Source of the DNA: a virus
Taxonomy: Duplodnaviria > Caudoviricetes
Reading direction: 5' to 3' (one strand)
IMG/VR virus record: IMGVR_UViG_3300014155_000001
Coordinates: 1 to 54,626 of that record
DNA length: 54,626 nucleotides
Shown: positions 1 through 54,626 of the stretch, one piece after another
How the letters are laid out: each line of letters begins with the position of its first letter
Position numbering within the stretch: the first letter of the stretch is position 1
Notes under the pieces: model-generated
What the model was told of the DNA's origin: nothing
The model's input: the letters and a program-made list of their open reading frames with translations, nothing else
The model's database searches: none
Program-made: the position numbers and the translations under genes

Positions 1-123
1 ATGTCCCCGAAACCGGCACCGATAATGCCTTCATTCAGGGTGGGATAACCCTTTTCCCAAGGTGTGTAGTAGAGCACCCGGCCAAAGGACTCGGCCAGCC
101 GGCGAGCGAGCGGCAAAAAAAAG
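1..123. repeat. Terminal direct repeat / circular assembly overlap (identical to 54504-54626)
   Basis: Bases 1-123 match 54504-54626 exactly, and a reading frame continues across the junction. Confidence 0.97.
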
Positions 124-170
124 CCGTGGTCGAAAACTAGGCAAGTTTTGCTAGAAAAATCTTCACTCAC
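1..170 (-). CDS. N-terminal part of the ATP-grasp protein that crosses the circular junction (GTG start at 170, MSEDFSSKTCLVFDHGFFLPLARR...)
   Basis: In frame with 53366-54619; the GTG overlaps the TGA of the upstream gene (GTGA coupling). Confidence 0.85.
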   Translation of the reverse strand, partial: MSEDFSSKTCLVFDHGFFLPLARRLAESFGRVLYYTPWEKGYPTLNEGIIGAGFGD

Positions 171-544
171 GGCAGGGCGTTAAGTTCGGCTTCGTACTCC
201 TGCCAGTTCACGTCCAAGGCGTCGGCCATCTGGCGTTCGATATTGGTGGCGCGAAAATGTTGCAGGCGGTAGGGCGCGTCTTGGTGATCGCCCGGCTCGC
301 TGTCATCGTCACGATCACGGTTGGCTTCATACGTTTTGTCGAAGTCATCCACGGCTTTCTGCGTGACACCGTCATGTTCACACAGGACGGCCTCATAAAG
401 TTCGTGGACGGCTACCAACATTTCATGCCGCCAGTCCGACAATTTTGAAACGTGGATTTCCAAATCCTGGCCATTGAAAAACCAGTCCCCAACGGTGGGA
501 TAACGTTGGTCGGCGTGCGGAATGATTTTGATGGTGATGTTCAC
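167..544 (-). CDS. Hypothetical protein with HExxE putative metal-binding motif
   Basis: 125 aa; AVHELYEA plus a downstream QH...E; coupled to both neighbours by overlapping start/stop codons. Confidence 0.7.
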   Translation of the reverse strand: MNITIKIIPHADQRYPTVGDWFFNGQDLEIHVSKLSDWRHEMLVAVHELYEAVLCEHDGVTQKAVDDFDKTYEANRDRDDDSEPGDHQDAPYRLQHFRATNIERQMADALDVNWQEYEAELNALP

Positions 545-774
545 GGCAGGACGTGTTTTTTGATTTTGGGCGGGCGTTTGGCCTTGGCTAGTTGCACTTC
601 GGCATTGCGGATCAGAGGCGGCACGGGCTGGGTCGAGCGGAATACGGGCGGGTGTTTGGCCAAGGCGCGCTTTTCCGTGGCATCATGGGGCATGGAGGCG
701 AGCGACTGGTTCACCTGCCGGTCAATCTCGGCTTCGGTGCGCGCGGCATCAATTTGTTGAGGCGTCAGTTCCAT
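541..774 (-). CDS. Small protein with basic C-terminus, possible virion component
   Basis: 77 aa directly after the portal; ends AKAKRPPKIKKHVLP. Confidence 0.6.
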   Translation of the reverse strand: MELTPQQIDAARTEAEIDRQVNQSLASMPHDATEKRALAKHPPVFRSTQPVPPLIRNAEVQLAKAKRPPKIKKHVLP

Positions 775-3133
775 ACTCGAACATTTGTTTCATGCGGTCG
801 GCGGCAAGTTCCTGCAAATGCTTTTGGGCGTCCTGCTGCATTTGTTGCTCGAATTGAATCTGCCGCTGGGCGGTACGCTGGGCGTGTGACTCGCGTGTGT
901 TTTGCGCCTTGGTCTGTGCCAGCAACATTTGGGATTGGACCTTGGCGGCGGTTTCCGGGTCGAGTCCGCCACCATTCTGGCCTTTTTGTTTTTGGGCAGC
1001 TTGAGCGGCGCGTTGCGCCATTGCTTTGACCTGATTCATCAGCTTGGCCAGGGCATCGGTGTATTTCTTGACCTTTTCCTTGACGGTATGATCCGGGGGG
1101 ACGCCTTTGACGTGCTGCGGCTTTTCATCTTCGGCCATGAGGTCAATGTGATTGCGAATGCCGTTGCCGGGCACGGGCTGGCCTTGGATGGACTGGCCGG
1201 CCAGATTTTGCAGGCCGGTCATTTCGTCGGGTGTGATAGGAGTCCCGCGTTTGCCGATTTGCTGGACCTTGATGGTGAGCGCCAGCAACAGGGCTTCAAT
1301 GTACTCGGAATGATTGACGCCTTCCTTGAGGGCCACGGGCAAGCCTTGCAACATGACGCCGGCAGCGAGTTGCGCGTCGTGGATGGAATCGCTGACAACG
1401 GGTTCTTCGGGAACGGACTGCCGTGCCAGTTCGTAATCATCGGTGAGGGAGGCGAGGCCGGCGCGCAGAAAATGGCGTTGGGCGGACGGATCGAGTTTGT
1501 TGTAATACAACAACATGATTTTGTCCATGATGGCCGTTTGCAGCATTTTGTTGCCGGACCCCATGACGCGCACGGGTTGCACGTTCCACCGTTCGATGTT
1601 CAAAGCTTCTTCGGGCACGCCGGCCCGCAAGACTGCCAGCCGGAATTTACGCACGTCGGCATCGCGGCTGTTGGGAATGCAAAAGCGGCGGCAGATTTCG
1701 TCGTACTGGAATTTCTGATAGTTGTAAGCCTGGTTCAGCATCCCGTTGACCAGGGCGGCGCTGGTGTTGATCTTGGCCATTGTGCGGGTGGCGGTTTCTT
1801 CCGGGCCGTTCTCCATGTCGAAGTCCTGGGTGAAAGATGCGGAGTTGTCAGCCATGATTTGCCGGTTCTTGGTCAGGGCCATTTGCACGAGTTCACCATC
1901 CACTTCCCAGCGTTCGTCGCGTTTCACAAATTGCAGTCCATCGGGCAGGGCTTTCTTGTCGGTCAGGTCCACCTTCCAGGCGCGTTCGGCATCGGCGGGA
2001 TTGGTGATGCGAAAATACTGCATCAAGCCTTCAAAGGTGGACTCGTCGAACTTGCAGTTGAGGCGGTTTTGCAGGTGGCAGATTGAATAGAGCAAAAATC
2101 CCAGGGACCGGACACTATGATAACGGAATGGAGCCACACAGGAACAATCGGCGAACTGAAAATGGATGGTCTGGTTTAGCTTGTCGCAATAAACCGGGTT
2201 GGCGCGTTGTTCTGAATCATAGAGAAATTCCGATTTGTCGAAATTCCACTGGCCATACTTGCCGGGCTTTTTACTGCCGCGCGTGTCAATGAGCGCACCG
2301 CCTAGTCCACCCACGCCTGGCTCGCCCCAGGCATCGAGGATGATTTTTTTACGCCAGCCGGATTTCTTGCCGTCATCGTTCCAATATAAAAACTCAAAAC
2401 AATCCACGGTCGGAATGGCATCGGACGAATACAGGCCACCGTCCTGTTTGATACGTTCCTCCATTTTTTCAGGGGACCAAGTTTCCGGCCACGAGGCGGA
2501 CAAAAGTTGTTTGGCTTGGGCGTCCACCCATTTCACCGCCTTTTCGACCACGGGCACATTCCAGCCGGGGTCCACCTGCGGGCGGTGCGTCATTTCCCAA
2601 AGCTCGCGCCCGGTGTATTGGCGGAAGCGGGCAATGAACGGGAGATTTTTGAGGGACAAAAGGGTGTTGGACGGGACTAGAATATCTTCGACGCCGTCAG
2701 CTTCGGGACACCAACAATACGAGTCCGGCCAGCTAGACGGGGCGATGCCATGCAGGACCAGGAGCGCAAAGACACTGCGCCGGGCTTCCATGTAAGGCAA
2801 AGAACCCCGGATGATTTTGTTCACGCGCGATTGGATCAGGCCGGCCCATTCGCGGCGTTGCCAGGCCGGGCCGTAATCCAACTCGACGGTAAAGAGCGGG
2901 TCGGGAGTAATCAGGGCGTTGGACAGTTGGCGGCGGGCATTGTGGGAAATGTTGGAAAGGGACAGGTCGTTGTAGTTGACGGCAATCTTGTTGGCGGACA
3001 CTTCGGCCTCATCGTAGGGGGGCCAGCCATTGGCAAGGTTGTTGATGCGTGCGCGGTTTTGAGCGCGCGGCCAATCGGCCAGCCGCATTTGCCAGACGAC
3101 TTGCTCTACGGCTTGGGCATGGGTGAATTCCAT
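749..3133 (-). CDS. Portal protein (P22 gp1-like, long Q-rich C-terminal barrel)
   Basis: 794 aa; size, Q/A-rich coiled-coil C-terminus and genomic context. Confidence 0.8.
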   Translation of the reverse strand: MEFTHAQAVEQVVWQMRLADWPRAQNRARINNLANGWPPYDEAEVSANKIAVNYNDLSLSNISHNARRQLSNALITPDPLFTVELDYGPAWQRREWAGLIQSRVNKIIRGSLPYMEARRSVFALLVLHGIAPSSWPDSYCWCPEADGVEDILVPSNTLLSLKNLPFIARFRQYTGRELWEMTHRPQVDPGWNVPVVEKAVKWVDAQAKQLLSASWPETWSPEKMEERIKQDGGLYSSDAIPTVDCFEFLYWNDDGKKSGWRKKIILDAWGEPGVGGLGGALIDTRGSKKPGKYGQWNFDKSEFLYDSEQRANPVYCDKLNQTIHFQFADCSCVAPFRYHSVRSLGFLLYSICHLQNRLNCKFDESTFEGLMQYFRITNPADAERAWKVDLTDKKALPDGLQFVKRDERWEVDGELVQMALTKNRQIMADNSASFTQDFDMENGPEETATRTMAKINTSAALVNGMLNQAYNYQKFQYDEICRRFCIPNSRDADVRKFRLAVLRAGVPEEALNIERWNVQPVRVMGSGNKMLQTAIMDKIMLLYYNKLDPSAQRHFLRAGLASLTDDYELARQSVPEEPVVSDSIHDAQLAAGVMLQGLPVALKEGVNHSEYIEALLLALTIKVQQIGKRGTPITPDEMTGLQNLAGQSIQGQPVPGNGIRNHIDLMAEDEKPQHVKGVPPDHTVKEKVKKYTDALAKLMNQVKAMAQRAAQAAQKQKGQNGGGLDPETAAKVQSQMLLAQTKAQNTRESHAQRTAQRQIQFEQQMQQDAQKHLQELAADRMKQMFEYGTDASTN

Positions 3134-3140
3134 CCCTTTA

Positions 3141-3168
3141 ACGTTATCGGGGAACGGTTATACGTCAA
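3141..3168 (-). promoter_or_regulatory. Putative portal promoter TTGACG-N16-TAACGT, near-leaderless
   Basis: -10 element ends 7 nt before the ATG; same layout at 9323, 32888 and 46348. Confidence 0.6.
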
Positions 3169-3192
3169 GGGGGTGATAAACCGTGGGCAAAA

Positions 3193-3525
3193 TCAGGCTT
3201 TTGGCTTATCCCACCGAAAACCGGCAAGGTGCTCGCCGTTCACAAAGTCAATGTCCGGCTTGAAGTCGTAACGCGGCAGGACAATTTTAAGCAGTGGGTT
3301 CCAAATTTCCCAAATACAGATGATGTCAAACTCGGTCTTGGCTTGGGCAATTAAGCGGCGGAACTGGCCGGTGCCGGGGTGACTGGTTCCAACAAACAGG
3401 ATGTCCAAGCGGGGTTGTCTGACTTTGACCAAACCATCCACGCCGAGGGGCGAAATAAAGCGAAAGTAGCCGGTGCCGAGTAAGACGCCAACAGGGTCAG
3501 GCTTGATCTTGCCCAAGACTTTCAA
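3193..3525 (-). CDS. GNAT-like acetyltransferase (divergent)
   Basis: LDILFV...HPGTGQFRRLI resembles GNAT motif A; later N...L.RY.F element. Confidence 0.45.
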   Translation of the reverse strand: MKVLGKIKPDPVGVLLGTGYFRFISPLGVDGLVKVRQPRLDILFVGTSHPGTGQFRRLIAQAKTEFDIICIWEIWNPLLKIVLPRYDFKPDIDFVNGEHLAGFRWDKPKA

Positions 3526-4163
3526 ATTTCGATGGAATGGAACGGCCAGTTATTTTTGAGCATGTACTGGTCGTCCTTTGGGAAGTCCCAATTCTGATCG
3601 GTACGGTCCTCGTGCATGGGATGAAACACCACACGGGCCGGGGTCAAGTCGTAACAGTGGTTGCCGAATTCAGCCATGAAAAAGTTGAGCATCCAATTGT
3701 CCCAGGTAATCCGGCCCAAACAAAAACCTTCGGGGATTTTTTCGGCGGCAGCTTTCCAAATGGTGGGGGTTGCAGCAAAGAAGTCCAAACCCAAATCCGT
3801 GAGCCGCGCGCCAACGGTGTCGCCATCGGGCGGCAGGGTGTAACGCCGGCTGACCGCGCATCCAGCGGGCCGGCTCCGCAAGGCATCTTCAACCCGGCGA
3901 AAGTTTTGCGGGATGATGATGTCGGCATTTACAATGCAGGACCAATCGTTCAACCCGCCACAAAATGCGGCCATTTTTTTAATGCTCGGTTTGCCGTTGG
4001 TGGGCAGGAAAGCGGTTTTGGCGGAACGCATTCGCGTGTCGGCGTTGTTGAAATAAAATATCCGGTCAAAAAGGCGGGTCCAGGAACGGTTGGCGACTTC
4101 CTGTTGTAGCCAGATGGTGTGAGTACAGCCTTCAAACGGGCGGAAAGAGGAAACAATAATCAT
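3522..4163 (-). CDS. Glycosyltransferase-like protein (GT-A fold)
   Basis: CIVNADIII (DxD-like), GLDFF and WDNW motifs; start placed at MIIVSSF (4163). Confidence 0.6.
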   Translation of the reverse strand: MIIVSSFRPFEGCTHTIWLQQEVANRSWTRLFDRIFYFNNADTRMRSAKTAFLPTNGKPSIKKMAAFCGGLNDWSCIVNADIIIPQNFRRVEDALRSRPAGCAVSRRYTLPPDGDTVGARLTDLGLDFFAATPTIWKAAAEKIPEGFCLGRITWDNWMLNFFMAEFGNHCYDLTPARVVFHPMHEDRTDQNWDFPKDDQYMLKNNWPFHSIEI

Positions 4164-4174
4164 AATTATCCCTT

Positions 4175-4324
4175 TTATCCCTTGCGCCGAAATTTCATGT
4201 AGAGCTTGGTGGTGTAAAGCACCATCAAAATAAATGTCCACCAAGACAAGCGGCTCGTAGCGCAGAGCCAGATTCCGAACGCGGTAGTAAAAGGGAAAAG
4301 AACGTTAATTTTGATTTCTTTCAT
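4175..4324 (-). CDS. Small membrane peptide (49 aa, not in the ORF track)
   Basis: MKEIKINVLFPFTTAFGIWLCATSRLSWWTFILMVLYTTKLYMKFRRKG; own TTGACC-N16-TAGCAT promoter and CCACCACCATG start context. Confidence 0.55.
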   Translation of the reverse strand: MKEIKINVLFPFTTAFGIWLCATSRLSWWTFILMVLYTTKLYMKFRRKG

Positions 4325-4357
4325 GGTGGTGGAATGCTATCCATGTCATTTGGTTGG

Positions 4358-4921
4358 TCAAGCGTGTTTTATCACCCAAGCTGCCGGGCGGCGGTCCACT
4401 ACGAAGGTAAGGCGGCGCTCGGCGCAAAAGCGGTCCACGGCACTTTTGACTTCTATGAAATTCGGCCAGTGGGTGTCGTTACCATAGTCATCAAATCCCA
4501 TGACCCCGCCGATTTTTAATTTTGGCCACCAAGCATCGGCGTCTTGCAGGACATGGATATAATCGTGGTTGCCGTCAACGAACACCATGTCCAGCGAATC
4601 ATCAGGCACGTCCAAGGCTCCATCCGTGGAGAATTTACGGATCAAAACCACCCGTTTATCTTCCTCGGCCAGCTTGCAACAATCGCGCCAGTATTGGTCA
4701 AAGTTAATGCCCTCGGTGCGTTCGCGGTACACCGTGGCCGGCTGGCTGGTCCACGGGTCCACCATGTAATACTTTTTGCCTTTCCATTTGGCCAGGACCT
4801 GGCGGGCGTAGCCACCAAAGGCACAGCCAATTTCAGCGGCAGCGCCAGTGAGATCGTGACGGTTCAGCCAGTCGCCGATTTCATCGCGGTATTCAATGTC
4901 AACCCAAAGCGGTTTGGTCAT
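4358..4921 (-). CDS. Class I SAM-dependent methyltransferase (Methyltransf_24-like)
   Basis: EIGCAFG, VDPW, DMVFVDGNH and LKIGGVMGFDDY motifs. Confidence 0.9.
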   Translation of the reverse strand: MTKPLWVDIEYRDEIGDWLNRHDLTGAAAEIGCAFGGYARQVLAKWKGKKYYMVDPWTSQPATVYRERTEGINFDQYWRDCCKLAEEDKRVVLIRKFSTDGALDVPDDSLDMVFVDGNHDYIHVLQDADAWWPKLKIGGVMGFDDYGNDTHWPNFIEVKSAVDRFCAERRLTFVVDRRPAAWVIKHA

Positions 4922-4925
4922 AAAA

Positions 4926-5654
4926 TCAAATTACATTTTGCGCCGTTCCAAAAACTTCCTTCACCCATTCAGGGGAATAATCGCCCTTCCAAGTTGAATT
5001 ACAACTCCACGCTGCCGCCTTATCGCCGTCTTTAAGACCGCACCGGGCGTAATTCCGGGCGTGCCGCTGCCGGGTGTATTCATAACCAAGGTAGCGGTAG
5101 TGCAACAGCTTCAAGCCGACATCAACGGGATTGGTGGGGGTGTTTTCAAGGCCGTGTTTGCCACGAATCCATTGCAATCGGACATCGGGCTGAAAAACAA
5201 TCGGCTTGCTGTAAACCAGCGAATAAATGCCGTTGGGCGCAAGCTGCCAAATCTGGCTTGTCCCGTCATCTTTCGGCAGTCCTTCGTGCATCATCACATA
5301 ACCCGTGGTGGCCAGAATTTTGCACCGGCTTTGCAGGGCTTCCGCCAGGATGAATTTAAGCGAGCGGTGATACACAAATTCGTCAATGTCCGGCCAGATT
5401 ACCCACTCAAATTTTCCGGCAAAGGTCGGATAAGTCTCGTGCGCCAGTCGTAAAAAACTATCTTCGGAAATTCCATTGTCCTCGTCCCATTCATGCAGCT
5501 TCACCAGCGGATGCCCCGCCAGCAATTCCCGGCTGCCGTCGTTGCTCCGGTCATCCCACACATGGATTTCGTTTGCGATGGTTTCGTAGTGCCTTAAATA
5601 AAACGGAAGCATATCCCGTTCGTTGTAACACATGCTGCAAACAACAATTCTCAT
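4926..5654 (-). CDS. Glycosyltransferase family 2-like protein
   Basis: YNERDML, DDRSNDGS, WPDIDEF and LLHYRY motifs; start coupled to the upstream stop. Confidence 0.85.
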   Translation of the reverse strand: MRIVVCSMCYNERDMLPFYLRHYETIANEIHVWDDRSNDGSRELLAGHPLVKLHEWDEDNGISEDSFLRLAHETYPTFAGKFEWVIWPDIDEFVYHRSLKFILAEALQSRCKILATTGYVMMHEGLPKDDGTSQIWQLAPNGIYSLVYSKPIVFQPDVRLQWIRGKHGLENTPTNPVDVGLKLLHYRYLGYEYTRQRHARNYARCGLKDGDKAAAWSCNSTWKGDYSPEWVKEVFGTAQNVI

Positions 5655-6403
5655 ACCGTGGCGTCCGCTATCCATTCCTTGAGGCTGGTGGTGACTTCAT
5701 GCCAAGGGCGTAATTCGGAGTAACTGTCGCAAATCCGGCAGGTGCAAAGCGGGTCCGGGCGGTTGATGAAAGCCAACAATGTTTCTTCCGTCAATTTTCC
5801 ATCCAATGGCAGTCCGTCAGTGGTTTGCGGCAAGTCCATGAAGGAGTCGGGAAAAAACGCGGCTTGCGGACACAGGAAAAAATACCCGTCGTGGACTGTC
5901 CAGCAACGTTTTTTCCACGGGCAACTCTTGAACGACTTTACACCATCGTCCGGCTGGTGTTTGAACTGCTTGTAGAAGGCATCATATTCTCTGACGCCAA
6001 AGAAAAATCCGTGCTGACGGGCGCGTTCCTCGACCAGTTTGCGGGTGCTGGCTGTGAACTTTCCGGTATAAGCACTCACTACCAGCCGGTCCAACTTTGA
6101 CCAGAAAGTTTCCGGCATACGTTCAAGTAAAGAACCGTTGGTTAAAACTTCCACCGTGGCGGCAATGCCACTTTCAATTATCACGTCCAGAAAATCGCAG
6201 ATTTGAGGGTGCAACAGGGGTTCACCACCTAAAATGGAAAATACGTCCGCATGGAAGAATGGTTTCAGGGTTGCCAAATCTTTTGCCAATTGTTCTGGCT
6301 GCATAAAATAGGGCCGGGCGAACGGGGAAGCGTGGGAGCAAGACGCACAATGATTGATACAGTGGCGCGTGATGTTTGCTTCAAGGCTGATGGCGTGGAT
6401 CAT
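5651..6403 (-). CDS. Radical SAM protein with C-terminal auxiliary Fe-S (SPASM/twitch-like) cysteines
   Basis: CINHCASC (CxxxCxxC), GGEPLLHP and TNG motifs; C-terminal CPW..RC..CP..CRIC. Confidence 0.92.
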   Translation of the reverse strand: MIHAISLEANITRHCINHCASCSHASPFARPYFMQPEQLAKDLATLKPFFHADVFSILGGEPLLHPQICDFLDVIIESGIAATVEVLTNGSLLERMPETFWSKLDRLVVSAYTGKFTASTRKLVEERARQHGFFFGVREYDAFYKQFKHQPDDGVKSFKSCPWKKRCWTVHDGYFFLCPQAAFFPDSFMDLPQTTDGLPLDGKLTEETLLAFINRPDPLCTCRICDSYSELRPWHEVTTSLKEWIADATV

Positions 6404-7203
6404 ACCAATCCGAGTTGGGCCAGCATTTTAATGGGCACGATGTTTTTCTGTTCGCCGAGCACCCAAATGTCCTGGGGCTGGTCCAACGCGCCGTGGGACC
6501 AAAACTGTTGCAAGTGATTGTTCGGTGTGACCCGGTCGGAGAATTGTTCAACCGGATGGTAACGTTCCCGGAAGAATTGCATGGCCACGTTTCCCAAGGT
6601 AACGAATTCACAAAAGCCTTGGGGAAATTCATTGCGGCAGGACCGGATATAATCGGGCACGGATTGTCCGGTCTTTTTTTTCATATATGCACGGGCGACA
6701 GCGTAGAGGCCGCGATGATAAACTTCCGGGTGGCAGCGCATGGTTTCATAATGGACCGGAAAAGGCAGGCATTGGGCGGTGCATTCCTGCCAGCGCAAAA
6801 CGCCCGGATGCCGGAAGCCGATGAAGTGAAAATTTTCAAAGCGCAAAATGGGTTTGCCATTTTTGATGTAGGTTTCCGGCGTGACCGGCTCGGTAAAAAC
6901 ACAGTCCGGGTCAATATGCGCGATGAAGTCGGCATTGGGACACCATTCGTCGGCGTGCATGATTTGATTTTCGTGCCAGACCATGCCGAGGCCGGGCCAT
7001 TCATCGCCGCCAAGGGCAAAAATCGGCAAAGCTGAATTTGCGTTCACTTCGCTGAAAAGAACATGCAACCGTTGAAGGTCCGCCTTCGGCACCAAAATAG
7101 TGACAGCGGAAAATCCAGTAGCAAATTTGCGGATGGAGCGGAGGCAATAAACCAGCCAAGAAAAATCCTTGGCACAGGTACAGATGAAGATTTCGGTTTT
7201 CAT
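6400..7203 (-). CDS. Nucleotide-diphospho-sugar transferase-like protein (DUF6492-like)
   Basis: LRSIRKF, HIDPDCVF (DxD) and FCEF..LG motifs. Confidence 0.7.
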   Translation of the reverse strand: MKTEIFICTCAKDFSWLVYCLRSIRKFATGFSAVTILVPKADLQRLHVLFSEVNANSALPIFALGGDEWPGLGMVWHENQIMHADEWCPNADFIAHIDPDCVFTEPVTPETYIKNGKPILRFENFHFIGFRHPGVLRWQECTAQCLPFPVHYETMRCHPEVYHRGLYAVARAYMKKKTGQSVPDYIRSCRNEFPQGFCEFVTLGNVAMQFFRERYHPVEQFSDRVTPNNHLQQFWSHGALDQPQDIWVLGEQKNIVPIKMLAQLGLV

Positions 7204-8636
7204 GGTTGCGCGCGTTTTTTAGCGCGAAGTTGGTCTATGAGCGAGCCGTCTTTTGAACGGTGGAAGATAACGGCTTCGGGCGGTATCCATTGGTCCACGG
7301 CCAAGGTCGAGGCAAAGTGGGGGGGCGGTCCCTGGCTGGGATGCAACGCATCGTTGACCATGCCCCAGCGGTGACAAAACAGGCGGCTGCAATCGTGGAC
7401 TTTGCCGACAATGTCAGCCGTCATTGACGTGTCCCAAGCCACGTCAACGGCGGACATGGCATGTGGGGACAGATTGGCGAAATCGGCTGGGTAAAGGGCG
7501 GTTCCATTCATGTGGCCCGCTTCGGGAATGACTGGTCCCATGACCGGCTGGCCGCAATTTTGATATTCCAAGGCGAGCGCGGGCAGCCAGTCGGGTTTGA
7601 GCGGGACGCAATCCGCCTCGAACCACAACCAGGGCCTGTGCAGAGCGGCTTGCATGTGCTGGGCACTGGCCCGGAAGGTGACGTTGCAGGCGTCGGGCCA
7701 GGTTTCGCGCACGGGGCGAGGATAGGTGAATTCATCCACGGTACGAAAGGCCCGGCGCGCGGCGGCGCGCAGGCGGTCGAGCCAGACCGGGCCAAGCGAA
7801 GGGTCATACGACAGCAGGCAATCGAATTGGTTTTGACCGTCTAGCTCAACCATCCAATTGAGGCACTTGAACAACAGGTCCGCGTCTTTGATGCACACGG
7901 GCAAAACCACCATGAGCGGCGGTGGTGTGGCGATGCCGGCCTTGGCGCGCAACAGTTCAATGAGTGTGCCGTCTTTGTTGCGGTGAAAGAGCACGGCTTG
8001 GGGGTCGAGCTTGTCCAGGGTAAAAGCATGACGCGGAGCGCCGGTTTTCGTGTCACGAAAAGTCGGCGGCAGGCCGGGCACACCCCAAAATTGCTGAATA
8101 AGCTTGGTAGGCTGGACGTAATCAATGGCAGTACGAGACAACTGAACGTCGAACGCCTCAACCACGTCACGATAGAAGGCAATGGCGGTGTTGGGATAAA
8201 CGGCGATGCCGGTCATCATCACAGGCGGGACGCTGGGCAGATTTCCGGGATAACAGCCGGCCAGAATATCACTGACGGTGTCTTTGTAGGCGCAGTCCAA
8301 AGCATCAAGCCAGCCGGGTTTGAGCGGGACGGCGTCCGGTTCCAACCAAAACCAGCCGTCAATGTCATGCACCGAGCAATGTTTGGCAGCAGCGAGCCAG
8401 AGTGAATTGCTGCCGGGTATCCAGCCGGCCACGGGCTGGCCGTTGGTGATGAATTGTACGGTATCGAAACTTTCAGTGGCCAGCGCCACGGCGGTTTGGG
8501 CATGGTGCCAGGGTAAATCGGCGTCGGCAACAATCAGGGCCGCATGGCCGGGACAACCGCCAAGTTGTTTGATCCACCGGAGCAAGTTGAACAACAAAAA
8601 AGTGTCCCCGGCGAATACTGGAAAAACACAGAGCAT
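7200..8636 (-). CDS. Protein with two tandem glycosyltransferase-like domains
   Basis: Homologous halves: WFWLEPDAVPLKPGWL / WLWFEADCVPLKPDWL and FHRNKDGTLI / FHRSKDGSLI. Confidence 0.65.
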   Translation of the reverse strand: MLCVFPVFAGDTFLLFNLLRWIKQLGGCPGHAALIVADADLPWHHAQTAVALATESFDTVQFITNGQPVAGWIPGSNSLWLAAAKHCSVHDIDGWFWLEPDAVPLKPGWLDALDCAYKDTVSDILAGCYPGNLPSVPPVMMTGIAVYPNTAIAFYRDVVEAFDVQLSRTAIDYVQPTKLIQQFWGVPGLPPTFRDTKTGAPRHAFTLDKLDPQAVLFHRNKDGTLIELLRAKAGIATPPPLMVVLPVCIKDADLLFKCLNWMVELDGQNQFDCLLSYDPSLGPVWLDRLRAAARRAFRTVDEFTYPRPVRETWPDACNVTFRASAQHMQAALHRPWLWFEADCVPLKPDWLPALALEYQNCGQPVMGPVIPEAGHMNGTALYPADFANLSPHAMSAVDVAWDTSMTADIVGKVHDCSRLFCHRWGMVNDALHPSQGPPPHFASTLAVDQWIPPEAVIFHRSKDGSLIDQLRAKKRAQP

Positions 8637-8637
8637 T

Positions 8638-9315
8638 TTATTTCAGAATCCAGCAGCGGGGATCGAGCGCGGCTTGGGATTTTGGGGTCAGGTGCTTTTT
8701 GATGTTGGTCAAAGGGACATGGACTTTAAGTTTGAGCGGGCACAGGCAGGCTTCGCAAATACCGAGTTTGTCGTCGGACGGCGTTTTCAATTCCGATTTT
8801 TGAGCGGATTCAATCCGTTTGCGGATTGTTTCACTGGCGAACACGGTAAACCAGCGGGTCAGATCGCCCAAGCCGTTTTGTGGGCACGCGGCGCAGATGA
8901 TTGCACGGCGGTTGGCTTCCGCTGCCAGCACGGTCGGACAGCCTTCGTCCTGCCATTCATCCAACAGCACCGCTCCGGCAGTTAGCTGGCGGATTTTATC
9001 GCCCACAGCAATGAGTGGCTTTAACAGGGTCGCTTTTTTTGTTTCCTGAATTTGGACCGGCCCTCCTTTCCCGATGATATAAGCATCCGCGCCGGGAATC
9101 CCCATCATGCGGAGTGCGTTTTGTTGGTCTATGAAATTTTCGATGGTGACGGGGTCGGTGGGCAATCCCAAGTTCGGGTTGCTGGTGGCGATGCCGTGAA
9201 ACCAAGTGACGGCTTCGGCGAAAGACCAGAACGGTTTGGTTTGATTGATTTTAGCGATGGTGACTTGAAAGCCACCGGGCGGACATTCCCGCCGTGATTT
9301 TAAGCGAACAGCCAT
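8638..9315 (-). CDS. Cys-rich putative Zn-binding protein, first gene of the modification operon
   Basis: ICAACPQN...ICEACLCPLKLKV...PRCW; start placed at MAVRLK (9315), 7 nt after the promoter. Confidence 0.65.
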   Translation of the reverse strand: MAVRLKSRRECPPGGFQVTIAKINQTKPFWSFAEAVTWFHGIATSNPNLGLPTDPVTIENFIDQQNALRMMGIPGADAYIIGKGGPVQIQETKKATLLKPLIAVGDKIRQLTAGAVLLDEWQDEGCPTVLAAEANRRAIICAACPQNGLGDLTRWFTVFASETIRKRIESAQKSELKTPSDDKLGICEACLCPLKLKVHVPLTNIKKHLTPKSQAALDPRCWILK

Positions 9316-9322
9316 GCAACGA

Positions 9323-9350
9323 ACGTTGCACGGGTGATGGTGAGATTCAA
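9323..9350 (-). promoter_or_regulatory. Putative promoter TTGAAT-N16-CAACGT
   Basis: Same spacing as the portal promoter; ATG 7 nt downstream. Confidence 0.5.
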
Positions 9351-9727
9351 GTTTTGGGCGGCAACTTAAAGAGAAAATGGTCCACGCCCTTCTTGGGCGA
9401 TATTTGATGACTGGCAAGGGTATGCGGGTCTGGTTTGGCAAACTTTTCAATAAGTGACACGACACGCTGCCGGAAAGTCCGGCGAGAAAAAATCCCAAAA
9501 AAGGATGGTTGTACGGAAAAACTCAAATGTAAGGCACGGTCTTGGTCGTCGAAATCAACGCTCGCAATCATGCGGATGCCATCGCCGAAATCAAAGACGT
9601 GCTTGCGCAATAAACCGGGACGGGATTCAGGATGCTTGACTATTTCCCTTACATCATAATCCGGTGTGAGCGCGGCAGGGAAACGGGCCATGAGTTGCGC
9701 TTCGGTTTCAGGTTCAAACGGGAGCAT
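9347..9727 (-). CDS. Hypothetical protein
   Basis: ORF in a tightly packed minus-strand operon; start placed at MLPFEP. Confidence 0.6.
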   Translation of the reverse strand: MLPFEPETEAQLMARFPAALTPDYDVREIVKHPESRPGLLRKHVFDFGDGIRMIASVDFDDQDRALHLSFSVQPSFFGIFSRRTFRQRVVSLIEKFAKPDPHTLASHQISPKKGVDHFLFKLPPKT

Positions 9728-9728
9728 A

Positions 9729-10067
9729 TCAATTCTGTTTTGGCGGGGTTGGGAGAATGGCGGTGCCATCGGTCAAGAAATAACTGCCACTTTTGCCGCC
9801 ACAGTTTTGAACGGTCACTTCAACATTCGGGTCGGCGACTTGCGCGGTTTTGACATCGGCAGCGCAACAGTTGGCGCAAATGAATTCGATTTCGGGCCGG
9901 GCGCGTTTTATTTCCCGCTGTTTTGGGCCAAGCCATGTTGGTTGAGCGCAACGGTCGCACGGTGCAAGGATGGCACCCAAGGAAGGCACATATTTTAAGA
10001 CGCCAGCTTTGCGCAGGCTTTCCTCATTGACGGGCATTCCGACCAGCATAGGAAGGGGGTCGTCCAT
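9729..10067 (-). CDS. Hypothetical Zn-finger protein
   Basis: CDRC...ICANC. Confidence 0.6.
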   Translation of the reverse strand: MDDPLPMLVGMPVNEESLRKAGVLKYVPSLGAILAPCDRCAQPTWLGPKQREIKRARPEIEFICANCCAADVKTAQVADPNVEVTVQNCGGKSGSYFLTDGTAILPTPPKQN

Positions 10068-10068
10068 G

Positions 10069-10539
10069 TCAGGGAGCAACGGCAACTTTAACGATGGGGC
10101 GGTCGCATTTTTTACAGATGATAAAGAGAACGCCATATTTATAGAAAACGGAAACGCCGGCTGCCGAATGACAGCGGGATTTAAGGTGTATTTCCGTTAG
10201 CGGCTTTCCGGCACATTCAGGGCCGTGACATTGACAGCCGGCGAGCAATGCTTCGTCCAATTCTTTCCGGGTTAGTGGACGCTTCAAACCAAAAGAGGCC
10301 ACCGGCACGTTGTTATCATCCACGCCGTAAACTTCTTTCTGCCGGGTCGGATCACAGGGCTTGGCCATGCGTGTGCTCTGGACCGGGCTGGCATTGAATT
10401 CCGTGCGGCAGACACCGCACAGGACGTTGCGGGCGATGCCACCGCGCGGCCCATACAAAATCATGGCCGCGCCACAGTCGGGACAAATACCGGACAGAAG
10501 TTTTTCCTGGTCGGTACGGTTAAGGATTTGATTCAGCAT
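10069..10539 (-). CDS. Hypothetical Zn-ribbon protein
   Basis: CPDC..GPRGG..NVLCGVC; second C/H cluster ending CKKC. Confidence 0.65.
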   Translation of the reverse strand: MLNQILNRTDQEKLLSGICPDCGAAMILYGPRGGIARNVLCGVCRTEFNASPVQSTRMAKPCDPTRQKEVYGVDDNNVPVASFGLKRPLTRKELDEALLAGCQCHGPECAGKPLTEIHLKSRCHSAAGVSVFYKYGVLFIICKKCDRPIVKVAVAP

Positions 10540-11120
10540 AAACCGGGCATTTTCAGTTTGGATGTTTCCTCAGTACGCCGGCTGGCGCTGGGGATGTCGA
10601 GGCCCAGCAATTTCTCGGCGAGCAAGATGGCCAAGTGGTCAAGTATGACTTTGCCATTTAGCGAAACAGGAACGCCCGTGGCATACGCGATGCCGGGCAT
10701 GAAGTTGGTATATTTTTGATGTTTGCGCGCGGGTAAATCGCAGTCTGCCGGTTTTTTCAAGGCGAACCAAGTGCGGCAACCGAAGGGCCGGCGTTCGTAA
10801 ACGGAACAAAGCCCAAGTCCTCCGTTGAGCAAAACACACGGGACATTGAGCCGGCGATAGGCAATGGCATCGGGCATTTTCTGATTCAGCAATGACGCGG
10901 TTTGTTCCAACCAAGCGGGAAGTTTGACTTTTAGTTCGGCAATTTGTTCGGGGCGCAGTATTTCAATGATGTGCTGCACTTCGGCTTGAGTGGCATAGAC
11001 GGGTTCGGAACAACAAGCAAAACACCCGGCCACGCAACACGGCTTCATCGCAGGATACTTGACGAAACACCGGGCAACGTATTTGTCGGCGGCAGTATTT
11101 TGAGCGGCGACTTGGTTCAT
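10533..11120 (-). CDS. YkgJ-family (CxxCxxCC) cysteine cluster protein
   Basis: CVAGCFACC...CVLL...CSVYERRPFGCR. Confidence 0.85.
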   Translation of the reverse strand: MNQVAAQNTAADKYVARCFVKYPAMKPCCVAGCFACCSEPVYATQAEVQHIIEILRPEQIAELKVKLPAWLEQTASLLNQKMPDAIAYRRLNVPCVLLNGGLGLCSVYERRPFGCRTWFALKKPADCDLPARKHQKYTNFMPGIAYATGVPVSLNGKVILDHLAILLAEKLLGLDIPSASRRTEETSKLKMPGLC

Positions 11121-11590
11121 GGGGATATTTTGGTGTGCATCCAAAAAGGTTTTTCCTTTGCAACCATCGCCATTGCCTTTTCAAAATCACCTTTGAAAAT
11201 CAGAGGGTAGATTTGGGGCGGGGTGGCGAGGAAAACTAAACCCGTGATGCCGGAAGCCGCGTTGGTGAATTCGGCCATTTTCTTTTCAATCAATGCCTCA
11301 TCGCCAGAGAGTTTGCCGCAAGACCAGGATTTGCGGTCGTCACTTTCCCAAGCTTTGCCGCTGTCGTCGGCATAACAGCGGAAACGACAAATGACGTACC
11401 ATTCGGTCGGGTTGGTTTCGTAGCGCCAACATTGGGCGGTGATGTTGCCACCGTGGGGCCAGTCCCGGCCTTGCGGCACTTTGATAAACCACATGCCCAA
11501 ATAGTAGCGGCCTTCGACGAACACAAAACAAGGTGTGTTCCACGGAAGGTTGCGTGCGTCTTTGACTTGTCTGGCTTCGGCTTCGGTCAT
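11117..11590 (-). CDS. Hypothetical protein
   Basis: 157-aa ORF coupled to the downstream gene. Confidence 0.6.
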   Translation of the reverse strand: MTEAEARQVKDARNLPWNTPCFVFVEGRYYLGMWFIKVPQGRDWPHGGNITAQCWRYETNPTEWYVICRFRCYADDSGKAWESDDRKSWSCGKLSGDEALIEKKMAEFTNAASGITGLVFLATPPQIYPLIFKGDFEKAMAMVAKEKPFWMHTKISP

Positions 11591-11595
11591 GGCAA

Positions 11596-12375
11596 TTAAG
11601 CGCGGGCTTGTGCAGCCGGGACACCATTGGCCGGGACGTGGATTTTCATGGAAACAATGTCGCGCATCTTTTGCAGGGCAGCTTCGACGTTGTTATCAAC
11701 AGTAGAAATGCGGCTGTGCGGCCAAGTCTGCATAGCAGCTTTCCAAGACACGCCGCCAATGGCGTTCTTCATAAAAACGACATAGTCGCAACTCATCGGT
11801 ATGGCGGTTCCCTTATGCGCAATTTCCACACCCCGAAGTTCAACCGGGATTTTGTTCCGTTCCACTTGTTCTTGGAGTTGCGAAAACACCTTCAATTCGA
11901 CATGACAAAACGCTACACGCGGCTTGCGCGGCGTTTCCGGGGGCTTGGGGGTAAGCAAACTGACGGACGGGGCGGCGGTGCGGGCCGTGGCGGGGTGTTG
12001 TTCATTGCCGTTGGCGAACCGCATTTTGTCAACCACTTCACCGAACCGTTTGGTCAACAAGGCCATGAGCGTTGGTGTGTCCAGCCGATTAGATATTTCC
12101 ACCAAGTCAACAGGCTTTTCGACCGGGATTTCAAAAATTTGAGGCGGCGGTGGTTCGGCTTGTGAAGATTTGGCATAGAGTGCGACGATTCTTTCTTTCA
12201 GCAAGGGCACCAGATTGACCGTGGCCAGCGGGCGACGCTGATCGGGGATTAAACATTCTTCCTGAGCTTTGTCCATCAGCACGCCGCAAGGAGCAAACGG
12301 ATTGTGGCTGCGGAGCCGGACAAATGCGATGGCTAAACTTTCGATTTGATCTTCGCCCCAATGTACTCTTTTCAT
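11596..12375 (-). CDS. Hypothetical protein; N-terminal domain paralogous to 13303-13773
   Basis: HW...AQ..L.PD.R N-terminal block; C-terminus loosely DUF2325-like. Confidence 0.65.
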   Translation of the reverse strand: MKRVHWGEDQIESLAIAFVRLRSHNPFAPCGVLMDKAQEECLIPDQRRPLATVNLVPLLKERIVALYAKSSQAEPPPPQIFEIPVEKPVDLVEISNRLDTPTLMALLTKRFGEVVDKMRFANGNEQHPATARTAAPSVSLLTPKPPETPRKPRVAFCHVELKVFSQLQEQVERNKIPVELRGVEIAHKGTAIPMSCDYVVFMKNAIGGVSWKAAMQTWPHSRISTVDNNVEAALQKMRDIVSMKIHVPANGVPAAQARA

Positions 12376-12402
12376 AGTGGTATTTTTAGTGGTGGTTTTA
12401 GT

Positions 12403-12873
12403 TTAAGGAATTGGCGGACGACTTAATGCCGCCAAGGATTGGTAATAAAAGGTGTGCAGAAAACCGAGCGGGAACTTTCTCATTTGCCATGCCCACAGCA
12501 TTCGTCCTGAACGGCCATTGCAGTCGGTAAAGGGGTGTAATAGTTCGTAGGCAATGTGAGTGGCAAAAGCTGAATCCTCAACGCTTTCACAAATAACAAA
12601 GGGCCGTTCCGCGCGGGCAAGCAAGCCGGCAAGCTGTTCGCGGATCATGGGTCCGCCACGCGCGGCAATCCGTCCACCGATGGCAACGTCCAAGCCAACC
12701 TTGTCACGGAGCCGGGCGTCGGGCTGGTAGATTTTGACGAACCGTGTCATGTCTTGCACGGTGATTTTGTCCAGTTCCATGAATTGGTAAAACTCGGAAA
12801 CTTCGGCCTTGTTGGGGGGGCGTAAGATGCCTTCGATTCTGTTGCTCTCGTTGATGAAGGTTTTGGCGTCCAT
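12403..12873 (-). CDS. Fic/Doc family protein
   Basis: ESNRIEG and HPFTDCNGRSGR (Fic motif). Confidence 0.92.
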   Translation of the reverse strand: MDAKTFINESNRIEGILRPPNKAEVSEFYQFMELDKITVQDMTRFVKIYQPDARLRDKVGLDVAIGGRIAARGGPMIREQLAGLLARAERPFVICESVEDSAFATHIAYELLHPFTDCNGRSGRMLWAWQMRKFPLGFLHTFYYQSLAALSRPPIP

Positions 12874-12876
12874 ATT

Positions 12877-13182
12877 TTAATTTTTTCTTTGAATGTCAAA
12901 AGTTGCGCCGACAGTGTCAAGTAGGGCGCGGGTGGTCAGGTTGGCTTGTTCGATTGCGTAAATAAACGGCAAGGCATCGCTCATGGTTTTGAATCCTGTC
13001 TTTTTGGTTTCGTAGGTCAGTACGGTGCTGCCACAAATACCGCACCAAGGGTTCAGCCCGATTTGTTTGGCGACTTCTTTCAATCCGGCAATGGCGTCTG
13101 ATTCGGTCCTGTCCGCCATGTCAAAAGCCGCCGCCAAGACAGCGTGGCGGGCCGGGCACAAAAGTTGGACAAGACAAATCAT
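12877..13182 (-). CDS. Hypothetical protein
   Basis: CPARH...WCGICGS. Confidence 0.6.
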   Translation of the reverse strand: MICLVQLLCPARHAVLAAAFDMADRTESDAIAGLKEVAKQIGLNPWCGICGSTVLTYETKKTGFKTMSDALPFIYAIEQANLTTRALLDTVGATFDIQRKN

Positions 13183-13191
13183 GTGGGGAAT

Positions 13192-13286
13192 AAAAAGAAG
13201 CAGTCAGGTGCGAGGGGCAGGTACTTGAATGGGTATGTCAATCGCCTGCCATTGGAATGAGCGGCACTCGCGGGACTGACTGCTTC
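13192..13286 (-). other. Structured intergenic element / terminator-like branched hairpin
   Basis: 11-bp closing stem GAAGCAGTCAG/CTGACTGCTTC with inner GCGAG/CTCGC and GGCAGG/CCTGCC pairs, followed by a U-tract. Confidence 0.55.
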
Positions 13287-13302
13287 CAAGACGTTCATGG
13301 GT

Positions 13303-13773
13303 TCAAACAAATTTGATGGTGCGAAGATTGAAGCCGCAACCGGGATAAAAATTCTTTGGGGTTATGGCGGAAACATCCGTGCCACAGGCAGGACAAAAAT
13401 TGAGGGCCGTAGTCTGCGTGGTATCGGCGGCGCGTTTAGTGGGCCACCGTTTTAATAAGGCGTTGCGCGCGATTTTGGAACGCTCTTTTTTGGAAAGCAG
13501 TTTTTTCCCGGCTTTGCGCTGTTTTTGGGCAGGCAGTTTTTTCAATTCCGGGTGCGGGCCAGGTTGGGCCTTGCGCCATTCCTTGAACTTGTGAGTTAGT
13601 TGCGTGGGGAAGGAATTGGAAAATTTGTCGTAGCGCCGGTCACTCGGTAAAACCATTTGGGCTTGCGTCCAACATTTTACCATTGGGCCTTCCCAGCCGG
13701 TGCGGAGGATGCGAAGTGCCTCGATAAAGACTTGTTCCAATTCCGATTCCGTCCAATGTTTTCCTGTTTTCAT
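13303..13773 (-). CDS. Hypothetical basic protein with C-terminal Zn-ribbon
   Basis: K-rich middle region; NFCPACG...NFYPGCG. Confidence 0.65.
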   Translation of the reverse strand: MKTGKHWTESELEQVFIEALRILRTGWEGPMVKCWTQAQMVLPSDRRYDKFSNSFPTQLTHKFKEWRKAQPGPHPELKKLPAQKQRKAGKKLLSKKERSKIARNALLKRWPTKRAADTTQTTALNFCPACGTDVSAITPKNFYPGCGFNLRTIKFV

Positions 13774-13863
13774 GTGATGAGTTTAGTTTTGGTTAGTGAG
13801 AAAGCAGCCCGACAAATCTGCCGGTTTTTATGAAAACTGCGAACCTGCGTCTCATGGAGACAG

Positions 13864-13893
13864 ACATTAGGGAATCATGGTGGTGAGCGTCAA
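13864..13893 (-). promoter_or_regulatory. Promoter TTGACG-N18-TAATGT with CTCACCACCATGA box in the spacer
   Basis: The box abuts the -35 element; same arrangement at 14937, 15382 and 21597. Confidence 0.6.
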
Positions 13894-13909
13894 GCACTAT
13901 TTTTGCCCA

Positions 13910-13947
13910 TAAAAACAAGGCGGGCAGGCCGTTTCCAGCCTGCCCGC
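13910..13947 (-). terminator. Rho-independent terminator
   Basis: GCGGGCAGGC/GCCTGCCCGC stem followed by CTTGTTTTT. Confidence 0.8.
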
Positions 13948-13966
13948 TTGGGGACTTGGGGTTTTC

Positions 13967-14680
13967 TCAGGGGTAATAACGCCGGACGCGGTAAAATGCT
14001 TGATTAAACGGGCCGTCAAAATCCGTGAATTGGTTTACGGTGCCAACCGCAATTCCCGGCTGATTAGTCCGTAGGGGTTGCCAAGTCATCCAGTTGGTGG
14101 TCCGTTCGATAATGACGGGATACACAGGGGCAAAGCTGTATTGGCCACTGTCGTTGGTTGAACTTTTGTTGGTGAAACACCAAGTCATCAACTGGCCGTC
14201 TATGCTTACGGTATAGACGCCTTGAGTGCCGTTATCCGAGATTATGTTCAGCGCAAAGCCAGCGGTCGGATCGTCCACGGTGGGATTAAATTGTCCACTT
14301 GTCGCCCACGCCTCATTTGTGTTGTCCATGCCATACAGAAAGGCAAAACAGGCAGGGGAAGTTTCATCTGCGGGTGACGCTTGGACAGGTTCGGATACAA
14401 GCGGCATGAAATCATACGCGCACATGCCCATCGCCACAGTGTACCACACCATTGCTTGGGAAACGGGGTCCATTTCCTGGGTGGTTAATTCCACGCCAAC
14501 AGTGCCGTCGTATTTGGCAGTGTCCTCTGAAATCTTGGGGTGCAAGACTGAGCAAATGAAATAGCCGGCTATGCAGAAGGTGACGATGATTACCACGGCA
14601 CCTACCAGTCCACCGCCTGCTTTGGCGAGAAATGGAATTGCCGAAATTAACACAGTGATTTTTTTTCCAGTTTTTTTCAT
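13967..14680 (-). CDS. Membrane/exported moron protein with Verrucomicrobia-type C-terminal motif
   Basis: N-terminal transmembrane segment; C-terminus ERTTNWMTW...FTD...FYRVR. Confidence 0.7.
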   Translation of the reverse strand: MKKTGKKITVLISAIPFLAKAGGGLVGAVVIIVTFCIAGYFICSVLHPKISEDTAKYDGTVGVELTTQEMDPVSQAMVWYTVAMGMCAYDFMPLVSEPVQASPADETSPACFAFLYGMDNTNEAWATSGQFNPTVDDPTAGFALNIISDNGTQGVYTVSIDGQLMTWCFTNKSSTNDSGQYSFAPVYPVIIERTTNWMTWQPLRTNQPGIAVGTVNQFTDFDGPFNQAFYRVRRYYP

Positions 14681-14686
14681 GGTCGT

Positions 14687-14905
14687 TTACTTGTTGAAAC
14701 CGGGCAGGGAAAGAAATTGGCCGGTTCGGTTGAAGTTGATGATTTGGCAGGTGATGATTGCCGCTACGCTTACGGACAGGGCAATCCAGTAGCCGGTGCG
14801 ATGCCAGTCAAAAAAGAAGCCAATCGTCCGGTGTTGATTGAAAAAGGCTTCACATTTTTCATCCGCCCGCCGAATAATTTTCAGTATCATAATTTTTCCT
14901 TTCAT
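14687..14905 (-). CDS. Small membrane protein
   Basis: One hydrophobic segment; first gene after the promoter at 14937-14966. Confidence 0.55.
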   Translation of the reverse strand: MKGKIMILKIIRRADEKCEAFFNQHRTIGFFFDWHRTGYWIALSVSVAAIITCQIINFNRTGQFLSLPGFNK

Positions 14906-14936
14906 TGGTTGGAACGGGGCTGTCAGGTGTTGACTT

Positions 14937-14966
14937 AATTTAAGTCCTCATGGTGGTGAGTGTCAA
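14937..14966 (-). promoter_or_regulatory. Promoter TTGACA-N18-TAAATT with CTCACCACCATGA box
   Basis: Consensus -35 element with the box in the spacer. Confidence 0.65.
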
Positions 14967-15022
14967 AGTATTTTTTAAGGAAAATGGCATCTGTTTTAAT
15001 TTCATACATTCATGTCTAAATG

Positions 15023-15328
15023 CTAGTCAATGGTATGCCCGTCCGGGCCGATTTCGTAGCTTTTGGCGGGCGCGTCGGTTCGGTCAACCAGCACCGAGAA
15101 ATTTCTTTTTTTCAGGACTTTGGCCAAGTCCACTGCCATCATTTTGGCGCGCAGATAAGCTTCCTGCCGGGTGCCGTTAAAGGGGTCGGACTCTGATCCT
15201 TTTATCAGTTTGCCGGCAATTTTGAGTGTAAATGTAAAGGTCACGACTGATTGTTGGTGAAAAGACGCCGGGGCTACCAACCCCGGCGCGCACGGCCAAC
15301 CTATGCTTTGCGCCGTGCTATTCACCAC
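15023..15328 (-). CDS. Hypothetical protein (start uncertain)
   Basis: ORF downstream of TTGACA (15360-15365) and TAAACT. Confidence 0.4.
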   Translation of the reverse strand: MVNSTAQSIGWPCAPGLVAPASFHQQSVVTFTFTLKIAGKLIKGSESDPFNGTRQEAYLRAKMMAVDLAKVLKKRNFSVLVDRTDAPAKSYEIGPDGHTID

Positions 15329-15381
15329 CAGCAGCAGTTTAAGGCCGGCAGGCCGGGTTTGTCAAACGGTAAAATCGGGCT

Positions 15382-15411
15382 TTGACACCACCACCATGAG
15401 TGGGCTAATAT
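15382..15411 (+). promoter_or_regulatory. Promoter TTGACA-N18-TAATAT with CCACCACCATGA box
   Basis: Consensus -35 element with the box in the spacer. Confidence 0.65.
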
Positions 15412-15422
15412 CGTGCCAAGTT

Positions 15423-15818
15423 ATGAGCGAGCCTACCTTTACCGTTGCGGCGGATGGGAAGTCCATCACCTGCCACAAGTGCGGCAAAACCAGCCACAAC
15501 GCGAATGACGTGGTGTTTCATTATTGCGGGCGGTGCAACTTCTGGCATGACGGGCCGGATTTGTTAAATCCCGGCACGGAAATGGCTTTTATTCAATGCT
15601 CGGAAGCAGTTGCCAGACTGATAAGGCGCGTCATGCCCGACGCGGAATTTTTTCTAACCACGTTTCAAAAGCCGGAAGGCGGAATCGAGGGGGTTCATAA
15701 ATTCGGCGTTTCGGTTATGACCAATTTGAAGCAAGACGAATTGTTGAAACTGTTGAAGGGGATTATTGAACATGCCGAAGCCGGCGACTCGTCCGGGGTA
15801 ATCGTCAGAACCGAATAA
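15423..15818 (+). CDS. Hypothetical Zn-finger protein
   Basis: ITCHKCGKTSHN.ND...YCGRCNFWH; start placed downstream of the promoter. Confidence 0.7.
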   Translation: MSEPTFTVAADGKSITCHKCGKTSHNANDVVFHYCGRCNFWHDGPDLLNPGTEMAFIQCSEAVARLIRRVMPDAEFFLTTFQKPEGGIEGVHKFGVSVMTNLKQDELLKLLKGIIEHAEAGDSSGVIVRTE

Positions 15819-15821
15819 TTT

Positions 15822-16056
15822 TGTGCGGGTTTGATGGAACATTCCGCACAGGCTGGCTCGTCCGCGAGTGCATTACCAACTTATGCACGACACGCGGGCG
15901 GGCCGGCCCTTCATTCTCGGTTCGGGTGCTGCTAGTCACACCCCGGACTGGCTGGCACGGTCAAGGTGCCAAGGCCGGGTCAGTCTTAGGAAAGCTGGCC
16001 CGGCTGAATTTGTCCGGTTCAGTCACTCCCCGGACTGTCTGCGCCTTGTGGCGCGG
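15822..16056 (+). ncRNA. Dense hairpin array, candidate structured RNA
   Basis: At least six consecutive hairpins; G-U pairs work only on the + strand. Confidence 0.45.
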
Positions 16057-16057
16057 C

Positions 16058-16096
16058 AAAAAAAGCGCGCGGTTGCCCTTAGCTGCCGCGCGCTTT
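16058..16096 (-). terminator. Rho-independent terminator (possibly bidirectional)
   Basis: AAAGCGCGCGG/CCGCGCGCTTT stem; U7 tract on the minus strand. Confidence 0.8.
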
Positions 16097-16114
16097 GAAT
16101 TTTCCGCTACCAGT

Positions 16115-16336
16115 TTAATCCGGCAAGCGTGTGTAACCGGGTGGGGTGAAGTGATCCACGATTGTTTTCATAGCCCGAAGTGTTCCTTTTACCGTGGATT
16201 TTTTGGGCGGTCTGCCGCCCTTCTTGGCGTTTTCCCGCGCGGCTTTGATTTTGGCCGGGCTGGTGGATTTGCCGCCCGTCTGTCCGCCGAGCTTGCCCGC
16301 TTGGGCACACGTCATTTTTTTAGGTATGGGTTTCAT
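16115..16336 (-). CDS. Small basic KGG-motif protein
   Basis: AGKLGGQTGG.STSPAK..AARENAKKGGRP. Confidence 0.65.
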   Translation of the reverse strand: MKPIPKKMTCAQAGKLGGQTGGKSTSPAKIKAARENAKKGGRPPKKSTVKGTLRAMKTIVDHFTPPGYTRLPD

Positions 16337-16679
16337 CGGAAATAAAGGTGTCAAGGAAGGTGTCAATTTGGTCTTGGGTTATCACCGCGCCATTGTGCGG
16401 TGCCGTAGCTATAAATTGCCGCTTGAAGTTCTGATAGAACTGCAAGGCCAGTGTGGGCAAAATGTCACAGTGCCCGAAATAATCCGCCAGCATAGCCAGC
16501 GCCAATTGAGCCGGCCCGCTGCCATCATAACCCCATTCAAACCCGTCGGGCGAATGCTTGAAAAGTTTCCAGCTTTGGTCGGGATCAAGCGGCCAAGTCT
16601 GGCGCGTGGCCGCGTTCTGAACCGTAACGATTGGCTCGTCCTGCGGCCCGCGTGAGAGGATGTAACGGAAGGTTTTCAT
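16320..16679 (-). CDS. DUF6166-like protein
   Basis: HSPDGFEWGYDGSGPAQLALAML signature. Confidence 0.8.
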   Translation of the reverse strand: MKTFRYILSRGPQDEPIVTVQNAATRQTWPLDPDQSWKLFKHSPDGFEWGYDGSGPAQLALAMLADYFGHCDILPTLALQFYQNFKRQFIATAPHNGAVITQDQIDTFLDTFISDETHT

Positions 16680-17242
16680 AAATTAGCATGAATGGCGTGT
16701 GCGGTTTGTGCTTCTTTCCGGGTCATCTGGCCACTTCTGATAAGTGACCATTTGTGGCAACTGCATTCCAATTGCGCGTCGTGTAAGCTGTGAATAATCA
16801 GCCGGTGTTTTGGTTCCAAGTCAGCCAGCAACATTTCCAGCAAGGTTTCCGCCGTGGCCGGGTTGCCGATGTGGGCTTCGTCCAGTGCCTTGTTTACCTG
16901 CCGGCGCGTCTCGGCGTCCATGTTCAAGGCCAGTGCCCGGTTGAGCGTGTCCACGGCTCGACATGGCTCGCCGTGTTCAAGGTGTTCAGTGGCCCGTTTG
17001 AGCAACGCGGCCAACTTTGGATTGGTGATTTTATAGGGCGGGAACTTGCCGCGCTTGTTGGCGTAGAGCGTGACTATATCACAAAAAACGCCTAGAAACA
17101 TTCCGTTTCCGAGCTTGAAAAAGCCCGGAACCGTGGAGCTATAACTTTTACGGTGTGGGAAATTGCGGTCAATGAATTCGTCCCGTTGTTCGGTGCCGGC
17201 AAATTCCAGCTTTTCGGTTTTGATTTGTTGTGCTGTTTTCAT
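16676..17242 (-). CDS. Hypothetical protein
   Basis: 188-aa ORF coupled to the DUF6166-like gene. Confidence 0.6.
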   Translation of the reverse strand: MKTAQQIKTEKLEFAGTEQRDEFIDRNFPHRKSYSSTVPGFFKLGNGMFLGVFCDIVTLYANKRGKFPPYKITNPKLAALLKRATEHLEHGEPCRAVDTLNRALALNMDAETRRQVNKALDEAHIGNPATAETLLEMLLADLEPKHRLIIHSLHDAQLECSCHKWSLIRSGQMTRKEAQTAHAIHANL

Positions 17243-17260
17243 GGTCTGGTTTTTAATGGG

Positions 17261-17755
17261 TTAAAGGTCGGACAGTCTGACCACGTTGCGGCTCATCGGT
17301 TCGGGTGCGCCCCAAATGGCCGCATCGTAACCCGGTAGAACTGATATTGAACGACTGCGCAGTGCAGCAATAAAACTCAACGCCTCGCTGGTTTCCCATC
17401 CATCATGCTCGCAAGACTGGTATTCGTAACAAGAGCACGATTTTAAGACCTGCACCGGGTCAATCACTTCAAAAAGCCGTCCAATATCGTGAGGTTCGAC
17501 CAAAAATGTTTCATTGCGTGGCCCTGGCAATCTGGCGCTGCTTTCATTGGGGTAACGTTCGCCAACGCTGATAATGTTCTCGCGCCAAAGCATGTTGGCA
17601 ACCTCGGCGGCGCGCTTGTAATCGCCACCCGGCAACTCGTGGCTTTGCCCATTATGATACCAGCGGAATGTTTCGCCATGTGAACAAATCCGGCGGCTCA
17701 ATGCTGCCGCAATTAAAAATGTGATGTGATGTTTTTCAACGATGTATGCGCTCAT
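17261..17755 (-). CDS. Hypothetical early protein of a type seen in mobile elements
   Basis: MSAYIV...EN..SV.ERY...CYEYQSCE...W..S.A; downstream of the TTGACA (17828-17833)-N17-GATATT promoter. Confidence 0.7.
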   Translation of the reverse strand: MSAYIVEKHHITFLIAAALSRRICSHGETFRWYHNGQSHELPGGDYKRAAEVANMLWRENIISVGERYPNESSARLPGPRNETFLVEPHDIGRLFEVIDPVQVLKSCSCYEYQSCEHDGWETSEALSFIAALRSRSISVLPGYDAAIWGAPEPMSRNVVRLSDL

Positions 17756-17850
17756 TTTGCTAGTCACTTTCCGGGCGGATTGGTTAAACTCCCGCCTTGT
17801 CTTTAATATCCCAAAGCGGTTTGGGTTTGTCAAAGCCTGATTTGATGTAT

Positions 17851-18147
17851 TTGGGCACAATTTGTCACAACCTTTGGCACGGGTTTGGCACGGTTTAGAC
17901 CGATTAGGACAGACTAACGGCGGATTTAAGTTTGCGCGTTAAAGCCGGGTTTGGCTTAATGGTTGCGCGGGTTTGCTTGTTTTTGGCGGTGTTTTCTGTC
18001 TCTTTCTCAAATGCCCGTTTCTGGTTTTCCGCACCATCCGAGACTTGCCTCGCCCAAATTTGGCTTTGCCCTGTCCTTATTGTGCGAATTGAACTATTTT
18101 CAGTTTTCTTCATTTGTGCTCTTGACTTCGTGGCACAGGTTTGGCAA
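17851..18147. other. Putative attP region with integrase arm-type repeats
   Basis: TTTGGCAC-like direct repeats at 17851, 17861, 17873, 17884, 18131 and 18140, upstream of the integrase. Confidence 0.45.
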
Positions 18148-18159
18148 ATTAAAGGCACC

Positions 18160-19380
18160 ATGAAAGCCAAAAAAGAATGGCCTAAGACAGTGCGGGTTGG
18201 CAACGTTTCTGTTCAGGTCTATAAACGTTTAACAGGTTCGGGCAATGTCGGTTTCCGCATTGCTTTTTTGGACACTGACGGCAAGCGCAAGTTTGAATCG
18301 TGCAGTGATGAAACGCAAGTGATTACCCTCGCCACAAAAAAAGCTGAAATGCTATCAACGTTTGGCGCGCGTGTCGCTGGCACGTCGGGCGATCAAATTG
18401 CGGAGTTCGTCCGCCTCGGTGACGTGCTCAAACCGTTTGCTGTCTCGGTCGCTGCGGTCGTTACGCGCGCGGCAACTTGGTTGCAGCGTCACGGCACGCT
18501 TGACGCAATAGACTGCGCTTTGATTACCGGCCCGGCCTTGGCGGGTGTTGCAATCACGCCGCGCACGGTTCCCGCTGCGGTCGCGGAATTGCTCGCCCAA
18601 AAGCGCGCAAACAAAATGTCAGAAGCTTATTGCAGAGACATCGAATTCCGCCTGCAAAACAAATTTGCAAAGGCTTTTACCTGCAACGTGGACACCGTTG
18701 AAACGTCACAGTTGCAAGCGTGGCTTGACGCTCGCAACATGCCAGCGTCCACTTATCGCAATTTCGGGCGCTTGCTTAATACGCTGTTTGAATTCTGCAA
18801 ACGGCGGAATTACTGCACAAATAATCCGGCGGCAGACCTTGAAAAGCGGAAAGTCAACGGTGGCGATGTGGTGATTTATTCCCCGGACGAAATGCGGAAG
18901 CTGCTTGAAAAGTCTGACAACGGGTTTCAACTCATGCTGGCCGTGTGCGGTTTTGCCGGTATCCGCACGGCGGAATTTATGCGGCTTACTTGGGAAGATG
19001 TCTGTCATGTGCCGGGGCATATCGAAGTGCCGAAGGGCAAGGGCAAAAACAAAAATCGGCGGCGACTTGTGCCAATCTCACCGAACTTGGCCGCATGGAT
19101 TGCTCTCCACCCCGCTAGAAAAGGATTGCTCTGGCCAGATCAAAAGCGAGTTGATGACGTGCAAAGACGGTGCGGAAAACTGGCTGGCGTACCGTGGAAA
19201 AAAAATGCACTCCGCCATTCTTTTTGCACGTATAAAACGGCCCTGTCCGGCGACATTGCCCGGACATCCCTTGAAGCCGGCAACTCCGTTAAGATGATTG
19301 AGGAACATTACGACCGAGTGGTTACGCAGGAAGCCGCGCGGGAATGGTTTGCTATCATGCCACCGGCCAAGCCGGTTTAG
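18160..19380 (+). CDS. int: Tyrosine recombinase / integrase
   Basis: FAGIRTAE (R), KGKNK (K), NALRHSF and AGNS..MIEEHY (Y); start at MKAKKEW after TTGACT-N17-CAAATT. Confidence 0.95.
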   Translation: MKAKKEWPKTVRVGNVSVQVYKRLTGSGNVGFRIAFLDTDGKRKFESCSDETQVITLATKKAEMLSTFGARVAGTSGDQIAEFVRLGDVLKPFAVSVAAVVTRAATWLQRHGTLDAIDCALITGPALAGVAITPRTVPAAVAELLAQKRANKMSEAYCRDIEFRLQNKFAKAFTCNVDTVETSQLQAWLDARNMPASTYRNFGRLLNTLFEFCKRRNYCTNNPAADLEKRKVNGGDVVIYSPDEMRKLLEKSDNGFQLMLAVCGFAGIRTAEFMRLTWEDVCHVPGHIEVPKGKGKNKNRRRLVPISPNLAAWIALHPARKGLLWPDQKRVDDVQRRCGKLAGVPWKKNALRHSFCTYKTALSGDIARTSLEAGNSVKMIEEHYDRVVTQEAAREWFAIMPPAKPV

Positions 19381-19414
19381 CCGGGTGTCAGGACAGCGGA
19401 CACCCTCAAACAAA

Positions 19415-19446
19415 CGCGCCACAACGCAACGTGGCGCGCTTTTTTT
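19415..19446 (+). terminator. Rho-independent terminator after int
   Basis: CGCGCCAC/GTGGCGCG stem followed by T7. Confidence 0.85.
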
Positions 19447-19485
19447 GCGCTTGGATAGGTCGAATCAGCAATATCCGCCCGCCTC

Positions 19486-19557
19486 GCCCTGGACGTGTCC
19501 TGGACGATTTGCCCTGGTGAGCCTGCCTTGGTACAGTTGCGGTTTGGCTCGCCCTGG
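19486..19557 (+). repeat. Five GCCCTGG-like direct repeats
   Basis: Copies at 19486, 19497 (GTCCTGG), 19511, 19525 (GCCTTGG) and 19551. Confidence 0.55.
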
Positions 19558-19571
19558 GTGAACGTGTCAGC

Positions 19572-19892
19572 ATGGAATTAGACCCGGCCCGCAATGGGCA
19601 CACAGCACCGAACGTTGACACCGGCCAGCCTGCCCGGATTAAACAAACTATCCAAGCGGCCAAGCTGCAACGCCTAACCTTCGACGCCGCGCTTAGTCTG
19701 CGCGCGGCCTGTACTGTTGACGGTGTGTTCAACGTCACACGCGAGAACGCGGTGGCGCTGGCACAGCTTGTGCGCGCTTGGGACACCGCGCGCAATGCTC
19801 TGCGCGTCCTGCGCGGTCGTGGATTGCCGGCCTCGGTGAAGTCCCGCGCGGCTCGATCCTCGGCCCAGCCCCAGCCCCTCGAACCGGCCTAG
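19572..19892 (+). CDS. Hypothetical protein, candidate small terminase subunit
   Basis: 106 aa, helical, ends LRVLRGRGLPASV; AACGT element 6 nt upstream; function is inference only. Confidence 0.4.
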   Translation: MELDPARNGHTAPNVDTGQPARIKQTIQAAKLQRLTFDAALSLRAACTVDGVFNVTRENAVALAQLVRAWDTARNALRVLRGRGLPASVKSRAARSSAQPQPLEPA

Positions 19893-20116
19893 CTGTGCCA
19901 AGTGGGTGCCAAAGCTGGCCACTGCGCGCCTATCACCAATGAATACCGTGCTTTCGTCTGGTTTGGCAATCCACACTGGCCCAGCCCGGTCAGTGATGGC
20001 CGAAGGAATCTACTTGCCGGCCCGACCGTCCCGGCCCGGTGCCACCCGGTGCCCCGGCCACGGGCCGACCGAGTCCCGTGCGTATAGGTGGTAGTCAGAG
20101 AGAACAACGGTTCACA

Positions 20117-20428
20117 TCACCAGCGGCTCTTGGCAATACCGAGTTTGGACAAAGCGGACAAGTCCAGTAGATAAGATTCGCGTGGAACAATATGGTCTGC
20201 GATGAACGACATTTCGGATGCGCCGGATTCATGTTCCTCACGTTTATCTTTAATGTCACGCACCGGGTCACTACCGGAACTGCTTGCCGCGCCCTCAATT
20301 CGGGATTGTACCATAACAGATTCTTGTTGGGCATAAACCTTGGCTCGTGCCAAGTGATGTTTGGCACGTTTCAGGCATAGCTGACGGAGTTCGGTTCCTT
20401 TGATGGTTACTTTGAGTCCTTCAATCAT
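20117..20428 (-). CDS. Hypothetical protein
   Basis: 103 aa; last gene of the early minus-strand operon. Confidence 0.65.
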   Translation of the reverse strand: MIEGLKVTIKGTELRQLCLKRAKHHLARAKVYAQQESVMVQSRIEGAASSSGSDPVRDIKDKREEHESGASEMSFIADHIVPRESYLLDLSALSKLGIAKSRW

Positions 20429-20730
20429 AATGTTTTTTGTGTTGGTGGTTGTGGTGCTGGTTTCGTTACTGGAATTGGCAAGCGCCAGACACGCAATCCA
20501 GATGGATCGCCCGTTGGTGTTTTTTGTGTTTCGCTGGTGTATTTGCGGTCTTTCATTTTTTTCTTCACATAATGGTAGGCAGCAATGACGGCTTCGTGTG
20601 GGCGGACTTTGTTAAACAGGACGAGGAATGATTCTTCCGGCTGCAAGGCTTTCATGGTTTCTTCCATGTCAACACACAGGCCGGATTTATGGATAGGAAC
20701 GGGAAGGTTTTTATCAATGATGAATTTCAT
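20425..20730 (-). CDS. Small putative DNA-binding protein
   Basis: IDKNLPVP...L..EESF...GLRVWR pattern common in phage proteins. Confidence 0.65.
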   Translation of the reverse strand: MKFIIDKNLPVPIHKSGLCVDMEETMKALQPEESFLVLFNKVRPHEAVIAAYHYVKKKMKDRKYTSETQKTPTGDPSGLRVWRLPIPVTKPAPQPPTQKTL

Positions 20731-20930
20731 GGTGGTGGTGGGTTTGGTTTAGTTTTCTTCACAAAGGCTTTTACTATTTTCAGTATTTTTTCGAGTTTTG
20801 GTTTCAGTGTTCCCACATTTTGAAAGTCAGTTTCATCAAGGGAAACGACTGTTTTTTTAGGAATACCAGTTTTCGACAACACGATTTCGACCAAGTCTTG
20901 CCCCTTGAATGTTTGGATTCTGGTTTTCAT
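20727..20930 (-). CDS. Hypothetical protein
   Basis: Start placed at MKTRIQ; ATGA-coupled on both sides. Confidence 0.55.
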   Translation of the reverse strand: MKTRIQTFKGQDLVEIVLSKTGIPKKTVVSLDETDFQNVGTLKPKLEKILKIVKAFVKKTKPNPPPP

Positions 20931-21325
20931 TGTTCCTTCGGTTTGGCTGCGTAATCGGTTTCCCACGGGCCGGGTTCTTCCCCGCGCCAGGCGGTATAGG
21001 CGATGGCGGTGGACCCGTCCGGGATGGGGTTGCCGCAATGGTCACAGAATAGGCTGGACAGGTCGGTACGTTTTGAATGGGCCGGCTTGCCCTTGAAAAA
21101 ATCGCCATGTGTTTTGTAATCAATGACGGTAACGTGATGGTCGGCTGGTTTTTGGGCGATGATGGTCACTGTCCGTTGCTGCCAGCCCTGCAATACTTCG
21201 TCCGGTTCAAGTAGGCGGTTGGCAATTTTCTCGCAGGCTTCGCAATAGATTCGGCGGATGGCCATAGGTTCAATTCCGTTTTCTGACCAGGGCGGCGATG
21301 GCGAGGGAAAATTCGTTGGCGACAT
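20927..21325 (-). CDS. Hypothetical Zn-binding protein (start may be 21265)
   Basis: YCEAC...FCDHCG. Confidence 0.6.
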   Translation of the reverse strand: MSPTNFPSPSPPWSENGIEPMAIRRIYCEACEKIANRLLEPDEVLQGWQQRTVTIIAQKPADHHVTVIDYKTHGDFFKGKPAHSKRTDLSSLFCDHCGNPIPDGSTAIAYTAWRGEEPGPWETDYAAKPKEQ

Positions 21326-21590
21326 TTTCGGACGGACAGTTTTTGATTTGTTCCAAGTAACAGGAAATGCAAAGTTTTTTCAGCTTCGGATGATGGTTGT
21401 CGGCGAACCAGACGGGGCAGTTACAGTCACAGCAAACGCCCTCATAATTCTGGACGCCTTCAACCGGGTGGGTGGTACAGACCTGAAATTCGGTATTGGC
21501 CGGGATGGAATGGCCGGGGAAAACGGCCATTCCTTCACGGTTCAGGATTTCGGCCAGTTCCCGGATTTCCCTTTCCTGTTTTTCATCCAT
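21270..21590 (-). CDS. Hypothetical Zn-finger protein
   Basis: CCDCNC.VW...LCISC; ATG 6 nt after a TAAAAT -10 element. Confidence 0.65.
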   Translation of the reverse strand: MDEKQEREIRELAEILNREGMAVFPGHSIPANTEFQVCTTHPVEGVQNYEGVCCDCNCPVWFADNHHPKLKKLCISCYLEQIKNCPSENVANEFSLAIAALVRKRN

Positions 21591-21596
21591 GCCGGG

Positions 21597-21625
21597 ATTT
21601 TAGCCGTTCATGGTGGTGGTGTCCA
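21597..21625 (-). promoter_or_regulatory. Promoter TGGACA-N17-TAAAAT with CCACCACCATGA box, leaderless
   Basis: Near-consensus elements; box in the spacer. Confidence 0.65.
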
Positions 21626-21633
21626 CGCTAATT

Positions 21634-21991
21634 TGGTGCCCTCCCGTTAAGGAAGCCTGACGAGTTTCCAGTTGAAAAACGCAAAAACGTAACTTGTGTC
21701 AGGACATTCGCCGTCCATTAGGTTCCGGCGTTACATCCTTGCTCACTTGCAACTTGCGACCTTGATTATATTGAGCCTTGCAACCTTCGGTCTTGAACCG
21801 TGAGTCTTTATCGGTCAAACACGGCGTGAAGCCGGGTTTGCGGTTGATAATGGGAATTGAACCCACATATCCAGATTTCAAGTCTGGTGTCCTACCATTG
21901 GACTATATCATCACCATTGCTGGTGTTGGTTGACAGCTTGACGTTGCTGCCGACGTTGCATTTTGCTGGTTTTTATCTCTCACCGTAGGGC
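21634..21991 (-). ncRNA. Large structured ncRNA (~360 nt) with ACCA 3' end and embedded tRNA-like domain
   Basis: Nested long-range stems, 6-bp pseudoknot, GCAA tetraloop and CAAG repeats; begins 5 nt after the stop of the DIP1984-like gene. Confidence 0.75.
21842..21912 (-). tRNA. tRNA-like domain, anticodon UGA, short variable loop, no own CCA
   Basis: D-arm GTCC-AATGGTA-GGAC; anticodon arm CCAGA-CTTGAAA-TCTGG; T-arm GTGGG-TTCAATT-CCCAT; acceptor stem has an A2:A71 mismatch. Confidence 0.7.
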
Positions 21992-21995
21992 GAAA

Positions 21996-22523
21996 TTAAG
22001 GTATCAAATCGGTGGTGGCGTTGGCCACTTCCAAGGTGCGGTCAATGATAGACGGTTCGGAACGGAATAATTCGATTTTTTTGTCCCGTTCCAACGGGTC
22101 AAAACAGCGAATGAGTTTGACTTCAATGGGCTGGCCATTGGGCTGACTGGATGGTATCCGGCCTTCGCGCAAGCCCCGGTCGGTAAGCCCGGACCATGCG
22201 GCCAGTTCAAAACCGGCGAGATCACGGCGGCGGTGAATCCACTCGGCAATCGTTTTGGTGACAGGTTTGCCGTCCAGTTCAATGGTGACTTCCGTGTGCA
22301 GGTTGGTCCGCTGGATGGCCAGCCGCAATTCGAGGATTTTTTTGCAAATATCCCCGATGGATTGCAGCCATTCGGAAACCTGCGCCGGCTGGTCTTTGTA
22401 GAGGGGCGTTTCGTGGCTCAGATAGGCACAGTGGGTTTTGACCTTGTTGGTCAGGTCATCGCGTTTGACGGCCAGTTCCTTGATGAGTTTCATGGCCTCA
22501 ATAATTTTCATGGTAGTTTTCAT
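21996..22523 (-). CDS. DIP1984/DUF6847-like coiled-coil protein
   Basis: MKIIEA...AIQRTN..T.V...TIAEWI.RR..L...ID..L...NATT.L pattern. Confidence 0.7.
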   Translation of the reverse strand: MKTTMKIIEAMKLIKELAVKRDDLTNKVKTHCAYLSHETPLYKDQPAQVSEWLQSIGDICKKILELRLAIQRTNLHTEVTIELDGKPVTKTIAEWIHRRRDLAGFELAAWSGLTDRGLREGRIPSSQPNGQPIEVKLIRCFDPLERDKKIELFRSEPSIIDRTLEVANATTDLIP

Positions 22524-22559
22524 GGTGGTGATGGCAGTTTATTTGTTTTGCTGGTGGTG

Positions 22560-22856
22560 TCAACCTAATTTCAGTTTCAGCGCCGTGGCAATCCGTTCAT
22601 TGATGGCCGTCTGGCATTCCTGGATACGCTGTAACGAGTCTTTGGCCCCGGCGTCGAGCATTTTAGCGGGCAGGGCTTGGAAGGCGTTCAAAAGGCGTCC
22701 ATAGTAGCCGTAGAAAGCGCCCTTGTATTGGACTTCCCAATTCAGGCGGTCGGCACGGACGATACGCCAGTCGTCATCAATGACGATGGTTTGAGCGGCG
22801 AACTGCACGGCCTGGGCTTTTCTGGCGGCAATGCTTTTGCGCGAGGCGGTATTCAT
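22560..22856 (-). CDS. Hypothetical protein
   Basis: Start placed at MNTASR, coupled to the upstream stop. Confidence 0.6.
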   Translation of the reverse strand: MNTASRKSIAARKAQAVQFAAQTIVIDDDWRIVRADRLNWEVQYKGAFYGYYGRLLNAFQALPAKMLDAGAKDSLQRIQECQTAINERIATALKLKLG

Positions 22857-23125
22857 GTTTCTTTGGATGTCAAATGCCACAGGTTGCAATAGATGCAGCG
22901 ATAGGCGCTGAACTGGCGCGCCTGACAATTCGGTTTGGCCATCACGTCACAGGCGGCGAACATGGCGGCGTCATGGGATTTGTAACCCACCTTGCGAGTC
23001 CTGCCACAGCGGGACCGGCTGAGTTTGCGTTGATCCTTGAAACAATTCAGATTGCCCGCACCGATTTCGCCTTCTTCCAGGTCAATCCGGTTTTCAAACC
23101 ATCTTTTCGAGATTTTGATCTTCAT
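22853..23125 (-). CDS. Hypothetical Zn-finger protein
   Basis: C..KVGY...AYRCIYCNLWHLT. Confidence 0.65.
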   Translation of the reverse strand: MKIKISKRWFENRIDLEEGEIGAGNLNCFKDQRKLSRSRCGRTRKVGYKSHDAAMFAACDVMAKPNCQARQFSAYRCIYCNLWHLTSKET

Positions 23126-23133
23126 AACAAAAC

Positions 23134-23328
23134 ATTCTGCCGCACGCACCATTTCCGCACCTGCGCGCCGGCTTTTCAACCGGACAGCTTTGCAGCGGCA
23201 TGAAGCCACTGGCTGACCACTAACCCGGTTTGCGATGGTCATTCAACGGATTGCCGGGAGCGAGCCGGCAGCTAACGACATTGGTTTCGCTACAACCAAT
23301 GCCGGGCTGTTGCCGCGTGCGGCAGAAT
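23134..23328 (-). ncRNA. Multibranched structured RNA closed by a perfect 14-bp stem
   Basis: ATTCTGCCGCACGC/GCGTGCGGCAGAAT encloses five hairpins whose G-U pairs work on the minus strand. Confidence 0.6.
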
Positions 23329-23332
23329 AAAA

Positions 23333-23524
23333 TTATTTTCCGGGTGTTACTCTTGTCACGCCCTCGATGTTGATTAGTTCTTTGAGCACATACAAGCCGG
23401 CACGTTTTTTTACGCCGTGCGTTGTAGCGTCAAACGGCTGTTTCGTAACGCTCAGGTACTCATCGGATGTTCCTTCGTCCTCGATGGTGACGACCACTGT
23501 TTGTGGGAGTTTTTTTGTTTTCAT
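23333..23524 (-). CDS. Hypothetical protein
   Basis: MKTKKLPQ start, coupled to the vWA gene stop. Confidence 0.55.
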   Translation of the reverse strand: MKTKKLPQTVVVTIEDEGTSDEYLSVTKQPFDATTHGVKKRAGLYVLKELINIEGVTRVTPGK

Positions 23525-24219
23525 TTTGGATGTATTGAAGGTTGGGCTACTGGCGTTTCTTCCTCGGTGGTAGAACCCGGTCCCCACAAGTTTTGTGCTG
23601 AACAATTCACGTTCCCCGTGGAACAGGCATAAGCCACCGTTGCGCCCGCGAACCGTCCATAAGCCTTGCCGGTGTCGTGATAGGTCGTGCGCAATACGTT
23701 GCTGGCACCAACAGTGCCGGCAGCCATGACGGTGGTTGCCGCCCAGCCGGTGATGCCCATGCCGATGTAGGCAAATGTCCAGTGCGCCTCGTCCTCTTTC
23801 TTTTTGATAAGAACCTTGATGCTGTCGCTGTTCCATTCCTTGGACATATTTTCCTGCCCGTCAGTCAGGGTGACGAACAAAACTTTGTATTTGCCCGTGG
23901 CCTTAGCTTCGGTGGCGCGGATGGTTTTGCCAAGGGTAAACGCGCGCGGGGTGTAGGTTTCGGCTGTCAACAACCGCACGTCCTTGAGCGGGACGGCGTC
24001 GTGAATGATGTCAATGGCTTCGGAATCAAACTGCGTGAGGGTGAAACGCATGGTGCCGTCATCCTTGGCGCGCAGTTCTTTGATGTAGTGATTGAAACCC
24101 TTGATGGTTTCAGCCTTGCAGACTTCCATTGATCCCGTCCGGTCCAGCAGGAAGGCTACGAGGGTGGGTTTGTTGTCGGTTTGAACTTTGGTGGTTTTCT
24201 TTTTGGTGGTTTTTTTCAT
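23521..24219 (-). CDS. von Willebrand factor A (vWA) domain protein
   Basis: FLLDRTGSM (MIDAS-like), LTDGQEN and W.F.YIG motifs. Confidence 0.88.
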   Translation of the reverse strand: MKKTTKKKTTKVQTDNKPTLVAFLLDRTGSMEVCKAETIKGFNHYIKELRAKDDGTMRFTLTQFDSEAIDIIHDAVPLKDVRLLTAETYTPRAFTLGKTIRATEAKATGKYKVLFVTLTDGQENMSKEWNSDSIKVLIKKKEDEAHWTFAYIGMGITGWAATTVMAAGTVGASNVLRTTYHDTGKAYGRFAGATVAYACSTGNVNCSAQNLWGPGSTTEEETPVAQPSIHPK

Positions 24220-24235
24220 AACGGTGGTGGTGGGT

Positions 24236-24523
24236 TTACGTGCGTTTTGAGGCAACGGCTTCGGCCTGGGCATTGATGTTGTACAGGGTGGCTTTGAGTT
24301 GGCAGGTGTAGGATTCGGCACGGGCCGGGTTTAATTCTTTCAACCGGGCGGCTTGCCGGATCACCCGGCTGGCGTCCTTTTGAAGCTCTTTCAGTTCCTC
24401 GTAATTATACATGGTGGAAACAAGGACAATGTTTTCAATACGGCCCTCATATTCTCCCTGTCCGTTGCAATCCGGGCAGGTAATGGTGCCTTCACCACGG
24501 CATTCTTCGCATTGACATTTCAT
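24236..24523 (-). CDS. DnaJ-type Zn-finger protein
   Basis: CEECRGEG...CPDCNGQG. Confidence 0.7.
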   Translation of the reverse strand: MKCQCEECRGEGTITCPDCNGQGEYEGRIENIVLVSTMYNYEELKELQKDASRVIRQAARLKELNPARAESYTCQLKATLYNINAQAEAVASKRT

Positions 24524-24924
24524 GGTTGTGTTGGTGGTGGATTGGACAAAGACGGTCCAACCTTCATCGTGGTTTCGACCGCCAGTAAAAATTCCCGGAT
24601 GTCATGGACGATATGAACGGTGGTTTTGAGCTTGTTCACTTCCGTTATCCATCCTTGTTGTGCCATTGACAGTTTCTCGCCGGGACGCTTGCACTCGACC
24701 AGCATGAATCTGGTTTCGGGCAGATAGATGGCAAAATCCGGCACGCCAAGTTGGTTGCGGGTCGCTTTGTCCATCCGTGAATGAATGTATTTCCAGCGCG
24801 GCCATTGGGTATCGCAGTAGTCCATTATTTCGGCGTGCAGTTCTCTTTCCAACGGCGGGTCCGCATTGGGCCGGTTGAGCCGGGCCTGCATTTGCTCGAA
24901 TTGAAACCGGGTGATGTCGCTCAT
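24520..24924 (-). CDS. VRR-NUC (PD-(D/E)XK) nuclease
   Basis: E..LH...GVPDF...VECKR..EKLS..Q..W. Confidence 0.85.
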   Translation of the reverse strand: MSDITRFQFEQMQARLNRPNADPPLERELHAEIMDYCDTQWPRWKYIHSRMDKATRNQLGVPDFAIYLPETRFMLVECKRPGEKLSMAQQGWITEVNKLKTTVHIVHDIREFLLAVETTMKVGPSLSNPPPTQP

Positions 24925-25205
24925 AGCTTTTTTACAAACCGTTTGCACGCCGGCCAGTTGGCGCGGTGATCCGTGCCCGGCCCGTTGGTGTCCCCGCGCA
25001 GGAGGCACTTGAAATAGGTGTTGGCATACCCGCCTTTGCGCAGAAACAGCCGGCAGTTTTTGCAAACTTCCTTTTCCGGGCTGGGACCGTAAAGCCGGAC
25101 ACAAGGATTGGGGCATTCATGCTCATGTTGTTGCGCGTCCTTGAACCACGTCAATTGCGGGTCGTTTTCCGGTGGGTCATTTAGAACTTTGCCGGGATAT
25201 TTCAT
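24921..25205 (-). CDS. Hypothetical Cys-rich protein
   Basis: CKNC...YFKC..RG.T.GPGTDHR..WPAC. Confidence 0.65.
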   Translation of the reverse strand: MKYPGKVLNDPPENDPQLTWFKDAQQHEHECPNPCVRLYGPSPEKEVCKNCRLFLRKGGYANTYFKCLLRGDTNGPGTDHRANWPACKRFVKKL

Positions 25206-26011
25206 TTCAGGCGCGGGAAACCTTCACCCTCGTTGAGCCGGACCACGGACAGGCGGGTGCCGTTCAGATAGGAACGCAGCGATTTAATCAGCAGCGCCAG
25301 GACATGGCAGCGGTGCAGCCGGGAACTGCCGACCTTGCTGCGGATGATGCGTTCGCGGAAATCGCGGGCGGCGTCATCATGCGATTCGCCGTCGTAGATG
25401 TTTTGAATGAATTTGTCCACCAGTCCGGCTTCGGCTTTGGGACAATCGCGCTTGGCGATGTAGGCCACGGCAGCGGCCATGCTGGGAGCGACGATATGGA
25501 ACTTGCTGTTCAGGTGATAACAGGTGGAAACCAATGGCTGCAAAACGGCGTGCTGGCTTTCCGCAAATTCTATGCACAGGCTGCGCGTGCATTGAGCCGC
25601 CTCGCGGTTTTTCTCGCCGCTGGTACACAAGCCGTCCAGGTCGTACAAAACCACCCAGCGCGCGGCGGTGGCAACCTCCTTGCGGTAATCGCCGGACAGG
25701 ACATCGGCCACGGAACGTCTGTTGCCGGCGTCAATGACTTTGTAGAGTTCGTTATCGTCTGTATCCAGCAGCAGAAACGGCTGGGTGGTATTGGACCGGA
25801 CAACGGCGTGCAGGCGGTGCTGGCCATTGCCGATCCTGCCTTTGATTTTGACGAGACAATCCGGCGAGAGCCGCCAGTCGCCATTGGTCATTTCGTTGGC
25901 CAAGCGGTTGATGTAATTATCAACCAATGGGCGCTGGCCTTCAAACAGGCTGGCCAGAAGTTTTTTCGCTGTGGCGGGAGTGACGGTTATTTTTGATACG
26001 GTGGCATTCAT
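25202..26011 (-). CDS. ParB-like (DGQHR-type) protein
   Basis: TPA.A..LL...QRP...M..G.W...GNGQHRL.AV...ID.G..RS..D. Confidence 0.8.
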   Translation of the reverse strand: MNATVSKITVTPATAKKLLASLFEGQRPLVDNYINRLANEMTNGDWRLSPDCLVKIKGRIGNGQHRLHAVVRSNTTQPFLLLDTDDNELYKVIDAGNRRSVADVLSGDYRKEVATAARWVVLYDLDGLCTSGEKNREAAQCTRSLCIEFAESQHAVLQPLVSTCYHLNSKFHIVAPSMAAAVAYIAKRDCPKAEAGLVDKFIQNIYDGESHDDAARDFRERIIRSKVGSSRLHRCHVLALLIKSLRSYLNGTRLSVVRLNEGEGFPRLK

Positions 26012-26244
26012 GGTGTGGGTTCGGTTGGTTGCGGTGAATTTTCAGCGGACATTTTCAGTGCCTTGTCCATGCTCCGCATCATGCCGCGACAATGGGCGCG
26101 GAATATCTCCGTTGTGTGGTGCGGCGGCGTGTGCCGGTAGGCATTGGCCAGCAGCGCTGTGAGGATGGACAGTTCCGTTCGTTTGGTGGTGAAGTGGAAT
26201 CGTTCATGGCCGTGGCTGTTCAGTGTGATTTTTTCGACTTTCAT
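26008..26244 (-). CDS. Hypothetical protein
   Basis: Coupled ORF within the operon. Confidence 0.5.
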   Translation of the reverse strand: MKVEKITLNSHGHERFHFTTKRTELSILTALLANAYRHTPPHHTTEIFRAHCRGMMRSMDKALKMSAENSPQPTEPTP

Positions 26245-26376
26245 AGGTTTGGGGGTTCAGGTTAATCATCAGGAAAGCGCGGGTGTGGGCTTCGGCCTTG
26301 GCCACTTCACTGGCCAGAATTGCCTGTTTGATTTTTCGGCGGCTCGCCTTGGGTGAAAGTTTCCCGGTGCCAGTTT

Positions 26377-27141
26377 TCATTTTTGTCCCTTTTGTTGTAG
26401 CTGCTGTTTGAAACATTCGACGGCATAGGGCGTGGCGTTCCGCGCCAGCTTGTCCACCTTGGCCGAATGCGCCAGGAGCACAGCCGTTGACCAACAGGCC
26501 AAAATTTTTGATTCGGCAAGCTGCCCGACGAATGGCTCGATGATGGTTTGCAGGCTGCGGGGTTTCAGCTTGGCCAGTTCCACCTTGCAGTTGTCATAGA
26601 ACCAGGGCGGGTCATCGGAAATAATCCGGTTGGCCAGTTTCAAGGCGGTGAAGGTCGGGTTCATCTTTTTTTTATCAATCAAACGCGCACGCGCGCGTGC
26701 GCGCGTTTGATCAATCAAACTTGATTTTGATTTTGACTTTGATTGGCATTGCATCCGCATTGCATCCGCATCATGCGTTTGCATTGCGGTCGCATTGCGG
26801 TCGCATCCCCAACGGGCGGCGGCGGCGATTTTGGCCGATTGGACTTTTTGGGCGTGTTTTTCCTGACTGCGGGATACTGTTTTTAACGTGCCGACATGCA
26901 GGAAACGTCCCCCTTTGGACAGCCAGCCTTTGGTCATCAATTCCCGGCGCACGGACGGCCACTGCTGGTGGGTGACACGGCTGATTTCCGCCAGGGTGTT
27001 AGCGTCGTCCACGGGCGGAACGCCAGTGGCCCAAATGGTGTCACAGAGGCGGCGGTGGGCTAATTCGCAATGCGGTCGCATTCCGACCGTATCGGCCAGC
27101 ATCACCTTGGCCTCATAGGGAATGTAAAACAGGTCGTTCAT
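26377..27141 (-). CDS. Replication initiator (DUF1376/YdaU-like)
   Basis: Y.P.....LADT..M...E...RL.D..W N-terminus; internal iterons and SKSKSKS linker typical of lambdoid O-type initiators. Confidence 0.75.
   Translation of the reverse strand: MNDLFYIPYEAKVMLADTVGMRPHCELAHRRLCDTIWATGVPPVDDANTLAEISRVTHQQWPSVRRELMTKGWLSKGGRFLHVGTLKTVSRSQEKHAQKVQSAKIAAAARWGCDRNATAMQTHDADAMRMQCQSKSKSKSSLIDQTRARARARLIDKKKMNPTFTALKLANRIISDDPPWFYDNCKVELAKLKPRSLQTIIEPFVGQLAESKILACWSTAVLLAHSAKVDKLARNATPYAVECFKQQLQQKGQK
26678..26806. repeat. Putative replication origin: five 11-bp iterons, TTGATT hexamers and a palindrome
   Basis: TGCATCCGCAT x2, TGCGTTTGCAT and TGCGGTCGCAT x2 (26750-26806); TTGA(T/C)T x4 (26721-26744); inverted repeat 26678-26711; extra iteron at 27071-27081. 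Confidence 0.75.
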
Positions 27142-27386
27142 CAGCCTTCGCGCTGGCGCAGGAAATTTTGTTTTACCCAGGCGTCGGCTTCCGCCAGCGG
27201 AATCTGTACGTTGCGCCGGCTGATTTTCAGGTGCGGCATTCCCACCTTGAGCCACTTCCAGACCACGTCTTTTTTTACGCCCCACCGGGAGCCATATTCC
27301 GGCACCTTGAGCACGAGCCGGATGTCCACGGTGCCGGGCGCACTGCTGGTGGTGGGTACTGAGGCGGTTTTTGAGATTTTTTTCAT
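27141..27386 (-). CDS. Excisionase/MerR-like helix-turn-helix protein
   Basis: EYGSRWGVKKDVVWKWLKVGMPHLKISRRNVQIP...DAW. Confidence 0.75.
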   Translation of the reverse strand: MKKISKTASVPTTSSAPGTVDIRLVLKVPEYGSRWGVKKDVVWKWLKVGMPHLKISRRNVQIPLAEADAWVKQNFLRQREG

Positions 27387-27621
27387 ACTTTGTCCAGCGT
27401 CCGTATCTTTCTCTTATCAGCGGAATTGGTCAAACAAAACTTGTTGTTCATCTTATGCACTTAAATAATGATTTCTGAATCAGTTGTTTTAAGCATTGTT
27501 CATGGCCTGATTTGTCGCGGTGATTGAATCATTCACTGGCGCAGAGCCGGGTTGTTCACCGGATTGGAAATTTTTTCCCGTTGACAATACGCAGACGGTC
27601 ACGGAAATTCACACCACCACC

Positions 27622-27993
27622 ATGAGCACGCCGAAAAAAACAAAAAAGACCACGCCGAAACCAACCCGCCCAAAATTGAAATTGCCGCCCGACACGGTGT
27701 TGTTGGCGCAACCGAAGAATCCCAAAAATGATTTTAGCTGCGTGCGGTGCAGCCACGAATGGGAGGCGCGCAAACAAGGCGGACTGCCGACGCGCTGCCC
27801 GGCGTGTTCCTCGGCGGCGTGGAACAAACCCTATGCCCGCGCCAATGGACCACGTTATCATTGCCGGCATTGCAAACATACCTGGCACGCGGTCAAAACC
27901 GACGGACCCCCGGCCATTTGTCCCAAATGCCGGAGTTACGATTGGAACAACGAGAAAATTTTACCATCAGCCAAACCACCCGGAATGAAATAA
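27622..27993 (+). CDS. Tandem Zn-ribbon protein
   Basis: Two repeats: CVRCSHEW..CPACSS..WN and CRHCKHTW..CPKCRS..WN; TTGACA promoter upstream. Confidence 0.75.
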   Translation: MSTPKKTKKTTPKPTRPKLKLPPDTVLLAQPKNPKNDFSCVRCSHEWEARKQGGLPTRCPACSSAAWNKPYARANGPRYHCRHCKHTWHAVKTDGPPAICPKCRSYDWNNEKILPSAKPPGMK

Positions 27994-27997
27994 ATTT

Positions 27998-28450
27998 ATG
28001 CCCACCATCTATGAACGGAAATCGAGCCGGTTTTTAACCAAAGAACTTGTCGGTAAAGGAATGTTGGTGACGATCAAGGGCTGGCACGAGGACGAAGTCG
28101 GCAACCCGCCCGAACAAAAAGACATTTTGGATTTTGCCGAAACCGACAAGGGTTTGGTTCTCAACGACACCAAAAAAGATACGGTCGCGGCAGTGACCGG
28201 CATCATTGAAATGAACGATTGGGCCGGCAAACAAATTGTGCTTTTCCATGACGTGACCATCCGGTTTGGAAACAAAATCGGCGGCATTGGAATTCGCGCG
28301 CCACGTTTTGCCCCGGCCCCAACACCGCCCGGCCCGCGTCCGTCCGCCCCGAAGCCGGCCCCGGCCCGGCCCGCGCCTGTGCCTGTACCAATGGCTCAAG
28401 GTTTTGAAGAACCGGACACGCCGCCCGAAGGCGATGATGTCCCTTTTTGA
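27998..28450 (+). CDS. Single-stranded DNA-binding protein (phage type)
   Basis: KGLVLN.T...W.GK.I.L core, Pro-rich linker and acidic DDVPF tail. Confidence 0.8.
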   Translation: MPTIYERKSSRFLTKELVGKGMLVTIKGWHEDEVGNPPEQKDILDFAETDKGLVLNDTKKDTVAAVTGIIEMNDWAGKQIVLFHDVTIRFGNKIGGIGIRAPRFAPAPTPPGPRPSAPKPAPARPAPVPVPMAQGFEEPDTPPEGDDVPF

Positions 28451-28540
28451 AATGCGGGCGGTGTGGACAGCCACGGTCCGATGTGCGATGGTCCAACCGG
28501 CACCAAAACAACGTGTGTTTTGAGTGTTTCTTCTATTGAT

Positions 28541-28617
28541 TGTAGGGTGGAGCAGCTTGGAAGCTCGTCGCGCTCATAACGCGAAGGTCGTTGGTTCAAA
28601 TCCAACCCCTGCAACCA
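28541..28617 (+). tRNA. tRNA-Met(CAT), initiator-like variant
   Basis: Full 77-nt cloverleaf with encoded CCA; A11:U24 pair; loop CTCATAA; anticodon stem TCGCG/CGCGA. Confidence 0.95.
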
Positions 28618-28621
28618 ATCA

Positions 28622-28957
28622 TTATCCTTGGTCCACAATCTTTCCGTCCTCAATCACTTCATCAATTCCCATGTCCGTAAAGGGTCCGGGTGGTACAACA
28701 ATCATGGCAGGCTGGCGACGGTGCCGGCTCATCACCCAACGGGTCAATACGTCGTTCCGCCGTATCCGGTATTGCAACTCGGTTTGTCGGGTCAGGAGCC
28801 GTTTGTGTTTGATCCGGTGGACTTGGTCCAGGGTCGGGCATTCCGGCCCGCCCCAGGGCACGCAGGGACGTGTATTGCCAAAATAGGAGGCTTCGTAAAG
28901 CAACTGCCGGGGTAGGTCCATCAATTCCCATTCATCTTCCGAGAAAGTCCGTGCCAT
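28622..28957 (-). CDS. Hypothetical protein
   Basis: 111 aa; last gene of the capsid transcription unit. Confidence 0.55.
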   Translation of the reverse strand: MARTFSEDEWELMDLPRQLLYEASYFGNTRPCVPWGGPECPTLDQVHRIKHKRLLTRQTELQYRIRRNDVLTRWVMSRHRRQPAMIVVPPGPFTDMGIDEVIEDGKIVDQG

Positions 28958-29086
28958 AAAAGTTTTGGCGGTGCGGACAGGCTCCCGCCCAGCCTAACCT
29001 TTGAACGTCGAGTTTAGAGAGAGTTTCGTCAGCGCCCGGCGTTCACCGCGTCCGTTGCGGCCATGAAAGCGCTGGCGAAAATTATG

Positions 29087-29668
29087 TCACGGCGTACTGG
29101 CAGCCGTCAGGGTATTTTTAATTTCTGTCACCGCTGCCAAAGCATCGGGATTGCTCACCGTATTTTCCAGAATTGAGAGCACTTGGTTGGCCGTGCCGGT
29201 TTCGACCTGGTGCGTTTGCAGCCAGGACGTGATGGCAGTGTCATATTTTGTCCCGTTCGGCAGCGTCTTGATAAATTCGCGGATGGTTTCAACTTCCTGA
29301 GCAATGGCATCAGCGGTGTTGCTGCTTTTCTGACCGCGCAACTGTGCCCAAAGGCCAAGCAGGGCCAGTATGCCCATTGAGGCGAGGGAGCCAACGCCCG
29401 GAAGGAAAGTATTTGCGACAGTGCCGGCAGTGTTGACTGCGGCGGCGGTGGCGGGTTTGGTGGTCAGGACGTAGGATAATTGGTCATTCGTGACCAGCCC
29501 GCCCGTGGGAGTTGTCGTGACCAGCAAGGTATGATTGGTCTGAACATCAAAAAGAAAATGTTCGGCGGCTACGGGGGCGCTGGGGTTGGTCCCGAATAAA
29601 CTGCATCCGGCAAGGGAAAGCATCACGGCCAGCGCGAGGGCAATTTTAAGTTGCGTGTTTTTTTTCAT
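29087..29668 (-). CDS. Lipoprotein with an extra transmembrane segment (possible lysis/spanin-like role)
   Basis: MKKNTQLKIALALAVMLSLAGC lipobox; internal hydrophobic helix. Confidence 0.7.
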   Translation of the reverse strand: MKKNTQLKIALALAVMLSLAGCSLFGTNPSAPVAAEHFLFDVQTNHTLLVTTTPTGGLVTNDQLSYVLTTKPATAAAVNTAGTVANTFLPGVGSLASMGILALLGLWAQLRGQKSSNTADAIAQEVETIREFIKTLPNGTKYDTAITSWLQTHQVETGTANQVLSILENTVSNPDALAAVTEIKNTLTAASTP

Positions 29669-29928
29669 CGGTTGAGTTTTGGTGTTGTTTTTTTCTTCGC
29701 GCACGGAACGGAATTTGTCAAGCCGAGCGGGTCGGTAAATGCGACTTGGTGCAATTGCAGTTGGACGATGGTTTCGAGCCGGGCGAAGCTGACCCGCAAA
29801 TCCGTCTGGCCCTGGTCCACCCGGTCAAGCCGGCTGACCATGTAATCAAACGCGGACCCCCACAGGGCCATGAAAGCCAGGAACAATGTGCAAAGTCCGC
29901 CGATGATCCATTTCTCGGTTTTGTTCAT
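29665..29928 (-). CDS. Small membrane protein (holin-like)
   Basis: N-terminal transmembrane helix, coiled coil and basic tail. Confidence 0.5.
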   Translation of the reverse strand: MNKTEKWIIGGLCTLFLAFMALWGSAFDYMVSRLDRVDQGQTDLRVSFARLETIVQLQLHQVAFTDPLGLTNSVPCAKKKTTPKLNR

Positions 29929-30318
29929 TCACGTAGTAACCAAGCAGATGATTGCGGTGACAGGAACATTAACGTCATCGCCAACTAGTTCCACGTCATC
30001 GGAGAAAGAACCAGCGGTTGTAAACGTGAACGTTCCCGGCGCATCTAATTCGGTTGGTTCGCCGCCAGGATTATTAAGTGAAATATCGTTACTTCCAAAA
30101 ATCACCTGATAATGAGTGTATTCAGTCAACAGTGATGTGATGACATAAGTAATCCCGTTGTAAACCGCACCTGTCGGTATCAGATTTGTGCACGGCGGTT
30201 TGTTGGCAATTTGGCAAAGTAGATAGATGATGACCGCTTTTTGCATTCCCTGCGGAATCTGACATTCAAGACAGGCGGCATTGGAAATTAAAGATGGGGC
30301 GTCACAAGGGGTAGCCAT
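29929..30318 (-). CDS. Cys-repeat protein with C-terminal beta-rich domain, probable virion protein
   Basis: One ACLEC.IP.G...IYLLCQIA unit; start MATPCD. Confidence 0.7.
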   Translation of the reverse strand: MATPCDAPSLISNAACLECQIPQGMQKAVIIYLLCQIANKPPCTNLIPTGAVYNGITYVITSLLTEYTHYQVIFGSNDISLNNPGGEPTELDAPGTFTFTTAGSFSDDVELVGDDVNVPVTAIICLVTT

Positions 30319-30322
30319 AGTA

Positions 30323-30556
30323 TTATTTATTGGCGATTTGGCAAAGCAGGTAAATAATGACCGCGTCTTGCATCCCCGGTGGGATGTTGCATTCCAAACA
30401 CGCGGCCCCGCTGATGAGGGTTGTTGGATTAGCGGTGACTCCTGCAATCTGGCAAAGCAGGTAAATCATCACAGGTTTTTCTAGTCCCGGTGGGATGCCG
30501 CATTCCAAACATGCGGACCCGGAAACTAAACTGGTAGAATCGCAGGCAACAGACAT
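30323..30556 (-). CDS. Cys-repeat protein (two units)
   Basis: Two ACLEC.IPPG...IYLLCQIA units. Confidence 0.75.
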   Translation of the reverse strand: MSVACDSTSLVSGSACLECGIPPGLEKPVMIYLLCQIAGVTANPTTLISGAACLECNIPPGMQDAVIIYLLCQIANK

Positions 30557-30558
30557 AG

Positions 30559-30894
30559 TTATTCAGTAGTTGGGGCTGGGGTAGCCATTTTGTCGAAGGC
30601 TTCGGTGGCGTCGTCCATCGCGCTACGATTGCGCGGGGACTTTTCATCACCTTCACCTTCTTTGTTGTAGGAGACTTCAACTTCATCTTCCCAAACGTGT
30701 TCCACCTTGAACTGGCAAACATCGCCAATCGCGGGGGCTTCACCGGGGAAAAGGGATTTGGGCAGCAATGCGGTTGTTGCTTCCGATTTTTTGTCCTCGC
30801 CGGGTTTGGTCTTGGCTTTGCCGCTGTCCGGGGGCTTTTGGTCGGCGGAACTTTCTGCCGGGCCGGAATCGTAATAGTCGGAATCTTCGGGCAT
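30559..30894 (-). CDS. Acidic hypothetical protein downstream of the capsid gene
   Basis: 111 aa, D/E-rich. Confidence 0.65.
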   Translation of the reverse strand: MPEDSDYYDSGPAESSADQKPPDSGKAKTKPGEDKKSEATTALLPKSLFPGEAPAIGDVCQFKVEHVWEDEVEVSYNKEGEGDEKSPRNRSAMDDATEAFDKMATPAPTTE

Positions 30895-30969
30895 AAAATT
30901 TATTTGTTTCCGGTGAACCCTGAGCGCGCCAGCCGACGCGCCCAGGTTCTATCCACCGTAGTTCACCGT

Positions 30970-32631
30970 TTACGTCAGAATCCACGGCACCGTGACCGTG
31001 GAGCACGAGCCGGTGAGGGTGATGTTGGTGCTGCTGACAGCCCACACGCCCAAGACGCCGACGAGTTGGTTGAGTTGAGCAACCAGGGCCGACAGCGTGA
31101 AGGTGCCGCCGAGGGCTTCGTGTTCGACCGGCACGCCATTGCACATGATGGTGTTGGCCTCGACCGTGTAAAAGCCAGTGGTGCTGTTCGTAACCGGCGT
31201 AACGGTGAGGGTGTAGGACGAACTGGTGTTGGTGCAGGACCGATTGGTGTCCGACTCGTAGTCCTGAGTGGGATAACCAGGATCAGACGCGCAGGTGTCA
31301 ACGACAATGATGCACTGCGGTTCGGCCTTGTGGAAAATCAGTTCCAGAAATTCCGTGTATTGCGGGCGGATGGCCATTTTGAAATCAGCGATGAACATGC
31401 CCTTGTTCCGGCGCTTGTTTTCAATGGGAATGCCATTTTGGTCCGCGCCCAGGTTGTCCATGACGAACTGCCAGCGCCCGGCAAAGTTGCGCGAGCTATA
31501 CGGCATTTCGGGATTGATGGGAGTGGCATCCGCCACGAGACACTGAATGGATTTGCGGTGCCAGATGTAGGTCCACCGATAGAGCGCGTTATCGAAGTCC
31601 CCGTTGGGAACGTCTTTGGTGCCCGCCGCGCCACCTGCGCCGCTGGACGGAATGTTTTTGAACGGCAGGACCACCTGATAGCGGTAGGCCAAGCCGGGCG
31701 TGGTGCCAACTGCGCCGACATAATTGAAGCGCAGGTTGAACGGGTCCGCGCGCACGACGTAATTGCCGATGGAGCCGGCGAAGGCATACTTCCAATACTT
31801 GGTTGAGGCGTCCCATTCGGTAAACCGCCAGTTGCCGGTAATGGACGGGGTGCCACCGATGCCCTGTTGCCCGCCGAGCTTGTCCAGTTCCCAAGTGGTG
31901 TCCATATCCGTGACCAACTCGATGTTGGGCGGCAGGTCTTTGAACGGTTGATGGCCGAAGTAACCAACACGGCACAGCGGTTGGAACCGGCGTTGAAGCA
32001 TCTGCGGCGTCAGCTTCTTGATGGACGAGGCGGGAACGTTGGTGTCAATGTACCATTCCTCATCATTGTTGGCCCCGGCCAGTACCCAGGCGAACTGGAA
32101 CGTGCCGGTGGTGGGATTGCCGAAGCTGGCGTTGGCCACCCATTGATAGTTGGCGAACATGGCCGCGCGTTTGCGGAGGAAGTTCGAGTTGATCGAGCTT
32201 GTGGCCGGCTTCAAAATGTCGGTGATGATTTGGCGGAAATGTTCCTTGGCGTGGGTGACGTGCATTTCCTGGTCGTAACAAAGCAAGGGCGTGGCCCAGG
32301 ATTGTTCCTCAAGGAAATAGGTCAGCCGCGAAGCACCCCAGGTGATGTAATTTTCAATCTTGTCACAAGGCGTGCCCAAGCAGTTGCCGGCTTGGGTGGG
32401 ACGCCACGTTTTGGTGACGTTCGGCGTGACGTGATTGAAGCGGTCCAGTGTGTGTTGGACGCCGGAGTTGGCGGGGAATTCGCCGGTTTCGACGTGAAGA
32501 ATCCAGCCATCTTCGGGCCGAATATCTTCAAGGATCAGCTTGTCATAGACAGGCTCTTGCGAAACCAACTGTTGCGTAAATTGACAGCCGGTGACAGTGC
32601 CGGGTGTCGGACAGGGACCAAAACTTGCCAT
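30970..32631 (-). CDS. Major capsid protein with C-terminal Thr/Ser-rich extension
   Basis: 553 aa; visibly strong codon bias; own promoter and long leader; position next to the virion genes. Confidence 0.75.
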   Translation of the reverse strand: MASFGPCPTPGTVTGCQFTQQLVSQEPVYDKLILEDIRPEDGWILHVETGEFPANSGVQHTLDRFNHVTPNVTKTWRPTQAGNCLGTPCDKIENYITWGASRLTYFLEEQSWATPLLCYDQEMHVTHAKEHFRQIITDILKPATSSINSNFLRKRAAMFANYQWVANASFGNPTTGTFQFAWVLAGANNDEEWYIDTNVPASSIKKLTPQMLQRRFQPLCRVGYFGHQPFKDLPPNIELVTDMDTTWELDKLGGQQGIGGTPSITGNWRFTEWDASTKYWKYAFAGSIGNYVVRADPFNLRFNYVGAVGTTPGLAYRYQVVLPFKNIPSSGAGGAAGTKDVPNGDFDNALYRWTYIWHRKSIQCLVADATPINPEMPYSSRNFAGRWQFVMDNLGADQNGIPIENKRRNKGMFIADFKMAIRPQYTEFLELIFHKAEPQCIIVVDTCASDPGYPTQDYESDTNRSCTNTSSSYTLTVTPVTNSTTGFYTVEANTIMCNGVPVEHEALGGTFTLSALVAQLNQLVGVLGVWAVSSTNITLTGSCSTVTVPWILT

Positions 32632-32881
32632 AAAATCGTAATTTCAAACGTTGTTTCTGTTTGCTCGATTGCCGCACAAAACGACACCGAGACTGTTGAT
32701 TTTATGGAGAGCGATTACCCAACCCTTTTCAGGGTTCACCGCGATTCAGGCAGAAGGTGCCTGACTATCGGATACTCTGTCGCCCACCCGCGCACGACGA
32801 CCGCATGAGTGGTGAGGTTATTCGACCTGTGACGATTCAGGAGCGGGAGCCTGAAACTTTCCCACGCTGAACGTGGCCGCT
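32632..32881 (-). promoter_or_regulatory. ~250-nt structured 5' leader of the capsid mRNA
   Basis: Hairpins CCACG/CGTGG, TTCAGG/CCTGAA, AGGT/ACCT, TCAGGCA/TGCCTGA and AACCCT-GAAA-AGGGTT. Confidence 0.6.
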
Positions 32882-32887
32882 AAACCA

Positions 32888-32915
32888 ACGTTGTGCGGGA
32901 TTCCGAAACTGTCAA
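32888..32915 (-). promoter_or_regulatory. Capsid promoter TTGACA-N16-CAACGT
   Basis: Consensus -35 element; layout shared with the other late promoters. Confidence 0.65.
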
Positions 32916-32973
32916 GGGACACAAAACAAAATAATTGCACTACTACAATTTTGGTGGGAATACTATCACCACC

Positions 32974-33198
32974 ATGAAAACTCAAATTGATATAAAAAGT
33001 GCTCTCGTTGGAATCCTTATTGGTGTTCTGGTTGTCACGGCAATTGGCGCGGGAACATCCTCAAATGAAGTTGGTCGTTACAAAGTTTCTTGCGGGGCGG
33101 CTTTTGCTGTCATGGTTGACACCAAAACCGGCCAGGCTTGGGGCATCGCCCGTGATACTCAGAGTCGGAACGACGGCGATTTCTTCACCGCGAAATAA
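32974..33198 (+). CDS. Small membrane-anchored moron protein
   Basis: MKTQIDIKSALVG...GRY...DT.TGQ.W; lower GC; opposite strand to the virion genes. Confidence 0.7.
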   Translation: MKTQIDIKSALVGILIGVLVVTAIGAGTSSNEVGRYKVSCGAAFAVMVDTKTGQAWGIARDTQSRNDGDFFTAK

Positions 33199-36100
33199 TT
33201 ACGGCGCAGCGATCGCCCAAGGCGCGGCTTGGCGGATGTCGGTGGCGCTGGTCACGGACTCAGCCCCGTAACGGGCTTTTTCGGCAGGGGACATTTTCCG
33301 GGCCAAGGCCGCTTGGTCGGACTTGGGCAACCGTTTGAACATATAAATGTCCATCGTTGAAGCATCCCGTGCCGCGCGCTTGGTTTCATCCGCTGTCCGC
33401 GACTCGTAGGGTTTCAGCCGTTCGCCCGTCCGCTTATGGTACAATTCTGAAATCTGGTTTTGAATCGAACTGCGCGTGATGTAGGCCGGCGCGGGCATAA
33501 TGCCGACATAAGGCGCGGCCAGCCGTGCCGGGGTAGCGCCGGCTTCCGCCGATTTCCGCGCGCCGCGTGTCCAGAACGGTTCAAAAGACTTGATGACATA
33601 CTTGCTCACCTGTCCGGCCTGTTGTGCGGCAGGCGCGTTCGGATTGCGGATTTCATACCCGTAAAAGTCCCGATTGTTGGCCACGTCATTGATGACCGAT
33701 AGCAAGGGATGCGATTTATGCCAAACCGTAGTCAACGGCTGTTTACTGTAAGCCAGAAGGTCTTTAACATAGGTAGGCAGTAAAAAGCGTTCGTCGTTTC
33801 CATCCTTGTCTTTGCGTCCGGTGCGGAATGCCAGGAAGTCCATGCCGGTTGGCGTCTGGCCGGTAAAAGCGTAAGTCAAAACTGCATTGGCGGTCGCCAC
33901 CGTTGCTAGTAGCGACATGGTGTAGGCCACGCGGTCAGGGATATTTTCGGGTAGCTTGCCGGTTTTGTGCCATTCCTGGAAAAATTTTGCGGCATCCGGG
34001 AACGCTCCGCCAAGTTCAGCGATGGTGCCGCCCGACCAGCCCGGTGCCCGGACCAAACCTTGCACAACATTCTTTGCCGTGTTGTTGGAAAACAGGCGGT
34101 TGTAACGGACCTGACCCAAGCGGGCATCCACCCGGTTCCACGCCTGCCGGAATTGCGGCGTCAATTCTTCCAATGGCTTGCCAGGATTTTGCTCAATGAT
34201 GCGCCAAGCGAGGTCCGCGAACACACCGGCTTTTTGCCGGGGCACGAGATAGTCCATGATGGGTTTCATCATCAGTTCGGTCAAAGCAATGGGAGAACGT
34301 GCCGCCGCCTTGATCCGGCTACCGGAATACCAGTCCCGGACCATTTGGGTGGTCTGTTCGGTTTGCATTCCGTGTTCCAACTTGTAACCGCCGCCGCCGA
34401 GTTCGGTAGCTTTCACGACTTGAGCAATGCGCGGATCAATCACGCCATCGGGATTGCGCCAGGCGTTCAAGACCTTGTCTCCCGTCATCGCGGTTTTGAC
34501 ACTGGCAACGGTCCAGTTTTTTGCTGTGTTTGCCAAGTCAGCCAGGGAACGGTTGCCGCGCAACACGCCGTAAACGTCTTTAATCAGTGTCGCCCCGGCA
34601 GACACCTGTACGTCACCCGTGGTAAAGCCGGCGTGGAACGCGCTGCCCATACCCAATTGCGATTGATTCAAGGCATTGGCCGTGCCCATCCAAGTGCGGT
34701 AAAGTCCACCGAAGTATTTATTATTGTAAATGCTGGACGAAAGGTAATTGTTGACGATGTCGCCCGTGGCCTTCGGCACGATGCGATAGCCTTTGATTGG
34801 TAGGCCGACATATTTCTCGCTGGTAAGTTCTTCCAGTTCGATTCCCGGCTTAATGTCAGCCAGCCCTTTGAGTTCGGGTTTGCTATGAATGAAACCGTCA
34901 AACACCTTGAACACCGTCGGCGCAACTTCCTGCATCTTTTCCGGTGCATGAACGTAGGCTTCGACCATTTGCGCAATCTGTTCCGTCTTTTTGCGCGGGT
35001 CGCCGCCGCGACTGCCGGTGAGGTCCGCAATGTTGCGAAGTTCCTCTTTGATTTTGGCGCGCTGTTTCTGTGACGCTTCTTTGGTCTGCACACCCTTTTT
35101 GCCCAAGCCAACGGCTTCGGTAACAAACGTTTTCCAAAAGTTGTAGCGGTAATCCAACTGGTGCCCAATCTCGTGAGCCAAAACGCTCGTCTCGGTGGCA
35201 AACCGGGTGCGGACGAAATCCTGACTCTGATAGGACAGGCCCAAGGCGCGATTGCCGGGACCGGGCGGGAACTTCATGGACCGTTCGTGTTTGATGCCCA
35301 GCTTCCCGGCAAAATCCAGCAAGCCCTCATACACGGCCTTGTCAATATGTTCAGGAACGGTGACAGTAGGCGGGCCGTAGATGGTGCCGTACTTGTCATT
35401 CAAACGGACCCAGCCTTCCGGTGTTTCCTCGTAGGGATTTATGATTTTCAGTTCGCCGTCAGCTTTAAGGTGCTGGAAAAATTCATTGGCCATGATGGAC
35501 TTGTCCATTTCGGCCAACTTGCCTTTGACCAGGTCAATGGGATTGTTTGAAATGGGACGCAAACCAAACTCCGCGCCGGTCATAATGTCGTCGAACACCT
35601 TTTCTTTGCGGAAACTTTCCCGGCCCTTAAACGGACGGCGGGTAAAGTAGGCCATCATGTCCGCTTCTGATCCAGTGCCGGCTTTGATGAACTGGTCCAC
35701 ACGCGCCTTGACCCAGGCTTTTTGTGCGGGCGTGGCGGCATTAACGTCCGAGTTTTTGGGAATCATGCCTTGTTTTTCCGCTTCTTCCATTGCGGCATTG
35801 AAAGCCAGCCGAGATTCATGGGTCCACATGCCAGGGAAATAATTATCACGGACGGATTGGACGGACGCGCCAGCAGCATCGAGTTTGTCCAACCGTTCCT
35901 GAAACAACTTTTTAATTTTGTAGGCAGCGAGTTGAAACCGGCCCGTCAGCGGACGGCCTTGCGACATATCCGACATGAATTTGATGCCAGGATTTTTGTC
36001 GGGCGTCAGTTTCTCGTTGTGAACGCCCAGCCGGTCGAAAAACTTTGACACCGCACGCAGCGCGAAGGCCGTGGCTTCCGCGCGCCGGTTCATGGCACCC

Positions 36101-39100
36101 AACTTGGCACCCAGCTTTTCTGCCGCGCGTAAGTGTGCTGGACTGGTGGCGGTTGGTAGCAGCAAGGATTGAATCCCCTGCTTGGCGGTGGAGATAATTT
36201 GTAAACCGGGGGTTTTGGTTTTTACCAGTGTGGATAATTGTTGCGGCGTGCTCGCCACCGGGACCGGGTTTGGCGCGGCGGTTGTAGCACCGCCAAAACC
36301 CAAAGTGCGGATGCCTCCTGCGCCGCCGGCGCGCTGGTCAAGCAACGCGATAACATCTTTGAGCCGGGCACGCTGTTCCTTGCCGTAACTTTTGTAGGAT
36401 TTCGGGTCTGACCCCATGATGGCCACTTGACGGCGTAATGTGGCAGCGGCCTTGGCCGGATCGCCCCCGGCCATGCGCTGTGCGGCGTCGGCGGATTTGC
36501 CAGGGTCCACTTCGCGGACAACTTCTTGAATGCCGAACAATTCGTTTTGGGTCAACGTCTCGCCGCCGAAAGCGGTTTGTTCGGTTTTGGGCGGGACAAA
36601 CTTGGCTTCCTGGCCAACAAGATTGAAGGCGGTTTCAAGTCCGAGGCCGGGAAGTTCGCCAGAGGCGGCAGCAAGTTTAGCTTTTGATTCAGCCTTCGCT
36701 TCAAGTATGTCACGATATGCTAGGTCTGTGGCCGTGTATTTGGAACGGTCGAGGATGAATTGCTCGGATACGCCACGAGTCAACGCATCATTGATTGCGG
36801 TTTTGACTTGGTCCTCGGTCAAGCCAGCTAATTTCAGGCGGTCGGGCCGGAACGCTGTTCCTGCCGCGCTCCATTCATTGCCCATCTTGGCTTTTGTGCT
36901 GGCCCAAAAGTCCGTCAGGAATTTGGGCCAACGTACTTCCGGTGCTTTTCCGCCGACTTCGGCGACGAGGTCGGAATGGAGGGGCCAATTCCGCCAGCGG
37001 TCTAGTTCGGATTTCAGTTCGCCGACACGTTTGGCAACGCCTTCCGGGTCGCGCACGTCCACGCCTAACTTGCGGGCAAGTTCAGGGCGTTTGACCGCGC
37101 CTTGGACGGCGCGGATTTGTTCGGAAATTTGGCTTTGCTGTTCGGTGGCTCGCGCGGCCATTTCTTCGGCCTGTTTGATGGCGGCGTCATCGCGGCCAAA
37201 AAGGTCCACCTGTTCTGTTTGCCCGCCAGTTTGAGACTGGACGGCCTTGATGAAGTTTTCGATTTCAGCGGGCGAGCGGCCCTTGCCCGCCTGTTTTATC
37301 CCCAAAGCTTGCAGGTTTGCATCGTCGGGCGCGGCGGCGGCGATGGCTACGGCTTTTTCGGTGGCGATTTTGTCGGCGGACCAAAGGGAATAGAGGTCAT
37401 CGGAGGCAGATCGCGCCAGTCGGAAGGCTTCACGGCCTTTAACGCGGTCGAGTAAGCCGCGCGATTGTGCTTCTTCTTCCGTGAGTTCTGGAACGTATTT
37501 GAAGTAATGGGCATAATCTGCAATGGTGCCTTGTCCGTCCCGGATATTAGCTTCGGCGTCAAATGTCAAAGCCTTTTCCTTGGTGAAACCATCCGCTTCC
37601 CGGACAATTTGGACGGGTATGGTTTTTTCGCCGCTTCGTTTGGCCAAATCCAGACGGTGCCGGCCCGTAATAATTTCATGGTCGCCGTTGACCCGTTCCC
37701 AAAGAACAATGGGGGCCGTGCCCAAACGTTGATATTCCCCGGTAAGCCGTTCGTTGGGAACAACGCCAGTTACGGGGTCCGCATCGGCTTTGAAATTCGG
37801 AACGTCTTTGGAGAATTTAATTTGCTCTACGGGGAATTCGGCCATCGGGTGTTTCGATGTATCTGTAATCATCGAAGTGCCAAGCGGCGGCGCGACGGAT
37901 TCCGGGATCATGCCGACTGCGGACTCAATGTTGCGCGCGGATTCAATCGCCTCGCGTGGAAATTGGCCCATGCCGGTCATTTTGAATTCGGGGGTCGCAC
38001 CAATCTGATTTCTTTCCTCGGTGGTTTTGGCTGCCTTGAACTTTTCCAAAGCAGCGTTACCAATCTGGCTGATTTGTCCCCGTGCTTTTTCCAGGGCAGC
38101 AATGACCGGCGCGGCTTTGGCATCGCCCAACTGCCGCAAATACAAACCAATTTGGTAGGCGGTTTCCTGATTGTAAAAATCGTTGCGCGTGTGACGCTGG
38201 AACAAGTTGACCCACCATTGCGGATCGTGAACAGCATCCCCAGCGGCGTGAAAATAACGCGCCGAAATCGAGGGGCGAGTCACGCCTTTGGAAACAAATG
38301 CTTCTTCTGGTTTGGTGAATTGGTCCGGGGTTGGTTCTGGCGGCGTCAGTGGTACTTCACCGGGCGGCGCTCCGGGTATTGGGCCGCTTCGTGCGCCAGT
38401 TGGCGGGCTTGGCTCAGGGGCGGGCACTTGCCGTGCGCTTTCTTCCGGGATTGTGGGTTGCTGCACAGGCCGAAAAACCGTTTCTGTTTCTTTGTGTAGG
38501 GCATAGTCTTGTTGGGGTGTGGTTGTTTCGCCCCAAGCCAATTTGCGCAGGTCGCGGGCTTGTTCCCGTGACAGTTCGGCTTTGGGGAAAAGGTCTTGAA
38601 TCTGCCGGATGGTTTTGGCTTGAGCGTTGCGAATGGTTTCAACGGAAGTTTCACGCGGTTCAACAGGCGTGCCCGGCACTGTTGCCCGTGGCAGCATCCG
38701 GCCTGGGTCCGGCACGGTTGGAGAGGGAATGCCGCGAGTGGGCACGCCGGGAATCGGTCCCAAGTCAGGCGGCGGTTCAGGCACGGCCCCAAGAGGACGT
38801 TGCATGACCGCGCCAGTGGCCAGCGGGCCTTGGAATGGTCCTGGTTTGGCGGGTGTAAATGAGCGTTTTAGGCCAATGGCACCAACTACGGAAAAACCAA
38901 CTGTTTGAATACCTTCGGAAACCAAACTGGTAATTTTGTCCGGGTCTTGCTGGTCCTTTGGTTTGCCGAGTTCATCGCCCAAAGCCGTAGCAATTTGGGG
39001 TGTGTCACTCATCATTTTGGCGGTGAAGCCGGCGAGAATTAACTTTTGAGCGGCGGCAGGCAGGTTGCCAATGGCCAGCATGGGCGCGGTGCCTGCGATA

Positions 39101-39642
39101 CCTTGGGAAATTTTGCCGACCGTTGCCCAAGTCGGAGCGTCCGCCGAAGCCTCTTTCAATTTCTCATCAATTGGAAGCGGTTCACCCAAGGCAGCAGCAG
39201 CCAGGTTATGAAGCTCGTAGTATGGCTCGCTGCCAGCTTTGGTTTCAGCCACGTCCGCTGGAATAGCGCGGGCAACATTCCCGGCATAGGACAGTGCCCG
39301 GTTGACTTGTTTTCCACCTGGAATAGCTTCGATAATTGCGCCGGGTGCAGCGGTGGCGGCACGATACACGTTGGCGGCAGATTCATCCGAACCGCCCCGG
39401 CCCGAAACGATGTCCGTTGGCGTCATGGACAGGTCACGGCTGGGATCAGTTGTGCCGGTGGCCAAGTAGGACTTTTGGTACGGGTCGAGTTGGACTTTGG
39501 ACGTATCGAAACGCGGCGCGGGCGGGGCAGCTTTGGCGTAAAGTTCCCACGGTTTTTTCGCAGCAAACATTTCCCAAGGCTTTTGGGTCGCCTCGTCGTC
39601 GCCAGTGGCCACGGGGGGCGCGATGTCCATTGTGTCGGCCAT
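33199..39642 (-). CDS. Large internal virion/ejection polyvalent protein with ParB-like and HExxH metallopeptidase domains
   Basis: PIVLW...IITGRHRL.LAKR (ParB/Srx); LAHEIGHQLD...E..A (zincin); start placed at MADTMD. Confidence 0.8.
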   Translation of the reverse strand: MADTMDIAPPVATGDDEATQKPWEMFAAKKPWELYAKAAPPAPRFDTSKVQLDPYQKSYLATGTTDPSRDLSMTPTDIVSGRGGSDESAANVYRAATAAPGAIIEAIPGGKQVNRALSYAGNVARAIPADVAETKAGSEPYYELHNLAAAALGEPLPIDEKLKEASADAPTWATVGKISQGIAGTAPMLAIGNLPAAAQKLILAGFTAKMMSDTPQIATALGDELGKPKDQQDPDKITSLVSEGIQTVGFSVVGAIGLKRSFTPAKPGPFQGPLATGAVMQRPLGAVPEPPPDLGPIPGVPTRGIPSPTVPDPGRMLPRATVPGTPVEPRETSVETIRNAQAKTIRQIQDLFPKAELSREQARDLRKLAWGETTTPQQDYALHKETETVFRPVQQPTIPEESARQVPAPEPSPPTGARSGPIPGAPPGEVPLTPPEPTPDQFTKPEEAFVSKGVTRPSISARYFHAAGDAVHDPQWWVNLFQRHTRNDFYNQETAYQIGLYLRQLGDAKAAPVIAALEKARGQISQIGNAALEKFKAAKTTEERNQIGATPEFKMTGMGQFPREAIESARNIESAVGMIPESVAPPLGTSMITDTSKHPMAEFPVEQIKFSKDVPNFKADADPVTGVVPNERLTGEYQRLGTAPIVLWERVNGDHEIITGRHRLDLAKRSGEKTIPVQIVREADGFTKEKALTFDAEANIRDGQGTIADYAHYFKYVPELTEEEAQSRGLLDRVKGREAFRLARSASDDLYSLWSADKIATEKAVAIAAAAPDDANLQALGIKQAGKGRSPAEIENFIKAVQSQTGGQTEQVDLFGRDDAAIKQAEEMAARATEQQSQISEQIRAVQGAVKRPELARKLGVDVRDPEGVAKRVGELKSELDRWRNWPLHSDLVAEVGGKAPEVRWPKFLTDFWASTKAKMGNEWSAAGTAFRPDRLKLAGLTEDQVKTAINDALTRGVSEQFILDRSKYTATDLAYRDILEAKAESKAKLAAASGELPGLGLETAFNLVGQEAKFVPPKTEQTAFGGETLTQNELFGIQEVVREVDPGKSADAAQRMAGGDPAKAAATLRRQVAIMGSDPKSYKSYGKEQRARLKDVIALLDQRAGGAGGIRTLGFGGATTAAPNPVPVASTPQQLSTLVKTKTPGLQIISTAKQGIQSLLLPTATSPAHLRAAEKLGAKLGAMNRRAEATAFALRAVSKFFDRLGVHNEKLTPDKNPGIKFMSDMSQGRPLTGRFQLAAYKIKKLFQERLDKLDAAGASVQSVRDNYFPGMWTHESRLAFNAAMEEAEKQGMIPKNSDVNAATPAQKAWVKARVDQFIKAGTGSEADMMAYFTRRPFKGRESFRKEKVFDDIMTGAEFGLRPISNNPIDLVKGKLAEMDKSIMANEFFQHLKADGELKIINPYEETPEGWVRLNDKYGTIYGPPTVTVPEHIDKAVYEGLLDFAGKLGIKHERSMKFPPGPGNRALGLSYQSQDFVRTRFATETSVLAHEIGHQLDYRYNFWKTFVTEAVGLGKKGVQTKEASQKQRAKIKEELRNIADLTGSRGGDPRKKTEQIAQMVEAYVHAPEKMQEVAPTVFKVFDGFIHSKPELKGLADIKPGIELEELTSEKYVGLPIKGYRIVPKATGDIVNNYLSSSIYNNKYFGGLYRTWMGTANALNQSQLGMGSAFHAGFTTGDVQVSAGATLIKDVYGVLRGNRSLADLANTAKNWTVASVKTAMTGDKVLNAWRNPDGVIDPRIAQVVKATELGGGGYKLEHGMQTEQTTQMVRDWYSGSRIKAAARSPIALTELMMKPIMDYLVPRQKAGVFADLAWRIIEQNPGKPLEELTPQFRQAWNRVDARLGQVRYNRLFSNNTAKNVVQGLVRAPGWSGGTIAELGGAFPDAAKFFQEWHKTGKLPENIPDRVAYTMSLLATVATANAVLTYAFTGQTPTGMDFLAFRTGRKDKDGNDERFLLPTYVKDLLAYSKQPLTTVWHKSHPLLSVINDVANNRDFYGYEIRNPNAPAAQQAGQVSKYVIKSFEPFWTRGARKSAEAGATPARLAAPYVGIMPAPAYITRSSIQNQISELYHKRTGERLKPYESRTADETKRAARDASTMDIYMFKRLPKSDQAALARKMSPAEKARYGAESVTSATDIRQAAPWAIAAP

Positions 39643-39644
39643 AG

Positions 39645-40460
39645 TTATTGTGAGGCGGGCACCGCTTCCCAATTTTTCGGGTCGGTCAGTTCGCCGCCTT
39701 TGAATGTATAACCATTCACCACGTCACCGGCTTTCGGCAAGTTGGACGCGGATGCGGCGGCAGGCGCAGCGGGCGCGGGCGCAGGTTGCGCGGCCCGGAA
39801 AGCAGAGGCAGGGTCGGTGCCGACAGGAACTTTGACACTTTCGGTCAGTTGCGTTTTTTCTGTACCGCGTTTGTAGGGTGTGCCGGGTGTAATCCCCGTG
39901 GTGATACCAAGCCGGGAGAGCAACCCAATTTGGGAAGTTGTAGCCGGTTTGGACGCAACGGCATCACTTGTGGAATGCCGGGTCATGGTTTCTTCTGGTC
40001 CCGGTTTGGAAACACCACTGGCAAGGCCCGGCTCCCAGGCGCGCGGGTATTTTGCCAACGCTTCGGCGGGCGACATGCCACCGGCAATGGACATTGCGTA
40101 ATTCTGGCGGTCGGCCAAAGTGCTGGCCTTGTCCTGTGTGGCCTGTTGCAATTTTTGCGATTCAAGGTTGAGCCGGTTTTTGGCGATGCCAAGGGTTGCC
40201 TGATGATAGGCTTGAGCTACTGCCGCCTGGGTTTGTGAGCGTTGGAAATTGGCGACCAATGTTTCGCGGCGGATTTGCGCTTCCATCGCGGCCTGCCGTT
40301 CCGAAGCGTCGAGCCGTTGCTGTTCCATGCCAAGTTGGGCGTTGGCTTGTGCGGTGTGCTGGGCCAATTCTTGACGTTGCAAGTTGACTCGTGCGCCTTC
40401 GGCGGCGGCTTGGCCGAATTGGGCCGGTGTTACATCCAACCAACTAGGAATTGTAGGCAT
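39645..40460 (-). CDS. Putative DNA ejection protein
   Basis: Q/A-rich coiled coil; C-terminal G.V.NGY.FKGG..DPKNWE. Confidence 0.65.
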   Translation of the reverse strand: MPTIPSWLDVTPAQFGQAAAEGARVNLQRQELAQHTAQANAQLGMEQQRLDASERQAAMEAQIRRETLVANFQRSQTQAAVAQAYHQATLGIAKNRLNLESQKLQQATQDKASTLADRQNYAMSIAGGMSPAEALAKYPRAWEPGLASGVSKPGPEETMTRHSTSDAVASKPATTSQIGLLSRLGITTGITPGTPYKRGTEKTQLTESVKVPVGTDPASAFRAAQPAPAPAAPAAASASNLPKAGDVVNGYTFKGGELTDPKNWEAVPASQ

Positions 40461-40465
40461 AGGTT

Positions 40466-41317
40466 TTACTGTGAGGCGTTGCCGCTATCGCTGCTGCCGG
40501 CTCCTACATCCATGAAATAGGTCGGGTCCAAACCGCCACTAACGAGGAAGTCGTAATAGTTTTGGTCGAAGCCGGTGGCGTCCCCGCCCGTGGCTGTGTC
40601 AGTACCAAAACCGGGAAGGCCGACACCATTTGCAGGAGCATGGCCGGGACCGACCTGGCCGGCATAGTACCAAGGATCGGACTGATAAGGACTGCCGGGT
40701 GTGGTAGCCGTGCCAGTCGCACCAGTCGTTGCACCGTAAGTACCAACCACGCCCATATTTTGGGCGGCACTCGGCACGGCAGACATGGACTTCGGGCCAC
40801 CCCCGCCGTAGGATATTCCACCTCCCCCGCCAGCAGCCAGTTTTTCCATAGTTCCAGCGGCAGCGGTTGGATCAGGCGCGGCAGCCATGATTGCATTTTG
40901 CAAAGCGATGTCGTTAATCAGATTCGGACTAAGCTGGGTGCTGCCCAAGCCGGCCAGAATGTTCTGATAATCTTTGAGGCCGGTTTGTTGCAACTGCAAA
41001 GCGGACAGTCCAAGGCTTTCGAGGCCGTAATTTTTTTGAAAGCCACTGCCGGGCATCCCGCTTTGGACGCCGAAAGAGGCGGCGGCATCCTGAATGGCTC
41101 CAATCGTGCCGCTGGGAAGCTGGCCGGCGAGTTCGCTGCCCACGACCTGCCCGGCCTGGCCTGTGAGTGTGGGCAGATTGGGCAATACGCCTCCGACTTG
41201 AGAATAAATAGAGGGCGGAAGTCCAAGCGGGCCGGGCACTGCACCGGCAGCAGCACCAGAGCCAAATTGGGGGGCCGGATTGATGTTGTAATTTGCGAGT
41301 GAGGGGATGGTAGGCAT
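40466..41317 (-). CDS. Putative DNA ejection (pilot) protein
   Basis: G/A/S-rich; located between the tail genes and the large ejection protein. Confidence 0.65.
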   Translation of the reverse strand: MPTIPSLANYNINPAPQFGSGAAAGAVPGPLGLPPSIYSQVGGVLPNLPTLTGQAGQVVGSELAGQLPSGTIGAIQDAAASFGVQSGMPGSGFQKNYGLESLGLSALQLQQTGLKDYQNILAGLGSTQLSPNLINDIALQNAIMAAAPDPTAAAGTMEKLAAGGGGGISYGGGGPKSMSAVPSAAQNMGVVGTYGATTGATGTATTPGSPYQSDPWYYAGQVGPGHAPANGVGLPGFGTDTATGGDATGFDQNYYDFLVSGGLDPTYFMDVGAGSSDSGNASQ

Positions 41318-41320
41318 AGG

Positions 41321-42346
41321 TCACATAAAACCGCCGGTCACACGGGACAGTGAGGCGTTCCCGAAGGGCCGGAAATCAGTGGTAAATTGTTCAATGGGGA
41401 AACGGTCGCGCATCTGGTAATTCAATTCCCGGAAAGCATTCGCTTCGGATGCCGTCGCGCCGGGAAAATCGCCCGCTTCTTTTTGTTTGATGGCCATAAC
41501 CATGTCGCGGATGGCGTCCTCATTCTCGATCAACACGAGGTCATCGGGATTGACGAGCGGAACGTAACCCAGCTTGACCAGGGCGGTGATACGGGTAAAA
41601 GCGCAGCACGCCCCGTGAGGGCGGAAACCATGCAACCGGCTGTGCAGGTATTGCGGGGAAGTTTCAGCGGGTGAATAGCTGCACAAGTCCAACAGGAGCG
41701 GGGAAGTGCCGGACAATGAAACACCGTCCCACTGATAGCCGCGAACCTGGCCGAAGGTGATGGGTTTAAGCACGCGGGTAACTTTGCGCACGAGCATGGG
41801 CGTTTGAACGTAGGGCGTGGTCAAGGTGAGTTCGACGCCATCCTGCCAGGTGCCGTCACCATGTACGGTGCGAATGACCAGACCGTTGGCATCAATCCCG
41901 AAAATCGTAATCACCTTTCCGCCATCGGCGGGGTTATCAATAAAAAATTGCAGATACATGCCGGCGTTGCAGGCGATGGGATTAAAGACTGGAATGGTCC
42001 CGTCCATTTCAGCGGTGATGTTGCCGCCGTGCCCGTGCTGAAAATAGTCACAGGCCCAGCCAATGTTGGAAGAATCCCAAGGCAGGAAACGATACCAGCG
42101 GTTAGCCAGTTCGGTATGGCGGTTCCCGGCGTTGACGGCCAGAACGGTGGCAACATAGCGCGGCCAGACAATGCAGTGGTCGGTAACACAACCTTCCATT
42201 GGTTGAACGGTCGCCCACCAGTTGCCACGGTTCAGCAATTGCCGAATGGCGGCATTGACGAGAGAGGCGAATTCCGGGCTGGTAGGCGGGGCCGACGCGA
42301 TTTCCAGAATGCGCGAAGTTTGGAGGTCGCCGAAAGTTAAGAGCAT
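41321..42346 (-). CDS. Putative head-tail adaptor / tail tubular protein
   Basis: Start placed at MLLTFGDL; N-terminal helical ...LVN.AI.QLL..G.W pattern; context. Confidence 0.55.
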   Translation of the reverse strand: MLLTFGDLQTSRILEIASAPPTSPEFASLVNAAIRQLLNRGNWWATVQPMEGCVTDHCIVWPRYVATVLAVNAGNRHTELANRWYRFLPWDSSNIGWACDYFQHGHGGNITAEMDGTIPVFNPIACNAGMYLQFFIDNPADGGKVITIFGIDANGLVIRTVHGDGTWQDGVELTLTTPYVQTPMLVRKVTRVLKPITFGQVRGYQWDGVSLSGTSPLLLDLCSYSPAETSPQYLHSRLHGFRPHGACCAFTRITALVKLGYVPLVNPDDLVLIENEDAIRDMVMAIKQKEAGDFPGATASEANAFRELNYQMRDRFPIEQFTTDFRPFGNASLSRVTGGFM

Positions 42347-42378
42347 AATATCATACAAGAGTAATGTCGTTTGCTGGT

Positions 42379-42957
42379 TTACGGAATGGTGATTATGTAT
42401 CCCCCCGCCAAAAGTGTTCCATTGATGACGTTGGACTGGATTCCCAGCGAGTCCTGATAATAAATCAGTTCCGCCCCCGGAGTGTTGAACGTGTCCCCCA
42501 AACTGCCGAATGAAGCGGTCATTACTCCCGGCATGACATAGGTACAAATCATGTTATAGCCATTTGAATCGGTTCCCCCGGTAATATCTTCAATGTACAA
42601 TTTCCCGATTATGCCTGGTAAAAATCCAGAACCCGTGATGGTAACAACGTCTTTGGTGAGGTCGAAGTAGGTCGGATAAATGCTGTCAATAGTATAGGTG
42701 GTGGCCACGTCCACTATGTCTGACCGTCCGGCCAAGAGGACTCCATTTCTGACATCACTGATTTGTTGGACGATTCTCAGGGCCGAACCTGCATCTACGG
42801 CAGTATGGGCATACGAATTAAGGGCGGTGCTTAATCCGATATTAACGACTTTGGGAGCGCCAACGGCAATCTGCATTGAGACGATGTCGGCAACATGAAT
42901 CTCCGTGGTATCAGTACCATTGGAGAAAATGACGGATGGTTCCAGTTTTACACTCAT
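42379..42957 (-). CDS. Virion accessory protein with IPT/TIG-like motif
   Basis: TIDSIYP...VTITGSGF. Confidence 0.6.
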   Translation of the reverse strand: MSVKLEPSVIFSNGTDTTEIHVADIVSMQIAVGAPKVVNIGLSTALNSYAHTAVDAGSALRIVQQISDVRNGVLLAGRSDIVDVATTYTIDSIYPTYFDLTKDVVTITGSGFLPGIIGKLYIEDITGGTDSNGYNMICTYVMPGVMTASFGSLGDTFNTPGAELIYYQDSLGIQSNVINGTLLAGGYIITIP

Positions 42958-45545
42958 GGGGTGACGGGTGGGGCACGTTGCGGTTCGGGGATGACATCGG
43001 CGATAAAGCGTGCGCCCAAGAAGCGGCACGGGCCGGTCATTACCAGTTTGAATTGAAAATTGTAGCCTTCCCGCAACGGGCGGTTGTTCACGGTATCGAA
43101 CACGTTTCCGTCTGGTGAGGGCAGGCCGACGCGCGGGCGGAAGCCGGGATCAGTGTTGGGAGTGTAGGTTTGGGTCCAAGAATACCACGGCACCCAATTG
43201 GGCCATTGGTCGGGCTTGTAAAAGGCTTGGAACTGGACCGGGCCGATGATGCTGTCTAAATAAAATTCGGCGTAATCGAGGCGCTTGTAATTATGCTGTC
43301 CACTTTTGCGGTCGCCGAAGTCCAGCATGGGCGACTCAAAGTAAGAGGTGATGGGAGTTGTGCCGTCATCATAGCTGGCGGCCCCGCTGGGAAGAATTTC
43401 GTGCAATTCAATTTGGGTCAGGTCAGTGCTGAGACAGAGGGCGAAGCAACGCTGCACGCCGTTGAAGTAACACGCCGATCCGTCAGGAGCCGACACGAGC
43501 TTGAGCACATTCAAGCCGGTCCATTCTCCATCCCAAGCCGATTGCTGTTTTTCCCGCAAGCTGCTAAGAGGGTCAAAATTCAGGGCCAAGATGGACGTGT
43601 AGCAAACACCGCGCGGACTTTGCACAGGCATGGCCGCGAGTAAATAGCGATTGTCAAAAACCGTGGAACTATCAAAGCCCAACAGTGATTGGTTTTCGAG
43701 GTCCAGCACGCGCTGCATTTCCCGGCTGATCGGAGTATTCCCCCAGCGGTTGAAATCGAGCCGGGCCATAAGCAGGGACCGCAAATTGCCATCGGAGGAA
43801 CGGAACAACAGATCGCCGTTGGCGGGGGAAACGGCGTCTTGACTGGTGCCGCCACCGCCTTTCAGGGATTCGACAAGAATGGGATTGGTCAAACTTTGCC
43901 AAGTGGTGCGGTCCACGGGCGCTTGGCAGGCAAAAATGTTTTGACTGGTGAACACCTGTAATGGTCCCTGTCCGAGCGAGGCATCCAGCAGGGAAACAAA
44001 TTGCATGGCCTTGATGTCGCCAACAGAGCCGGGCACGCGGAAGGTGCCACCGCCCGCCAGGTACTCGTTTTCCGAAATATAAAGAACGGAATCACGGAAG
44101 TTGTTTTGGATCGAACCACTTTGACCGCCGACGATGTCACCCGCCAGAAAACTGAGGCCGTCCGGCAGGGAAAGCCAGACGCGGCCCATGCCATAAGTAC
44201 CCATGCGTCCGGTCGGCAGTTGGGGAATGGAAAGTATATCGGTCGGCGCGGTAACGGTGTTCAAGGGTGTGTCGTTGACGTTTTGCACCGTAATAACATT
44301 GCCCGATGGCGATGGCGGAACGGCGATGATGGAATAGAGAAATCCGCCAACGGTGACGAGCAAGTTGTCTGCGCCGGTATAAGCGGCGGTAAGATGAGCG
44401 GTGGCGGTAACGCCCGTGGACGGTACAGTGAACGGTTGCGACAAAGTACCAACTGTTTGCACCGGGTAACTCGTGCCGTTCTGGTAAAACGCTTCGTACT
44501 GCGAAGGAACTGGCGTCAACCAATTATTCGGGATGGTTTGAACGTTGGTCAGTGCGATGAAAGGGTTGGAGTCGTAGGGCAGCGCCACGATTCTGAGATA
44601 GGACGTGTCATATACGACAGCATTTGAATCCACCCAACCTATCACCTGAAACAGAACCCCATTCCATAGTATTTGAGCGCCGCTTGCGCCGTAGGCTCCG
44701 GTGTAACTTCCGGTTATGGGTATGTGGAGTTGGCCGCTTTTGGCCGGGAGTGAGTGACCGGATGTATTGTAATAAAAATTGCTCGGCAAGCCCGACGTGT
44801 TGCCGGTATAAAAGACAACGTTAGGATTGTAGAGAATTTTTGTGCCAATCGGCCAGGGCGAACTGGTTCCGGGGTCGGCATAATTGGTGAGATTGGCCTG
44901 ATAATCAAAGCCAGAGGGCGCAAGGGTTTGATAGGTGGCATCACCAATTAAAACGGTCTGTCCATAGTTGCCACCAAAGTTGCTGGCCAAAGTGACGGCG
45001 ACGGTTGATCCAACGGAAGGAACAATGAAATTAAGCGCTACAACTCCCAAGAGGGTTTGCAAACCATTGTTGGACCGGAAGGTGTTCGTGCCGTCAAAAA
45101 AAACTGGCGCGCTGATGCCGTCATTCCAGATCAAATAATTTTCAGCTTCAAACAGCCAGGCTTGCGAGACACCAGCGGGGTTGGGATCGCCGGGAATGGT
45201 CCGGTCGGTTACAGTGGCATTGCCTGATTGGTCGGGGGTGATTTGAAACAAACGGCCAGCGACAGCGGCCATGATGGATTCCGGGCCGGCATCGGGTTTG
45301 TAATAACTGACGCCTTGAAACAGGCCGGTTTGAAAATTGATTGCCGTGTGCGTGTCGGCATAGGAAAGGGCGATGGTCTGAAAGGCGGGGCGCGGGTTAA
45401 AGAAGTCGCTCCGAATGGTGCCGTTCCCGGCGTAAGCCAGTTGGCCCTTGGGAAGCAATAGCGGGTCAATGCCGCTGTTCATTCCTTGCGGAAAAGACGC
45501 TAGAAAATCGGAAACTTCTTTGGTTTTTTCAGCCACACTATCCAA
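42954..45545 (-). CDS. Tail nozzle / stabilisation protein (P22 gp10 or T7 gp12-like) with a low-complexity insertion
   Basis: 863 aa, beta-rich; S/T/Y/N-rich central insert; context. Confidence 0.65.
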   Translation of the reverse strand: MDSVAEKTKEVSDFLASFPQGMNSGIDPLLLPKGQLAYAGNGTIRSDFFNPRPAFQTIALSYADTHTAINFQTGLFQGVSYYKPDAGPESIMAAVAGRLFQITPDQSGNATVTDRTIPGDPNPAGVSQAWLFEAENYLIWNDGISAPVFFDGTNTFRSNNGLQTLLGVVALNFIVPSVGSTVAVTLASNFGGNYGQTVLIGDATYQTLAPSGFDYQANLTNYADPGTSSPWPIGTKILYNPNVVFYTGNTSGLPSNFYYNTSGHSLPAKSGQLHIPITGSYTGAYGASGAQILWNGVLFQVIGWVDSNAVVYDTSYLRIVALPYDSNPFIALTNVQTIPNNWLTPVPSQYEAFYQNGTSYPVQTVGTLSQPFTVPSTGVTATAHLTAAYTGADNLLVTVGGFLYSIIAVPPSPSGNVITVQNVNDTPLNTVTAPTDILSIPQLPTGRMGTYGMGRVWLSLPDGLSFLAGDIVGGQSGSIQNNFRDSVLYISENEYLAGGGTFRVPGSVGDIKAMQFVSLLDASLGQGPLQVFTSQNIFACQAPVDRTTWQSLTNPILVESLKGGGGTSQDAVSPANGDLLFRSSDGNLRSLLMARLDFNRWGNTPISREMQRVLDLENQSLLGFDSSTVFDNRYLLAAMPVQSPRGVCYTSILALNFDPLSSLREKQQSAWDGEWTGLNVLKLVSAPDGSACYFNGVQRCFALCLSTDLTQIELHEILPSGAASYDDGTTPITSYFESPMLDFGDRKSGQHNYKRLDYAEFYLDSIIGPVQFQAFYKPDQWPNWVPWYSWTQTYTPNTDPGFRPRVGLPSPDGNVFDTVNNRPLREGYNFQFKLVMTGPCRFLGARFIADVIPEPQRAPPVTP

Positions 45546-46332
45546 TGATGTGATACATCACGACATCAACGCAGGAACTTAAAGTAACGTTGCCATCGGT
45601 GATGGCAGTGATGATGAATGACCCCGGCGTGCCCGGTGTGATGGAAGTGATTTTGTAACCCCCCCAAGACGTGCGGTGCGCGGCAGTGGCATCGGGAGTT
45701 TGGAGCGTGACAACAATCATGCTGTTGGCGGTGATGTTTTTGGTGCTGACCGTGAACGTGCCGCTGCTTAGTGTGGCAGCCCCAGCTTGAACGGGTAGCG
45801 CGGTCAACAGAGCCGCATAGGTCGTTACTCCTGTTCCGCCCTGGCTCACGCTCAACGGTGTGGACAGGGCGTTGAGCGAAGTAATGTCGCTGTTGGTTCC
45901 GCTGGCGGCGGCTCCGAGATTAGAGCGGGCAGTTGAGGCGGTCGCGGCTCCGGTCCCGCCGTTGGCTACGGTGGTCGGATAAGTAATCGCCGCTTGAATA
46001 CCACCCGGCGTAACCACAGCCCCGGAAGCGATGATTACAGCCGGCGCGGAATCCCCGGTATATTCCAAAAACTTCAACGAGACAGATGTGAACGGCGACA
46101 CCGGGGCCGACGCCACCTGAAATGTGCCAAGATTAGTGCCGTCACTGATGAAAATTATTTGGCCAACGGCCATCCACTGACAATTGGCCACGGCAACAAT
46201 GACGGTGCTATTTTGTGCCGGCAGGGTGGTTGCCGTGGTTGTGGTGGTAAATGCGTTCTGACCTGACGTGCCTGGAACATTGACGGCAGGGACAGAGGGA
46301 CAAGGCGTACAACAATCGCTCAAAGTGCTCAT
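45538..46332 (-). CDS. Tail fibre/collar-like virion protein
   Basis: VANGGTGA..A..AR.NLG and PLSV.QGGTG fibre repeats. Confidence 0.75.
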   Translation of the reverse strand: MSTLSDCCTPCPSVPAVNVPGTSGQNAFTTTTTATTLPAQNSTVIVAVANCQWMAVGQIIFISDGTNLGTFQVASAPVSPFTSVSLKFLEYTGDSAPAVIIASGAVVTPGGIQAAITYPTTVANGGTGAATASTARSNLGAAASGTNSDITSLNALSTPLSVSQGGTGVTTYAALLTALPVQAGAATLSSGTFTVSTKNITANSMIVVTLQTPDATAAHRTSWGGYKITSITPGTPGSFIITAITDGNVTLSSCVDVVMYHIIG

Positions 46333-46347
46333 AATGCGTTAAATTTA

Positions 46348-46375
46348 ACGTTACCGTTGAAAAGCTGGTTGTCTA
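46348..46375 (-). promoter_or_regulatory. Tail operon promoter TAGACA-N16-TAACGT
   Basis: Layout shared with the other late promoters. Confidence 0.55.
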
Positions 46376-46585
46376 GGGGCAGAGTGAAAGGGGTGAATAA
46401 AAAACAACTGACAATCGGCGGGCACTGTTTCATCCGCCGTCCTGAAACATCGTTCAGCGGCACAGTGTTTGAACTGCGTGCAGGCTGGGCGCGCGTAGTC
46501 GGCAAGGGCAGCATCGCGGATACCCACTTCAACGAGTGGTTTCCTATCAAATCCAAATGCTGCAACGTCGAACCTGCCTCCTAAA

Positions 46586-48388
46586 ATGATTTACAAGGAT
46601 CAATACGGCCAGAAATGGCCGCGCAAACCTGATGCCCTTCAAGTCGAGTTCAACATGATTCGGCGCAAGTGGAAAGAGCACCTGACCGGACAGGATGCCA
46701 CCGCTGATTTGCTCAAACATTATCTGAACGCGCGCAAACTGGTCTGGCCCGACCGTTACTGTCACCGCTGGTCGGAACTGATTTACCGGGAAATCATCAA
46801 GAACAGCATCACGATTTTAATGGGCGCGGCCAGCAGCCAGAAAACGAGCCACGCGAGCGAGTTCAGTCTGATTGATTACTGGTGCTACCCGGACGAAACG
46901 GCGGTCCTGGTCAGCAGCACAACCAAGGACAAGCTCGAAGATGCCGTTTGGGGTGAAATGAAAAGTTTGTGGAAAGCGGGCCGGAAAAATTACTCATGGC
47001 TGGCGGGACACCTGATTGAATACAAACAGCGCATTGCCACTGACGACCGCGCGGCGGACAGTGAGGATGCGCGTGACTTGCGCAAGGGGATTTTTTGCAA
47101 AGCCTGTTATGTAGGCAAGCAATGGGTGGGGCTGGGCAACTTCGCGGGCATCAAACAAAAACGGTTTCGTTTCCAGTGTGACGAATTGCAGTTCATGGCC
47201 CCAACCTTCCTTGGCTGTCTGCCGAACATGCGGAGCAACACGGGCGCGGGCGGTTTGAAGGTGGTTGGTTCCGGCAATCCGCGCCATGATCCCAATGACC
47301 AGCTTGGAATAGTGGCCGAACCGTTGGACGGTTGGCCTCAAGTGGATGGTCTGGAAAAAACTACCGTTTGGCCGATCAAACTCATGGGCGGCGCGTGTGT
47401 GAACCTGATTGGTTTGGACAGTCCAAACTTTGACCAGGCACAAGACCTTTACCGGGGATTGATTGGGCACGAGTACGAAAAAATCATCGCGCATGATTAC
47501 GGAAAGAATTCGCCTGAATATGAGACGCAAATTATGGGCCGGATGCGGATTGGTCTGGAACATTCGCGCGTCATCACCCGGCAATTGTGCCGGCTGCACC
47601 GTGCCCATGACCAAGCGGTGTGGTCCGGCAAGCCGCGCACGCGGATTTACTCGGTGGACCCGGCCTACGGCGGTGGGGACCGCTGCGTAGGCGGATGGAT
47701 TGAATTTGGCGAGGGCGTAGAGGGCACGCAAATTTTGCGCGTGAATCCACCGCGCACCTTGAAAATTGTTGTGAACCCGAACAACCCGCCAGAGGATCAG
47801 ATTGCCGACCTGGTCAAAACGGACTTGGACCAATACGGCATCCCGCCTGAAAATTGTTTTTATGATTCATTCGGCAAGGGCACGGTCGGTTTTGCCTTTG
47901 CGCGCAAGTTCGGATCAAATTCGCCCGTGCCGGTGGATGCCGGCGCGCGGACGACACAACGCCCGGTACGGTTTGATTTGTGGGTCACAGAAAAGGATGG
48001 CCGTCGCCGGCTCAAGCGGTGCGAGGAACACTATTCCAAGTTCATTACCGAAATGTGGTTCTCGGTGCGCGAGACGATTGAGAGCGAACAAATGCGCGAA
48101 CTGCCAGAGGACGTGATGGCCGAAGGGTGCTGGCGCGAGTACCAGACCGTGGCCGGCGACAAGATTGAAGTCGAGCCGAAGGATGATTTGAAGGAACGCA
48201 TGGGCAAGTCCCCGGACCTGTTCGACTGGCTGGCGATTGCCCTCGAAGGCGCGCGGCGGCACGGCTTCAAAATTAAACGGCTTGGCGCAGACGTGCCCGT
48301 TGAGAATTCAACCTGGGACTGGTTTATGAAGCACCAGGACAAGCTTGGGCAACAGCGCCGCCAACACGAGTTGGTGTTTGGGGGTTAG
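46586..48388 (+). CDS. terL: Terminase large subunit
   Basis: Walker A-like GAASSQKTS, Walker B FQCDE, coupling motif GNP; nuclease VDPAYGGGD...GKSPD..D. Confidence 0.9.
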   Translation: MIYKDQYGQKWPRKPDALQVEFNMIRRKWKEHLTGQDATADLLKHYLNARKLVWPDRYCHRWSELIYREIIKNSITILMGAASSQKTSHASEFSLIDYWCYPDETAVLVSSTTKDKLEDAVWGEMKSLWKAGRKNYSWLAGHLIEYKQRIATDDRAADSEDARDLRKGIFCKACYVGKQWVGLGNFAGIKQKRFRFQCDELQFMAPTFLGCLPNMRSNTGAGGLKVVGSGNPRHDPNDQLGIVAEPLDGWPQVDGLEKTTVWPIKLMGGACVNLIGLDSPNFDQAQDLYRGLIGHEYEKIIAHDYGKNSPEYETQIMGRMRIGLEHSRVITRQLCRLHRAHDQAVWSGKPRTRIYSVDPAYGGGDRCVGGWIEFGEGVEGTQILRVNPPRTLKIVVNPNNPPEDQIADLVKTDLDQYGIPPENCFYDSFGKGTVGFAFARKFGSNSPVPVDAGARTTQRPVRFDLWVTEKDGRRRLKRCEEHYSKFITEMWFSVRETIESEQMRELPEDVMAEGCWREYQTVAGDKIEVEPKDDLKERMGKSPDLFDWLAIALEGARRHGFKIKRLGADVPVENSTWDWFMKHQDKLGQQRRQHELVFGG

Positions 48389-48393
48389 AACAT

Positions 48394-48723
48394 TTATGCT
48401 GTCTGGCACGATGGCGGTTCAGCAGCTTTTGGCCAGCCACCGGGCGGCACGGGCGCGGCGGGTGAACCGGCCATTGTCGGTACGGGCGCTGCGAGTGTTA
48501 CAGGATTGATGGAAAATTCATAGACGTTGCTCCATGCACTGTCTTTGTCGTAGTGACCGCTGGTTTTTACCTGGATAGCTCCGGGTGGAACTATCGGGGC
48601 GTCTTTGCCAGCGTCCACGAACAGTGCAACCGTGTCCTTTAACGGTTGTGGTAGATAGTCAGCCGCAAGGACGGCGGCTTTAACGTCGGCAGGTTTTCCA
48701 ATTATGTTGATGTTCCAACTCAT
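48394..48723 (-). CDS. Hypothetical protein
   Basis: 109 aa directly after groES. Confidence 0.6.
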   Translation of the reverse strand: MSWNINIIGKPADVKAAVLAADYLPQPLKDTVALFVDAGKDAPIVPPGAIQVKTSGHYDKDSAWSNVYEFSINPVTLAAPVPTMAGSPAAPVPPGGWPKAAEPPSCQTA

Positions 48724-48728
48724 AGGTT

Positions 48729-49040
48729 TTATTTGGTTTGTTTTTTTACGATGCAGTTGATTTCGTTTTCGTGAATCATTGATAGTTCCTTGCCGTCCAC
48801 CTTGATTTTGCTGGCGGTGTATTCGTTGAACACGACTTCATCACCCACCTTGACGGTCATGGGAATGCACACGCCATATTCAGTTACGCGGCCCGGTCCC
48901 ACGGCAACAACAATGCCTTGGGTGCCTTTTTCCCGTGAGCGGTCGGGTATGATGATGCCGCCGATTTTGTCCGGGCCGGTGATAGGCTCAATGATGACCC
49001 GGTCAGTCAGTGGAATCAGGTTTTGGTAATTGGATGACAT
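48729..49040 (-). CDS. groES: Co-chaperonin GroES
   Basis: PLTDRVII...GGIIIPD...G.VVAVGPG...VKVGD.V.F..Y...DGKE. Confidence 0.95.
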   Translation of the reverse strand: MSSNYQNLIPLTDRVIIEPITGPDKIGGIIIPDRSREKGTQGIVVAVGPGRVTEYGVCIPMTVKVGDEVVFNEYTASKIKVDGKELSMIHENEINCIVKKQTK

Positions 49041-49284
49041 TGGCTGGTGTGGCGGGACTGGCTGGTGAGGCTGGTTTTGAGTTTTGAGATTTCACGATGG
49101 TATCGGCGGTAGCAGCAACAGCATCTTCCTTGGCCATGCGGTTGGCCTGTTTGATGGAATTGAGCACGTCGCTTTGCAACCCGCCCAGCACGCAATAGAC
49201 GATGGCCGGATGCACGCCGGCATTGGCGGCGTCGGTGACGGCCTCAATGACGGTCTTTTGGAATTTCTCGGTGGGGTTTTTCAT
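49003..49284 (-). CDS. Hypothetical protein
   Basis: 93 aa between the scaffold gene and groES. Confidence 0.6.
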   Translation of the reverse strand: MKNPTEKFQKTVIEAVTDAANAGVHPAIVYCVLGGLQSDVLNSIKQANRMAKEDAVAATADTIVKSQNSKPASPASPATPANVIQLPKPDSTD

Positions 49285-49286
49285 AG

Positions 49287-50582
49287 TTATCCATTGCCTG
49301 CGGCAAGGCGATCAAACGCTTCATCCACCTCGGCGTAGGTTGTGGGCGGGCCTTTCTTGCCGGCTTGTTCGACCTTGTGTGCCTGGCCCCGGCCCGGTTC
49401 AGACTTTTCGTAGCCAGCCAGTTTATCCTGGAATTCTTTCTTCGCGTCATCGCTCTGTTTCAGCCGGAATACGAGACGGTCATAGGCGGCGGCACGATTG
49501 CGAACGGCACTGTGCAGCAGGGTCATTTCCGATTGCGGCAACCGGCCATTGACGAGCTTGGCCTGAATGGATTGCGGCAATTTTGAAAACTCTGACGGGT
49601 CAAGGACGCCAAAGGCCAGATCGGTCAACCGGATGCCTTGTTCCAAGAGCGCGTTACCCTTCGGGTCGGCGGCGTCCGGCGCGAAATACTGCGGATATTT
49701 TTCAGCGGCATGAGCATTGGCGGAATGCCAGCGTTCGCTGATTTCCTTGTGCTGTTTGGTCAGCCCTTCCCGGATTTGAATTTCGCGTTCGCCGCCTTGC
49801 TTGCGGAAATCGTCCACGGCGGCACGCATCTGGCCGTGCAGGTCAAGCACCTTGTCGCGCAGAACGGTTACGCGCGCGGCGCTGTGTCCAAAGTGTTCGG
49901 CGATGAAGGTGTTGGCGGCTTCCTCGTCCTGAATGGCCATGAGCGCGTCCCAATCAGCCTCAGTGCCCTTGCGCGATTTGCCCGGTTCAATGACGCCCCC
50001 GAATTCATCCGTTTTGTCGGGGTCTTTGAACGTCAAGGCGGCGGTAACTTTCTGTCCTTGCTCGTAGGCTTTGAGGAAAGGTTGCTGGTACTTGTCCTTG
50101 TATTCCTGGCTGCGTTCGTAGTTGGCGAACTTGAGTTCGGTTTCGAGTTCGGCGCGGGTTTTGTTCCATTCCTCGCGGGACTTTAACAGTTGTTCCTTTT
50201 CCGGGTCGGGCTTGGGCTTGGCGGCGTCGGCAACCAATTTTTCATATTTGCCTTTCCAGTCAGCAGCTTCGGTGCGGGTACGGTCAAGTTCTTCGCGCAG
50301 TGTGGCTGCTTTTACTTTGGTTGATGGCGCGGTTTCGCCGGGTGGTTTTGTTTCTGGCGCGGGCTTGGTTTCGCCGGGCGGTTTTGTCTCGGCGGCGGGC
50401 TTGGTTTCCGGGGCGGCTTTTTCTTCATCTGCCGTTTTGGTTTCAGGTGCCGGTTTTTCGTCAGGCGGCACGGCAACCAGGGCATCAAAGCCGGCAAAGG
50501 CTTCATTCAGGTTGGGCGTGGACCGGGTCGAGGTATCGGCGGCAGGTGCGGCAGGCGTCGGTAAAGTAGCGGCTTCGGGCAT
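49287..50582 (-). CDS. Putative capsid scaffolding protein
   Basis: P/E/T/K-rich N-terminus with PETKP-type repeats (50330-50460), followed by coiled coil. Confidence 0.7.
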   Translation of the reverse strand: MPEAATLPTPAAPAADTSTRSTPNLNEAFAGFDALVAVPPDEKPAPETKTADEEKAAPETKPAAETKPPGETKPAPETKPPGETAPSTKVKAATLREELDRTRTEAADWKGKYEKLVADAAKPKPDPEKEQLLKSREEWNKTRAELETELKFANYERSQEYKDKYQQPFLKAYEQGQKVTAALTFKDPDKTDEFGGVIEPGKSRKGTEADWDALMAIQDEEAANTFIAEHFGHSAARVTVLRDKVLDLHGQMRAAVDDFRKQGGEREIQIREGLTKQHKEISERWHSANAHAAEKYPQYFAPDAADPKGNALLEQGIRLTDLAFGVLDPSEFSKLPQSIQAKLVNGRLPQSEMTLLHSAVRNRAAAYDRLVFRLKQSDDAKKEFQDKLAGYEKSEPGRGQAHKVEQAGKKGPPTTYAEVDEAFDRLAAGNG

Positions 50583-50585
50583 AAA

Positions 50586-50807
50586 TTATTTGAGTTTTTT
50601 GAAGGTCAAAATACACTTGTTACGCAACAGGTTTTTTATTGGTTCTCCATTGTTGTTGCCTAACTTTTCCAATTCGACATGAGCAAGGCCATGAGTCTCA
50701 TTCCCGATTTCGACGAGAGATTTCAACAGCATAGGAATACCACTAGGGCATACATCAAAGCACAAAATCGGGCTTTTGAATTGGTCGGGCATTCGGGCCA
50801 TAATCAA
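50586..50807 (-). CDS. Hypothetical protein
   Basis: Coupled ORF with lower GC. Confidence 0.45.
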   Translation of the reverse strand: MIMARMPDQFKSPILCFDVCPSGIPMLLKSLVEIGNETHGLAHVELEKLGNNNGEPIKNLLRNKCILTFKKLK

Positions 50808-51073
50808 ACTTTGTGGTCTAGTTGGTTGGTTGGCGGTGGCGTGGTGGTCACGGTGGACGTGTTCAGGTTTTCCAGAATGCGCCGGAAACTGTCCGCGCCT
50901 TCCTTGCGCCAGCGGTTCGCGGCGGCGGTGGTAACATCGCCGGCAATGACGAGGGACAGGTCATGCTCCCGCGAAGCCGCGTCCAGTGCGGCCTGCATTT
51001 GGTCGCCACCGATCAAATCGTTGTAACCTTTGGTCAGGGACCGATTGGCGCGAAAATTGTCACGGGGCGTCAT
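50804..51073 (-). CDS. Bbp19-like head-module protein
   Basis: A.RW.KEGA..F..IL pattern; upstream of the scaffold gene. Confidence 0.5.
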   Translation of the reverse strand: MTPRDNFRANRSLTKGYNDLIGGDQMQAALDAASREHDLSLVIAGDVTTAAANRWRKEGADSFRRILENLNTSTVTTTPPPTNQLDHKV

Positions 51074-51315
51074 ACGGGTACTGGCGGGGTCAGGAAATTT
51101 TCATCAACGCCGTGCTGAATAATGGGGGACAGTCCCGCAAGCAGGGCTTCAAGGGTTTTAGCTTTCCAGCTTTGTTCCAGAATTTTGTCCAAATTGAAAG
51201 GTGGGGAATCAGCCCCTTCCGCGACCAACTTGAAGTCAACAATCCAAGGGTCATCATCGGTTGGGATGGGGACGTATTGAATTTCAACTTTGATTTTGGA
51301 CAACACGTTCTTCAT
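51070..51315 (-). CDS. Hypothetical protein
   Basis: Start MKNVLS, ATGA-coupled. Confidence 0.55.
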   Translation of the reverse strand: MKNVLSKIKVEIQYVPIPTDDDPWIVDFKLVAEGADSPPFNLDKILEQSWKAKTLEALLAGLSPIIQHGVDENFLTPPVPV

Positions 51316-51464
51316 AGAAATTTGGGCCGGCTGCCACCGCCTTTTTTCTTGCGCGGGCGATGGACCTTGAGTTTGCGGTCGTAAACCGGCTCTTGGCTCA
51401 CCAGCTTTTGGAGATGGCTGCAACTGCCGCAACTTTGCGGATTGCCTGGGGTTGCGTTGTTCAT
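51312..51464 (-). CDS. 50-aa peptide carrying the capsid N-terminal motif LVSQEPVYD and a basic tail (not in the ORF track)
   Basis: MNNATPGNPQSCGSCSHLQKLVSQEPVYDRKLKVHRPRKKKGGGSRPKFL; ATGA-coupled at both ends. Confidence 0.8.
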   Translation of the reverse strand: MNNATPGNPQSCGSCSHLQKLVSQEPVYDRKLKVHRPRKKKGGGSRPKFL

Positions 51465-51709
51465 TTGCGCGATGTTCCGGTTGAGGTTTTGCCCGCACGT
51501 CCGCCACGTCCTATCCGCGTGCTTCCGCGCTTGCCGCCCATTTTGTCCGGGCCTTTAACCTTCGTGTTCCGCAAGTTCTGATTGTCGGCATGGGTGCGGA
51601 TCGCCTTGGACAAAATCTTTTGCATGGCGAAGGGTGCAACCGGAATCCCGGCAGGCCGGGGCAGAAATGAGGGCAAAGCTGGCGTGATGACGGTGGCTGT
51701 TTCGTTCAT
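51461..51709 (-). CDS. Small basic protein (G/R/K-rich tail)
   Basis: First gene of the scaffold operon. Confidence 0.6.
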   Translation of the reverse strand: MNETATVITPALPSFLPRPAGIPVAPFAMQKILSKAIRTHADNQNLRNTKVKGPDKMGGKRGSTRIGRGGRAGKTSTGTSRK

Positions 51710-51823
51710 ACTTTATCGTTAATACACAAGCATTGGACCCGAAGTTTGTCAAATGGCTTGACATGATGGTGGTGAGATTGGCAGGGTGCTTACTGAATTT
51801 ATGACGTACCCGATTTTCTAAAT

Positions 51824-52048
51824 ATGGGCGAATTTGAACTATGTCATTGCGGGAAACCGTTGCATTACCTTAATCCGAAGGTCGAGGCGCTGGTTCGCGC
51901 GATGGTCCAAGAATTGGGGCCGACCGTGCCGGTGGTAGTGGACGATCATACTTGGCTGGTGCCGCGCCATTTTATTGCACTGCACGGTTTGAGGGCACAG
52001 GATTTGCCCGCGCTCGGTTTTCAAGAACTGAAAAAATGTCCGAAGTAA
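51824..52048 (+). CDS. Hypothetical protein
   Basis: CHCGKPLHY...W.VPRH.IA.HG. Confidence 0.65.
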   Translation: MGEFELCHCGKPLHYLNPKVEALVRAMVQELGPTVPVVVDDHTWLVPRHFIALHGLRAQDLPALGFQELKKCPK

Positions 52049-52069
52049 AAAACGTCAAAACCACCACCT

Positions 52070-52414
52070 ATGAAAACAATAAAAAAAGCCAAACAGCAAC
52101 AATCCTTAGCAATCGCGCGGCGGACCAAACTTCCAGCACTGGCAACGTTCACGCCAATTGGCCCATTCTACGGGATGACTGTTCCTGATGGAGAAATACA
52201 AATGGCACGCGGATTGTGCGCAGGGAAAGCTATTGTCATGTTGAAAACGCACCACAACAAAACCGGGAATGTTCACGCCTTGGGGTTCAGTATTCCATCG
52301 TTGATGGTTATGATTGCACTGGCGGCGCGCATGATGCCTTTCAACGTCATTCTGCCCATGCCACAAGAGCCAGAAAAAAAAGCGAGCAAAGCCAAAGCCA
52401 AAAAGAAAAAATAA
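52070..52414 (+). CDS. Hypothetical protein
   Basis: 114 aa with basic termini. Confidence 0.55.
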   Translation: MKTIKKAKQQQSLAIARRTKLPALATFTPIGPFYGMTVPDGEIQMARGLCAGKAIVMLKTHHNKTGNVHALGFSIPSLMVMIALAARMMPFNVILPMPQEPEKKASKAKAKKKK

Positions 52415-52752
52415 TGACTTTGGGCAAATACAAACTTGATGCCCACGGCGAACCAATACCAGAGCCGGACCTGCTGACTTGGGCGGCATGGCTTGAAACC
52501 GCTGACCGGCACGTTGCCTTGGACATAATTGGCACGACCCGCATTTCGACTGTATTTCTCGGTCTGGACCATAACTTTTCCGACCAAGGCGATCCCATCT
52601 TGTGGGAAACAATGGTGTTCAATGGACCCTGCAATCAGGAACAGCACCGTTGCGGTGGTTCCCGCGAACAAGCCGAGGCCATGCACGCGCGCGTGCTGGC
52701 CGAAGTTCAGGCCGAAATGGGCGTTAATGTTGAAACCGGCAACCCAAGTTGA
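52414..52752 (+). CDS. Phage hypothetical protein
   Basis: ISTVFLGLDH...PILWETMVF motif; start MTLGKY. Confidence 0.75.
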   Translation: MTLGKYKLDAHGEPIPEPDLLTWAAWLETADRHVALDIIGTTRISTVFLGLDHNFSDQGDPILWETMVFNGPCNQEQHRCGGSREQAEAMHARVLAEVQAEMGVNVETGNPS

Positions 52753-53153
52753 TTATGGACGAATGGATTGATCCTTGTGAAATAGCCAGACGTAAACATG
52801 AGGCGGCTTGCAAAAAGTTTATTGGCCAACTGACCAAAAACATTCGCATGACACAAATGTTTTACCTCGCGGAAATGTTGTTGTGCGCCGTCAACGCTGG
52901 CTTGGGGCTGCACGATCTCATCTTGGCTTGGGTAGAGAATTTTCTATGGTTGGGGTTGTTTATGTTTTTCTGTCAGGCCAGTGCCGCTGTGTTTTTAGGA
53001 TGGTGGGGATTGCGTAGTCGTCGCCGTGTGCGCACCTTGCGCGCCTTGCGCAAGAACATGGTCGGGGTGATGAAGGCCAAAACTCCAATTCAGGTCGAGC
53101 ATTACATGGCCCAAGGCAACACTGCGATGCGAAACTTAATCGCCAACCGATGA
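52749..53153 (+). CDS. Membrane protein
   Basis: Two hydrophobic segments followed by a basic patch. Confidence 0.6.
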   Translation: MIMDEWIDPCEIARRKHEAACKKFIGQLTKNIRMTQMFYLAEMLLCAVNAGLGLHDLILAWVENFLWLGLFMFFCQASAAVFLGWWGLRSRRRVRTLRALRKNMVGVMKAKTPIQVEHYMAQGNTAMRNLIANR

Positions 53154-53383
53154 AATTCAGACCCCAACGCGCGGGGTTGGATGAATCCATGCTTGAAGTG
53201 GTAGAATTGGCTCCCACGCTTCAAGCTTTGGCCATTCATTTAGGAATCAAAGACGAAAGGCGGATCAGTGTGGAACGCTATTGCTACGACTCCCGAATCA
53301 AATGGGATACTTATGTTGTCACGGTTGACGGGCAAGGGGTAGGGTTCACAGATGGTCCGGTTGATTCAATCGCCAACCGTTGA
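53150..53383 (+). CDS. Hypothetical protein
   Basis: FRPQRAGLDESM...YD.RI.WDTY.V...GFTDGP. Confidence 0.65.
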   Translation: MKFRPQRAGLDESMLEVVELAPTLQALAIHLGIKDERRISVERYCYDSRIKWDTYVVTVDGQGVGFTDGPVDSIANR

Positions 53384-54626
53384 CGCTTCGAGGACGATTT
53401 CGGGCGGGGGAATTTCCTCGTCGGTGAACTTGATCCCGGCTTCTTCTTCGGCGGTGATTTCGCGCAGGATGTCGGCCAAGGCTTCAACGCTGGCTTCGGC
53501 TCCATCCGGCAACAGGTCGGCCTGTTCGTTCATCGTGCGGGCAACTTCGGTAGGGGTGTCGCCGATGGCCACGAGCCAGCCGATTTCCTCGATGGGCGGG
53601 CCGTCCGAAGGAAACCAGATTTTGCCGTCCAGTTCGCAACAGTCAGAAACTTTCAGCCAGGATTTAAGTTCGTCCGGGATGATGAACGAGGCCCAAGCGT
53701 CCGTTTCGCCCTTGATTTTGACCATGCACTCGGCGGAATACTTGTAGCCGTAATCAATTTCGACAAGCTCGCCGTTCGCGCCGTGGTACAGGACTTCGGG
53801 CAAGTTTTTGGCACTCAGGAAAGAGGCGGTTGAAGGCAGTCCACCGCGCGTGGTGGCGTCAATAAAGTAGGATTCATCGTCGGTGACTCGGACTTCCATT
53901 GACCACTGACAGCTATAACCAGTTTGGGCGAGAAACGGCGAGAACGCATCCATGATATGGGTAAGTTCGTCGGGCATTTCCCGTTTGGCGGTGACGGCGG
54001 CAAAGTAGGCTTCATCTTTTTTCTCAATTCCGTGCAGCATGTTTGCCGGCCATTGGCCATGAACGCAATAAGTATCGCCGCCAATTTCGAGTTTGGTTTT
54101 TATTTCATCAAACACGAGAAACGGGACGTGTTCCTTCAACCCGCCCAACTGCACGGCCCACACGTCGAGTTTTTCGGCATCTTCTTCCCAACTGCGCCAG
54201 TGTTTGGTTTCCCACGAGCCGCGCCACATGGAAACCTTGATGTATTGGTCTTTTTTGTCTTTGAGATATTCGGCCAAAGCGGACAGTCCGCGAATGAGTT
54301 TGTAAGGCGGTACGGCCAAGCCAAGCTCACCAAGTTTTTTCAAAAAGAATTCGCGGTCAAGTTCCAGCTTCATCCCGGCCCCGGCACCCCAAACCCGGCA
54401 ACCTTGCTGGCGTAATTCAGCCTGCAACCCGCCGTGGTACAGGTCCGGGAACACAAACAGGTCAATGCTCTTTTTGAGCACCCAAAAATCATTGCACCGG
54501 ATGATGTCCCCGAAACCGGCACCGATAATGCCTTCATTCAGGGTGGGATAACCCTTTTCCCAAGGTGTGTAGTAGAGCACCCGGCCAAAGGACTCGGCCA
54601 GCCGGCGAGCGAGCGGCAAAAAAAAG
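53366..54626 (-). CDS. PurD-like ATP-grasp ligase (about 435 aa including 1-170)
   Basis: VWG...KLELDR.F.K..L.ELGL.VPPY...YIK; E.RV...FIDATTRGGLP resembles the PurD IEFN.RFGDP motif. Confidence 0.8.
   Translation of the reverse strand, partial: FFLPLARRLAESFGRVLYYTPWEKGYPTLNEGIIGAGFGDIIRCNDFWVLKKSIDLFVFPDLYHGGLQAELRQQGCRVWGAGAGMKLELDREFFLKKLGELGLAVPPYKLIRGLSALAEYLKDKKDQYIKVSMWRGSWETKHWRSWEEDAEKLDVWAVQLGGLKEHVPFLVFDEIKTKLEIGGDTYCVHGQWPANMLHGIEKKDEAYFAAVTAKREMPDELTHIMDAFSPFLAQTGYSCQWSMEVRVTDDESYFIDATTRGGLPSTASFLSAKNLPEVLYHGANGELVEIDYGYKYSAECMVKIKGETDAWASFIIPDELKSWLKVSDCCELDGKIWFPSDGPPIEEIGWLVAIGDTPTEVARTMNEQADLLPDGAEASVEALADILREITAEEEAGIKFTDEEIPPPEIVLEASTVGD
54504..54626. repeat. Second copy of the terminal overlap
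   Basis: Identical to 1-123. Confidence 0.97.

Follow-up and report, generated by a model that had tools for sequence, protein, structure and literature searches.

A pseudoknotted RNA and the gene of a protein modelled as a DIP1984 fold lie side by side on the minus strand of the window, that is, the whole 54,626-nucleotide stretch of phage DNA analysed here. I hold with about even confidence that this RNA is one member of an undescribed family of phage-borne pseudoknotted structured RNAs and that, jointly with the DIP1984-fold protein, it makes up a new phage RNA-protein module. The features concerned are collected in Table 1.

Table 1. Positions of the RNA, its parts and the adjacent gene in the window
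Feature	Position	Strand	Basis or remark
175-aa DIP1984-fold protein gene (fold by model)	21996..22523	-	ORF
Whole structured RNA, P1 5' strand to P1 3' strand	21638..21991	-	354 nt; covariation on A4
P1 5' strand GCCCU	21987..21991	-	partner 21638-21642
Conserved single-stranded motif AGAGAUAAAAAC	21969..21980	-	A4 columns 17-26 invariant or nearly so
5' strands of both pseudoknot helices, CCAG then AAAAUGCAACGU	21953..21969	-	covariation, duplex energy
Hairpin H1, GGCAGC-AACGUCAA-GCUGUC, ACGnUA-like loop	21932..21951	-	window sequence
Canonical tRNA, 71 nt, anticodon UGA, short variable loop	21842..21912	-	Rfam, ARAGORN
Single-stranded purine-rich region, 8 AAG units in two blocks	21734..21810	-	no supported internal pairing
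Variable hairpin P2, CGCCG...CGGCG	21709..21730	-	relatives
Long hairpin P3, CCUGAC/GUCAGG + AGUU/AACU	21656..21703	-	covariation, duplex energy
GGCUUCC + 3-bp hairpin P4 (CCU/GGG) + P1 3' strand AGGGC	21638..21657	-	invariant columns
Promoter-like site for next gene (21590-21270)	21597..21625	-	consensus scan 10/12; pattern match only

The fold was assessed on A4, a MAFFT alignment of 30 full-length RNAs that had not been fitted to any structure. On this alignment 88.3% of the cells were paired, as against 69.0% after shuffling, and double-sided changes were found in 179 cells, as against 61.5 (none of 500 shuffles reached either value); slid controls gave 34–49% pairing. The folding energy of the lone window sequence is unremarkable (z -2.2), and support for the fold therefore comes from the relatives: covariation in these 30 RNAs bears out the first-pass annotation, which had proposed that a discrete, pseudoknotted RNA some 360 nt long starts 5 nt past the stop codon of the upstream gene. 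G-U pairs are tolerated on the RNA strand (pair 461:504, AU in 17 RNAs and GU in 10; pair 516:521, UG in 15), indicating that the fold belongs to the sense-strand RNA. Members of the family have a median length of 321 nt (range 250–437). CM R1 matches the 3' domain at 21631–21819 with 153 bits, its sole match in the window, and it finds one copy per distinct viral locus in all 30 searched (the 37 viral loci comprise 30 distinct ones and 7 duplicates) and one copy in each of 11 MAG loci. As for pattern scans, the first viral scan, with AACTTCNNAGGCTTCC, hit at least 120 loci, with two real ones among the matches listed, and an 18-letter pattern was real in 8 of 26 cases in viral contigs and in 12 of 118 among the metagenome matches listed.

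The closing stem P1, drawn at the outset between GCCCT (21991–21987) and AGGGC (21642–21638), stands: its core pairs all covary (pair 6:527 is GC in 12 RNAs, CG in 7, UA in 6, AU in 3 and UG in 1, and is never unpaired), and the duplex energy is -7.6 kcal/mol for an RNA's own strands, as against -2.3 kcal/mol with the strands of other RNAs. The ACCA following this stem occurs in the window only (A4 columns 529–532), and since it is not conserved, it cannot be read as a tRNA-like end. The motif AGAGAUAAAAAC was detected by HMM in 31 of 43 loci and is recognizable by eye, in a variant form, in the remainder. Two pseudoknot helices come next. The first, CCAG (21969–21966) with CUGG (21671–21668), had been proposed as a nested stem; it covaries, with 89.2% of its cells paired (pair 29:496, CG in 13 RNAs and UA in 12). 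The second, which joins AAAAUGCA-ACGU (21964–21953) to ACGU-UUU-UGCGUUUU (21690–21676), likewise stands as proposed, cognate strands giving stronger duplexes (mean -7.9 kcal/mol) than non-cognate ones (-5.0 kcal/mol; Mann-Whitney p 5e-9) and the cognate partner ranking within the best three for 18 of the 30 RNAs. Both 5' strands pair into the U-rich loop of P3 (21690–21668), and it is this pairing that makes the pseudoknot. The CCTGAC/GTCAGG pairing of P3, itself first taken for a pseudoknot, is real (95.2% paired; pair 458:507, CG in 9 RNAs, GC in 9, AU in 4 and UA in 4) but forms a plain long hairpin, preceded by the conserved GAAUGUCC (21709–21702).

The remaining hairpins vary more in their support. 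CGCCG/CGGCG, pointed out early on, persists in most relatives as a hairpin of differing sequence (P2, 21730–21726 with 21713–21709; 67.7% paired on A4) and is missing in one subgroup. Hairpins resembling H1, with a similar loop, can be seen by eye in most relatives, and P4 is 93–98% paired with zero double changes. The GCUCA/UGAGC hairpin that had also been suggested drops out, its pairing (50.4%) being that of shuffled sequences (50.0%). Two other accounts of the interval were tried and rejected. An intergenic region holding a tRNA only was dropped, the flanks being conserved and covarying (nhmmer, CM). A conserved small ORF was the other candidate: the 60-residue ORF at 21699–21881 overlaps the tRNA, the alignment indels are not multiples of three, and the sense-strand ORF cluster over the RNA is common to only 2 of 44 loci. 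The promoter-like site of Table 1 is situated just outside the RNA.

Between its 5' and 3' parts the RNA has a variable linker that tolerates insertions and that in the window holds a canonical tRNA (21912–21842). The first-pass annotation overlooked this tRNA; the ACCA-GCAA-UGGU and CAAAC.CGGC/GCCG.GUUUG hairpins that it listed both fall within the linker, beside it. Membership of the tRNA family is clear from Rfam (67.6 bits, gathering 29) and from ARAGORN (anticodon TGA), and, aligned with the Gln tRNAs of relatives, the window tRNA does not behave as their orthologue. In 41 distinct relatives the linker contains a normal tRNA (19 cases), a circularly permuted tRNA mimic (5), a T arm only (6) or none of these (11), and odd anticodons occur among the linker tRNAs. 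The idea that the element is a tRNA intron was discarded: no 3' tRNA half follows it, and ARAGORN with introns allowed adds nothing. The recurrence of a tRNA or tRNA mimic points to the tRNA or translation biology of the host.

That gene and RNA belong together, another early claim, is confirmed by the 61 gene-bearing loci, all of which have the RNA adjacent and on the same strand. They comprise 37 viral and 11 MAG loci (via the protein), 4 viral loci reached by the RNA pattern alone (L068, L076, L170, L171) and 9 metagenome loci with gene and RNA among the matches listed. Two gene orders exist, the RNA lying after the gene, as in the window, or before it, in which case it ends 9–30 nt ahead of the start codon in L015, L028 and L037; the distance from gene to RNA 3' domain can reach 0.8–1.2 kb in the metagenome loci, and in L171 it is about 1.65 kb. 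Conservation does not extend to other neighbours: the window gene's eight other neighbour proteins have no tblastn match in any related locus, no other gene family is common to more than 4 of 44 distinct loci, and clusters of 13 and 7 loci in the flanks are antisense shadows of the gene itself. Among the metagenome matches listed, L267 has the 3' domain, with flanks of 7.4 kb and 1.7 kb, and no gene; because the 5' domain is absent from this copy as well, the locus appears to be a remnant. The homologues share 43–74% identity across loci and form one subfamily, so that the co-occurrence amounts to one lineage seen many times, though in varied genomic contexts. The module is found in MAG bins of about ten phyla. 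In the window, a VRR-NUC nuclease (24520–25116) and a weak DUF1376 match (26377–27285) are encoded in the same early or replication region of the phage.

In an alignment of 27 homologues the conserved start of the protein, MKIIEAMK, corresponds to the second ATG of the window ORF, at 22511. By sequence, Pfam DUF6847 (E 4.5e-4; 20.6 bits, cut-off 27) and NCBIfam DIP1984_fam (full-length, E 3.8e-7; 30.4 bits, cut-off 70) match weakly, both below their curated cut-offs, and a search of the PDB with the single protein or a profile gave no match. The AlphaFold2 model of the 175-aa protein (pLDDT 93.6) has 3kdq as its best Foldseek match in the PDB (E 1.3e-4, probability 1.00, TM 0.55–0.63, 22% identity); an Atlas structural row named DIP1984 family is matched at TM 0.61, and a look-alike cluster named Siphovirus Gp157 family at TM 0.64. 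Judged from this model, the protein is a DIP1984 fold, in agreement with the first-pass annotation; it has the fold of DIP1984/DUF6847 (3kdq) and represents a phage subfamily about 20 residues longer. An oligomer had also been postulated, and a homodimer is indeed predicted: ipSAE is 0.79, as against 0.00 for the best of three controls, the runs agree in at least 98% of contacts and partner pLDDT is at least 92. Among proteins of solved structure, 20 of 30 same-chain pairs and 1 of 23 single chains reach the mark applied here, and the existence of the solved relative 3kdq may have helped the window protein to reach it.

The protein is only slightly basic, with a median pI of 8.4 and a net charge between 0 and +5, and no RNA-binding role is known for any of its relatives, 3kdq included. 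Some homologues carry PF20935. PADLOC gave no match, a BFVD fold search returned uncharacterised phage proteins only, and a weak N-terminal 'tail fiber' row of PHROGs (E 1e-5) is not trusted. Databases list over 1000 clusters of the protein at 90% identity, every one annotated as hypothetical, and none of 50,697 GenBank phage records contains the protein by tblastn, which may explain why the family has gone unnoticed. The part of the literature consulted under DIP1984, DUF6847 and septicolysin held no match to DIP1984 or DUF6847 and no RNA topic.

Directly after the linker come about eight (eight to nine) unpaired AAG(G) units, the final one being CAAGGAUG. The median AAG count of this region is 8 in the 30 RNAs, as against 2.55 in shuffles, and on A4 GGA is kept solely in the last unit, the others reading AAGGC or AAGGU. 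The six CAAG motifs pointed out earlier in 21795–21738, the last four 7–8 nt apart, are present in the sequence. The analogy with TRAP that had been built on them finds no support. TRAP is a ring-forming protein that recognizes 9–11 GAG/UAG triplets separated by 2–3 nt spacers, whereas here the units measure 7–8 nt, the modelled partner is a helical dimer and no known ring, and its median pI is only 8.4.

Many short purine-rich units along one RNA are also a feature of the CsrB/RsmZ sponges, as they are of the TRAP-binding trp leader. I regard it as quite unlikely that the window RNA is a decoy of this kind, in which the AAG(G) units would titrate a CsrA-like protein, the 16S anti-Shine-Dalgarno sequence or a tRNA-directed defence nuclease while the phage protein served as helper. 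The eight to nine unpaired purine-rich units would suit a sponge; the best-conserved, CAAGGAUGU, matches the core of the CsrA SELEX consensus, and AAGG could pair with the CCUU at the 3' end of 16S rRNA. The odd-anticodon tRNAs of the linker would suit it as well, as would the reported binding of GOLLD to ribosomes in pull-down assays. However, only the last unit retains GGA, the units are unpaired rather than held in hairpin loops, the match to 16S, at four bases, is a weak one, and no CsrB/Rsm family of Rfam is matched, which places the RNA outside CsrB/RsmZ; moreover the partner is phage-encoded and, by model, a helical dimer, the spacing is 7–8 nt, and an obligatory phage protein is left unexplained.

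Several observations bear on whether the RNA exists as a discrete transcript. In L165, L167 and L168 a putative hammerhead core (CUGAnGA, stem, CGAAAC, stem, GUC), read with its stems from the sequence, has its predicted cut site at the base with which the closing stem begins; the background rate of such cores is 0.017 per kb. A hammerhead appears to cut the 5' end of the non-coding RNA in these three relatives. Rfam HH9 scores 28.3 bits in L165 (gathering 52), with no match at E up to 0.1 in L167 and L168. Promoter-like hexamers lie 3–7 nt upstream of the RNA in L025, L030, L031 and L164. Metatranscriptome contigs from two wetland runs cover, within the 1301 bases compared, only 21695–21928 and 21671–21907; such contigs are blind to transcript ends and strand and may stem from DNA contamination of the RNA libraries, and the parts they leave uncovered are no evidence of absence. 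Among the RNA runs, X1–X3 may represent the source sample.

These data also bear on two further readings. The RNA could be a cis-acting element, the 3' UTR or 5' leader of the protein's own mRNA, controlling its stability or translation and perhaps serving autoregulation; I consider this unlikely. It would account for an RNA that abuts its gene on the same strand, whether 5 nt after the stop codon or 9–30 nt before the start, and for the promoter-like sites upstream of the RNA in the RNA-first order. However, translational operators do not usually occur before their gene in some loci and after it in others, gaps extend to 0.8–1.2 kb and about 1.65 kb, and a putative hammerhead would free the RNA 5' end in three loci, while some 320 nt with a double pseudoknot, near-invariant strands and an embedded tRNA far exceed what known autoregulatory operators need. 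The second reading, which seems highly improbable, places the function in the DNA: the AAGG repeats would be replication-origin iterons or another DNA site, and the neighbouring gene would encode a DNA-binding protein. Direct repeats with a 7–8 bp period beside a small protein modelled as a dimer, the early or replication region with its VRR-NUC gene and weak DUF1376 match, and the Gp157 look-alike all fit such an element, but long-range covarying pairs, a pseudoknot, one-strand G-U tolerance, a co-oriented embedded tRNA, a 5' hammerhead and RNA-library contigs speak for an RNA.

How, then, does a structured RNA paired with a DIP1984-fold protein compare with known systems? Infernal searches of Rfam at gathering and E-value thresholds returned, for the window and its relatives, the embedded tRNA only, plus weak chance-level rows; the families named beforehand as candidates (GOLLD, ROOL, tmRNA, Y RNA) had no match in the window. 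For GOLLD and ROOL there was no match at E up to 10 in 21500–22100, and nine related loci searched at E up to 1 gave none either. The likeness to these two is nonetheless evident, all being phage- or prophage-encoded, ornate, pseudoknotted, of unknown function and often near tRNAs. They differ in size (over 800 nt for GOLLD and a mean of 581 nt for ROOL, compared with the 321-nt median of the present family) and in company, since ROOL has no known partner protein whereas a DIP1984-fold gene accompanies the present RNA in all 61 gene-bearing loci. It is conceivable, if doubtful, that the window RNA is an RNA-only machine of the GOLLD/ROOL kind, self-assembling or carrying phage tRNAs, with the protein acting in the same pathway or merely co-expressed and non-binding. 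In 24 of 41 RNAs the linker contains a tRNA or tRNA mimic, no RNA-binding signature is apparent in the protein, and GOLLD and ROOL, which come closest to this RNA, are believed to function on their own, with no protein. Against this stand the lack of an Rfam match to either and the strict association with a single gene across unrelated contexts and in two orders, a pattern unreported for GOLLD or ROOL and typical of RNA-protein pairs.

Other known systems share traits with the proposed RNA-protein module. YrlA, the partner of Ro60, is encoded beside its protein and, like the window family, is a modular RNA with an end-closing stem and a permuted tRNA-like module (T arm, capped acceptor stem, D arm). 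The window RNA has a true tRNA in place of that module and no YrlA or Y RNA match, and so falls outside the Y RNAs; in linkers of relatives the Rfam YrlA model scores 40.7 (L166), 34.5 (L007) and 26.7 bits (L028), against a gathering score of 69, the Ro-binding outer stem being unmatched. Ro60/TROVE has no Pfam match among the neighbours scanned in the window, to which the Pfam scan applied. tmRNA with SmpB, the two-piece permuted form included, is similar in its length of about 360 nt, paired ends, pseudoknots and tRNA-like part, and the permuted module of L166 gives weak matches to beta_tmRNA (19.6 bits) and tmRNA_permuted (18.8 bits); in the window neither ARAGORN nor Rfam finds a tmRNA and no tag reading frame is seen, which sets the RNA apart from that family. 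The type III toxin-antitoxin system ToxIN, carried by mobile elements, couples a protein of about 170 aa to a pseudoknotted RNA encoded next to it on one strand; that RNA is repetitive, made of tandem 34–36 nt units that are cut apart. The window units, by contrast, recur every 7–8 nt within one large fold, and the protein is of helical DIP1984 fold, not ToxN-like, with no PADLOC match. Pieces of the window RNA may be present in a published catalogue that lists 10,006 structured RNA candidates drawn from IMG/VR (PMC10690425); the literature searched, to which the supplementary tables of that catalogue do not belong, holds no description of it.

An RNA-protein module of this sort might operate as follows. 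Gene and RNA would be co-transcribed, as their close spacing in either order suggests, and the RNA would become a discrete stable species whose 5' end is set, in some relatives, by a hammerhead ribozyme or a promoter. Protein dimers would then attach to the RNA, with the AAG(G) repeats or the invariant single strands as the likeliest sites, to yield a ribonucleoprotein. Where the linker holds a true tRNA, this would be released by RNase P and 3' processing, and the two halves of the RNA would remain joined through the closing stem and the pseudoknot. A more specific proposal, put forward here only tentatively and on balance improbable, is that the module represents a phage ribonucleoprotein of a new class. 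In it a DIP1984-fold dimer would hold a pseudoknotted RNA scaffold that displays an exchangeable tRNA or permuted mimic beside an AAG(G) comb, and the particle would act on the host tRNA or translation apparatus or on tRNA-directed defences.

GOLLD and ROOL are large ornate phage RNAs that have structures but no known function or partner. The present RNA is small enough to handle and has a dedicated protein gene, which together provide an experimental handle, and the family is common in environmental phages. It also combines three features rarely met in one family: a tRNA nested in a structured RNA, permuted tRNA-like modules in phage DNA, and a non-coding RNA whose 5' end a putative hammerhead ribozyme appears to cut. 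If the proposal is true, the module would parallel Ro60-Y RNA or tmRNA-SmpB in function while being assembled from unrelated parts, and it would provide the first function for DIP1984/DUF6847 proteins.

The RNA downstream of the gene in the window belongs to a genuine family of structured, sense-strand RNAs that goes with a single protein family. Searched against Rfam at E values up to 10, the RNA region yielded nothing meaningful besides a tRNA, and its single-sequence folding energy was unremarkable (z -2.2). The initial view of the region as an ordinary tRNA-bearing spacer was overturned by its relatives. IMG/VR holds 37 homologues of the 175-aa protein, at 43-64% identity, and with the spacer as query most of their loci gave a same-strand match, a conserved segment some 175 nt long. 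Aligned, these segments show a comb of AAGG units, stems in which one side changes together with the other, and indels of lengths not divisible by three. A covariance model built for this 3' domain detected a single copy in the window, one per locus in 30/30 distinct viral loci (the 37 minus seven exact duplicates), and one per contig in the 11 MAG contigs found by protein profile. Farther upstream, 50-250 nt from the 3' domain, is a second conserved block with AGAGAUAAAAAC, a sequence that hardly varies; in gene-first loci it directly follows the stop codon, and in loci whose 5' block escaped the HMM, variant blocks and matching closing stems are readable by eye. The first-pass annotation had placed the RNA's start next to the stop codon, and the 5' block bears out its length of about 360 nt. 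The extra hairpins of two relatives (L001 and L033) show where the fold tolerates insertions.

The helices of that annotation were counted on a MAFFT alignment of 30 full-length RNAs that took no account of structure. Every core pair of the closing stem covaries, one of them being GC in 12 RNAs, CG in 7, UA in 6, AU in 3 and UG in 1. The CCAG/CUGG helix is 89% paired, with one pair split between CG (13) and UA (12), and the long hairpin is 95% paired, with four pair types at one position. Taken together, 88.3% of the cells of 30 pairs are paired, compared with 69.0% after shuffling and 34-49% with slid partners; changes on both sides occur in 179 cells against 61.5 expected, a value that none of 500 shuffles reached, and a reading of the locus as DNA iterons is highly improbable. 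Since the length of the second pseudoknot helix varies, it was tested by duplex energy: strands of the same RNA average -7.9 kcal/mol, as against -5.0 kcal/mol with strands of other RNAs (p = 5e-9). Two proposed details did not survive. The local GCUCA/UGAGC hairpin fails the pairing test on relatives, so the repeat region is left unpaired, and the 3'-terminal ACCA is found in the window alone.

Wherever the gene occurs, the RNA lies on its strand: this is so for all 37 viral and all 11 MAG loci found via the protein. Among the matches listed for the RNA pattern alone, gene and same-strand RNA occur together in 4 viral and 9 metagenome loci. Three other RNA-positive metagenome loci are among those matches: two are too short or partial to judge, and the third (L267), with ample flank, lacks both the gene and the 5' half of the RNA and is probably a remnant. 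That the RNA, which follows the gene in most loci and precedes it in a subgroup, is an untranslated region of the gene's own mRNA is improbable. In six loci (L032, L171, L228, L239, L285 and L287), 0.8-1.65 kb separate the gene from the 3' domain. The 8 other proteins encoded near the window's gene are without a match in the related loci, and when flanking ORFs were compared all against all, at most 4 of the 44 distinct loci shared any other family. Because the gene-RNA pairing is constant and no other neighbour is conserved, the two are a self-contained module in otherwise unrelated phage genomes; a role of the RNA without any bound protein is unlikely.

The window is itself a whole contig of 54,626 bases with phage features, among them an integrase, a large terminase and a VRR-NUC nuclease; the majority of its proteins had no match in family scans. 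RNA and gene belong to a row of minus-strand genes, and the integrase gene is about 2.3 kb away.

Coordinates of features in the window and in related viral, MAG or metagenome loci (L numbers)
Feature	Location	Remark
3' domain	window 21631-21819	covariance model, 153 bits
AGAGAUAAAAAC block	window 21980-21969	
tRNA within RNA	window 21912-21842 (-)	71 nt
Integrase	window 17932-19380	phage feature
Large terminase	window 46586-48388	phage feature
VRR-NUC nuclease	window 24520-25116	
266-aa protein	window 23521-24321 (-)	matches phrog_7371 (function unknown), E 3.5e-30; not conserved beside module in relatives
tRNA-Met (CAT)	window 28541-28617 (+)	second tRNA, opposite strand, 6.6 kb from RNA
2157-aa open reading frame	window 33199-39672 (-)	
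Hammerhead core	L165:2152-2197; L167 and L168: 40-42 nt before RNA start	CUGAnGA, stem, CGAAAC, stem, GUC
Permuted tRNA-like modules	L007:3590-3700; L166:846-970; L158:3110-3232; L026:3620-3740; L028:2710-2832	3' half before 5' half; slot of normal tRNA elsewhere
tRNAs with unusual anticodons	L009:3828-3903; L162:3480-3552; L165:2237-2312; L012:3744-3817; L013:3924-3999; L159:3099-3174; L016:3606-3680	in or near linker; ATT, AAT, ACT, TTA; one two-base anticodon call
3' domain copy	L267:7463-7609	no 5' domain, no gene; adjoins unrelated sequence
Extra hairpins	L001:1098-1132	between two AAGG-unit blocks
Extra hairpins	L033:3505-3650	inside AGAGAUA/AAAAC motif

The AlphaFold model of the protein (pLDDT 93.6) comprises four long helices and two small sheets, and its sole significant PDB neighbour is 3kdq, the DIP1984 protein of unknown function. 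The DIP1984_fam and DUF6847 profiles match over the full length, below their cut-offs; none of the viral fold neighbours is characterised, and a look-alike cluster in the Atlas is by name a Siphovirus Gp157 family. Two copies modelled together score 0.79, against 0.00 for the best control, and thereby pass, with at least 98% contact agreement between runs and a partner pLDDT of at least 92. Of proteins with solved structures, 20 of 30 that form pairs and 1 of 23 single chains reach this mark; 3kdq, as a solved relative, may contribute to the result. The protein family is mildly basic, large and unnamed (1067 clusters at E up to 1e-5), and the protein has no match in GenBank phages.

Overlooked in the first reading, a canonical tRNA recognized by Rfam and ARAGORN lies mid-RNA in the window. 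Its anticodon is UGA, yet its variable loop is short; in bacterial serine tRNAs the variable arm is long. Over 51 nt, its body resembles Gln tRNAs of Pseudomonas phages at 86%. The linker, the variable stretch between 5' block and repeats, was surveyed in the 41 distinct RNAs whose two ends are defined: 19 hold a normal tRNA (L012 holds two), 5 a circularly permuted tRNA-like module, 6 a T-arm-like hairpin alone and 11 none of these. The permuted order is T arm, acceptor 3' strand, short loop, acceptor 5' strand and D arm. This reading is based on the minimum-energy fold of one such RNA (L166), where the order is visible, on ARAGORN, which called tRNAs in the five loci only once the halves had been swapped by program (13 control loci give 0 or 1 calls), and on sub-threshold matches to Rfam YrlA (40.7, 34.5 and 26.7 bits; gathering score 69). 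Linker tRNAs are of many kinds, with anticodons that include ATT, AAT and ACT, rare in bacteria, and the ochre suppressor TTA. Given such varied contents, the linker acts like a site where tRNA-like cargo can be exchanged, as reported for the linker of GOLLD.

In three RNA-first loci there is a hammerhead core with fitting stems, its terminal GUC meeting the closing stem precisely at that stem's first base; Rfam HH9 matches that of L165 below threshold (28.3 bits) and gives no match at E up to 0.1 for the other two. Stem I of the hammerhead would use the 5' strand of the closing stem, an overlap that suggests that the fold changes once cleavage has occurred. In four other RNA-first loci, promoter-like hexamers are found 3-7 nt before the RNA; these and the hammerhead cores are consistent with the RNA starting at the closing stem. 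A U run is seen shortly beyond the 3' strand in several relatives. On 1301 tested bases, two wetland metatranscriptome runs gave clean contigs only at 21695-21928 and 21671-21907, inside the RNA; DNA runs covered the flanks too. This is at most a hint of a stable RNA.

By every test run, the RNA is none of tmRNA, GOLLD, ROOL, Y RNA or Csr-type RNA; that it serves as a sponge is improbable. Neither the RNA nor the gene-RNA pairing has a described relative, with the caveat that unnamed entries in a 2023 catalogue of phage RNA candidates (PMC10690425) could overlap the RNA. RNA and protein would form a particle, in which the binding sites are most likely the AAGG repeats or invariant single strands, and a true tRNA in the linker would be excised while the RNA halves remained paired.

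Follow-up and report, generated by a model that had tools for sequence, protein, structure and literature searches.

Why should a phage carry, besides its major capsid protein, a second small protein that opens like the N-terminal arm (N-arm) of that capsid and ends in a polybasic tail? The question is raised by a gene at 51312..51464 on the minus strand of the window, by which we mean the whole stretch of DNA analysed, 54,626 bases in length and identical with the entire record of an uncultured wetland phage. The gene, whose assignment draws on the open reading frame (ORF) listing, its homologues and dN/dS, encodes a protein of 50 aa, MNNATPGNPQSCGSCSHLQKLVSQEPVYDRKLKVHRPRKKKGGGSRPKFL. An earlier reading of this DNA (the sequence-only reading) had called it a hidden peptide that mimics the capsid N-terminus, and had proposed several roles for it, namely a free N-arm that fills the N-arm site at the portal vertex or tethers DNA, a regulator of assembly, or a decoy for capsid-sensing defence. 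Below we consider how far the likeness goes, whether it is maintained by selection, how it is distributed among relatives, and which functions would fit.

A partial copy of the capsid N-arm

The small protein falls into three parts. The first is a short, variable N-terminus, and the second is an N-arm-like motif of 16 residues (residues 14-29, SCSHLQKLVSQEPVYD, 51378..51425, minus strand), whose last nine residues are those of the capsid. The third is a polybasic tail (residues 30-50, RKLKVHRPRKKKGGGSRPKFL, 51315..51377, minus strand) with 10 K/R, no D/E and a net charge of +10, so that the strongly basic tail described earlier is indeed present. The nine shared residues, LVSQEPVYD, are residues 21-29 of the small protein and residues 22-30 of the 553-aa protein encoded at 30970..32631 (minus strand), which begins with MASFGPCPTPGTVTGCQFTQQLVSQEPVYDKLILEDIRPEDGW; the distance of the motif from Met1 is thus nearly equal in the two proteins. 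A degenerate back-translation of LVSQEPVYD matches the window exactly twice, at 32542-32568 and 51378-51404, both on the minus strand, and none of 100 dinucleotide shuffles contains two or more such matches. The two 27-mers differ at 8 of 27 bases, spread over six of the nine codons and synonymous throughout, including Ser TCG versus AGC, which confirms the earlier statement that nine identical residues are written with six differing codons.

The likeness extends beyond these nine residues. It spans the stretch from a shared Cys to a shared Asp, SCSHLQKLVSQEPVYD in the small protein and GCQFTQQLVSQEPVYD in the capsid (capsid residues 15-30, 32542..32589, minus strand, delimited by alignment with the small protein and by capsid relatives), followed by one gap and a shared Arg-Pro. 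When the peptide was compared by blastp with all stop-to-stop frames of at least 25 aa in the window, the capsid N-terminus was the sole significant match (E 4.3e-4, 12 of 22 residues identical), the next, unrelated one having an E value of 1.1. Likewise, a profile built from the small proteins matched no window frame besides the capsid N-terminus and the small gene itself. Past the motif the charge is reversed, KLILEDIRPED in the capsid versus RKLKVHRPRKKK in the small protein, and thus the peptide cannot copy the entire N-arm interface. On the strength of the significant likeness, the same distance from Met1 and the recurrence in relatives described below, we regard the small protein as a partial paralogue of the capsid N-arm.

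The protein from which the motif would have been copied has no Pfam or PHROGs match, and its identification comes from structure prediction. The AlphaFold2 model has a mean pLDDT of 80.0 and a pTM of 0.69, with residues 1-28 below a pLDDT of 50 in the monomer, and a Foldseek search of the PDB with this model gave 228 matches at E <= 0.001, with the capsids of N4, Moo19, DEV and Pan3 foremost at a probability of 1.00 and the phage N4 capsid (9e99_A) at the top (E 4.7e-12). An Atlas look-up pointed to an N4-type capsid as well. By its modelled fold, then, the 553-aa protein is an HK97-fold major capsid protein nearest to that of phage N4. The N4-like capsids (N4 gp56 and DEV gp77) are its closest solved folds, at a sequence identity of 12%. 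In N4 and DEV the capsid N-arm, residues 1-46, is described as remaining in the mature shell and contacting neighbouring subunits, and the sections of these two papers drawn on here do not mention a free N-arm paralogue (PMC11768535, PMC11445570). Among 159 capsid relatives at E <= 0.001, 43 full-length ones were aligned, and the pattern F.Q.LV.Q.P.[YF]D..I..D.RP..W is visible in most of them. Its retention down to 22% identity marks it as a functional part of the capsid N-arm.

The small gene is conserved and under selection

A short ORF may be spurious, and non-conservation had been named beforehand as something that would speak against the proposal. The ORF proved to be conserved. Scans of viral contigs found the small gene in nine other records at 45-86% identity, and a metagenome scan added only four further loci. 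A profile search of 5.8 billion proteins returned 40 homologues at E <= 0.01, every one of them 40-56 aa long. One locus (L018, 50% identity over residues 2-23) was dropped because its translation has neither motif nor tail. The peptide is an ORF as claimed; it is not hidden, since an identical protein (P0002) and 39 relatives have already been predicted in a public collection, where P0002 and its relatives are annotated as hypothetical proteins. No Pfam or PHROGs family matches the peptide. Across ten coding sequences, dN/dS was 0.09-0.54 in the 30 of 45 pairs for which dS could be computed, the other 15 being saturated at silent sites. Moreover, the TATGA overlap of the small gene's stop with the start of the next gene is found in all seven relatives examined. 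Taken together, these comparisons identify the small ORF as a genuine, selected gene. An alternative frame, a 145-aa ORF at 51070..51507, was rejected, as its upstream part is not a single ORF in relatives and dN/dS favours the 50-aa frame.

The residues that are conserved are informative. Across 33 aligned, diverse members, Met1, Q19, V22, P26 and D29 alone are near-invariant, and the last four coincide exactly with the positions common to the capsid (pattern Q..V...P..D). In fuller form the motif reads Q..V.Q.P.[YF]D and copies residues 20-30 of the capsid. No Ser, Thr or Lys position is conserved, and D29 is the sole conserved acidic residue. The cysteines of CGSC were considered as a zinc site and discarded, as they are not conserved in L015-L017. 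Other members match the capsid at places different from those matched by the window's protein, for example QFTQALVNQEPVYD in L038, and GCKFGQPLVDQQPVFD beside the capsid's GCQFTQFLVDQEPVYD in G002. In P0039 and P0040 the half-motif is doubled: LVNQLPR[FY]D and, after a short spacer, VYDR[KR]LKVHRP, the first copy having the P-R-[FY]-D form that the distant capsid clade typically shows. The tails are conserved in a different manner. Their net charge is +7 to +12 in all 31 members scored (those, out of 33, matched by the motif pattern), while their length varies from 13 to 34 residues and their sequence is variable; a constant charge on a variable sequence and length fits non-specific binding of a polyanion.

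A scan of genome contigs with the small-protein alignment gave eight pattern matches, none of them a relative; prophages offered no clue to the host. Among the matches listed in a search of sequencing runs there were five wetland DNA runs and no RNA run.

The motif follows the capsid only across the deepest split

The sequence-only reading had itself offered tracking of the capsid in relatives as a test. Pairs of small-protein and capsid 16-mers were taken from 29 genomes; L105 and L119 were dropped because the pattern missed their capsid motif, leaving 27 pairs, 25 of them distinct. True pairs share a mean of 8.44 of 16 residues versus 7.86 for shuffled pairs, a value reached by 81 of 20000 shuffles. 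This excess lies wholly between clades: in the window and 70% clades (n=8) true pairs share 9.38 residues versus 9.39 when shuffled, and in the 50% clade (n=17) they share 8.00 versus 7.99, so that tracking inside either clade is zero.

At the deep split between clades, the capsid changes from LVSQEPVYD to LVDQTP[KR]FD and the small protein from LV[SN]Q[EQ]PV[YF]D to, mostly, VDQTP[KRQ]YD. A per-column comparison finds four of seven capsid changes mirrored in the small proteins of the far clade: T to P at motif position -11 (P in 13 of 17), S/D to D at -6 (D in 15 of 17), E to T at -4 (T in 12 of 17) and V to K/R at -2 (K, R or Q in 11 of 17). The capsid changes at -13, -9 and -1 are not mirrored there. 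Because the parallel changes sit on one deep split, they represent few independent events. The co-variation of the two motifs in these alignments is therefore real but coarse, and the predicted tracking holds across the deepest split and fails within clades.

Recent gene conversion from the capsid gene would be another way to keep two copies alike, and it is ruled out by codon use: identical residues share the same codon in 96 of 211 cases, versus the 94.4 predicted by codon usage in four genes of the window. That the codons agree no more often than by chance indicates that the likeness is held at the protein level. This result, together with the dN/dS values above, bears out the suggestion made from the window alone that selection acts on the protein.

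A coupled gene in a head-assembly operon

The small gene is joined to both neighbours by ATGA overlaps, as had been noted before. On its 5' side, the stop of a gene for an 82-aa basic protein (51461..51709, minus strand), which is conserved in relatives, overlaps the ATG at 51464; on its 3' side, its TGA at 51312-51314 overlaps, at 51315, the ATG of an 81-aa gene (51070..51315, minus strand) that occupies a variable slot. Beyond this slot the gene order in relatives places a conserved 89-aa gene (50804..51073, minus strand), followed by a gene for a protein of about 430 aa, 431 aa in the window (49287..50582, minus strand). The order conserved in relatives is thus 82-aa basic protein, small gene, variable slot, 89-aa gene and ~430-aa protein. 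The last is rich in Pro/Lys/Glu repeats, and the 431-aa protein has no Pfam or PHROG match; in G003 its homologue immediately precedes the capsid gene, and in G002 it is close upstream, separated from the capsid gene by a single gene. We call it a putative scaffolding protein because of this position by the capsid gene and its composition only. The same holds for the term scaffold operon used in the earlier reading. From the overlaps and the gene order, the small gene is predicted to be translationally coupled inside a head-assembly operon. In N4, according to the portion of the structural paper used here, the scaffold was not identified (PMC11445570), whereas a scaffold-like gene is present in the window's phage group.

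The slot downstream of the small gene is variable in content. Its occupant is the 81-aa gene in the window and a 78-aa gene in L015; L017 has two genes there, of 59 and 100 aa, whereas the slot is empty in L011, L013, L014 and L016, where the 89-aa gene comes directly next. In L015 the junction is duplicated around the inserted 78-aa gene (L015:5132-6007): a 68-aa ORF (5372..5578) combines the first ~56 residues of the 89-aa family with the small-protein tail (KKKGGASKPKFL) and is followed by an intact gene of the 89-aa type, an arrangement that resembles a scar left by recombination at an insertion hotspot. In L011 an ORF of 146 aa past the 89-aa gene appears HNH-like by eye. Upstream, an extra ORF of 54-55 aa lies between the 82-aa and small genes in two relatives (L011:4840-5004 and L013:4837-5004), with an ATGA overlap at least on its downstream side and a tail, RRPKKGQHSPRFL, like that of the small protein, and without the capsid motif. 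A Cpn10/GroES gene (PF00166) is present in the head operon of relatives (L035:9711-10001, E 2.4e-18; L030:11901-12221, E 3.2e-23); in G002 it lies immediately ahead of the small gene, and in other relatives it follows the scaffold gene.

An accessory gene

To describe the distribution of the small gene, the capsid was taken as the point of reference. A scan of viral contigs with a capsid alignment, using its 11 closer rows, gave 80 loci with 50-86% capsid identity. When their six-frame translations were searched with a profile, 26 of the 80 loci proved to have a small basic ORF on the strand of the capsid gene and some 2-3.7 kb upstream of it, a count that includes one longer paralogue (L048). 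In addition, 24 whole records of the 57-66% capsid clade, chosen for having no small ORF near the capsid gene, were searched throughout. The small-protein profile matched the capsid N-terminus in all 24, as it did in G001 and G002; a further small frame was found in two (G013 and G030) and was missing in the other 22 under a first-look filter that could miss very divergent copies. The small gene is also absent from G003. All records without it, these 22 and G003, retain the capsid motif. A gene that is absent from many relatives with the capsid motif is an accessory part rather than a core one, and by this distribution the small gene is dispensable in some lineages.

The longer paralogue (L048:440-763, in G013) is a 108-aa protein without a Pfam match, encoded ~9.5 kb from the capsid gene. 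It starts with MNRRGFFSS..., which by eye resembles a twin-arginine signal, and continues with ~45 residues like the capsid N-terminus (SCAQFTQFLVDMQPQYDEAIIRDMKETDPW...).

Candidate functions

What, then, could a free copy of the N-arm do? The reading that we put first, tentatively and aware that it may well prove wrong, is that of a packaged internal head protein, with a motif that docks at the capsid N-arm site in the procapsid and a tail that binds DNA. The gene would have originated by duplication of the 5' end of the capsid gene, and selection on the protein would have held the motif since. During procapsid assembly, the motif would dock the peptide on the partner of the capsid N-arm, be it the scaffolding protein, as in 80alpha, or, as in mature N4, the N-arm groove that an adjacent capsid subunit offers on the inner surface; the docked peptide would thereby be carried into the head, where its polybasic tail would bind and neutralise packaged DNA. 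On this view the peptide is an accessory protein of the head interior, with a copy of the capsid's own N-arm serving as its address tag. We arrive at this reading because the only conserved part of the protein is the N-arm copy, to which a polybasic tail and a position in the head operon are added. Three sequence results speak against it: the apparent loss of the gene in 22 of the 24 whole records and in G003, the lack of tracking within clades, and the reversal of charge past the motif. A complex prediction with capsid residues 1-465, scaffold residues 130-431 and the peptide scored 0.00, which counts neither for nor against binding.

The closest parallel to such a packaged protein is found in phage T4, whose internal proteins, small, diverse and often basic, enter the head by way of a shared targeting sequence (CTS), a common short N-terminal address that loads them onto the scaffolding core, according to the portion of the T4 paper used here (PMC3012670). 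The T4 proteins are located inside the head, a place that is proposed for the small protein. Their address is a dedicated tag, whereas the common sequence here copies the capsid's own N-arm. Furthermore, the T4 tag is removed by a prohead protease, and a Pfam and/or PHROGs scan of 19 window proteins revealed no prohead protease family, so that a cleavable tag of the T4 style is not supported; as most proteins of the phage match no family, the missing protease is weak evidence. Short, highly basic, DNA-condensing core peptides within a capsid are also known from adenovirus (mu and VII); these arise by proteolysis of precursors, copy no capsid motif and belong to an unrelated virus lineage. The addressing of accessory proteins into phage heads is known for few systems.

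The evidence from the motif, namely the near-invariant residues and the profile match to the capsid N-terminus, applies equally to an assembly regulator that is not packaged, which we consider possible but somewhat unlikely. The free N-arm copy would compete with capsid N-arms for the scaffold or for the groove of the neighbouring subunit, and in this way time or limit assembly, cap unassembled capsid protein, or aid the release of the scaffold. Such a role would suit a small gene that is co-translated with the scaffold operon, and competition by a copied docking motif has a precedent. In phage 80alpha the C-terminus of the scaffold binds the capsid N-arm, and CpmB of SaPI1, like the small protein a second protein that copies a short docking motif of the capsid-scaffold contact, competes with the scaffold for it, as far as the sections of that paper drawn on here describe (PMC5644958). 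By the same sections, CpmB is satellite-encoded and copies the C-terminal motif of the scaffold, whereas the small protein is phage-encoded and copies the capsid side (PMC5644958). A CpmB-type copy of the scaffold's C-terminal motif was not encountered here, the small-protein profile matching only the capsid N-terminus in the window. Another capsid paralogue is Ccm of SaPIbov5, which redirects assembly and which the source, in the part used, presents as a satellite-encoded homologue of the capsid protein (PMC8569155), whereas the small gene copies only ~30 N-terminal residues and is encoded by the phage. Loss of the gene in many relatives speaks against a core regulatory step, and simple competition needs no conserved polybasic tail.

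In what is copied, the N-arm copy differs from both the CTS proteins and CpmB, and full-text literature searches brought up no account of a freestanding capsid N-arm copy. If the phage re-uses a copy of its own N-arm as an address or a competitor, this would be a new kind of short-motif mimicry in an assembly pathway, and Q..V.Q.P.[YF]D would be a defined docking element in a large group of uncultured phages with N4-like capsids. The small gene would also be a clear-cut case of gene birth from the ~30 opening codons of a structural gene, with selection retaining the new gene thereafter.

The lack of tracking within clades, together with the polybasic tail, would agree with a third and unlikely explanation, in which the duplicated 5' end of the capsid gene was exapted as a small nucleic-acid-binding or regulatory protein and the motif is retained for some cause that has nothing to do with capsid contacts. 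Also in keeping with such a protein are the basic product of the adjoining 82-aa gene and, in L011 and L013, the 54-55-aa ORF, whose tail is similar. However, the sole near-invariant residues are exactly those common to the capsid family, and four of the seven capsid changes at the deep split are mirrored in the small protein, both of which argue against this explanation.

A fourth proposal, which we find quite improbable, takes the peptide as a capsid N-arm acting in trans. It would insert at acceptor sites of the inner lattice that lack a partner in cis, such as those around the portal, where the shell lacks a penton, and would then either anchor packaged DNA by its tail or be joined to the shell by an ATP-grasp enzyme encoded nearby. 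If true, this would be a new way to complete or cement an HK97-type shell from inside.

A co-occurring ATP-grasp protein

The enzyme in question is a 417-aa protein (53366..54619, minus strand) with no Pfam match. Its model (pLDDT 80.8) has an ATP-grasp fold, the top Foldseek matches being GAR synthetases (PurD, E 3.5e-13), with biotin carboxylase also close. Besides the window, the gene is present in all 12 searched records with the small gene or the long paralogue, and in 5 of 23 without the small gene (Fisher 7.4e-6, uncorrected for kinship). In L108 and L152 the stop of the ATP-grasp gene overlaps the start of the small gene. In each of the five records with the ATP-grasp gene but no small gene, a member of the 82-aa family comes next. 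In the window, ORFs of 74, 114, 178 and 134 aa lie on the plus strand (51824-53153) between the ATP-grasp gene and the operon of the 82-aa and small genes; since these two are adjacent in distant relatives, the plus-strand block looks like an inserted module.

Both the co-occurrence and the overlap in L108 and L152 would be expected if the motif were a shared recognition tag, by which the ATP-grasp protein or another enzyme recognises both capsid and peptide. We consider this very unlikely. The capsid motif is retained in 18 records without the enzyme, the fold is nearest to small-molecule ligases, which argues against a peptide-modifying enzyme, and the co-occurrence may be plain linkage within one module. 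The precursors of graspetide-type RiPPs likewise have an adjacent ATP-grasp ligase, as here (upstream, and directly adjacent in L108 and L152). However, the graspetide ligases are of peptide-modifying kin, whereas this one folds closest to GAR synthetase and biotin carboxylase, and graspetides have a conserved core of Ser/Thr or Lys with Asp/Glu, whereas D29 is the one acidic residue conserved here, and no Ser/Thr/Lys position is.

An anti-defence decoy, which would soak up a host sensor of the capsid N-terminus, is highly improbable. The accessory, patchy distribution of the gene would suit a decoy, and capsid-sensing defences exist, as the consulted portion of one study describes (PMC11312562). 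Against this, the gene lies in a late head operon, coupled to structural genes and with no defence-related gene nearby, and a protein that reproduces the sensed epitope should set off the sensor rather than block it. Finally, chance resemblance in a non-coding or wrongly framed ORF, which only the small size would suggest, is refuted by conservation, dN/dS, recurrence in relatives, and the shuffle and blastp results.

Other proteins of the window

Among the 19 window proteins scanned, Pfam and PHROGs assign families only to some replication genes, TerL and a tail-fibre-like protein. An ORF of 2157 aa (33199-39672, minus strand) immediately precedes the capsid gene; it has no Pfam match, and a HEIGHQ sequence of the HExxH type is seen in it by eye. 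Its product may be a giant protein of the virion or of ejection, as an N4-like capsid would suggest. The tail-fibre-like protein (264 aa, 45538-46332, minus strand) has tail-fibre PHROG matches (E 1.1e-8) and a K1-lyase C-terminal domain (PF24146, E 1.1e-6). The stop of its gene overlaps the start of an 863-aa ORF (42954..45545), which shows 29-33% identity to a frame just beyond the TerL match in G003.
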